Positions 1-32,000 of a stretch of DNA of 32,000 nucleotides are shown here, piece after piece. The stretch is taken from assembly GCA_031316235.1 (NCBI GenBank), contig JALDRA010000001.1:3870001-3902000 (forward strand), given 5' to 3'. The stretch is from Candidatus Scalindua sp. (GTDB taxonomy: Bacteria; Planctomycetota; Brocadiia; Brocadiales; Scalinduaceae). The notes beneath the pieces are model-generated. The model was not told the origin of the DNA, ran no database searches, and saw only the letters and a program-made list of their open reading frames with translations. A program made the position numbers and the translations under genes. The stretch's first letter is position 1; every line of letters begins with the position of its first letter.

Positions 1-120
1 TCCTGGTTTGTAATATCTGTGTTTCCCTAAAGCGCATACTTCAAAAATCTCATTATCGCTGAGTCCTTTGAGAAGTTTGTTGTGAGAAATATCACTTTTT
101 TCATCGTTATTAGAAATCAT
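1..120 (-). CDS. 5' end of a cyclic-nucleotide-binding (Crp/Fnr-like) domain protein; the gene continues past the window start
   Basis: Absent from the ORF track because it is short and open at the edge. My minus-strand translation from the ATG at 120-118 is MISNNDEKSDISHNKLLKGLSDNEIFEVCALGKHRYYKPG. This fits the usual start of cNMP-binding domains (L..L...e...l......y.kGe). A GGAGA Shine-Dalgarno (complement of 127-131) lies 6 nt upstream. Confidence 0.45.
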   Translation of the reverse strand, partial: MISNNDEKSDISHNKLLKGLSDNEIFEVCALGKHRYYKPG

Positions 121-185
121 ATAGTTTCTCCATTTGGAACTGTTTTTAATCTCCCGAGACATATACACCAGCAAATATATCTTGA

Positions 186-298
186 TATACTCATCTCATA
201 CTGGTTTTCGGATAAAATCCGAGAAAAATTTGAGCGAGTATACCTTCACCAATATTTGGTTTCCGGTAAAACCCGAAAGCCAAATCGGTCTTAGTATA
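186..298 (+). repeat. REP-A copy 1 (standard ~113-bp modular intergenic repeat)
   Basis: Runs TATACTCATCTCATACTGG...CGGTCTTAGTATA and is alignable end to end with the seven other copies. It contains the internal hairpins TCGGAT-aaa-ATCCGA and CTGGTTTcCGGTaaaACCGaAAACCAG. Track ORFs 82..294 and 134..340 are read-through artefacts of this element. Confidence 0.9.
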
Positions 299-953
299 TA
301 CGCTATATGTGACTCTGTCACAGTTTTCGGTAATTTTTAATGCAATTCAGGTAAAAGACAGAATCAAGTTCTCTTTAACAACTATTGAATTACCTGGATA
401 TTACAATAGAATGTTGCAGATGTCATATCGCAATATAAATGCCGTTAAAGAACAATGATAACTGGTTTTACAACAATACATACTTTGCGTGAAAAAAGTG
501 CGGTTTATTGAACGTTATCTTGTACCGATAAGTATCAGCAGGTTTAGTTTTAAGTGATTTATTGAGAGTGCATGATCAGGAAATTTTTCCTCATGAGGTA
601 ATTACAATGGATTTTATTTTCTTTAATTAGCGCAAAAATGAGCGCATTGAAATTTATTACAGATAACTTGTGTTGTTATTTTGATAACTTTGTAAAATTT
701 TTAAACAACATGTGTTAAAGTCATCTTCCCCTATCAAAATATGAATGGTGCTTTACGTTATCGTGATCATCTTCAAGATTATATTGAAGATAGACATGTT
801 CTCCGTTTTAGTAAAGGTATGGGAAGGATAATGTTACATTCTCACCCGTCCGGGCAGCGTCGAACTGGTGGTATCTCATTTTCAGGCTTTTATGCCAGAT
901 CATCATTGCGTTAAAGTAGTTTTCCAGGAGGCAGTGTTTATTGTATTAAGACT

Positions 954-1120
954 CAGTAACGTCCGGTTAGGAATTTGCACGTGCGGCTTTTGTCATACCC
1001 GAGTGCTTTTATCAGGTATCCAGAGAGTCTCATTCATCCTGGATTCCCGCTAAAAACATGCGGGAATGACATCTTTTGAACAATACATTAAATACGCAAA
1101 AACCTAACCGGACACTACTG
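954..1120 (+). mobile_element. REP-B copy 1: ~167-bp MITE with terminal inverted repeats, flanked by a 9-bp direct duplication
   Basis: The left end is CAGTAACGTCCGGTTAGG and the right end is CCTAACCGGACACTACTG. The core holds the hairpins ATACCCGA..TCGGGTAT-like and ATTCCCGC-taaaaacat-GCGGGAAT. ATTAAGACT is present at both 945-953 and 1121-1129, immediately flanking the element. Confidence 0.85.
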
Positions 1121-1121
1121 A

Positions 1122-1766
1122 TTAAGACTGATCTTTGTTCCGTTCTTGCTGACATAACAGTATGAGATGACTGAGCGCTTTTCCAATATTTTTTGCGGCT
1201 TTTTCATCGATCGTAAGAAGCAGGTAACTGTCTCTTTCAGAAAATGGCATGGTTTCCTTCTCTTTTGTCTCATTCAGCATTGCGATTACCTGCTCAATAT
1301 CGTTATTGTATCTCTTCCATTTTTTTGCAGGCTTTGCACTTATCTTAATCTTGATGTGGGGCGGATAGATAGCATTGACAGCTTCATCGCCTACGGTAGG
1401 ACTTAATTTGTAAATTAAACTGATTTCTGGACTTAAATTCTCCAGTTTTATCACTTCCGTGTAATTTGTTTGCGCTGTCGCGAATGAAGGGTTGTCTCTG
1501 CTGCTTTTTGCAATTTTACTATTTTCTTTTTCAATTATCATCAAATCCTTGTTTAGTATTTTTACTTTATACTTTTCCTGTTTAGTGCCCTCCATCTCTT
1601 TGTCCAGTATCCGAGCTGAGAAATGGGTTTCCATACCTGTTTCCAGGGGTATCTTTGCTTCCAGGTAAGATATTAATTCATCCGTAGTTGGTGCTTCGTT
1701 TGCCATAACAAAAGAAGTTCTGCATGGCATGATCAGGATAAGCGATAAAAAAAAAATACTTTTCAT
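1122..1766 (-). CDS. hypothetical secreted protein (214 aa)
   Basis: Long ORF with an N-terminal signal-like segment, MKSIFFLSLILIMPCRTSFVMANE. I recognise no family. Its stop codon (complement of 1122-1124) lies inside the right-hand copy of the REP-B target duplication. Confidence 0.7.
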   Translation of the reverse strand: MKSIFFLSLILIMPCRTSFVMANEAPTTDELISYLEAKIPLETGMETHFSARILDKEMEGTKQEKYKVKILNKDLMIIEKENSKIAKSSRDNPSFATAQTNYTEVIKLENLSPEISLIYKLSPTVGDEAVNAIYPPHIKIKISAKPAKKWKRYNNDIEQVIAMLNETKEKETMPFSERDSYLLLTIDEKAAKNIGKALSHLILLCQQERNKDQS

Positions 1767-1803
1767 TTTTTTTCATATAATTAATTGATGAATTAATGCA
1801 CTA

Positions 1804-2304
1804 TCAGGTATCCCTCTGTAATTTTCTATTCTTTTCCATAACCTTTTCAGCTAGTTCATTTTTGTATGCGAGCACTTTATTTCTCGTTTCTGGGAATTTA
1901 ATACCCAGGATCTGTGCCGCCAGAATAGCTGCATTTGTAGCCCCAGCTTTACCAATGGCCATTGTGGCAACAGGTATTCCAGATGGCATTTGAGCTGTTG
2001 AAAGAAGAGAATCCATTCCTCCCAGACTATGCGTCTGCATGGGAACACCAATCACTGGAAGAGGTGTTGATGCTGCAATCACTCCTGCCAGGTGGGCGGC
2101 TCCTCCAGCTCCGGCAATTATCACTTCCAATCCTCTGCTGACTGAATTGACGGCATATTCATGTGCCAAATCTGGTGTGCGATGGGCTGAAATGATGTTT
2201 ATCTCAAACCCTATCTCAAACTTATTCAATATCTGAGCAGCCTCTTTCATCACATCTAAATCAGAATCACTACCCATTATTATTCCTACCAGTGTTTTGT
2301 TCAT
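1804..2304 (-). CDS. purE: N5-carboxyaminoimidazole ribonucleotide mutase (PurE)
   Basis: 166 aa with the PurE hallmarks GIIMGSDSDLDVM and IIAGAGGAAHLAGVIAA...PVIGVP. Confidence 0.93.
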   Translation of the reverse strand: MNKTLVGIIMGSDSDLDVMKEAAQILNKFEIGFEINIISAHRTPDLAHEYAVNSVSRGLEVIIAGAGGAAHLAGVIAASTPLPVIGVPMQTHSLGGMDSLLSTAQMPSGIPVATMAIGKAGATNAAILAAQILGIKFPETRNKVLAYKNELAEKVMEKNRKLQRDT

Positions 2305-2557
2305 TCAAGAACTCCATAAAAAAATGTTTTAATAATACTCTAGTCAATAATATATATCACTATTTTCTGCCTGGACCTTTGAGGACAGGCAAACAGAGAG
2401 TAATGAAGGCGGTAATTTCCTTAATAAAACCATGCAGATATAATTCCAAAGCATTTTCCTGAACTGCGTACAATTATGACCGTATAATACGCTTCACGCT
2501 GTACTTCCTCTGATTATCAAAAACTTCTGCCCATTTGTCAAGTTCCCATATTTCTTC

Positions 2558-2710
2558 TTATTTCTCCTGAGAAGTGTTCTGCATCCACAGAGTGATGCAC
2601 ATGAAATTCCAGCCACTATACAGGGAGAACTTAAGGGTCAGGAATATTCCGGTGGCTACCAGAAAATAACCTGCGACGGTGATTACTGCGTAGATATCAA
2701 TAAAAGTCAT
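2558..2710 (-). CDS. possible 50-aa small hydrophobic protein (weak call)
   Basis: Below the ORF-track size cut-off. My translation is MTFIDIYAVITVAGYFLVATGIFLTLKFSLYSGWNFMCITLWMQNTSQEK, which has one clear TM-like segment. There is no convincing SD, and its ATG abuts the left end of REP-B copy 2. Confidence 0.2.
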   Translation of the reverse strand: MTFIDIYAVITVAGYFLVATGIFLTLKFSLYSGWNFMCITLWMQNTSQEK

Positions 2711-2997
2711 CATTGTCCGGTTAAGTTTTTGCTTAGGCGGCTTTCGTCATACCCGAACGACTTTATCGGGTATCCAGAGACTCGTTTCATCATAGATTCC
2801 CGCTAAAAACATGCGGGAATGACAAGTTTTGGGGCAATATATACTCATCTCATACTGGATTTCGGATAAAATCCGAGATACAATTGAGCGAGTACACCTT
2901 CACCAGGATCTGGTTTTCCGGTAAAAACGAAAACCAGATCGGTTTTAGTATACTCAATCTCTTAATTTGATATACGCAAGAGAATAACCAGTTGATA
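2708..2997 (+). mobile_element. REP-B copy 2, split by a nested REP-A insertion; right arm degenerate
   Basis: 2708-2839 aligns with the REP-B left TIR plus core (CATCATTGTCCGGTTAAGTTTTTGC...ATTCCCGCTAAAAACATGCGGGAATGACA..GGGGCAATA). After the REP-A insert, 2953-2997 (..TTAATTTGATATACGCAAGAGAATAACCAG..) resembles the diverged right arm AATTAAATACGCAAAAACCTAACCGG. Confidence 0.7.
2840..2952 (+). repeat. REP-A copy 2 (nested inside REP-B copy 2)
   Basis: Full-length standard copy, TATACTCATCTCATACTGGATTTCGGATAAAATCCGAGATA...CAGATCGGTTTTAGTATA. Confidence 0.9.
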
Positions 2998-3074
2998 TTT
3001 CCGGGCGGTTATATTATGATTTTACCATATCATTCTGTTTATTTTTGCAGAATAATCTCTATCAGCTATCCTGG

Positions 3075-3186
3075 TATACTCATCTCACAATGGTTTTTGG
3101 ATACTATCCGAGATAAAATTGAGCAAGTATACCTTCACCAGGATCTGGTTTCCGGTAAAACCGAAAACCAGATCGGTTTTAGTATA
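3075..3186 (+). repeat. REP-A copy 3
   Basis: Full-length standard copy. Track ORF 2992..3201 is an artefact of reading through it. Confidence 0.9.
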
Positions 3187-3254
3187 TTACGGAAGTTATA
3201 AAAAACCGGTAATTGTAATGTGAGATTTTACGAAATATTCAATGGAGTTTTTAG

Positions 3255-4019
3255 ATGGATAGAGCCAGGGTGTCAGCATGTGTTATGACATTCAATAATG
3301 ATGAACAGATTGAAGATTGTCTTAAGAGTGTTACGTGGGCGGATGAAACGGTTGTCGTAGACTCGTTCAGTACTGATAAAACCGTTGATATCTGTCAAAA
3401 GTATACGAATCGGGTCTACCAGAGAAAATGGCCGGGATTCAAAGACCAGTCAAATTATACCATGAGTCTTGCCCGGTATGAATGGATTCTCTTTATGGAT
3501 GCTGATGAGAGGATAACACCGGATCTCTACCGTGAGATACAATCACATCTTAATGACGCTTCTTCTGGTTGGAATGGTTTTTATTTTCCCAGGAAAACAT
3601 TCTATCTTGGAAAATGGATCAATCACGGTGATTGGTACCCTGCATATGACCTCCGTTTGTACCGGAAAGATAAGGGCTGCTGGATAAGAGAACCTCATGC
3701 GAAGATTAAATTAGATGGAAAGGCTAAATATTTAAAGAACGATATGCTGCACTTCTCTTATAAGAACCTTTCTGGTCAACTCAGTACTATTGATAAATAT
3801 ACCGACATGAGTGCCAATGAGATGGAAAAGATGGGTACGGGTTTTGTTACGCTTCAACTTGTTTTCAGACCTCTCTTTCGATTCATCAAGGGGTATTTCC
3901 TTAAACGTGGTTTTATGGATGGATTACCCGGTTTTGTTGCGGCAATGACAACCTCATTCTATGTCTTTATGAAATATGCAAAATTAAGTGAACTGAGAAC
4001 AAAAAAAAGCGAGGGTTAA
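3255..4019 (+). CDS. family 2 glycosyltransferase (LPS-core type, KdtX/WaaE-like)
   Basis: 254 aa with the GT-A N-terminus SACVMTFNNDEQIEDCLKSV..VVVDSFSTDKT and a DxD motif in LFMDADERITPD. GGAG lies 7 nt upstream of the ATG. Confidence 0.85.
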   Translation: MDRARVSACVMTFNNDEQIEDCLKSVTWADETVVVDSFSTDKTVDICQKYTNRVYQRKWPGFKDQSNYTMSLARYEWILFMDADERITPDLYREIQSHLNDASSGWNGFYFPRKTFYLGKWINHGDWYPAYDLRLYRKDKGCWIREPHAKIKLDGKAKYLKNDMLHFSYKNLSGQLSTIDKYTDMSANEMEKMGTGFVTLQLVFRPLFRFIKGYFLKRGFMDGLPGFVAAMTTSFYVFMKYAKLSELRTKKSEG

Positions 4020-4066
4020 AAAAGTATTTTTTATACATTATATATTGGAAAGGAAACTGAAAAACG

Positions 4067-5689
4067 TTGAAAGTACTCATATCAGACAAATTGGCTCAGG
4101 AAGGCATTGATATACTTAATGCTGAAGATAACTTACAGGTTACCTATAAAACTGGTCTTAAACCAGAGGAATTAAAAAATGAGATCCGTGAGGCTGAAGC
4201 CTTGATCATAAGATCTGCGACTCAGGTTACAAAGGAGATTCTTGCCCACGCAACAAAACTCAAGATTATCGGAAGAGCGGGAATCGGTGTTGATAATGTT
4301 GATTGCAATGCCGCAACAGAACGCGGTATTATCATTGTTAACACACCCAGCGGTAATGCCACAACAACTGCCGAACATACCATTGCCATGCTTATGGCAT
4401 TATCCCGTCATATTCCTCAGGCCGATAAGAGTATGCACCAGGGAGACTGGGAAAAATCTAAATTTACCGGTACGGAAATTACCGATAAGGTATTGGGGAT
4501 TTTTGGATTTGGAAATATTGGAAAGATTGTTGCCGATCGTGCGAAGGGTCTCAGAATGCGTGTCCTGGTCAGTGACCCCTTTTTGAGTCCTCAGATTGCA
4601 GCAAAAAATGGTGTAGAGCTCGTTGACCTTGACCAGCTTTGTAAACGCTCAGACTATGTTTCTGTCCATGTCCCCCTGAATGATTCAACCCGTAACTTGA
4701 TTAATACAAAGGCTATTGCGTCAATGAAGAAAGGGGTTCGCATTCTCAATTGTGCACGAGGTGGTATCATAAATGAAGCCGCACTGGTTGAGGGCTTGAA
4801 TTCAGGCAAGATTGCAGGTGCAGCTATTGATGTTTTTGAAGAGGAACCGCCCAGGAAAGATAATCCCCTTTTACATCATGACCGTGTCATTTGCACGCCC
4901 CATCTGGGAGCTTCCACTAATGAAGCACAACTCAACGTTGCAATACAGGTAGCAGAGCAGATCAGGGATTTTGCCAAAACCGGAGAAATTAGAAATGGGG
5001 TGAATTTCCCTTCCGTTAGTTCTGAAGTACTCAAGGTCTTAAAGCCGTACCTGACGCTTTGCGGCAAACTGGGTACGTTTCAGGGACAGATTTATCAATC
5101 AAGCAGGGAAAAAATAAAAAAGCTGACTATCAGCTATACCGGTTCAGTAACTGATTATGATGTTGCTGTTCTGACCTCAACGATGGTACATGCATTTTTG
5201 TTTCCAATTCTCGATACAACGGTCAACTATGTGAACGCGCTCAGCCTGGCGGAATCAAAAGGGATCGAGGTTGAAGAAAAACATATTCGTCAGGCGCAGG
5301 ATTACGCTAATCAGATAACGTTTACGGTTCATGGTGAAGAAAAAACAAGTCTTATTGCAGGAACTTTATTTGGAAATGAAAATCATCGATTTACTCGGTT
5401 TAATGATTTCTATTTAGAAGTTGTGCCTGATGGATATCTTCTGGTAATCCATAACAATGATCGACCAGGTGTCGTTGGGAAAATCGGTTCTGTCCTTGGT
5501 AATCGCTCAATAAATATTTCACGTATGCATTTAACACTGGGCAATTCTCAAATACGAGGACAAAATTCATCCAATCCCAAAGAGGCCGTAATATTTATTA
5601 ATATTGACCAGCCCACCGGAACAGAGGTCATTGAAGAACTCAGGCAGTTAAATGATGTTATTTCGGTGTATCAGATTGCCCTGAATTAA
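4067..5689 (+). CDS. serA: D-3-phosphoglycerate dehydrogenase, long form with C-terminal ACT domain
   Basis: 540 aa. A TTG start gives the typical N-terminus MKVLISDKLAQEGIDIL. The NAD-binding motif GIFGFGNIGKIVA, the catalytic region CTPHLGAST, and an ACT-like C-terminus (HNNDRPGVVGKIGSVLG) are present. Confidence 0.93.
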   Translation: MKVLISDKLAQEGIDILNAEDNLQVTYKTGLKPEELKNEIREAEALIIRSATQVTKEILAHATKLKIIGRAGIGVDNVDCNAATERGIIIVNTPSGNATTTAEHTIAMLMALSRHIPQADKSMHQGDWEKSKFTGTEITDKVLGIFGFGNIGKIVADRAKGLRMRVLVSDPFLSPQIAAKNGVELVDLDQLCKRSDYVSVHVPLNDSTRNLINTKAIASMKKGVRILNCARGGIINEAALVEGLNSGKIAGAAIDVFEEEPPRKDNPLLHHDRVICTPHLGASTNEAQLNVAIQVAEQIRDFAKTGEIRNGVNFPSVSSEVLKVLKPYLTLCGKLGTFQGQIYQSSREKIKKLTISYTGSVTDYDVAVLTSTMVHAFLFPILDTTVNYVNALSLAESKGIEVEEKHIRQAQDYANQITFTVHGEEKTSLIAGTLFGNENHRFTRFNDFYLEVVPDGYLLVIHNNDRPGVVGKIGSVLGNRSINISRMHLTLGNSQIRGQNSSNPKEAVIFINIDQPTGTEVIEELRQLNDVISVYQIALN

Positions 5690-5732
5690 AAGCCATGTGC
5701 GGATCGACAGGTTTTTCTCTGTTTTTATAGAG

Positions 5733-5779
5733 ATTACCGGGTTGCGCTGTTTCAAGACTGATGCAGCGAACCCGGTAAT
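5733..5779. terminator. long stem-loop between convergent serA and sufS (possible bidirectional terminator)
   Basis: ATTACCGGGTTGCGCTG-13 nt-CAGCGAACCCGGTAAT forms a ~16-bp stem with one bulge. Neither side has a clean downstream T-run, so terminator function is only inferred. Confidence 0.4.
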
Positions 5780-5850
5780 CTGCAAGCAAGAAAAAGCACT
5801 GTAAGTTCAAACTGTTTTCAGTGATCAAACTTTTTAGGTTATCTACCCTC

Positions 5851-5933
5851 TTTTGTCATGCTCGAATGCCTTTATCGGGCATCCAGAATTGTCGTCACCG
5901 CTGGATTCCCGCTTAAAGCATGCGGGAATGGCA
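5851..5933 (+). repeat. REP-B copy 3 (core only, no recognisable TIRs)
   Basis: TTTTGTCATGCTCGAATGCCTTTATCGGGCATCCAGA...GGATTCCCGCTTAAAGCATGCGGGAATGGCA aligns with the REP-B core. Track ORF 5858..6052 reads through it. Confidence 0.75.
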
Positions 5934-5979
5934 TTTTTCTGAAAAAGGATGATGTCATTCTCCTTAAAAACAATATCCA

Positions 5980-7209
5980 TCATGTTGCAATCCCCTTTTT
6001 AATTGAATACAACCCTCGAATTAACGTATCTATCTCTTCTTCTGTATTATAGAGATAAAAACTTGCCCTCAATGAAGCACTGATTCCCAGCTTTTCATGT
6101 ATCGGTTGAGCGCAATGATAACCGGCCCTGATCGCTATCCCCTGGTAATCGAGTGCTGCAGCAATTTCATGAGGATGAAAGCCACTGATATTAAACGATA
6201 TGAGACCTCCGCGTTTATGAGGTGGCGGACCATACATGACCAATCCATCAATTCTGCGCAGTCCTTCCATCGCTGACTCAATAAGATGTCCTTCGTATGC
6301 CCTGATTTTCTCCATTCCAATGGCTTCAAGATAATCTATTGCCTCTCCCAATGCAATTCCTTCTGCTATCGCCTGTGTGCCGGCTTCAAATTTCCATGGT
6401 ATCTCATTCCACGTACTTTCTCTCAGTTTCACCTCTTGTATCATATTCCCGCCGCTGAGGAATGGTTTCATGTTTTCGAGGATTGACTCCTTTGCATACA
6501 GTACACCAGTACCGTTGGGCGCCAGCATCTTGTGTCCGGAGAACACCATGAAATCACAATCTAATTCCTGGACATCCACAGGCAGGTGGGGTATGCTTTG
6601 TGCAGCATCGACAAGTATGAGTGCATCATTTTCGTGAGCGAAATCTGCAATAGTCTTTACCGGGTTTATCGTTCCTAACATATTGGACAAATGGGTAACT
6701 GCAATCAGTTTCAGATTTCCCTTGGCCAGTCTTTTGAGCTCATGCAGATCTAACACACCTTCACCATCCACCGATACAAATTCCAAACGGGCTCCAACCT
6801 CCCTTGCAAGTAATTGCCAGGGTACCAGGTTACTGTGGTGTTCCATTTCCGTCAGAAGAATCACATCGCCATGACCGATATTTTCTCTCCCCCAACTGTA
6901 GGCAACAAGGTTTATTGCCTCTGTAGCATTTCTTACAAAGACAATCTCCTTATCGTGAGAGGCATTAATGAAGCCGGCAACTTTGTGGTGTGCATTTTCA
7001 TACTTCGCTGTCGCAATTTCACTCATCTGATATACACCGCGATGAACATTCGCATTTTGATTACGATAAAATTCTTCAACGACGGAAATAACTCTTGAAG
7101 GCTTCTGTGACGTGGCTGCACTATCAAGATAGATAAAATCCTTGCCGTGGACTTTTTGTTTCAGGATTGGAAAGTCTTCCCGGATCAAGCCGATATTAAG
7201 ATCATTCAT
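5980..7209 (-). CDS. sufS: cysteine desulfurase, SufS/CsdA-type (group II)
   Basis: 409 aa with the PLP-lysine context FSGHKMLAPNGTGVLY and the active-site Cys context RAGYHCAQP. No sufBCD genes are adjacent. Confidence 0.9.
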   Translation of the reverse strand: MNDLNIGLIREDFPILKQKVHGKDFIYLDSAATSQKPSRVISVVEEFYRNQNANVHRGVYQMSEIATAKYENAHHKVAGFINASHDKEIVFVRNATEAINLVAYSWGRENIGHGDVILLTEMEHHSNLVPWQLLAREVGARLEFVSVDGEGVLDLHELKRLAKGNLKLIAVTHLSNMLGTINPVKTIADFAHENDALILVDAAQSIPHLPVDVQELDCDFMVFSGHKMLAPNGTGVLYAKESILENMKPFLSGGNMIQEVKLRESTWNEIPWKFEAGTQAIAEGIALGEAIDYLEAIGMEKIRAYEGHLIESAMEGLRRIDGLVMYGPPPHKRGGLISFNISGFHPHEIAAALDYQGIAIRAGYHCAQPIHEKLGISASLRASFYLYNTEEEIDTLIRGLYSIKKGIAT

Positions 7210-7469
7210 TATGGTATCTTCTTAGAAAAATTGCCATGTTACCCCATATTATCACCTTTTTGATGATGTTACAAAATATAATCATTCTCTCCTGCCCGGT
7301 GTTTGAACAGAAATACTGTGGTTTAGCGAAACCAGGAGCCTGACTCTCGTTGTTCAGGACCTTTGAGTTTTCGTAAACCGGAAATCAGAGAAGCTAATAC
7401 ATTTCGTGCCTGTACCAGGTGCCTGCAGGAGCATAACAAACTCCCCGCTGTCGATATTCTGAGAGTATC

Positions 7470-7609
7470 TATACTCATCTCATACTGGATTTCGGATACA
7501 ATCCGAGATAAAACGGAGCGAGTAAAGTCCTCGGCGTTCTTTTGTCCGGGGATACCTTCACCAAGATTTAGTTTCCGGTAAAACCGAACACCAAATCGGT
7601 TTTAGTATA
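7470..7609 (+). repeat. REP-A copy 4 (long variant with an extra ~28-bp module)
   Basis: Same ends as the other copies, plus the insert AAGTCCTCGGCGTTCTTTTGTCCGGGGA after GAGCGAGTA. Copies 5 and 8 share this insert. Track ORF 7363..7581 is an artefact. Confidence 0.9.
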
Positions 7610-7780
7610 TTCACTTTTCTCAAGCGGCAGGCGGCATCTTTTTAAAGCAGGGATTTGAAAAACAGAGTCGGTATATTGTGGTATCACAGGGAGCAGTAGT
7701 GGAGATCTGGAATTGATAAGGGACGCAATAGACGGCAAAAGTACTCCCCTTTCCATGGTTTTACGATAGCTTCAGAGAGA

Positions 7781-9316
7781 TTAATTTGTACAGCATCTGT
7801 CCATCAAACCTTTTGTCTCTCCTCCTTGCCCGGCTTTTTTCGTATTATAACGGTCTTCCTGACTGTAGATGGCATGCTGTGTTGTATCGCATATATGATA
7901 GATCTGTTCTGATTGCTTGGCAAGGGTATTTTTTATCTCATTCATGACAACCATACATTCATTTGCGAGGATGTCTTCTCTTTCAGAGCAGAGAGCGCAC
8001 CTCTGCAGGAAATCTGAGGTTTTTTCGGCATTTGCGGAGTTCTGAGCAGTAGAAGATGCATTATCTGCCTTGCTGTCTGCAATGTCAAAGTTCCTTGATT
8101 GTATTTGATGAGGAGAAAAAATAGATTTTTCTGAGTTATGTCCTGCATTTTCGTCTCTTTTTCGCAGGAGTCGTTTATTGGATGAAATACTCCGGATTAA
8201 AACTGTGGTGAGGATTAAAAAATAGACACCTCCGATCAGGAGTGAGTAATTTCTGATTAGATAGACACTGGAAAATACTTCGGTCTTGTCAATTTCTGAC
8301 ACGATACCCCAGTCAAGATCTTCAATATTGAGTGGAGTGTATGTACTCATAACAGGAACATTACGATAACCGGGAAGGGTTCCTCCATTCATCCCCCCTG
8401 TGATTGCTGTGCGGACACTTCTGTTCTCTTTCCTCTTTAAAAGTTTCGTACAACTCTCTTCGTTCATCGTATCCCACACACCCTGCTTTATACCAGCTCT
8501 TTGTAGCGGTGAAAAAATATCATCTTTCCTTTCACTAAAAGATTGAGAAATACTCAGAGCAGGATCTTTCCCCACAATATACACATTTCCCGATTTACCC
8601 ATATCATCACTCTTCGATTCATGGTTATTGGTCATTAATAAGTTAATTTCATCAAGAGGTACTTTGTACAGAAGTATCCCCACTTTTTCCGAACCATCAT
8701 AAATAGTAGATGCAGCAAAACTTGCCGCTTTTTTGTATGAAGGCGGGATCAATTCAAAGTCTGTGACTCTTACACAACCGGGGTTTCGGCTCTTGTCTGC
8801 CAGTTGAAATGCCCTGCCAAAATTTGTCTTGGTGTAAGGTTCAACCTGCAAAGAGATTGATAAATCTGAACCTTGCGAATTAGAAAAAACAATTTTTCCG
8901 CTGTATGGTTCAGCAATGTACATTTCAAAATTCTCAAATCGTTTACAATATTCAGTGATAAAGTGATGATACTGCTTCTCTTCATGGGTATTGAGAGTCA
9001 ATCCTGCAGTGAATTTATTTCTCTTCTCCAGCCGGTATTGTTTCTCTGCTAATGGAGAAAGCGCTACTGATCTGGTAACAGGGTAATTGCCAGTAAAATA
9101 CCTTGCAGCTTCAATGATTACTCTATCTTCCGAAATTGTACGTACCTGTTTCCTGATGGAAGTGAAATAGTCCTCAACCTCTCTCTTTTTCGTTTCTCTG
9201 AGAGAAACAAGATGGTTCAAGGTCTGTCTCTTGCACGACGCGTATGTCACTATATGAGCAATTACGGATATTAAAATAAATGGGAACAAACTGCTGTATC
9301 CCATAAAGAGAAACAT
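7781..9316 (-). CDS. membrane sensor with a periplasmic Cache-like domain and an uncharacterised ~140-aa cytoplasmic tail
   Basis: The ORF extends up to 9349 (GTG). I prefer the ATG at 9316, which gives MFLFMGYSS and has GGTGG 7 nt upstream. TM1 is followed by ~330 aa with a Cache-like N-terminal helix pattern (LVSLRETKKREVEDYFTSIRKQV) and then TM2 (LLIGGVYFLILTTVLI). No HAMP, MCP, kinase or GGDEF motif is recognisable after TM2. Confidence 0.75.
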   Translation of the reverse strand: MFLFMGYSSLFPFILISVIAHIVTYASCKRQTLNHLVSLRETKKREVEDYFTSIRKQVRTISEDRVIIEAARYFTGNYPVTRSVALSPLAEKQYRLEKRNKFTAGLTLNTHEEKQYHHFITEYCKRFENFEMYIAEPYSGKIVFSNSQGSDLSISLQVEPYTKTNFGRAFQLADKSRNPGCVRVTDFELIPPSYKKAASFAASTIYDGSEKVGILLYKVPLDEINLLMTNNHESKSDDMGKSGNVYIVGKDPALSISQSFSERKDDIFSPLQRAGIKQGVWDTMNEESCTKLLKRKENRSVRTAITGGMNGGTLPGYRNVPVMSTYTPLNIEDLDWGIVSEIDKTEVFSSVYLIRNYSLLIGGVYFLILTTVLIRSISSNKRLLRKRDENAGHNSEKSIFSPHQIQSRNFDIADSKADNASSTAQNSANAEKTSDFLQRCALCSEREDILANECMVVMNEIKNTLAKQSEQIYHICDTTQHAIYSQEDRYNTKKAGQGGETKGLMDRCCTN

Positions 9317-9891
9317 CTTTTTTCCACCACCCATATGTTTGCTCACCACCTTCTTTTTTCTACGATCACGTGTTTATACAGCTCAGTCTACCAGTTTGCG
9401 ATTTATTATCCTTTTCAAAACAACTCAAATCGCTCCACGTTTGTGTATTTCGAGATCTCATGATCGTTTCATTCAAGCCGGATTCCCCTGCTTTTCCCCG
9501 CATAACGCCTCACTAAGCAGGGCCGAAGTGTTTTGCACATTAAAATCCCTGGTATAAATCAGCAGAAGCCGCAAAATATCTGCCAACAAACCTGCACGAG
9601 TGGAGATATTGAAGAAGATTTATTGTAAGTGTAAATTTAAATGACACATACAGGCAGGAAACCAAAAAATTTTTATTCTTATGGTGAGTGTGAATTTTGG
9701 AATTGTATAATGTTTCAACAGAATCACACGTTTAATGGTACGGGCAGGGATGAGGTGCATTAAGGGTTCAGGAAGAAATAATCTGGTATACCGATATCTC
9801 AGAGTATCTGCAGGAAAGCGCACAAGATTTCCCTTTTGCTCCTGATGCTGCTCCGCAATATGAATCATCTGCATCACTCGGTCATGAAAAT

Positions 9892-10311
9892 CTACCGTAA
9901 GTCTTTACCTAACGTTGTAGTTGTTAACTTTCCGTGCATCACACCTTTTGTCCCGATAAGCCTGTTAGCTATATCCGTTATTTTCTTGGCCTTTCCTTTA
10001 ACAACCAATACTTCCAGGCAGTTATGGGAATCAAGGTGGACGTGCAGTGTAGAAATCATCAGTGTGTGGTATTTATGCTGAATATTTGTAAGCGTATCTG
10101 TCAATTCACGCTTGTGATGGTTATATATTATCGTAATGGTACCGACAGTTTCACTCGTTCCAACCTTCCATTCCTTATCAACCAGATTATTCCTTATAAG
10201 GTCTCTGATAGCCTCAGACCTGTTTTCATAACCTTTTTCTGCAATGTACCGGTCAAATTGTTTGAGTAGTCTGGAGTCAATTGAGACCCAGAACCTGACG
10301 ATTTCTTCCAC
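9892..10311 (-). CDS. nikR: nickel-responsive regulator NikR (ribbon-helix-helix plus ACT-like metal-binding domain)
   Basis: 139 aa. The RHH N-terminus is [36 protein letters not shown]. The high-affinity Ni-site pattern is conserved: IQHKYH...[14 protein letters not shown], matching E. coli H76/H87/H89/C95. Confidence 0.9.
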
Positions 10312-10388
10312 TCTATTTTAGGAAAACAAAAGTATGTGTTAGTGCATCCTGTCCGCAAGAATGGTATTTCATTGAGCGGAGTCAAGTG

Positions 10389-10527
10389 TATATAAAAATC
10401 GATCTGGTTTTAGATTTTTCTCAATACCAAAGCCTGGTTACTGAAACCCCCGGATAAAAAACGCGAGGACTTTACTCGCTCAGTTTTTTCTCGAATTTTA
10501 TCCGAAAACCATTATGAGATGACTATA
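10389..10527 (-). repeat. REP-A copy 5 (long variant, most diverged)
   Basis: The reverse complement aligns with the long variant (TATAGTCATCTCATAATGGTTTTCGGATAAAATTCGAGA...GAGCGAGTAAAGTCCTCGCGTTTTTTATCCGGGGG...). The distal third is degenerate. Confidence 0.75.
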
Positions 10528-10535
10528 TCAAGCAT

Positions 10536-10701
10536 CAGTAGTGTCCGGTTAGGTTTTTGCGTATGCGGCTTTTGTCATACCCGAACGTCTTTATCGGGTA
10601 TCCAGAGACTCGTTTCATCATAGATTCCCGCTAAAAACATGCGGGAATGACAGTTTTTGGGCAATAAATTAAATACGCAAAAACCTAACCGGACACTACT
10701 G
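10536..10701 (+). mobile_element. REP-B copy 4: the best-preserved MITE copy (166 bp, perfect 29-bp TIR)
   Basis: The 5' end CAGTAGTGTCCGGTTAGGTTTTTGCGTAT is the exact reverse complement of the 3' end ATACGCAAAAACCTAACCGGACACTACTG. The core is identical in organisation to copy 1. I see no target duplication; it sits 8 bp from REP-A copy 5. Confidence 0.9.
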
Positions 10702-10754
10702 AGAAAAAGAGTAATTTATGGCAGGAAAACCCGGATGCTGAGGGAATTAACTTT

Positions 10755-10784
10755 TTGACAAGAGCGTGTACTTTTATGTAAAAT
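10755..10784 (+). promoter_or_regulatory. sigma70-like promoter candidate for the 10827 gene cluster
   Basis: TTGACA (10755-10760), an 18-nt spacer, then TAAAAT (10779-10784), about 43 nt upstream of the ATG at 10827. Confidence 0.4.
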
Positions 10785-10826
10785 CAAATCTCAAGTGTCA
10801 CTGGTTCCTTTAGCGATAATGAAATT

Positions 10827-11273
10827 ATGATTAGAAGTTTGAAAAACTTGATTGCCCTTCTGTCGATTCTAGTACTGCTTTTTTCTGGATTATTACTCGT
10901 TGCATCTGATAAGGTAAGTCGGGAGAATATCGAGGTTACATTGGTTGAATCCACACAATTATGCTGTTGCGGCAGCGATATGGCTTCATGTACCGATTGT
11001 TGCTGCAGTAAACCTGATTCAGGGCAGAGCAGCAGAGGAGGTACACCCGTAATGGTTTCTTGTGGCTGTAATCAGGATGATGGTTCTCTCTCCCAGAAAG
11101 TTCACTATTTTATATCGGTAATTTCTTTCAGAACCCTATTCCCCTTTACGGCTTCTTTAACAAGTACGGTTGCGATACTGGAAAATCCCCCATCAACCCA
11201 ACTCTACAAACCACCAAGAGTGGAGCTTCCTGAACCCTCAGTGTCAACAATTTTACGACAAGTAATGAGTTGA
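10827..11273 (+). CDS. Cys-rich membrane-anchored (signal-anchor) protein, unknown family
   Basis: 148 aa. The N-terminal hydrophobic anchor LIALLSILVLLFSGLLLVA is followed by nine Cys within 36 residues (CCCGSDMASCTDCCCSKPD...VSCGC). The C-terminal half is Pro/Ser/Thr-rich. Confidence 0.7.
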   Translation: MIRSLKNLIALLSILVLLFSGLLLVASDKVSRENIEVTLVESTQLCCCGSDMASCTDCCCSKPDSGQSSRGGTPVMVSCGCNQDDGSLSQKVHYFISVISFRTLFPFTASLTSTVAILENPPSTQLYKPPRVELPEPSVSTILRQVMS

Positions 11274-11296
11274 ATGTGAACCTGATCTACTAATTT

Positions 11297-11342
11297 GCAG
11301 CTGGTTATCTCATTAGTATTTGTGATGTCTGAGATCAGCTGC
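11297..11342 (+). other. stem-loop 1 in the spacer between the Cys-rich gene and the barrel gene
   Basis: GCAGCTGgttATCTCA-17 nt-TGAGATCAGCTGC, giving 13 paired positions with a 3-nt bulge. Confidence 0.5.
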
Positions 11343-11364
11343 CGTGCAGGTCATCATTGTTAAT

Positions 11365-11394
11365 AAAGATGGCTTGCACTGATCAGCCATCTTT
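11365..11394 (+). terminator. stem-loop 2: perfect 10-bp hairpin (possible attenuator or terminator)
   Basis: AAAGATGGCT-tgcactgatc-AGCCATCTTT. The only T-run is the TTT that ends the stem, so this would be a weak intrinsic terminator at best. Confidence 0.35.
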
Positions 11395-11399
11395 CACGT

Positions 11400-11421
11400 G
11401 TATGGTACCAGTACTTCATAC
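11400..11421. promoter_or_regulatory. inverted repeat GTATGG-N10-TCATAC (candidate operator)
   Basis: The half-sites equal the E. coli NikR half-sites GTATGA/TCATAC, but the spacing is N10 rather than N16. It lies ~100 bp upstream of the 11523 start. Confidence 0.25.
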
Positions 11422-11522
11422 CGGCTTTTGATACTTCAGGCCAATTTCCCGTTCTGGGAAAGCCCGGTAACATAAATTTCCCGAATTGATATACTTTTAA
11501 AAAGTTTTAAGGAGTTGGTCAC

Positions 11523-12854
11523 ATGTTATGTGTTTTTATAAAAAGTAGAATTTTTCTCTGTTTTTCATTGTGGTTCTGTGCACTTACCGCATTTGCAGGA
11601 ATCTGTAGTGCCGATTCAGACAATTTACTTTCGTATGAGGAAACCCGCCATGACCCAGCTGCTCATATCAGAGCGCGAAACGATAGTGGCAACAGGGAGT
11701 TTCCGGGTTTGCAGAAATTAGCGCAGGCCGGTGACTATCATGAGCACAACCTGCAGGAGAGTAATAAAGAGATTGACGCTGATGCCGCAAAGGAGCTTAT
11801 TCGGCCTGAAAGCCTGCACTATCCCCTCTTTCTCGGCCTCTGCTGCGGGAAATGTGGAGGTAACATGCCTCTGAATATTCCGGGTGGTGGGACACCGGAG
11901 CCGCATGAATTCAGGATTAAGACAAACTTAAACTGGATGAAGATGGTCGGATTAAGAAGGGGTACACACAACAGAAGCCGCCAGGATGCCTTGAAACAGT
12001 ATATGGCAGTGCCCAGAAAAATGGATATGACAATGGGCAACTTTTCAATAGGATACGCTTTTTCAGACCGGTTTTTTCTCGGAGCAATGGGCATGTACAT
12101 GAATAAAGACATGTCAATGATCAACAGGGAAAACAAAAAGTCAAAGATGCAGTCACAGGGTGTCGGAGATACAATGCTCATGACAAAGACTTTAGTTTAC
12201 GCAGATGATCTCCTCTTTCCGACAAACCAGGTATCCGTACTCCTGGGGTTAAGTATACCAACCGGTTCAATAGACCAGGACCAGAGGGGGAGTCTGCTTC
12301 CCTACAGCATGCAGTTGGGATCAGGCACTTTTGATCCTTTTGTAGGAATACTCTATGAGGGTTCCAGGACACCACTTTGGTGGGGATTTAATATAAGTTA
12401 TCTTTCACGGTTATATGAGAACTACAAAAGCTATAATCTTGGGGATAAGTTTCAATTTGATTTATATGGAATGTATCAGATACGTCACGATTTAGTTGCA
12501 GAACTCCAGTTTAACGGGAAATATACAGGTGACATTGAGGGACAGGCAAGAGAGATTCAGCAAGGCGGAACTGGGCACATGATGGGGAATCCCAACCTCC
12601 CTTTTATGAGCAACCTGTTTGATCCTGACAACTATGGGGGTAGCTCACTGGATGTTAGATTCGGAGTTCAGTGGCAGCCGTTTCATAATCATATCTTGAA
12701 CGCACAAATTGCCTTCCCGCTGTTTCAGAATCTCCATGGAACGCAAATGGAGCAGGACTTTACGGCAACACTATCGTATTATGTTGAGTTCCCTTTGGGC
12801 AAAAGCAGGCGTTTTTCAAAAGAGAGATCAGGTCTCGATATATTAGGATTTTGA
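11523..12854 (+). CDS. outer-membrane beta-barrel protein, 'MetA-pathway/transporter'-like family, Met-rich
   Basis: 443 aa with AGGAG upstream of the ATG and a signal peptide. It has a CCGKCGG motif, and 11 Met within ~56 residues (RKMDMTMGN...GAMGMYMNKDMSM...KMQ...TMLMTK). The motif YSMQLGSGTFDP is, from memory, typical of the PF13557-like putative OM channels. The C-terminus ends in Phe (..DILGF), as in OM barrels. Confidence 0.75.
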   Translation: MLCVFIKSRIFLCFSLWFCALTAFAGICSADSDNLLSYEETRHDPAAHIRARNDSGNREFPGLQKLAQAGDYHEHNLQESNKEIDADAAKELIRPESLHYPLFLGLCCGKCGGNMPLNIPGGGTPEPHEFRIKTNLNWMKMVGLRRGTHNRSRQDALKQYMAVPRKMDMTMGNFSIGYAFSDRFFLGAMGMYMNKDMSMINRENKKSKMQSQGVGDTMLMTKTLVYADDLLFPTNQVSVLLGLSIPTGSIDQDQRGSLLPYSMQLGSGTFDPFVGILYEGSRTPLWWGFNISYLSRLYENYKSYNLGDKFQFDLYGMYQIRHDLVAELQFNGKYTGDIEGQAREIQQGGTGHMMGNPNLPFMSNLFDPDNYGGSSLDVRFGVQWQPFHNHILNAQIAFPLFQNLHGTQMEQDFTATLSYYVEFPLGKSRRFSKERSGLDILGF

Positions 12855-12940
12855 TCATTATTCAGTTCAGCCACGGGAGGGTTGTTCTCGTTAGAAGGTA
12901 TAAATTTATCAAAATAAGAAAAAATTGTTGGAGAAAATAT

Positions 12941-13882
12941 ATGCATACGTTGAAACTTCAAATGCCTGTTCTGCTGCTGCTGTTATCAGGTGCAGTACTC
13001 TTGTGCAGCTGTAAAACAATCCAGAAATTACCCGGTTCGAAAACCACCGATGGGTATACCTATATTACCAGGTGCAGTACCTGTCATGCAGTCCCCCATC
13101 CCTCGCGTCTTAAATACCAACACTGGAAGGACAAAATTGTAGTAATGAAAAAAAATGAGATGCCGGTTATTACCGCAAAAGAGAGGAAGTCCGTCCTCTC
13201 TTACATAAAAAACCGATCGGGCAAAGGGAGAAAGACTTACCAATTACGATGCGGAAGCTGCCATAGTGTACCTGCCGTGGAGAGATTACGACCGGACGAG
13301 TGGGAAAATCAGATAGCCGTACTTGATGGGAACATGCCGGTTTTTTCTGAAGAGGAACGATTGGCAGTGGTGAGATATCTGGATACGTACGCAAAGAAAG
13401 GAATATTTAAATCCGAAGTTCAACCTACTGGAACAGCAGGAATGCAATACCCGAAATTAAGAAAGATCCCCCCTCCTTTTTCTTTAACAGATATGGAAGG
13501 GAATCAATTTTCACTGAACGAGGCAGAGGGTAAAGCCGTTATCATACACTTCTGGGCAACATGGTGTGAATCCTGCCGTGAAGAGCTGCCGGCATTAGAA
13601 GAAACGTGGAAAAAATTGCGGGGAATGGATTTTCAAGTTGTAGGTATTGTTTCAGATAAAGATAGTGCTGGTGCTGTCAGGGATTTCGTATCCAAACAGA
13701 ATTTGACATTTCCGATCCTGGTTGATTCCATGGGAAAAACATATCAATCATATCTGGTAAAGGTGTTGCCCACTACCTACATTGTCGGAAAGGATGGTAA
13801 GATCGCATCAAGAGCGACTGGTGCCATTAATTGGAGAGATGAAGAAATTGCACAGTATATTCATCATATCGTTCATGAATAG
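12941..13882 (+). CDS. dihaem c-type cytochrome fused to a TlpA/ResA-like periplasmic thioredoxin
   Basis: The track ORF starts at 12851. I prefer the ATG at 12941 (GGAGA 6 nt upstream), which gives the signal peptide MHTLKLQMPVLLLLLSGAVLLCSC. There are two tandem ~55-aa modules, each with CxxCH (CSTCH, CGSCH) and a conserved N.MPV. They are followed by a thioredoxin fold with FWATWCESCREELP. Confidence 0.8.
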   Translation: MHTLKLQMPVLLLLLSGAVLLCSCKTIQKLPGSKTTDGYTYITRCSTCHAVPHPSRLKYQHWKDKIVVMKKNEMPVITAKERKSVLSYIKNRSGKGRKTYQLRCGSCHSVPAVERLRPDEWENQIAVLDGNMPVFSEEERLAVVRYLDTYAKKGIFKSEVQPTGTAGMQYPKLRKIPPPFSLTDMEGNQFSLNEAEGKAVIIHFWATWCESCREELPALEETWKKLRGMDFQVVGIVSDKDSAGAVRDFVSKQNLTFPILVDSMGKTYQSYLVKVLPTTYIVGKDGKIASRATGAINWRDEEIAQYIHHIVHE

Positions 13883-13940
13883 CCTGATCAAGCCCTGTAC
13901 AGCACGAAATTCTGATTCTCTCACTCGGCTCAAACACAAA

Positions 13941-14024
13941 TATACTCATCTCATACTGGATTTCGGATAAAATCCGAGATAAAATTGAGCGAGTATGTCT
14001 TCACCAGGATTTGGTTTTAGTATA
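13941..14024 (+). repeat. REP-A copy 6 (short variant lacking the CCGGTAAAACCG hairpin module)
   Basis: Same 5' 70 nt and same terminal TTTTAGTATA as the other copies, with ~28 nt deleted between them. Confidence 0.85.
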
Positions 14025-14253
14025 ACAGGTTATATTTCAGACTGACCTCCTGGTGAAAAGTCAAATAAAAAGGCTTTACTGTAAAGATAATTCTCTCTCT
14101 ATCTCATGCAGTAAGGCTGTCTTATTTTGAACTCCGACGTATACTCATCAAGACCCATACTTTGCGCCTCCCTGATCACTCAGGGATTGCCTGTTATTTC
14201 ACTTCTCTGATCTATCGTTCCCTCATGAAAGCAGAAACAGCCTCTCAGGTAAT

Positions 14254-14742
14254 TCATGGTTCATGTATTGTGTCTGCCGTTTCGTTATATACGAACGCAG
14301 GTTCCTCCGTGAGCAGCTCCCGTATTTTACTTTTCAATGCGGTTAAATCGGTGGATCTGGCAATGACTGCATCTACCGCCCATGACAAAAAATCCTCCCT
14401 CTGATTACCGCAAGTAGTATGAATAATAATTGGACTACTCCTGTTTTTACCTATAATCCTGCCTATTGCCTCAAGGCCACCCGTCTGCGGATCCATTATG
14501 ATTATGTCTGGATAGAGCCATTGAACCTTATCTAACGCCTCCCTGCCATCAGCTGCTGTTATGACCTTGTAGCCTTCTGAGCCCAACTCCTGCTCATAAA
14601 GTACCTGCTGTTGTTCACATCCGTCTACACAGAGAAGCGTAGTCGTCTTTATGGACTCCTCTCTTCTGATAAGGTCTGCATGGTCCGGATGGCCAACCAA
14701 CCACGGATTGATTATCTGAATTCTCATTTTTCCTCTTATCAT
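14254..14742 (-). CDS. stand-alone receiver (REC) domain protein with a non-canonical active site
   Basis: The track ORF extends to 14880. I prefer the ATG at 14742 (AGGAAG upstream). REC fold: LLCVDGCEQ has DG in place of the usual acidic pair. PDIIIMDP retains the phospho-acceptor Asp, and IIIHTT is present. DAVIARS has Arg where the conserved Lys is expected. There is no output domain. Confidence 0.7.
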   Translation of the reverse strand: MIRGKMRIQIINPWLVGHPDHADLIRREESIKTTTLLCVDGCEQQQVLYEQELGSEGYKVITAADGREALDKVQWLYPDIIIMDPQTGGLEAIGRIIGKNRSSPIIIHTTCGNQREDFLSWAVDAVIARSTDLTALKSKIRELLTEEPAFVYNETADTIHEP

Positions 14743-15205
14743 GGGAACTTCCTGACAAATTGAAAGGTTATTGCCTGAAACAGCTAAATTACATGAGCTC
14801 CCCGAATAGTACTGACAAGAAACAGGGTGCTCACCGTCTGGATTATGCAGCCTGCCAGAAAGCCACCGGCTACCGCACATACGTAATTATGAAGACTGGT
14901 GTATATGCATGACAAAACATATGCCAAAAAATGAGATCTGGTTCAGTTTGTAACCACTCTGAGGAAAAGAACGTATTACAACCTTGAATCGAAGGGGGGA
15001 GCTGTTCGCGTTCGACGGGATATCAGCTGATGGGCATTATGGAATACAGAGGCCGTATGTAATTTTTTAACTCCTGCCTGATTTATAGGTTAAGGAGGAG
15101 AAGGTATTCTGCAGCCAGTTTGATTAAGCGGGAAGAGAAGAGTCCAATGCAGGTTTTCGTGATGGGGTAAGACCCGTCCTGAAAACAGGAGGTGACAGAT
15201 AAAGT

Positions 15206-15373
15206 ATGTTACTATTTTTCTGGTTTTTCACCATAGCTGTTTCACAAATTGAAAGAAAGCATAGTATGTTACACTTGTGTAAGTGGCTACACTTGTGTGT
15301 ATGCTTACACAGGTGGTCAACATATTATCTCTTTATTATTCCTGAATCTTTGACCAGATGGAACTCTCCCTGA
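15206..15373 (+). CDS. speculative 55-aa sORF spanning the 18-bp repeat array
   Basis: Below the track cut-off. AGGAGG lies 13 nt upstream of the ATG. My translation is MLLFFWFFTIAVSQIERKHSMLHLCKWLHLCVCLHRWSTYYLFIIPESLTRWNSP. The DNA repeat produces the hexapeptide repeats LHLCKW / LHLCVC / LHRWST. Coding status is unproven. Confidence 0.2.
   Translation: MLLFFWFFTIAVSQIERKHSMLHLCKWLHLCVCLHRWSTYYLFIIPESLTRWNSP
15269..15316. promoter_or_regulatory. tandem 18-bp repeat array (about 2.6 units), with an ACAC-TT-GTGT palindrome in the first two units
   Basis: The units are TTACACTTGTGTAAGTGG / CTACACTTGTGTGTATGC / TTACACAGGTGG. TACAC recurs at exactly 18-bp spacing (15270, 15288, 15306). The first unit contains the perfect inverted repeat TTACAC-TT-GTGTAA. 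The array lies in the divergent spacer between the receiver gene and the 15637 gene. Confidence 0.5.
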
Positions 15374-15636
15374 CTGAAATATACAATTTTTCAGTTTTAT
15401 TTCCGGAATGAAACACGAGCTGACCATTCATTTTGCATTGAATATAAAGGGAGACACGGATGTCATAGATTGTCATATTGACACACGAAACATCTTAGTT
15501 TATTATACAGTGTCAAGAATATTTCCTAAGCTGAGCTTTTACAGATTTATTCAGGTAATACAGCATCCTTATTATCAGCAATTGGTCCGGTCAGTGTGAC
15601 CCGATAGTATCGGTGACCTGGATACTCCCTTGAGAG

Positions 15637-16320
15637 ATGAGTAAAATGTTAAATATCTACAGCGTCCTATTTGTTTGTGCAGCTTTGTGGAGCACTCTGG
15701 TTTTTGCAGCTGAAGAAGAGTTTAATACAGCAGTTGCTACCGGTGAAAACCAGATCATTGTATCTCCCATGAACATATTACTTGATCTTGAAGAGACTGC
15801 ATCTGCAAGCGCTATCGTTCTCGATCGCGATGGGTTACCTGTAGAAGGTCTTAAATTAATGGTTGTTTCCCAGGACAAGACAAAGCTCAAAATTATTGGT
15901 GACGATTTTACCACCAGCGTATCAGGCAGTGTTGAATTCGCATTACAGGGAATACAGAACGGAGATTTTGTCATAACGGTGTCAGACGGTGCGGTTTCCG
16001 TTCACATAAATGCGGCGGTAAAGAGCCTTATACGTTACGTTTTACCATACTTTTATGGTGATATGCAGATAAGCCTTATCAATCCTACAAATTATACTAA
16101 CTATGTTAAGATACAATTACACGAAAATAATGACAGGACTTCACCCCCTGTTGTAGTCAGGCTGAACGAGAAAGAGATGATATCACTTCAATTATCTGAA
16201 GAACTGGATACTAAATTAGCTGAGGGATGGGTGGAACTTTTTTCTACTGAAATTCTCGTTGGCGGGACATGGACAAACAGGGGGTATGTCTCTTTTGATC
16301 AGGTCAGGACGTATCAATAA
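15637..16320 (+). CDS. secreted protein with a bacterial Ig-like (Big-type) domain
   Basis: 227 aa with the signal peptide MLNIYSVLFVCAALWSTLVFA. An Ig-like pattern follows: SASAIVLDRDGLPVEGLKLMVVSQD...SGSVEFALQG..GDFVITVSDG. I recognise nothing in the C-terminal ~100 aa. Confidence 0.7.
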   Translation: MSKMLNIYSVLFVCAALWSTLVFAAEEEFNTAVATGENQIIVSPMNILLDLEETASASAIVLDRDGLPVEGLKLMVVSQDKTKLKIIGDDFTTSVSGSVEFALQGIQNGDFVITVSDGAVSVHINAAVKSLIRYVLPYFYGDMQISLINPTNYTNYVKIQLHENNDRTSPPVVVRLNEKEMISLQLSEELDTKLAEGWVELFSTEILVGGTWTNRGYVSFDQVRTYQ

Positions 16321-16568
16321 GGAATCTGTGTCTCTTTTAAAAGTTCCCCCATCTGATTTTCATGAAGCTTGATATCGGATGCTTCAAGCTTCTGGAAAAA
16401 ATGTGTTTCCAGCTTAACGTCATAAGCCTTAAGCACACAGAGCACCATGTATCGCATATCCAGAATAGTCCCATCAATATCAAAAAGAAGCATCAGTTTA
16501 TCTTGAGAATACAACCCACGTATTCTTTCATAATGTGAGGCAAGCTCTGCCATCCAATTATTTTTCAC
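16314..16568 (-). pseudogene. HAD-superfamily hydrolase N-terminal fragment (84 aa), probably truncated
   Basis: It contains HAD motif I, LLFDIDGTILD, but stops after 84 aa and lacks motifs II-IV. Its 3' end overlaps the stop of the convergent 15637..16320 gene, and its start overlaps the phoU stop by 11 nt. Confidence 0.45.
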
Positions 16569-17259
16569 TGCCTTTGACTTCTCTTTTTTTCGGAGGGCGT
16601 CTTTTTCCCACGTTATGCTTTATACACTCTCCTTTCAGGAGGAATATTACGCACTCAGCAATGTTGGTGGCGTGATCGGCAATTCGTTCCAGGTGCCTTC
16701 CCACTAATATCAGCTCTACCGCTCTTGTAATCACCTTCGTATCCTCTATCATATAAGTCAGGAGTTCCCTGAAAATCTGCTCATTAATTTTATCCACCTC
16801 ATCATCTCTTTTACAAACGTCTATGGCCAGAGCCTCGTCCTTATTAACCAGCGAGTTGATAGAATCCTTTACCATCAGCTGAGACAGTTCCGCCATACGG
16901 GGAATATCTATTAATGGTTTAAGAATGGGTAGTTTAATGATCTCCTGTGTCCGTTCCGCGATATTGACCGCCTGATCACCTATACGCTCTAAATCTTTGT
17001 TGATCTCCATTGCGGAGGTGATAAACCGCAGGTCTGTCGCAACCGGTTGGTAGAGTGCTAAAAGCCTGATGCACAATTCGTCTATCTGAATTTCCAGCAG
17101 ATCTATCGAGTCATCTGATCTGATAGTCTCTTCTGCTAAATCTCCATTGCGTTCTGATAAGGACTTCACCGCATTCTGAATAGCTCTTTCTGTCAGCGTA
17201 CTCATATTCAGGAGAAGGTTATTTAATTCATTTAATTCTTCGTCAAAATGTCTTTCCAT
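16558..17259 (-). CDS. phoU: phosphate signalling/transport accessory protein PhoU
   Basis: 233 aa with the duplicated PhoU repeat signatures D.SIDLLEIQIDE...LERIGDQAVNIAE and DDEVDKINEQI...LERIADHATNIAE. Confidence 0.92.
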   Translation of the reverse strand: MERHFDEELNELNNLLLNMSTLTERAIQNAVKSLSERNGDLAEETIRSDDSIDLLEIQIDELCIRLLALYQPVATDLRFITSAMEINKDLERIGDQAVNIAERTQEIIKLPILKPLIDIPRMAELSQLMVKDSINSLVNKDEALAIDVCKRDDEVDKINEQIFRELLTYMIEDTKVITRAVELILVGRHLERIADHATNIAECVIFLLKGECIKHNVGKRRPPKKREVKGSEK

Positions 17260-17295
17260 AATTCAATTCCTAAAAATAGTGGTTTTCTCCTTCCT

Positions 17296-17429
17296 CTATC
17301 CAAATCTTCCCGTAAGGTAATCCTGAGTAGAACTTTTAGCCGGATTAGTAAATATGGTACTGGTTTTGTCGTACTCAATAAATTCCCACTGAAATCTTCT
17401 GCCTTTATCTTGTTTTTTCTCTGATCCAT
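17296..17429 (-). pseudogene. pstB: pstB remnant: about the first 14 codons joined out of frame to about the last 30 codons
   Basis: From the ATG at 17429 the reading is MDQRKNKIKAEDFS, comparable to the E. coli PstB N-terminus ..SKIQVRNLNFYYG. In another frame, ending at the TAG at 17296-17298, it reads WEFIEYDKTSTIFTNPAKSSTQDYLTGRFG, comparable to the E. coli PstB C-terminus [30 protein letters not shown]. Walker A, the signature motif and Walker B are all absent. Only 209 nt separate pstA from phoU. Confidence 0.8.
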
Positions 17430-17468
17430 CGGAAGAACTTTCCTTGTAAATAAATATCAAAAAACTAT

Positions 17469-19067
17469 CTATACTGAGGAGACCGTATATTTCTTTCTCA
17501 GTTTATTGCGTACGAGTATTGCTCCAAGGTTTAAGGTAAGCACCGTTAAAACCAGGACAAGGGTTGTGGTATAGACCATTGGGAGAGCAGCTTCTATGTT
17601 GGGAGACTGAAAACCCACGTCGTACACATGAAATCCCAGGTGCATAAATTTCCGTTCAAAATGTATATAAGGAAAATTGCTGTCCAGGGGAAGAGATGGG
17701 GCAAGTTTAACCACACCCGTAATCATCAGAGGTGCTACTTCCCCTGCTGCCCTTGCCATTGCAAGTATTGTACCCGTAAGAATTCCTGGAGTAGCCTGTG
17801 GAAGTACTACTCTCCAGATTGTTTCAAATTTTGTTGCTCCCAGTGCATACGAGGCTTCTTTTAATGATTTTGGAACAGCAGATAACCCTTCTTCGGTGGT
17901 CACAACCACGACTGGTACCGTCAGAAGTGCAAGGGTGAGAGATGCCCAGAGTATTCCGCCGGTTCCAAAAGTCGGGGTTGGTAATGCCTCATGAAAAAAC
18001 ATCTTATCAATACCGCCACCAACAAAGTATATGAAAAAGCCAAGGCCAAAGACCCCGAAGACAATTGAAGGGACACCGGCAAGATTATTAACGGATATCC
18101 TCACAAGTCTGGCAAAAATATTATCACTGGTATATTCTTTAAGGTATACGGCAGTCAAAACGCCAAGCGGAACAGCTGCGATAGTCATGATGAGAACCAT
18201 TAAAACCGTACCGAAGATCGCCGGGAAAATACCTCCTTCCGTGTTTGCTTCTCTCGGTTCATCCAGTAGAAACTCACAAACCTTCTGAAGGTAACAATAG
18301 AATTTTTCGAAAATACCCATTTCATTGGGTGCGTAGATGCGGATAATCTGGAAAATTGGTAATACCCGTTCACTTCCATCCACCAGTGCTATTACCACCT
18401 CATGCTCACGTGCACTCGTATAGAGATCGTCAAGTATTTCTACCTTTTTCTGGTAGAATTTTTCCAGTTCTTCTATACTGGCCTGGATTGATTGTATCTT
18501 TTCCTGAACAGTTCCAGACTGCTGTCTCATCCCCAGTTCTTTCAACTGAAGACGGAACTTTTCTGTTTTGTGGTTTATCTTACCAATCTCTTTTTTTTCA
18601 ATATGTCGAATCATTTTATGAAGCTTTTCGTTTTCCTTTAACAATGGCCTCATGTCAGCCAGCTCAAAAGGTTTAATCCTGCCATCCACTTTCAGACCTT
18701 TAAAAAAACCATACATGTTGCCCCACTCGTCCCGTTCAATGGTCAATGCAGACTGAGGATATTCCTGTGAAACAATGTTCTGATTTTCAATCCAGCGAAA
18801 GTCTAAGGCATACACCTCTCTATTACCGACCTTTAACTTTGTTCTATAGAAATCTTTTTTATCTGGTACAGACTCCTTTTTTGCAATTTCTCCCATAACG
18901 GCAGTACCATCCTTGAGGGTATATTGAACCAGCCTGTGCGGCCAGAACATTCCCAATCCCTTTACCAGGATGAGGGCAATTAATCCCGTTATCATCAGTA
19001 TACTTATCGCAAGTGTACCTGCCGTAAGCCAGATATATGGATCACCGTTCTTAAAGAGCTTATTCAT
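17469..19067 (-). CDS. pstA: phosphate ABC transporter permease PstA (long form)
   Basis: 532 aa. An N-terminal TM is followed by a ~250-aa extracytoplasmic insert and a C-terminal permease core with the EAA-type loop MARAAGEVAPLMITG. Confidence 0.9.
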   Translation of the reverse strand: MNKLFKNGDPYIWLTAGTLAISILMITGLIALILVKGLGMFWPHRLVQYTLKDGTAVMGEIAKKESVPDKKDFYRTKLKVGNREVYALDFRWIENQNIVSQEYPQSALTIERDEWGNMYGFFKGLKVDGRIKPFELADMRPLLKENEKLHKMIRHIEKKEIGKINHKTEKFRLQLKELGMRQQSGTVQEKIQSIQASIEELEKFYQKKVEILDDLYTSAREHEVVIALVDGSERVLPIFQIIRIYAPNEMGIFEKFYCYLQKVCEFLLDEPREANTEGGIFPAIFGTVLMVLIMTIAAVPLGVLTAVYLKEYTSDNIFARLVRISVNNLAGVPSIVFGVFGLGFFIYFVGGGIDKMFFHEALPTPTFGTGGILWASLTLALLTVPVVVVTTEEGLSAVPKSLKEASYALGATKFETIWRVVLPQATPGILTGTILAMARAAGEVAPLMITGVVKLAPSLPLDSNFPYIHFERKFMHLGFHVYDVGFQSPNIEAALPMVYTTTLVLVLTVLTLNLGAILVRNKLRKKYTVSSV

Positions 19068-19107
19068 GTTGAAAATTTCATAAAAAGTTTGTCATGCAGT
19101 GTTATTA

Positions 19108-21318
19108 TTATCCGTAGCTGCTGAATTTCTTTTTCATTCTTTGTCTGACAAGTTCTGCAAGAGTGTTAACAATAAAAGTTGTTATGAAAAGGAGTAAGGC
19201 TGCAAGAAAGAGAACTCGGTAAAGGGTTCCGCCCAATGGTGCTTCGGGAATTTCTACTGCAATATTTGCAGCAAGTGCTCTGAAACCGTTAAAAATATTC
19301 CAGTCCATGATGGGGGTATTTCCTGTCGCCATAAGCACGATCATAGTCTCCCCTACAGCTCTTCCAAAGCCTATCATGATAGCAGAGAAAATGGCCGGGC
19401 TTGCAGCCGGTAATACAATCCGTACCGCAGTCTGCCAGGGTACAGCACCAAGTGCCAGTGACGCTGAAATCAGACTCTTCGGAACATTGTTCATAGCGTC
19501 TTCAGCTATGGTATAAATGATGGGTATCACGGCAAAGCCCATTGCAAAACCCACGACAATGGCGTTTCTCTGATCATAGGGTAACCCAAAATAATCTGAG
19601 AGCCACTGCCTGTAATCACCTGCAAATGCGATTGCTTCGAAAGCACCATTCATCTCAATCGAACCATATATGGCTATGAGGATGAAGGGTATCAAGAAAA
19701 AAACCTCCATCCCGAATCCATATTTACCCTTTATACGAGAAGGAATTGTCCATTTCCAGACAGAAAACGCCAGAGCTATTGATAGTAGTATGAAAAACGG
19801 CATGAGTATTATTGCAGGAAAAATTCTTTCCATAAGTGGTGCAAGCCAGAGCCCTGCGAGAAACCCGAGAATAACACTTGGCAGAGCTGCCATGAGTTCA
19901 ATAACCGGCTTGATGAATTTTAGTGATTTGTGGAGAAATTGAGACGTATAGAGTGCGGCAAAGATGGCAACAGGAACCGCAAAAATCATAGCATACATTG
20001 TCCCCTTGATAGTTCCGAATATCAGGGGAACAAGACTCAATTTTGGTTCAAAATCATCAGTCCCACCGGTTGACTGCCATACAAACTCAGGTCTTTGATA
20101 ACCTTCATACCATACTTTCCCAAAAAGGGTCTTAAGGGTTGTCTCAGGATGCGGGTTTGAGATTCTCCAATGCATCAGTTCATCGCTGGATCCGGCTGCC
20201 AGTATTCCGTTGGACTTTGGTGAAAAGGCAATGGCAGACGGCTCAGCCTTCACCTGTAATCGTAAGAGTGTCTGCTCTGATGTTGCATGGTTGAGATGGA
20301 TAGATCCATCAGATGCCATCGTGACAAATCCCTTGTTTCTCATGGATGAGACAATAGACACAATTGCTGATGAGTGGGATTCAAGGGTGTGCACCTTCTT
20401 CATCGAATGTTCCGAGGTTGTCTCATCTCTTACCTGCATCCAGACGTTTACCCTGCCTTTTTGATCACCAACTACAAGAGATACATCTCCCAGCAGGAAT
20501 CCCAGGGCTGTTACCGCTTCGTTTGAAACTTTCACCTGTTCTTTCAGCTTGGGGGCTTCCCGATCACTTACATCTATTCGTATTAATCCCCCTGAAGAGG
20601 TGCCTAAATAAAGATTTTTCAAAAAGTGATCAAGGACAAGAGACGTAATCTTTGCCTCACTTCTCAACCCTGTTTTCTCCACAATACGGGAAATGTCCGT
20701 TATCATTTCATCCCGCTCCTCCTTGCCAAAGAGATCTCTTTCGATCACGGTAGCCTTAAGGATAACTCTTCCCTCTTCTGTACAGCCTACGGTAGCAATA
20801 GAATCTTCATCCCTTTGAGAGGTAATATATTTCAGTCCTTTTCTCCTCTCATCAAAAAGATACGATTCTCCTTCAGATACCATGGGGCTGATGACTCTTT
20901 CCCCATTTTCAAACGAAACAGAAAATCCAAGTCTGTTCGTCAGAACTCTGCCGTCGTCAGTTCCCATAATAAGAAAATCTTTATCCTGACATACTGAAGT
21001 TATGGTCGAATTTACAACACTCTTGAGAGAATGACTCCTCACCAGCTTTCTATCTATCAGCGAGATAAAGTCTACTTTTCCCCCTTTATACACCGCGTAG
21101 GCAATTTCCTGATGTTCATCTATTCCCAAGGAAACTGGTACGCCTTCCAAGGAATAGCTTTTTTTCTCTAAAACATCCGCATCTTTCAAGAGTGGGTACA
21201 CTTCCATAAAGATAAAGAGAAACAGTGCGAATATCACTATCACTACAGCCGCACCCCCAAGCTTAATGGCCCAGTGTGCGGCCTTATCAATAATCTGTCG
21301 TTTCTGTATAGACTTCAT
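19108..21318 (-). CDS. pstC: phosphate ABC transporter permease PstC (long form with a large N-terminal periplasmic domain)
   Basis: 736 aa. One TM is followed by ~400 aa with repeated strand-rich motifs that look beta-propeller-like (e.g. GTDDGRV, GTSSGGLIRID, GDQKGRVNVW, ASDGSIHL). The permease core carries FGRAVGETMIVLMATGN. Confidence 0.9.
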   Translation of the reverse strand: MKSIQKRQIIDKAAHWAIKLGGAAVVIVIFALFLFIFMEVYPLLKDADVLEKKSYSLEGVPVSLGIDEHQEIAYAVYKGGKVDFISLIDRKLVRSHSLKSVVNSTITSVCQDKDFLIMGTDDGRVLTNRLGFSVSFENGERVISPMVSEGESYLFDERRKGLKYITSQRDEDSIATVGCTEEGRVILKATVIERDLFGKEERDEMITDISRIVEKTGLRSEAKITSLVLDHFLKNLYLGTSSGGLIRIDVSDREAPKLKEQVKVSNEAVTALGFLLGDVSLVVGDQKGRVNVWMQVRDETTSEHSMKKVHTLESHSSAIVSIVSSMRNKGFVTMASDGSIHLNHATSEQTLLRLQVKAEPSAIAFSPKSNGILAAGSSDELMHWRISNPHPETTLKTLFGKVWYEGYQRPEFVWQSTGGTDDFEPKLSLVPLIFGTIKGTMYAMIFAVPVAIFAALYTSQFLHKSLKFIKPVIELMAALPSVILGFLAGLWLAPLMERIFPAIILMPFFILLSIALAFSVWKWTIPSRIKGKYGFGMEVFFLIPFILIAIYGSIEMNGAFEAIAFAGDYRQWLSDYFGLPYDQRNAIVVGFAMGFAVIPIIYTIAEDAMNNVPKSLISASLALGAVPWQTAVRIVLPAASPAIFSAIMIGFGRAVGETMIVLMATGNTPIMDWNIFNGFRALAANIAVEIPEAPLGGTLYRVLFLAALLLFITTFIVNTLAELVRQRMKKKFSSYG

Positions 21319-21324
21319 TAATTC

Positions 21325-22305
21325 TTACTCAATTTTTCTCAGTTCCTCCTTGAGAACTGATGCAGGCAGGGAGATATAACCATCTTTTGCAATCACTTCC
21401 TGGCCCTCTTTACTCAAGATATATTTCACAAATTCCAATACCAGAGGATCAAGTGGTTGACCGGGTTTTTTATTAATATATATATAAAGAAACCTTGCCA
21501 GGGGATATGAACCATTTAAGACGTTTTTGATTTCTGCCGCCTTGTAGTCATCACCCTTTTTTTTAGCAAGGGGAACGGCACGTACACCGGATGTTATGTA
21601 GCCAATGCCGCTGTAACCAATACCAAACCGATCCTCGGTAATGCCCTGCACAACAGAAGCTGAACCAGGCTGCTCTTTCACCGTACTCTTGTAGTCTCCT
21701 TTAAAAAGGGCCTTTTCCTTAAAGTATCCATATGTCCCCGATGCAGAATTACGGCCATAGAGACTTATCGGTCTTTTTTCATAATCACCTTTCAAACCAA
21801 GTTGTCCCCATGTTGTTATATCCTCTTTATATTCACCTTTCCGGGTTATTGAGAAGACAGCATCAACCTGGGCAAAATTAAGACCGGGAAGAGGATTATC
21901 CTTATTAACATAGATTGTCAGGGCATCAAGTGCCGTCCGGATCTGCGTTGGTTTATAACCAAATTTGTTTTCAAATTTGTCAACTTCGGTTGACGTCATT
22001 GCCCTGCTCATCGGACCAATCTGGGCTGTTCCTGATATTAAGGCTGGAGGTGCAGTTGAGGACCCCTTGCCCTCTATCTGAACTTTTACACCTGGATACA
22101 ACCTGTTAAACCCCTCAGCCCAGAATGTCATGAGGTTGTTGGTAGTATCGGAACCCATGCTATTTAAATTTCCTGAGACACCTCCAACCTTGTTATAGTG
22201 CTTGATATAGACATCTACACCATCAGCTTCACTCGTAAAAGATGCACCAGCCATGCATGAAGCACAGCAGGATATTACCAAAATTGCTCTCGTTAAAACA
22301 GCCAT
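21325..22305 (-). CDS. pstS: phosphate ABC transporter substrate-binding protein PstS
   Basis: 326 aa with a signal peptide and the PBP-like-2 motifs GKGSSTAPPALISGTAQIGPMSRAM and NSASGTYGYFKE. Confidence 0.9.
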   Translation of the reverse strand: MAVLTRAILVISCCASCMAGASFTSEADGVDVYIKHYNKVGGVSGNLNSMGSDTTNNLMTFWAEGFNRLYPGVKVQIEGKGSSTAPPALISGTAQIGPMSRAMTSTEVDKFENKFGYKPTQIRTALDALTIYVNKDNPLPGLNFAQVDAVFSITRKGEYKEDITTWGQLGLKGDYEKRPISLYGRNSASGTYGYFKEKALFKGDYKSTVKEQPGSASVVQGITEDRFGIGYSGIGYITSGVRAVPLAKKKGDDYKAAEIKNVLNGSYPLARFLYIYINKKPGQPLDPLVLEFVKYILSKEGQEVIAKDGYISLPASVLKEELRKIE

Positions 22306-22442
22306 TATTTCTCCTTATTATTTTAATTGAAAATAGTACTCTTTTCTTTGCAGCTTATCATATCCACAAACACAGTGATGGACAGCAAACATGTGCTCTT
22401 TATTGACTTCATACCGTCACCCCAACTGCAATCATGGCGATC

Positions 22443-23828
22443 CTAAAATGCTATCTGGTACTGAAGACGGTAAAACTTGTCGTTTACATCTGCTCCCGGG
22501 AGCCCCTCATTGACGTTAATGTAGTTAAACTGGAGTTTATTGTTATGACTACCCTCAAAATACCAGTTGAGGCCAAGTGCGACTTCCTTCAGGGAGTCAT
22601 CTTTCAATTGATCATCATAATCAACATACGAATAACGCCCTGCAACCTCAAACAGGTGCGGTATGACAAAGTATCCTCCCTGAACAAAAAAACCCCTGTT
22701 TGCTATCTCTTCGTCACCTATATTATGGGCCTTGCTCCAGTAAAACTCGGCATTTGTGGAAAAACCCTTATATTTCAGTCCATATTCACCCACAATATTA
22801 GTCCAGTCGACCTCCTTCGCGGAATAGCTGCTGCCGTCTTTGAGAGTCAATCGCAGATCAGAAGCGCTGTCAAATGAGATTGCCGCTGAGATATGGTAGA
22901 GTGGTTTTTCTGACCAGGCAACGTCAGCTTCCTGTTCTTCGATTCCCTTCCCATACCCACCGGGATTGCTCCAGGATAACCGTGCGATATACATGTGTTC
23001 GGTATCTCCATTTGAGCTCTCATTCCTCCCATTACCATTAAACATACCCAGGTAATACTCCAGTTGTCTGTTATGCACCTTTCCGGAGATCTGTGCACCG
23101 ATCTGCCGATCCATGGTGAACACATCCTGCGCTAAAGAGCGGTCAATTAACTGCAATACTGATGAAGAGACCACACGCTGACGGTTAAACGGCACCTTCC
23201 ACTGCCCGAATCGAATATTTGCATAACTGTATTTTCCATATTCTGCCCACCAGTCGAACAACTCGACCGCTTTCGCCATGTCTCCATCAGCGGAGTCTGT
23301 GCTTTTGGTGCCGGTAGACCTGAGGGCCAGCTCAATTTTATATTTAAAATGGCCATAGGCATAACCGTCCCACTTCAATCGGGCACGTCGGAGCATGTAT
23401 GAGCTGTCATCGTCCGCAGCATCACGATCCTCATACCCGTATCGCATCTGGAGTCTGCCGGTCATCCTCATGCTGAATCTATGATCAGATGTCTGGAAGT
23501 AGAACCCCTCTTTATAACCTACCTCAACAGGAGGTCTCAGCAATTGAGCCAGATTTCCCTCGGCCTGTTCTCTGTGCAGATACGCTTTGATTCTTTCTCC
23601 TATTACTTTATCCTGAGCAGCAGAGGAGGATTGTGCGGCATTTTTCTGCGATTCAACTGTGACCTTCAGTGCCTCAAGCATTGCCTGCTGGCTCTTTATC
23701 ACCTCCTCCATCCGCTTCAATTGTAGGCGCAGATCATCCTGCCCTGTCTCCACGGCAGAAAGCCCCGGTATCGGTTGTATGACTATGAAACTTACCAGTA
23801 ATAAAAATGGAATAAAATACCTTCTCAA
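22443..23828 (-). CDS. OprO/OprP-family (phosphate-selective-type) porin, first gene of the pst operon
   Basis: 461 aa. TTG start with AAGGAG 7 nt upstream. A signal peptide and an N-terminal coiled coil (DDLRLQLKRMEEVIKSQQAMLEALK) precede an alternating beta-strand pattern. The C-terminus ends YRLQYQIAF. The family assignment is from memory of PF07396-like sequences. Confidence 0.8.
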   Translation of the reverse strand: MRRYFIPFLLLVSFIVIQPIPGLSAVETGQDDLRLQLKRMEEVIKSQQAMLEALKVTVESQKNAAQSSSAAQDKVIGERIKAYLHREQAEGNLAQLLRPPVEVGYKEGFYFQTSDHRFSMRMTGRLQMRYGYEDRDAADDDSSYMLRRARLKWDGYAYGHFKYKIELALRSTGTKSTDSADGDMAKAVELFDWWAEYGKYSYANIRFGQWKVPFNRQRVVSSSVLQLIDRSLAQDVFTMDRQIGAQISGKVHNRQLEYYLGMFNGNGRNESSNGDTEHMYIARLSWSNPGGYGKGIEEQEADVAWSEKPLYHISAAISFDSASDLRLTLKDGSSYSAKEVDWTNIVGEYGLKYKGFSTNAEFYWSKAHNIGDEEIANRGFFVQGGYFVIPHLFEVAGRYSYVDYDDQLKDDSLKEVALGLNWYFEGSHNNKLQFNYINVNEGLPGADVNDKFYRLQYQIAF

Positions 23829-23910
23829 CTTTTTTCTCCTTTTTCATGTTTCTGCCTTCCGTTGACGCTTTCATTTGAAATAGTATCTAAATTAATGGTA
23901 TCTTTTCAGA

Positions 23911-24022
23911 TATACTAAAACCGATTTGGTTTTCGGTTTTTCTGGAAACCAGATCTTGGTGAAGGTATACTCGTTCCATTTTATCTCGGATTTTATCCGA
24001 AAACCATTATGAGATGAGTATA
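23911..24022 (-). repeat. REP-A copy 7 (standard)
   Basis: The reverse complement is full length, TATACTCATCTCATAATGGTTTTCGGATAAAATCCGAGATAAAATGGAACGAGTATACC...GGTTTTAGTATA. It lies 82 bp upstream of the porin/pst operon start. Confidence 0.9.
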
Positions 24023-24361
24023 ACTCCAAGCCCGCTTCTCTATTTTTTTTATATACTACACAGGTATTGTTAAGGGGGTATAAAGATAGTGTTAATTTTC
24101 TGTTAAGAATAAAATATCTGTTCTACAGGAGCTGGTTAGGGTAAGGTGTTGTTATGTGGAAGCCACATTTGAAGGTTACGAGGGAGAATGTATTCCGTGG
24201 AATAGATCGTGAAGATAGTTTTAATATGGCAGCAGGGCACGACAAGTCTGCAGAGAAGTAAGGACAGCATACCACAAAATGCCAGGTAAGGATGATTGTG
24301 AACTGATACGTGCGTGCCCAGGATGATGTCTTCTCAAATAAAAATACAATGAAATCAGTGG

Positions 24362-25837
24362 CTAGAAATCAACATAAAAACGCATAGCCAGCATGTCTGC
24401 ATTGTCATTATCAAGACGGAGACCACCAATACGCCTGTCAACACTTGCATGCACATAATTCAACGTAACCCGTGTATTGGGATTCAGATACCAGTTTATA
24501 CCGGCAGTGATATCCTGGAGCCTGCCCCCTTCAATACCTTCGTCATTCAAGTCAAGTTCTGAATATCGTGCCGCCAATTCGACTGCGCCCTTCCCTTCTC
24601 TACTTCCCCACTGAAAATTTTTATTTGGTTTTACGCGACCAAATACACCTCCCTCCCTCCTGTATTCTCTGTTTTCACCCGTTAAATAATAACTACCGTA
24701 TGCATAAAATCCGGTAAATCTGAGATCATTGTCAGCGCTTCTTTCACGGTCTATATCAGCATAGGTATATTCAGCCTGAAAAGAAAAAGGACCATAGACA
24801 AAAGCTATTTCCGGGTTAAAGAGGTTTGCAGATTCTGCGGCAATGTTACCGGTATCTACAAATTTATCTGCCAGATTTATCTCAGGTCTGGAACTAAACC
24901 TGAAACTGTTTTCAAAGGCGTTTTGATAACTGCAGGAAATGCCGGTATGAACCAGTTTTCTTCCATTGTTCTCATACCATGGTACTGCTGTAAGCCTTCC
25001 GGTAAAACTATAGCCACCTTCAGTACTTCTATCTCCTTGACCATTACCAAAAGTGTCAGTACTCCGGAATATGCCAGCTGACCAGGTGATACGTTCTTTC
25101 AATGCATGGTTATATGCGGTAAATCCAATATTTCTCCCTGGTATAAAAGCAAAATTCAGGCCTCGTTCCAGAAATGTCATGTGATTGCTAGAATACATCC
25201 ACTCCAGGCCGAATGGTTCTTTCATGTGGCCCACCCTGAAATTGCCCAGGACAGGAATCTTATGTAATTCCATAAAAACATCGGTAAAATTCGCGTTTCC
25301 ACCGGCATATTCAAGTTCTATCTTGTATCCAACATTTTTGTATATACTACCCCCCATACAGAATCGAGCTCTGCGTAATTCAGTACCGTCAACCTGATCT
25401 CCGATTGTTCTCTTGATATCATCATTTTCCTTAAACCAACCCCAGTCATTCTGTATTCTGCCTCCGACATTGAGATCGAAATTACCATCTTCAGACCTGA
25501 ATCGCAAGCCTTGATCCCAATATACCTGGAATTTGGGGATAAGACCAGCCTTCACCATCCTTTTCCTGGTTTCCTGCTTCATAAGGTAATTATCAATTAC
25601 CTGTTCGATTTCACCTTCATCCAATTGATGGCCATGAAGATGGTTAGTCTCTTCTTTTGATTCGATCTTTTCCTTCAGTGTCTCAACTATTTTCTGCTGA
25701 CTCTTAATAATCTCTTCCAACTCATTCAGCTGCACTCGTAAGTCATTCAGTTCGTTCTCCTGTGCCGACAATGCTGATATCGGTTTTAAAATTAAAAAAC
25801 TGAGCAGGAATAAAAATGAAACGATATACATTCTCAT
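24362..25837 (-). CDS. second OprO/OprP-family porin, last gene of the mod operon
   Basis: 491 aa. It is a paralogue of 22443..23828: same signal peptide style (MRMYIVSFLFLLSFLILKPISALSAQE vs MRRYFIPFLLLVSFIVIQPIPGLSAVE), same coiled coil (NDLRVQLNELEEIIKSQQKIVETLK), and a C-terminal ..AMRFYVDF. AGGAGA lies upstream of the ATG, 100 bp downstream of modC. Confidence 0.8.
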   Translation of the reverse strand: MRMYIVSFLFLLSFLILKPISALSAQENELNDLRVQLNELEEIIKSQQKIVETLKEKIESKEETNHLHGHQLDEGEIEQVIDNYLMKQETRKRMVKAGLIPKFQVYWDQGLRFRSEDGNFDLNVGGRIQNDWGWFKENDDIKRTIGDQVDGTELRRARFCMGGSIYKNVGYKIELEYAGGNANFTDVFMELHKIPVLGNFRVGHMKEPFGLEWMYSSNHMTFLERGLNFAFIPGRNIGFTAYNHALKERITWSAGIFRSTDTFGNGQGDRSTEGGYSFTGRLTAVPWYENNGRKLVHTGISCSYQNAFENSFRFSSRPEINLADKFVDTGNIAAESANLFNPEIAFVYGPFSFQAEYTYADIDRERSADNDLRFTGFYAYGSYYLTGENREYRREGGVFGRVKPNKNFQWGSREGKGAVELAARYSELDLNDEGIEGGRLQDITAGINWYLNPNTRVTLNYVHASVDRRIGGLRLDNDNADMLAMRFYVDF

Positions 25838-25937
25838 ATTTCTTTCTCCTATGATAAATTTCTACTACAATCAGTTTTAATACGTGTCACTATCTCCCAT
25901 ACACTAACAGCTATTCACAGAGCTCCTGAAGCTTTAT

Positions 25938-27005
25938 TCAGGAGAGTAAGGAGACACTTTTGACTTGAGCGTATACTAATTTACCGGGTTTCAAATCGAG
26001 TAAAGTGGAGGATTTGCGTGTTAGAGAGGCCAATATGGGTACATCTCCCATCATCAGGCATACGGTCACCTGGGCTTTCCCTTCGGGGACAACCTCCTGA
26101 ACAGTAGCAGGGAATATATTCTGTATACTGGTATTGGTCTGGTGTTCGAGGGTAAGGCTGACATCGCGTGCGGCGATCCGCAATCTCACGGTATTACCCA
26201 GAGGCAATTCCTTGTGTATTACCGTAAAACGCCCCAATGCTGAATCAAGGTACGTCAGATGATACTCCTCGTCATGACCTGAAACAGCTGCTTCGATAAG
26301 CGCTTCGGCGTCCTTACCATGAGCAAGGGGAAGGTCAAGCCTGGTTAGTATATCACTGATCGCTCCTGCAGCCTTGACACTGCCTGCTTCAAGTAACACC
26401 AGGTAATCCGCAAGACGTGCAACTTCATCAGTGGAATGGCTTACATAGATAACAGGAATATCCAATTCATGATGGAGGGATTCTATATAAGGCAGAATCT
26501 CCTGTCTGCTTTTCATGTCCAGCGCTGCCAGTGGCTCATCCATCAGCAACAGCCTGGGACTGACAGCAAGTGCCCGGGCGATCGCTACCCGCTGCCGTTC
26601 ACCGCCTGAGAGGTAACCGGGTTTACGTTCGAGCAGGTGCTCGATTCCCAAAAGTTCGATGGCATGATTCAGGGAAATCCTGCATTCTGTCTCCGGTACT
26701 CTCTTAACACCATATTCCAGGTTACGCCGTACATTGAGATGGGGGAATAAGCTGGCCTCCTGGAAGACATAACCCAGGGGGCGTTTATGAGTAGGGATAA
26801 CCCGTTTATGATCCTGCCAAACTGTTTCTCCTATTTTTAAAAATGCACCAGGGCTCTGCTCCAATCCGGAAATGGCACGCAGGAGTGTCGTCTTGCCACA
26901 ACCCGATGGACCGAAGACAGCCGTTACCCCTCTGCCGGGAATTTTCAGATCTACATCAAGAACGAAATCCTGCTTTTTAACTTGTAATTTGATCTCAATT
27001 GACAC
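25938..27005 (-). CDS. modC: molybdate ABC transporter ATP-binding protein ModC (with C-terminal TOBE-like domain)
   Basis: 355 aa. GTG start with AAGGAG upstream. Walker A GPSGCGKTT, signature LSGGERQRVAIARAL and Walker B LLLMDEPLAALD are present, followed by a ~120-aa C-terminal extension. Confidence 0.9.
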   Translation of the reverse strand: MSIEIKLQVKKQDFVLDVDLKIPGRGVTAVFGPSGCGKTTLLRAISGLEQSPGAFLKIGETVWQDHKRVIPTHKRPLGYVFQEASLFPHLNVRRNLEYGVKRVPETECRISLNHAIELLGIEHLLERKPGYLSGGERQRVAIARALAVSPRLLLMDEPLAALDMKSRQEILPYIESLHHELDIPVIYVSHSTDEVARLADYLVLLEAGSVKAAGAISDILTRLDLPLAHGKDAEALIEAAVSGHDEEYHLTYLDSALGRFTVIHKELPLGNTVRLRIAARDVSLTLEHQTNTSIQNIFPATVQEVVPEGKAQVTVCLMMGDVPILASLTRKSSTLLDLKPGKLVYAQVKSVSLLS

Positions 27006-27065
27006 GATGTATCTCCTTGCAGTTTCAAATGCAAGCCGCTCTGCTTAGTCACCTGCTCTTATTTG

Positions 27066-27749
27066 TCACAGTTGGACTACCCTGAAACGCCGATTAAGGG
27101 CATACACTGTCAGCATCATGGAAAAGGAGAGTAACAGGAGCCCGCCTGACAACCAGTGAGCATGACTGTATTCGAGCATTTCAACATGATCGTAAATGGC
27201 AATGGAAAGGACCTGAGTATTTCCCGGTATGTTTCCTCCAATCATCAGTACAACTCCAAATTCACCCAGGGTATGGGCAAATCCAAGCACGGCGGCGGTA
27301 ATAAACCCGGGACGGGCCAATGGAATAGCCACCGTAAAAAAACGGTCCACCGGTGAAGCTCGCAGTGTAGCGGCTACTTCAAGTGAACGGTTTCCGACAG
27401 CAGTAAAAGCGTTTTGCAGCGGTTGCACCACAAAGGGTAATGAATAGAGAACCGAACCGATGACCAGGCCGGTGAAAGTAAAGGCTGGCGGGTTGCCACC
27501 GAAGAACTGAAATATAGATCCTATTAATCCGTGAGGGCCAAGTGTCACCAGCAGATAAAAACCGAGTACTGTAGGCGGCAGAACTAACGGGAGAGCCACT
27601 ACAGCTTCCAGCAGAAACTTGAAACGCCATCGGGTACGGGACAGCCACCAGGCCAGCGGTGTTCCAAACAGGAGGAGGGTCAGCGTAGTAACCCCCGCCA
27701 GTTTGAATGTAATGGCAAGGGCCATAAAATCAGGCTTACTGAGTATCAT
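27066..27749 (-). CDS. modB: molybdate ABC transporter permease ModB
   Basis: 227 aa with 5-6 TM segments and the EAA-like loop region [23 protein letters not shown]. Its start overlaps the modA stop by 4 nt. Confidence 0.9.
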
Positions 27750-28498
27750 GGTACACTATACCCATGTTCACGAATAAGATTGCGTGATTTTTCACTTTTT
27801 ACAAACCTGAGAAAAGCCTGTACGGTATTATTCTCTTTCAACAAAACCGCCTGCTGTTCGATGGGGGTATAGAGTGATTGAGGTATGTCCCAGAAAGAAC
27901 CCTCAACAGGATGACCCGGCTTTTTTATCTGTGAGTAAGCCACAAATCCTAATTCAGCATTACCACTCTTGACGAACTGGAAAGTCTGACCGATATTCTC
28001 TCCACGGACAATGTTCCCCTGCAATGCGTCCCAGACTTTTCGTGCCTGTAAGACCTCCTGGGCAGCCTTACCGTAGGGAGCAAGCTTCGGGTTGGCTATA
28101 GCCAGGTAGCGGAATCCCCCCTGTTCCAGAACTTTTCCTGCTGAATCAACATAACCCATCCCGGGACTCCAGAGAACAACCTTACCCACAGCATAGGTAA
28201 ACCGGCTTCCGGGGAGAGCCACCCCCTCTTTCTCCAACAATTCCGGTCGCCAGACATCAGCGGCAAAAAAAGCATCGAAGGGTGCACCATTTTTAATCTG
28301 GGCGTAGTGTTTTCCTGTTGAACCGAATATCAAGACAACCTTATGACCTGTTTTATCGGTAAAACGTTCAGCAATATTCTTAATAGCGTGGGTAAAATTA
28401 CTGGCCACCGCTACTCGAATTTCATCGGCTGCCGCCTCCCCCGATCCGAACAGGAATACTGCAGCTGCAAACGTAAAAACATATACTAACTGCTTCAT
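27746..28498 (-). CDS. modA: molybdate ABC transporter substrate-binding protein ModA
   Basis: I prefer the ATG at 28498, giving [24 protein letters not shown]; the track start at 28573 lies inside REP-A copy 8. ModA-like motifs are VAVASNF...[24 protein letters not shown]. Confidence 0.9.
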
Positions 28499-28531
28499 AA
28501 GGTTGCTCGATTCTTTCAGCAGAATCTCTTG

Positions 28532-28670
28532 TATACTAAAACCGATTTGGTTTTCGGTTTTACCGGATACCAAATCTTGGTGAAGGTATCCCCGGACAAA
28601 AAACGCCGAGGACTTTACTCGCTCAATATTATCTCGGATTTTATCCGAAAACCATTGTAAGATGAGTATA
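28532..28670 (-). repeat. REP-A copy 8 (long variant), located inside the mod operon between the modE-like gene and modA
   Basis: The reverse complement is TATACTCATCTTACAATGGTTTTCGGATAAAATCCGAGATAATATTGAGCGAGTAAAGTCCTCGGCGTTTTTTGTCCGGGGATACC...GGTTTTAGTATA. Confidence 0.9.
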
Positions 28671-28698
28671 TTATAAAAAACTCGGCTGTAAAAAACCT

Positions 28699-29040
28699 CT
28701 AGAGATCAAGTTTCCGTGAACGCTCATGTAAAAATTCCCTGAAGCCGCCGTAAGCAGACCAGAAACAATCGATTGCCTGGTCCCCCGCCTTCGTCAGTCT
28801 GGCTCCTCCCCCGCAAAGTCCCCCCGCTCTCTTTTCCACCACAGGATGACGGCTTTGGCGGTTCATCGATTCCACCAGTTTCCAGGCATGGCGATAAGAC
28901 ATTTCCATGGAGCGGGCAGCCGCACTGATAGAGCCGTGTTCGCGGATCCGTTCCAACAGCACAACGCGTCCATGACCCAGGAATGTACCTTCCGGGCCCT
29001 CAATCCAGAGCCGACCGTGCAGATGATAGTTCTCACGCAT
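28699..29040 (-). CDS. ModE N-terminal-domain-like winged-helix regulator (no Mop/TOBE molybdate-binding domains)
   Basis: 113 aa from the ATG at 29040 (the track uses GTG at 29052). GSISAAARSMEMSYRHAWKLVESMN parallels E. coli ModE GSISQGAKDAGISYKSAWDAINEMN. The protein ends ~110 aa in, before any di-Mop domain. Confidence 0.8.
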   Translation of the reverse strand: MRENYHLHGRLWIEGPEGTFLGHGRVVLLERIREHGSISAAARSMEMSYRHAWKLVESMNRQSRHPVVEKRAGGLCGGGARLTKAGDQAIDCFWSAYGGFREFLHERSRKLDL

Positions 29041-29071
29041 TGCTTCTCTCACACCAGGTTTTCCGCCTAAG

Positions 29072-29115
29072 CGTTATGCATTTAAAAATATAACGAAAAC
29101 CATAGTAACCGTCAA
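29072..29115 (-). promoter_or_regulatory. near-consensus sigma70 promoter overlapped by a ModE-box-like palindrome
   Basis: On the minus strand: TTGACG (29115-29110), a 17-nt spacer, then TATATT (29092-29087). The palindrome CGTTAT-N12-ATAACG (29072-29095) covers the -10 element. The half-site ATATAACG resembles the E. coli modA operator half-site as I recall it. Confidence 0.55.
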
Positions 29116-29444
29116 TAGTAAAATTTCAGGTTTTTTTCATAGAAATATTGAGAATGTCTTCGTTGTTTGTAGGTGTATCCTGTCTCGGAATCTCTCTATA
29201 TCAATTGCCAGGTGGTTTTTGAAATTTCAGGGCAGGAGTCTTCTTGAAATTTAGATTTTTCGATTGAACAAAACAAGAGGTTTTGTGATGCTGAGCTGAA
29301 GATTCTCCACGGACACAAATCGACGATGACTTTGTGATTGAGAAAAATCTGATATTCCTGTGAAATCGGGTTCTGAAAACTGAAAATCTATCTGTGGTGG
29401 GTATACATCTCGCACCTTTAATTATCATATGCGCTGGGTGATTT

Positions 29445-29946
29445 ATGTCCCGCTATTATTTCTCTCTGATTGTGGTCGGGCTTTTCGGCCGTGCTGCAAC
29501 AAAAGAAGGACACTGTGTCGGATTTCTACCTTGCGGGGACGCGGTATGAGCACATTTTTGCTTCAGGATCATACGTCCTGATAAACCTGAAGGTCGCAGG
29601 GCATATTGGTGAATCTTCAACCATGGGTGTTATTTCCTTTTTCTGGGGGGTATTGCCATGGACCTTATTATGGTTGTCACATTGCCAAGGGGAGACCATG
29701 CACCTCCGGCATCGGCAGCGCTGGATAACCATACCCGCAAAGAGCAAGATATCATTCCTGTCCTTCATTAATTTCTTCAGCAAGGTCGTCATCACAATTG
29801 AAGTGGTAAGGTTATCCAGCGCTGCTGATAGGAAGAATGTGGATCGCCCCTGCTATCCACATCAGCGTCATGCGAGCGTAACCATATACCGTCTTTTCCC
29901 ATTTTCCGATAAAGAGGAACCGCTGGTTTCCAGATTACCGAGTTAA
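29445..29946 (+). pseudogene. possible degraded remnant of a sodium:solute symporter (SSS-family) gene
   Basis: Frame 1 from the ATG at 29445 reads MSRYYFSLIVVGLFG. The next frame reads QQKKDTVSDFYLAGTR, similar to the SSS N-terminal hallmark ..K....DYFLAGR. Then comes IFASGS..., and the frames break repeatedly. The total open length is far shorter than a ~500-aa symporter. Confidence 0.3.
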
Positions 29947-29960
29947 GAAAATGCGTTTTA

Positions 29961-30590
29961 TCACTTTACATGAAACCTGGCTATCTCTTCTTGTCTACTT
30001 GATACGCAGGCATCCAGATCCTTTAAGAGGCCGTTTCCAAGATTATACACCCAGCCATGAATCGTTAACTCCTGTGCAGATTCCCACGCATTCTTAACAA
30101 ATGTTGTGTGGCATATATTGTTGACCTGTTCAATTACATTGAGCTCGCACAGCAGGTTTAATTTTTCTTCTTCCCTTTCAACCGAATCAACCTGCTCTTT
30201 ATAAATGCGGTATACATCTTTGATGTGCCGGAGCCAGTTGTCAATCAATCCATGTTGATGATCATCCATGGAGGCTTTAATGCCTCCGCACCCGTAATGG
30301 CCGCAAACGATAATATGTTTCACCTTTAATACATCTACCGCGTATTGCACAACTGACAAACAGCTCAGGTCGGTATGGATTACGAGATTGGCGATATTAC
30401 GGTGTACAAAGATTTGACCAGGTAACAGGTCAATAATCTGATTTGACGGCACACGGCTGTCAGAACAACCGATCCACAAGTATTCAGGGGTTTGTTGATT
30501 AGCGAGTTCTGAGAAGAAATCAGGATCGGTTTCCTTTATCTTGCTTGCCCACTTCCTGTTTCTATCAAAAAGATGCTTTAATGTCTTCAT
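29961..30590 (-). CDS. can: beta-class carbonic anhydrase
   Basis: 209 aa with the Zn-ligand motifs IGCSDSRV and VCGHYGCGG. AGGAGA lies upstream of the ATG. Confidence 0.92.
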   Translation of the reverse strand: MKTLKHLFDRNRKWASKIKETDPDFFSELANQQTPEYLWIGCSDSRVPSNQIIDLLPGQIFVHRNIANLVIHTDLSCLSVVQYAVDVLKVKHIIVCGHYGCGGIKASMDDHQHGLIDNWLRHIKDVYRIYKEQVDSVEREEEKLNLLCELNVIEQVNNICHTTFVKNAWESAQELTIHGWVYNLGNGLLKDLDACVSSRQEEIARFHVK

Positions 30591-30633
30591 GTAAATATTC
30601 TCCTAATTTGTTAAAAAGATAACGTCTCTATCA

Positions 30634-30665
30634 GGTTTGTGCCAGTTCATGAGCAGGCACAAACC
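30634..30665. terminator. perfect 10-bp stem-loop between the SulP remnant and can
   Basis: GGTTTGTGCC-12 nt-GGCACAAACC. No adjacent T-run follows on the minus strand, so its function as a terminator or processing site is only inferred. Confidence 0.35.
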
Positions 30666-30686
30666 ATACGGTAAACTCTATTACCG

Positions 30687-30845
30687 TTAACGATATTTCC
30701 GGTGAAGGTATATCTGCGTAGCGGTACCACCGGAAAGAGCCGCAAAAACACCAACTGTCACAGCTCCGTAAAGCCCTGCTGTCGCCCCAAATTCCCGACT
30801 GGGGATCAGGCCTCTAGCGCAGGAAAAAGCTGCTGTTATCAAATC
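30687..30845 (-). pseudogene. ~45-codon fragment matching the N-terminal TM1-TM2 region of a SulP transporter
   Basis: My translation is DLITAAFSCARGLIPSREFGATAGLYGAVTVGVFAALSGGTATQIYLHRKYR*. It parallels the conserved SulP segment (E. coli DauA: ..[34 protein letters not shown]) and then terminates. It lies directly downstream of the intact SulP gene. Confidence 0.5.
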
Positions 30846-30855
30846 GGGGTTATTT

Positions 30856-32000
30856 TTACCTTGGAAGGGCAAAGACCCATTTATCAAGCTTTCCAGAGTA
30901 AATCTTCTCTCTGTCCCCAGTGCTAACCGGGTTGCGCAGCAGTTTGACACTGATGCCCCTGCTCTGTGCTGAAACCATAAAATCTTCTATAGCCTCCCTC
31001 ACATCGTAATCAATACTGTAGCATTTACTCAGATCAATAGTCAGGAGTGTTCCTTTGGGTATACCGGCCAATTCTTTTATAATTGCTCCTTTATTTAAAA
31101 AGTTAACGTCTTCAGCCAGGGTTATTCTCATTTGTTTTTCTCTAGCCCCTGTTTCCATATGCAGAAAGTGAGAATTTCTGTAGTTACGGATTAGGACCAC
31201 AACAGTACCTACACAGCACCCAAGACCGAGCCCTACCAGCAGATCGACAAATACTATACCAAGAATAGTAACGGTAAAAGGTAGAAACTGGTTCCATCCC
31301 AGTCTATATATCTGTACAAACAGAGAAGGTTTAGACAATTTATACCCTACCAGTAATAAAATACATGCAAGAGCGGATAACGGTATCATATTAAGAATAA
31401 CCGGAATAAACCCTACACAGATCAGCAGGAAAAAACCATGGAGTATCGTAGATAGTTTGGTTCTGGAACCGGCTTGAACATTGGCGGAACTTCGAACGAT
31501 TACCTGTGTAATCGGCAGCCCGCCAATCATTCCGCACAATATGTTTCCGGTACCTTGAGCAATTAACTCACGGTTGGTTGAGGTGATTCTCTTGTGGGGA
31601 TCCAGTTTGTCAGTAGCCTCCACACTTAAAAGTGTTTCAAGGCTCGCGATAATCGCAATGGTAACAGCTAAAATATACACTTCTTTATTGCCCAGTTGAC
31701 CGAAATCAGGAAAGGTAAACAGGTTGAAAAATGATGAGATACTGCCTGCAACCGGCACACTTACCAGGTGTTCCGGACCTAAGGTATATTGAGGGAAATA
31801 ACTTTTTGTTATAAACTGGCAGCAGATAGCAGCGGCTACCACAACTATGGGTCCCTGTATTAATTTAAAAATATTATATTTCTTCGTCAGATACAGCTCC
31901 CACAAGAGCAGAATCGACATTGAAATCGCAGCGATTAATACTGCCCCGGGTGTTAATTGATCAAGAATCTGCCATAGTAAGGTAAATGTGTTTTCACCTT
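30856..32000 (-). CDS. SulP-family anion transporter with C-terminal STAS domain (5' end outside the window)
   Basis: The track starts it at Met 31920, but the frame stays open to position 32000 (..GENTFTLLWQILDQLTPGAVLIAAISMSILLL..). It has multiple TM segments and a STAS-like C-terminus (MRITLAEDVNFLNKGAIIKELAGIPKGTLLTIDLSKCYSIDYDVREAIEDF). Confidence 0.88.
   Translation of the reverse strand, partial: GENTFTLLWQILDQLTPGAVLIAAISMSILLLWELYLTKKYNIFKLIQGPIVVVAAAICCQFITKSYFPQYTLGPEHLVSVPVAGSISSFFNLFTFPDFGQLGNKEVYILAVTIAIIASLETLLSVEATDKLDPHKRITSTNRELIAQGTGNILCGMIGGLPITQVIVRSSANVQAGSRTKLSTILHGFFLLICVGFIPVILNMIPLSALACILLLVGYKLSKPSLFVQIYRLGWNQFLPFTVTILGIVFVDLLVGLGLGCCVGTVVVLIRNYRNSHFLHMETGAREKQMRITLAEDVNFLNKGAIIKELAGIPKGTLLTIDLSKCYSIDYDVREAIEDFMVSAQSRGISVKLLRNPVSTGDREKIYSGKLDKWVFALPR

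Follow-up and report, generated by a model that had tools for sequence, protein, structure and literature searches.

Outer-membrane channels of the COG4313 (PF13557) family, such as Pput2725 of Pseudomonas putida F1 (PDB entry 4rl8), are thought to carry hydrophobic molecules, as the title of that entry also states. In the published Pput2725 structure, an N-terminal segment reportedly occludes the lumen. The outer-membrane component of the pcuABCDE copper system of Bradyrhizobium is the TonB-dependent receptor PcuB. TlpA has the established role of reducing the cysteines that act as Cu ligands in ScoI and CoxB (PMC6669012). For the regulator NikR, the published box consensus is GTGTTAC-N13/14-GTAACAC (PMC545781).

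Here, we analyzed a window of 32,000 nt from the anammox bacterium Candidatus Scalindua sp. (GCA_031316235.1, contig JALDRA010000001.1, positions 3,870,001–3,902,000, forward strand). A preliminary description had noted a nikR gene divergent from three co-directional envelope genes and had read the arrangement as a module for nickel or, alternatively, copper. We found that the three genes represent a real, conserved and widespread envelope module, for which no description was found in the searchable literature. Of the metal reading, the copper alternative is favored by the genomic context, whereas the headline link of the three genes to NikR did not hold. Residue chemistry and guilt by association suggest that the operon most likely handles copper, not nickel. 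That two independent units lie side by side, a nikR relic of a NikR/Ni-Co-permease pair and a copper-handling envelope operon, is a reading to which we give about even chances.

Architecture of the envelope operon

All four previously described ORFs (NikR, the 9-Cys protein, the CCGKCGG barrel and the cytochrome-thioredoxin fusion) proved to be real and correctly placed. The first gene of the operon (10827–11273, plus strand) encodes a signal-anchored protein of 148 aa with a hydrophobic N-terminus and, as described earlier, exactly 9 Cys within 36 residues (aa 46–81, nt 10962–11069), followed by a C-terminal YKPP motif (nt 11208–11219). The residues shared without exception by 12 Scalindua homologues are C46/47/48/55/58/60 and Y-K-P-P. 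The protein has no match to any Pfam or NCBIfam model, and homologues are detectable within Scalindua only; other phyla have positional analogues with a signal peptide, Cys/His residues and a C-terminal PP, for which homology is not demonstrable. The Cys-rich protein evolves fast and is an accessory partner to the barrel.

The second gene (11523–12854, plus strand) encodes an outer-membrane barrel of 443 aa with a COG4313/FapF-like fold. The earlier assignment as a Met-rich barrel is supported by 22 Met (6.2% of the mature core), by the CCGKCGG motif at aa 107–113 and by an AlphaFold2 model with 12 strands over residues 129–424. An invariant N-terminal motif, GLCCGKCGGNMPLNIPGGG, spans nt 11835–11891. 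Across the barrel homologues, GLCCxKCGGNMP and about ten lumen-facing Met are invariant, the lumen orientation being derived from strand parity, not from coordinates. The N-terminal segment with the Cys motif has a pLDDT below 50, so that we place it in the pore by assumption, following homologous folds. Against PF13557 (Phenol_MetA_deg) the barrel scores 17.6 bits, under the Pfam cutoff of 22, and many homologues have a precomputed match to this family. The best Foldseek match is FapF (5o65/5o67, E 2e-13), and the COG4313 channel 4rl8 reaches a TMt of 0.76. The barrel has neither a Pfam CopB match nor a CxxCH haem motif. In paralogous barrels, the Cys motif is replaced by HAPIGVMGDHxH, while the MxMxM strands are kept.

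The third gene (12941–13882, plus strand) encodes a dihaem cytochrome c–thioredoxin fusion with a lipoprotein-like leader. While the mechanical ORF starts at 12851, the true start is probably ATG 12941, giving 313 aa, with GGAG nine bases upstream; sister fusion genes encode 313–319 aa. The fused state and the TlpA-like CxxC site were recovered as described, with the CxxCH motifs CSTCH (nt 13073–13087) and CGSCH (nt 13250–13264), the TlpA/ResA-like thioredoxin site WCESC (nt 13562–13576) and matches to Pfam DHC (30.3 bits, cutoff 22.2) and AhpC-TSA (1.4e-26). The thioredoxin stays under the NCBIfam equivalog cutoffs for both TlpA (66.8 vs 230) and ResA (107 vs 170). Most lineages encode a separate mono-haem lipoprotein cytochrome, not a dihaem fusion; in other phyla cytochrome and thioredoxin are encoded separately, except for a fusion that arose independently in Myxococcales (L021). 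The cytochrome gene always lies between barrel and thioredoxin, fused to the latter in the window.

Distribution of the module

The order barrel, cytochrome c, thioredoxin recurs in at least six phyla. A one-genome-per-species collection contains 393 matching stretches, with carriers in Scalindua, Zeta- and Gammaproteobacteria, Thermodesulfobacteriota, Nitrospirota, Spirochaetia and Myxococcales. Nearly all of the 88 loci examined show this order, an arrangement far from chance. Outside Scalindua, the cytochrome is present in 66/68 and the thioredoxin in 64/68 loci, and in several of the loci missing one of them the contig extends little or not at all beyond the barrel. All thioredoxins seen contain (W/F)CxxC, and marine members of Scalindua (the clade of S. 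japonica, S. rubra and S. arabica) have no thioredoxin at all. The conserved core consists of barrel, cytochrome and thioredoxin. The trio as first defined held only in part: the Cys-rich protein is detectable in Scalindua only, and both the fusion and the dihaem state are specific to certain lineages. The neighborhood of the three core genes recurs across genomes, and NikR takes no part in it in any of the non-Scalindua module loci (0/68).

A probable leftover nikR next to the operon

The nikR gene (9892–10311, minus strand) encodes a Ni-responsive RHH regulator of 139 aa. Its intactness, noted earlier, is reflected in 212 bits against the NCBIfam NikR equivalog NF003381 (cutoff 105), the Pfam domains NikR_C (1.8e-33) and RHH_1, and the Ni-site pattern HVHLDSHNC at residue 90. 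At the DNA level it is 86–87% identical to nikR of two sister genomes (L006 and L007), where nikR (minus strand) is followed by the gene for a 237-aa permease (plus strand) and then by those for the Cys-rich protein, the barrel and the fusion. This His-rich DsbD_2-family permease with the loop HKHWHAHEDMSMSIHKHSHSTDHLHIHKG belongs to a family named elsewhere NicO, UreH-domain, nickel/cobalt exporter or RcnA. In two further loci (L089 and L090), nikR adjoins the permease with no barrel nearby. A GTG(T/C)TAC-N13-AT(G/A)(C/A)TAC site upstream of the permease is common to these four loci (4/4), and L090 has GTGTTAC-N13-ATAACAC upstream of nikR. The NicO/UreH-type permease with its NikR-box-like site, lying between nikR and the operon in the sister genomes, explains the presence of NikR.

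In the window, tblastn with the permease as query detected no permease, and neither of the spacers proposed as carriers of a NikR box (10312–10826 and 11274–11522) contains a NikR-box-like site. Window positions 9893–10333 align with L007 2871–3312 and positions 10448–10527 with L007 4834–4913, leaving a deletion scar at 10334–10447, where L007 has approximately 1.5 kb with the NikR-box-like site and the 237-aa permease gene. A Scalindua repeat element (10389–10528) contains a bidirectional terminator-like hairpin (10463–10479); with more copies at 7470–7611 and 13938–13995, inverted copies flank the operon. It is followed by a 168-bp MITE-like element (10535–10702) whose terminal inverted repeats, 30 bp in length, are perfect, so that a hairpin and two inserted repeat elements separate nikR from the operon. 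A sigma-70-like promoter (TTGACA-18-TAAAAT, 11/12 matches) lies at 10755–10784 on the plus strand, 43 bp upstream of the Cys-rich gene, within a stretch homologous to L006 and L007; going by the consensus match only, it is likely the operon's own promoter.

Because its usual permease partner is missing, the nikR of the window is an orphan, and with permease gene and operator deleted, NikR is therefore probably not the regulator of the neighboring operon. The suggested link between NikR and the operon was thus not borne out, the permease being NikR's conserved partner and the module occurring mostly without NikR. Most module-bearing Scalindua loci lack NikR, among them L008, L010 and the 14 marine Scalindua loci fetched. 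As judged from these gene neighborhoods, nikR beside the envelope operon is probably a leftover neighbor; a non-canonical site that escapes recognition might still let NikR act on the operon.

Copper context and possible functions

Several module loci contain copper genes; in Zetaproteobacteria, genes for PCuAC, Sco1, Csp1 and CopCD are interleaved with the operon or adjoin it. Seven Zetaproteobacteria loci have a PCuAC gene within the operon, whereas in the gammaproteobacterial locus L085 this gene is on the regBA strand. L075 has Sco1/SenC (2e-38) between cytochrome and PCuAC, and L057 has a Csp1 copper-storage homologue (E 1e-20 to 5fjd) between cytochrome and thioredoxin. CopC and CopD are directly upstream and co-directional in L028, CopD likewise in L036, and one HAPIGVMGDHxH-type paralogous barrel adjoins a PCuAC-family gene. 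Besides that, about 20 non-Scalindua loci have RegB/RegA-type redox two-component genes upstream in divergent orientation; those checked are gammaproteobacterial. Zetaproteobacteria account for almost all of the embedded copper genes, which are hence not phylogenetically independent, and no recognized copper gene was found in the window or the other Scalindua loci. It also speaks against the copper reading that no known copper system explains the role of the cytochrome.

On present sequence evidence, the module is best read as a putative outer-membrane Cu(I) channel with redox maintenance, feeding periplasmic copper chaperones. The 12-stranded barrel would offer a soft-ligand Cu(I) path, its lumen wall lined by the invariant methionines, and the N-terminal segment with the invariant CCxKC thiols may sit in or under the pore, as in COG4313/FapF barrels. 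The TlpA-like periplasmic thioredoxin would keep the thiols of the barrel, the Cys-rich partner and Sco-type chaperones reduced (cf. TlpA with ScoI and CoxB); its absence from marine Scalindua means that this thiol-maintenance step cannot be obligatory everywhere. The membrane-tethered c-type cytochrome might supply or remove electrons or set the Cu(II)/Cu(I) state. Copper could then pass to periplasmic chaperones or stores (PCuAC, Sco, Csp1, CopC/D) and on to cuproenzyme assembly. Metal specificity, transport direction and electron path are here what we infer from the observed gene anatomy, conservation and context.

One alternative, that NikR controls the three genes as a new Ni (or Co) capture and uptake system replacing NikABCDE, NiCoT or CbiMNQO, appears highly improbable. 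The divergent adjacency of nikR and operon, seen in the window and also in two sister genomes, would fit it, as would possible Ni binding at the Cys-rich sites. Family searches of all ORFs of at least 110 aa also confirmed that the transporters usually linked to NikR are absent nearby, with no Ni/Co transporter in the 32-kb window; the remaining ORFs of this size match Pst/PhoU, OprO/P porins, a Mod-type ABC system, carbonic anhydrase, SulP and housekeeping families, except for two without a family match. However, the sister-genome permease and its operator account for NikR, both travel together without the barrel in L089 and L090, and the module occurs without NikR in L008, L010, 14 marine Scalindua and 68 non-Scalindua loci. 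Both spacers lack a NikR-box-like site, and the hairpin and the two repeats intervene. A Met-rich lumen such as that of the barrel is also not a known feature of Ni systems. Somewhat less improbable, yet still unlikely, is detoxification of Cu (or Ag/Hg), with the barrel as a PcoB/CopB-like exit or sequestration site and the thiol/haem partners buffering Cu(I). The Met/Cys chemistry fits Cu(I), Ag(I) and Hg(II), one operon includes the Csp1 storage protein, and the carriers live in metal-rich vents and sediments. Nevertheless, CopA, CusCBA, CueO/PcoA and MerR/CueR genes are not enriched among the neighbors, the flanking regulators are RegBA-type respiratory ones rather than metal-stress sensors, Pfam CopB does not match, and the partners found (PCuAC, Sco1, CopCD) are supply or assembly factors (PMC6669012).

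Two further explanations move away from copper supply, and we consider both of them, to the same extent, rather unlikely. The barrel may export the small Cys/His-rich protein to the surface as a metal-binding or redox-active protein in a FapF-like manner, with the conserved C-terminal PP(K/R) tail as recognition signal and thioredoxin and cytochrome keeping it unfolded and reduced for threading the narrow 12-stranded pore. Indeed, the top structural match is the FapF polypeptide transporter, a small signal-peptide protein is encoded directly upstream and co-directionally in Scalindua, Zetaproteobacteria, Nitrospirota and some Thermodesulfobacteriota as well as next to His-motif barrel paralogues, and it evolves very fast, like surface-exposed proteins. 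Against export, no convincing small upstream ORF (signal peptide plus C-terminal PP tail) was found in the 34 gammaproteobacterial loci (0/34), which retain the three core genes and every invariant residue. There are no amyloid-type or other Fap components, the FapF match reflects the general 12-strand plugged-barrel fold, with COG4313 scoring equally, and export does not account for the barrel's invariant Cys motif or its Met lining. The other explanation is a redox or sulfur function, either an outer-membrane thiol site activating a hydrophobic or chalcophile substrate, for instance elemental sulfur or polysulfide taken up as a persulfide, which thioredoxin and cytochrome would resolve, or a Cyc2-like outer-membrane electron conduit connected to a periplasmic cytochrome. 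By far most carriers are lithotrophs from marine settings that are sulfidic or ferrous (sulfur-oxidizing Gammaproteobacteria, Zetaproteobacteria, Thermodesulfobacteriota, Thermodesulfovibrionales, Ca. Sulfobium and Scalindua), and the hydrophobic cargo proposed for COG4313 channels and the cytochrome as obligatory partner would suit this function. Rhodanese genes occur near 5 loci, but all five are in related genomes, and the one checked (L085) lies on the opposite, convergent strand. The barrel is without CxxCH and thus not a Cyc2-type fused cytochrome-porin, sox, dsr, sqr and multihaem genes are not enriched among the neighbors, and four copper-protein families are embedded in or adjoin the operon.

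Comparison with known systems

The window nikR is orthologous to the nikR of L006, L007, L089 and L090, which is paired with a NicO/UreH/RcnA-type permease, with a GTGTTAC-type half-site upstream; in contrast to such pairs, permease and operator are deleted in the window, leaving nikR beside an unrelated operon. With COG4313 channels, the barrel shares the 12-stranded fold, weak profile similarity and an N-terminal segment ahead of strand 1. The generic family, however, lacks the invariant CCxKCGG and the Met lining, its proposed substrates are hydrophobic organics and not metals, and the window-type barrel is, as a rule, encoded with cytochrome c and thioredoxin. FapF is likewise a plugged 12-stranded barrel with a small secreted protein encoded just upstream, but it shares only 12% sequence identity with the window barrel and has different partners; neither a fap operon nor a coiled-coil trimerization domain was found for the window barrel. 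Similarly, Cyc2 of iron oxidizers, which also occurs in Zetaproteobacteria, combines a small barrel in the outer membrane with an N-terminal segment that is redox-active and with a periplasmic cytochrome partner, whereas the module barrel carries CCxKCGG instead of CxxCH and its cytochrome is a separate lipoprotein.

The TlpA-ScoI-PcuC (PCuAC) pathway with pcuABCDE (PMC6669012) resembles the module in its TlpA-like thioredoxin with a CxPC-type site, co-operonic with PCuAC and Sco1 in Zetaproteobacteria, and may follow the same logic of keeping copper-ligand thiols reduced. It differs in that the module thioredoxin has a c-type cytochrome fused to it or encoded next to it, a small passive barrel takes the place of the TonB-dependent receptor in the outer membrane, and the Scalindua locus is without a copper chaperone. 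PcoB/CopB and OprC/NosA are candidate functional analogues, with outer-membrane copper passage via Met-, His- or Cys-rich sites. The window barrel, having no TonB box, belongs to another fold class than the 22-strand TonB-dependent receptors OprC/NosA, and the Cys motif and the redox partners set the module apart from all of these proteins.

Gene content of the window

The four genes from which a link between NikR and a three-gene envelope cluster had been proposed are present as the preliminary description read them. The nikR gene (9892-10311, minus strand) scores 212.3 bits against NCBIfam NF003381 (cutoff 105), 115 bits against PF08753 (NikR_C) and 23.7 bits against PF01402 (RHH). The Ni-site pattern H...HxH...C can be read from its sequence as HVHLDSHNC at aa 90, with HH/H residues before it. 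With both domains, an equivalog score above the curated cutoff and this site, the regulator was rightly called intact. Divergent from it, on the plus strand, lie a Cys-rich ORF of 148 aa (10827-11273), a barrel of 443 aa (11523-12854) and a cytochrome-thioredoxin fusion. The likely start of the fusion is ATG 12941, which is preceded by GGAG nine bases upstream and yields a protein of 313 aa with a lipoprotein-like leader; the genes of the sister genomes encode 313-319 aa, and this codon is probably the true start. The fusion matches DHC (PF09626; 30.3 bits, cutoff 22.2), AhpC-TSA (93.3 bits) and Redoxin (79.5 bits). Its two CxxCH motifs (CSTCH, CGSCH) and its WCESC active site agree with the earlier reading as a dihaem cytochrome c joined to a CxxC thioredoxin.

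Of the other ORFs that reach 110 aa, 1122-1766 and 29470-29946 had no family match; the rest encode Pst/PhoU, two OprO/P porins, a Mod-type ABC system, a carbonic anhydrase, SulP and housekeeping proteins. As previously stated, no Ni/Co transporter is found among the window ORFs of this size. The gene conserved upstream of the module throughout the freshwater-type Scalindua loci (L006-L011), whether they have nikR or not, encodes in the window a 522-aa protein (7781-9349, minus strand); its only domain match is a weak one to dCache_1, and an output domain cannot be recognised in it. The PstSCAB and PhoU genes (16558-25837) lie within a few kb of the module, and phosphate-uptake genes directly follow it, co-directionally, in three unrelated Thermodesulfobacteriota-type loci (L004, 8134-12572, and downstream in L025 and L026). 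Within the Pst region of the window, a 736-aa ABC permease (BPD_transp_1; 19108-21318, minus strand) contains an inserted WD40-like beta-propeller segment at aa ~215-400, which is an unusual architecture for a PstC/PstA-type protein.

Genomic history of the nikR adjacency

The two closest sister Scalindua genomes are L006, whose contig is that of L009, and L007, which is near-identical to L011. Both have dCache and nikR on the minus strand and then, on the plus strand, genes for a 237-aa membrane protein of the DsbD_2 family, for the Cys-rich protein, for the barrel and for the cytochrome-thioredoxin fusion. In the DsbD_2-family protein, a GPDHY motif and the loop HKHWHAHEDMSMSIHKHSHSTDHLHIHKG can be read, and its family is elsewhere labelled NicO, UreH-domain, nickel/cobalt exporter or RcnA. 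A role as a CcdA-like electron supplier for the thioredoxin was considered and rejected; a Ni/Co permease is preferred because of the His-rich loop, the names from other sources and the pairing with NikR away from the module. Such pairing is seen in two Scalindua-type contigs (L089, L090), where nikR and the permease gene are adjacent and co-directional in unrelated contexts without the barrel. The site GTG(T/C)TAC-N13-AT(G/A)(C/A)TAC was found just upstream of the permease gene in 4/4 loci. Upstream of nikR in L090 we found GTGTTAC-N13-ATAACAC, with 1 mismatch to the delta-proteobacterial NikR box published as GTGTTAC-[N13/14]-GTAACAC (PMC545781).

Alignment of the window with L007 revealed that the homology ends ~20 bp past the nikR start (window 10333 = L007 3312) and picks up again at a repeat element (window 10448-10527 = L007 4834-4913). 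Approximately 1.5 kb with the operator and the permease gene are thus missing from the window, and tblastn detected no permease remnant in it. Neither GTATGA-N14-18-TCATAC nor GTGTTAC-N10-18-GTAACAC had a match across the window. The clade-specific site derived from the four loci, allowing <=3 mismatches, was found in neither spacer (10312-10826, 11274-11522), and elsewhere it matched about as often as chance predicts. Both spacers also lack the site that the sister genomes share in front of their permease gene, and the NikR box is present in them in no version. Further downstream, ATGTTAC-N13-GCTACAC (15266-15292, plus strand) has 3 mismatches to the NikR-box consensus and lies between a response-regulator gene (14254-14880) and a Big_1-like gene (15637-16320). 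This match is probably due to chance, since three such matches occur in the window and 0.88 are expected.

Two further freshwater-type loci (L008, L010) have dCache, the Cys-rich gene, the barrel and the fusion, and neither nikR nor the permease. nikR is also absent from the marine Scalindua loci and from 68/68 non-Scalindua loci. It adjoins the module only in the window and in the two sister genomes, with the permease gene in between in both sisters, so that the co-localisation proposed earlier is not conserved. In the simplest history, one subclade has a NikR-permease unit next to an operon of greater age, and the permease was later lost from the window, where nikR remains as a relic. Regulation of the operon by NikR is very improbable. 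The adjacency in the window is probably a deletion artefact and advises caution against inferring regulons from a single genome.

The 515-bp spacer between nikR and the operon contains a copy of a Scalindua repeat of ~140 nt, present in the window at 7470-7611, 10389-10528 (inverted) and 13938-13995, and also in L006 (8577-8715), L007 (4807-4913) and L008 (437-519 and 7350-7490). The repeat has a bidirectional terminator-like hairpin, GCGAGGACTTTACTCGC, between A and T runs (10463-10479 in the spacer copy). Inverted copies flank the operon in the window, and in sister genomes copies occupy different intergenic positions of the same locus. Also inserted in this spacer is a MITE-like element of 168 bp (10535-10702), which has perfect terminal inverted repeats of 30 bp, TCAGTAGTGTCCGGTTAGGTTTTTGCGTAT, contains two hairpins of 8 bp and is missing at the equivalent place in L006 and L007. 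A strong sigma-70-like promoter (10755-10784, plus strand; 11/12 matches) precedes the Cys-rich gene by 43 bp, in a segment conserved with the sister genomes. At the other end, a borderline c-di-GMP-I riboswitch match (14104-14201, minus strand; 35.1 bits, gathering score 35.0) faces the operon 3' end with no obvious downstream gene on its own strand. It may be a false positive or strain-specific, because four sister loci have no counterpart.

Conservation of barrel, cytochrome and thioredoxin

Scanning a one-genome-per-species collection for barrel relatives returned 393 matching stretches. These belong to Scalindua, Zetaproteobacteria (including the cultured Mariprofundus sp. EBB-1), Thiotrichaceae, Thiohalobacter, Thiogranum, Chromatiales, Ectothiorhodospiraceae, Thermodesulfobacteriota, Nitrospirota, Spirochaetia and Myxococcales. 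A cytochrome gene directly follows the barrel gene in 66/68 non-Scalindua loci and a thioredoxin gene comes next in 64/68; in several of the loci without one or the other, the contig ends at or shortly after the barrel. All thioredoxins seen carry (W/F)CxxC. The expected recurrence of the trio is therefore confirmed for barrel, cytochrome and thioredoxin, which are conserved over phyla, but not for the Cys-rich protein, which has only positional analogues elsewhere.

Outside Scalindua, the partner cytochrome is a mono-haem protein of ~90 aa with a lipobox and the motif CxxCHxxPHPxR; among 55 clustered cytochrome ORFs, 42 have one CxxCH and 13 have two. The dihaem cytochrome of Scalindua is a tandem duplication of the mono-haem form. 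Fusion with the thioredoxin is found in the clade of the window and in one Myxococcales genome (L021), where it apparently arose independently, and two such events argue for a direct functional coupling of cytochrome and thioredoxin. The thioredoxin gene is absent from the loci of the marine Scalindua clade. In the window, this domain remains under the NCBIfam cutoffs for ResA (107.2/170), TlpA (66.8/230) and DsbE (48.6/123), and it is therefore a relative, not a demonstrable orthologue, of TlpA/ResA. TlpA, its closest characterised relative, acts together with PcuC/PCuAC and maintains in the reduced state the cysteines by which ScoI and CoxB bind copper (PMC6669012).

A barrel with invariant Met and Cys residues

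The window barrel shares 100% identity with a protein that is annotated as 'transporter [Candidatus Scalindua sp.]', which makes an anammox planctomycete the source of the window. Its description as a Met-rich barrel with CCGKCGG holds, with 22 Met in 443 aa and 12 long strands in the AlphaFold2 model (residues 129-424, pLDDT mostly 76-91). The Cys motif is part of the N-terminal peptide GLCCGKCGGNMPLNIPGGG, in a segment that is invariant across phyla (G-L-C-C-x-K-C-G-G-N-M-P-x-N-I-x-G-x-G) and lies within residues 26-123, which are modelled at pLDDT <50. Likewise invariant across phyla are M141, M167, M169, M171, M189, M191, M197, M199, M209, M218 and M263. According to strand parity, the ten of these Mets in predicted strands (M141 to M218) are all on the non-hydrophobic face of strands 1-6, which we infer to be the lumen. 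The Mets would point inwards, and the Cys-bearing segment is a putative plug. A Cyc2-like fused cytochrome-porin was rejected as an identity of the barrel, because it has CCGKCGG and no CxxCH.

In an exhaustive profile search, the barrels fell into a tight orthologue group that scores >300 bits and a second tier at 140-215 bits; at 50% identity the former has ~16 representatives and the latter, to which protein ids P0258-P0391 belong, ~300. The nine second-tier proteins that were read have no Cys motif and carry H-A-P-I-G-V-M-G-D-H-x-H-x-x-G-E-W-M at the equivalent position. They keep the MxMxM strands, and their sequences thus suggest that the wider clade has soft-metal ligands, the Cys version being a specialised offshoot. 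Two His-motif paralogues seen in context (L092, 6001-7080; L094, 4650-5642) each have a small ORF of ~135 aa directly upstream. In one of these two contexts, that of P0272, a PF04314 gene (PCuAC family) is part of the co-directional cluster as well as the small ORF. The His-motif barrels look like an uncharacterised His/Met outer-membrane copper-barrel family of their own. No reductase partner was evident in the two contexts examined, and these two suggest the idea that a His plug does without redox partners and that a thiol plug needs a reductase. Co-occurrence of the thiol plug with reductase partners would then be an evolutionary rule.

Pfam and NCBIfam profiles gave no match to the Cys-rich ORF, for which the hydrophobic N-terminus and the count of 9 Cys in 36 residues reported for a signal-anchored protein are borne out, and a search with its sequence returned 2 matches only. 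Six Cys and a C-terminal Y-K-P-P are invariant among the Scalindua proteins. At the same position, Zetaproteobacteria have a small ORF with invariant ECGCGC and a C-terminal PPP(K/R), and small ORFs are also present in Nitrospirota, in some Thermodesulfobacteriota and next to His-motif paralogues. All of these positional ORFs combine a signal peptide with a middle part rich in Cys/His/Met and a PP motif at the C-terminus. By hhalign, the Scalindua and the zetaproteobacterial proteins showed no detectable homology (probability 0.7%), and they are therefore treated as positional analogues only; gammaproteobacterial loci offered no convincing counterpart. Altogether, we treat the Cys-rich protein as a fast-evolving accessory partner outside the invariant core.

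Copper genes around the module

An unbiased Pfam census of 248 neighbouring ORFs, followed by targeted checks, pointed to copper. A PCuAC gene is part of the operon in seven Zetaproteobacteria loci, in the gap between cytochrome and thioredoxin genes (L051, L063, L075) or after the thioredoxin gene (L049, L057, L059, L078). The eighth PCuAC locus is gammaproteobacterial (L085), with the gene at 1640-2092 on the regBA strand; an assignment to 3459-4001 of this locus was wrong. A Sco1/SenC gene (2e-38) lies between the cytochrome and PCuAC genes of L075, and a Csp1 copper-storage homologue (E about 1e-20 to 5fjd, 8r4l) between the cytochrome and thioredoxin genes of L057. CopC and CopD are encoded directly upstream and co-directionally in L028, as is CopD in L036. 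The embedded copper genes come almost all from one class, the Zetaproteobacteria, and the window and all Scalindua loci lack a recognised copper gene.

In ~20 non-Scalindua loci, those checked being gammaproteobacterial, genes of a RegB/RegA-type redox two-component system lie upstream in divergent orientation. DsbC/G genes are found upstream in ten loci, those checked being from Zetaproteobacteria. Six zetaproteobacterial loci (L032, L030, L049, L059, L078, L088) carry a second thioredoxin-fold gene and a DsbC/G-type isomerase gene upstream of the barrel on the minus strand, divergent from the operon, so that the module may be part of a larger thiol-redox neighbourhood in this class.

Possible function and rival explanations

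Based on these data, the barrel would offer Cu(I) a way across the outer membrane that is lined by Met and plugged by thiols. In the oxidising periplasm, the TlpA-like thioredoxin could maintain the CCxKC motif in reduced form, and likewise the Cys-rich partner and Sco-type chaperones, if any. The tethered cytochrome, whose gene lies between those of barrel and thioredoxin and is fused to the latter in the window, might feed electrons to the thioredoxin or set the Cu(II)/Cu(I) state, and copper would then be handed on to periplasmic chaperones and stores. We offer only tentatively the fuller version, a TonB-independent, redox-gated copper channel in which the Met lumen and the CCxKC plug select Cu(I), a haem-to-thioredoxin relay reduces or gates the plug, and the His clade (HAPIGVMGDHxH) is an oxygen-tolerant version without reductase.

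Several other explanations compete with such a channel. The preliminary description allowed for a metal module handling Ni or Cu; its metal reading is retained for copper, favoured by PCuAC, Sco1, Csp1 and CopC/CopD in related loci, but the nickel hypothesis, for which an intact nikR next door would speak, is opposed by the lack of a NikR site and of a conserved nikR. A function in sulfur metabolism or electron transfer would be in line with rhodanese neighbours in 5 loci and with the cytochrome itself. The sulfur idea is weakened because the rhodanese gene of L085, the only one checked, lies convergently on the other strand, and neither sulfur-oxidation nor multihaem nor Ni genes were enriched in the census of neighbours.

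Export of the small protein through a FapF-like barrel would fit the top Foldseek match of the barrel model, which is to the FapF polypeptide transporter (E 2e-13); another of the best matches is to the COG4313 channel Pput2725 (4rl8, TMt 0.76, E 2e-10). Both of these are barrels plugged by their N-terminal segment. No fap genes were found in the Pfam census of module neighbours. Copper detoxification is a further rival. That the module is a genuinely new, TonB-independent and redox-maintained outer-membrane copper channel is a possibility that we regard as somewhat doubtful.

Comparison with known systems

The passage of copper across the bacterial outer membrane is poorly understood. To our knowledge, dedicated routes are limited to the TonB-dependent receptors OprC/NosA and PcuB, with non-specific porins in addition, and we know of no copper system that uses such a cytochrome. 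Here, a small passive barrel family has invariant soft-metal ligands in hundreds of species, among them marine iron oxidisers, sulfur oxidisers, sulfate reducers and anammox bacteria. A copper channel, if true, would be a new mechanism and would explain the copper supply of cbb3/aa3 oxidases and other cuproenzymes in sulfidic, copper-poor water. Judged by sequence, the superfamilies of all module components are already known, and what appears new is their combination and the motif set of the barrel. Neither was found in the searchable literature, in line with the preliminary description, whose author knew of no account of such a module.

The PcoB/CopB profile (PF05275) did not match the window barrel at E up to 0.1, nor did PDB sequences searched with the barrel profile. 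FapF resembles it at the fold level only, with 12% identity. With the COG4313/PF13557 channel Pput2725, the window barrel has the 12-stranded fold in common; its own PF13557 score of 17.6 bits is under the gathering score of 22, and many of its homologues have a precomputed PF13557 match.
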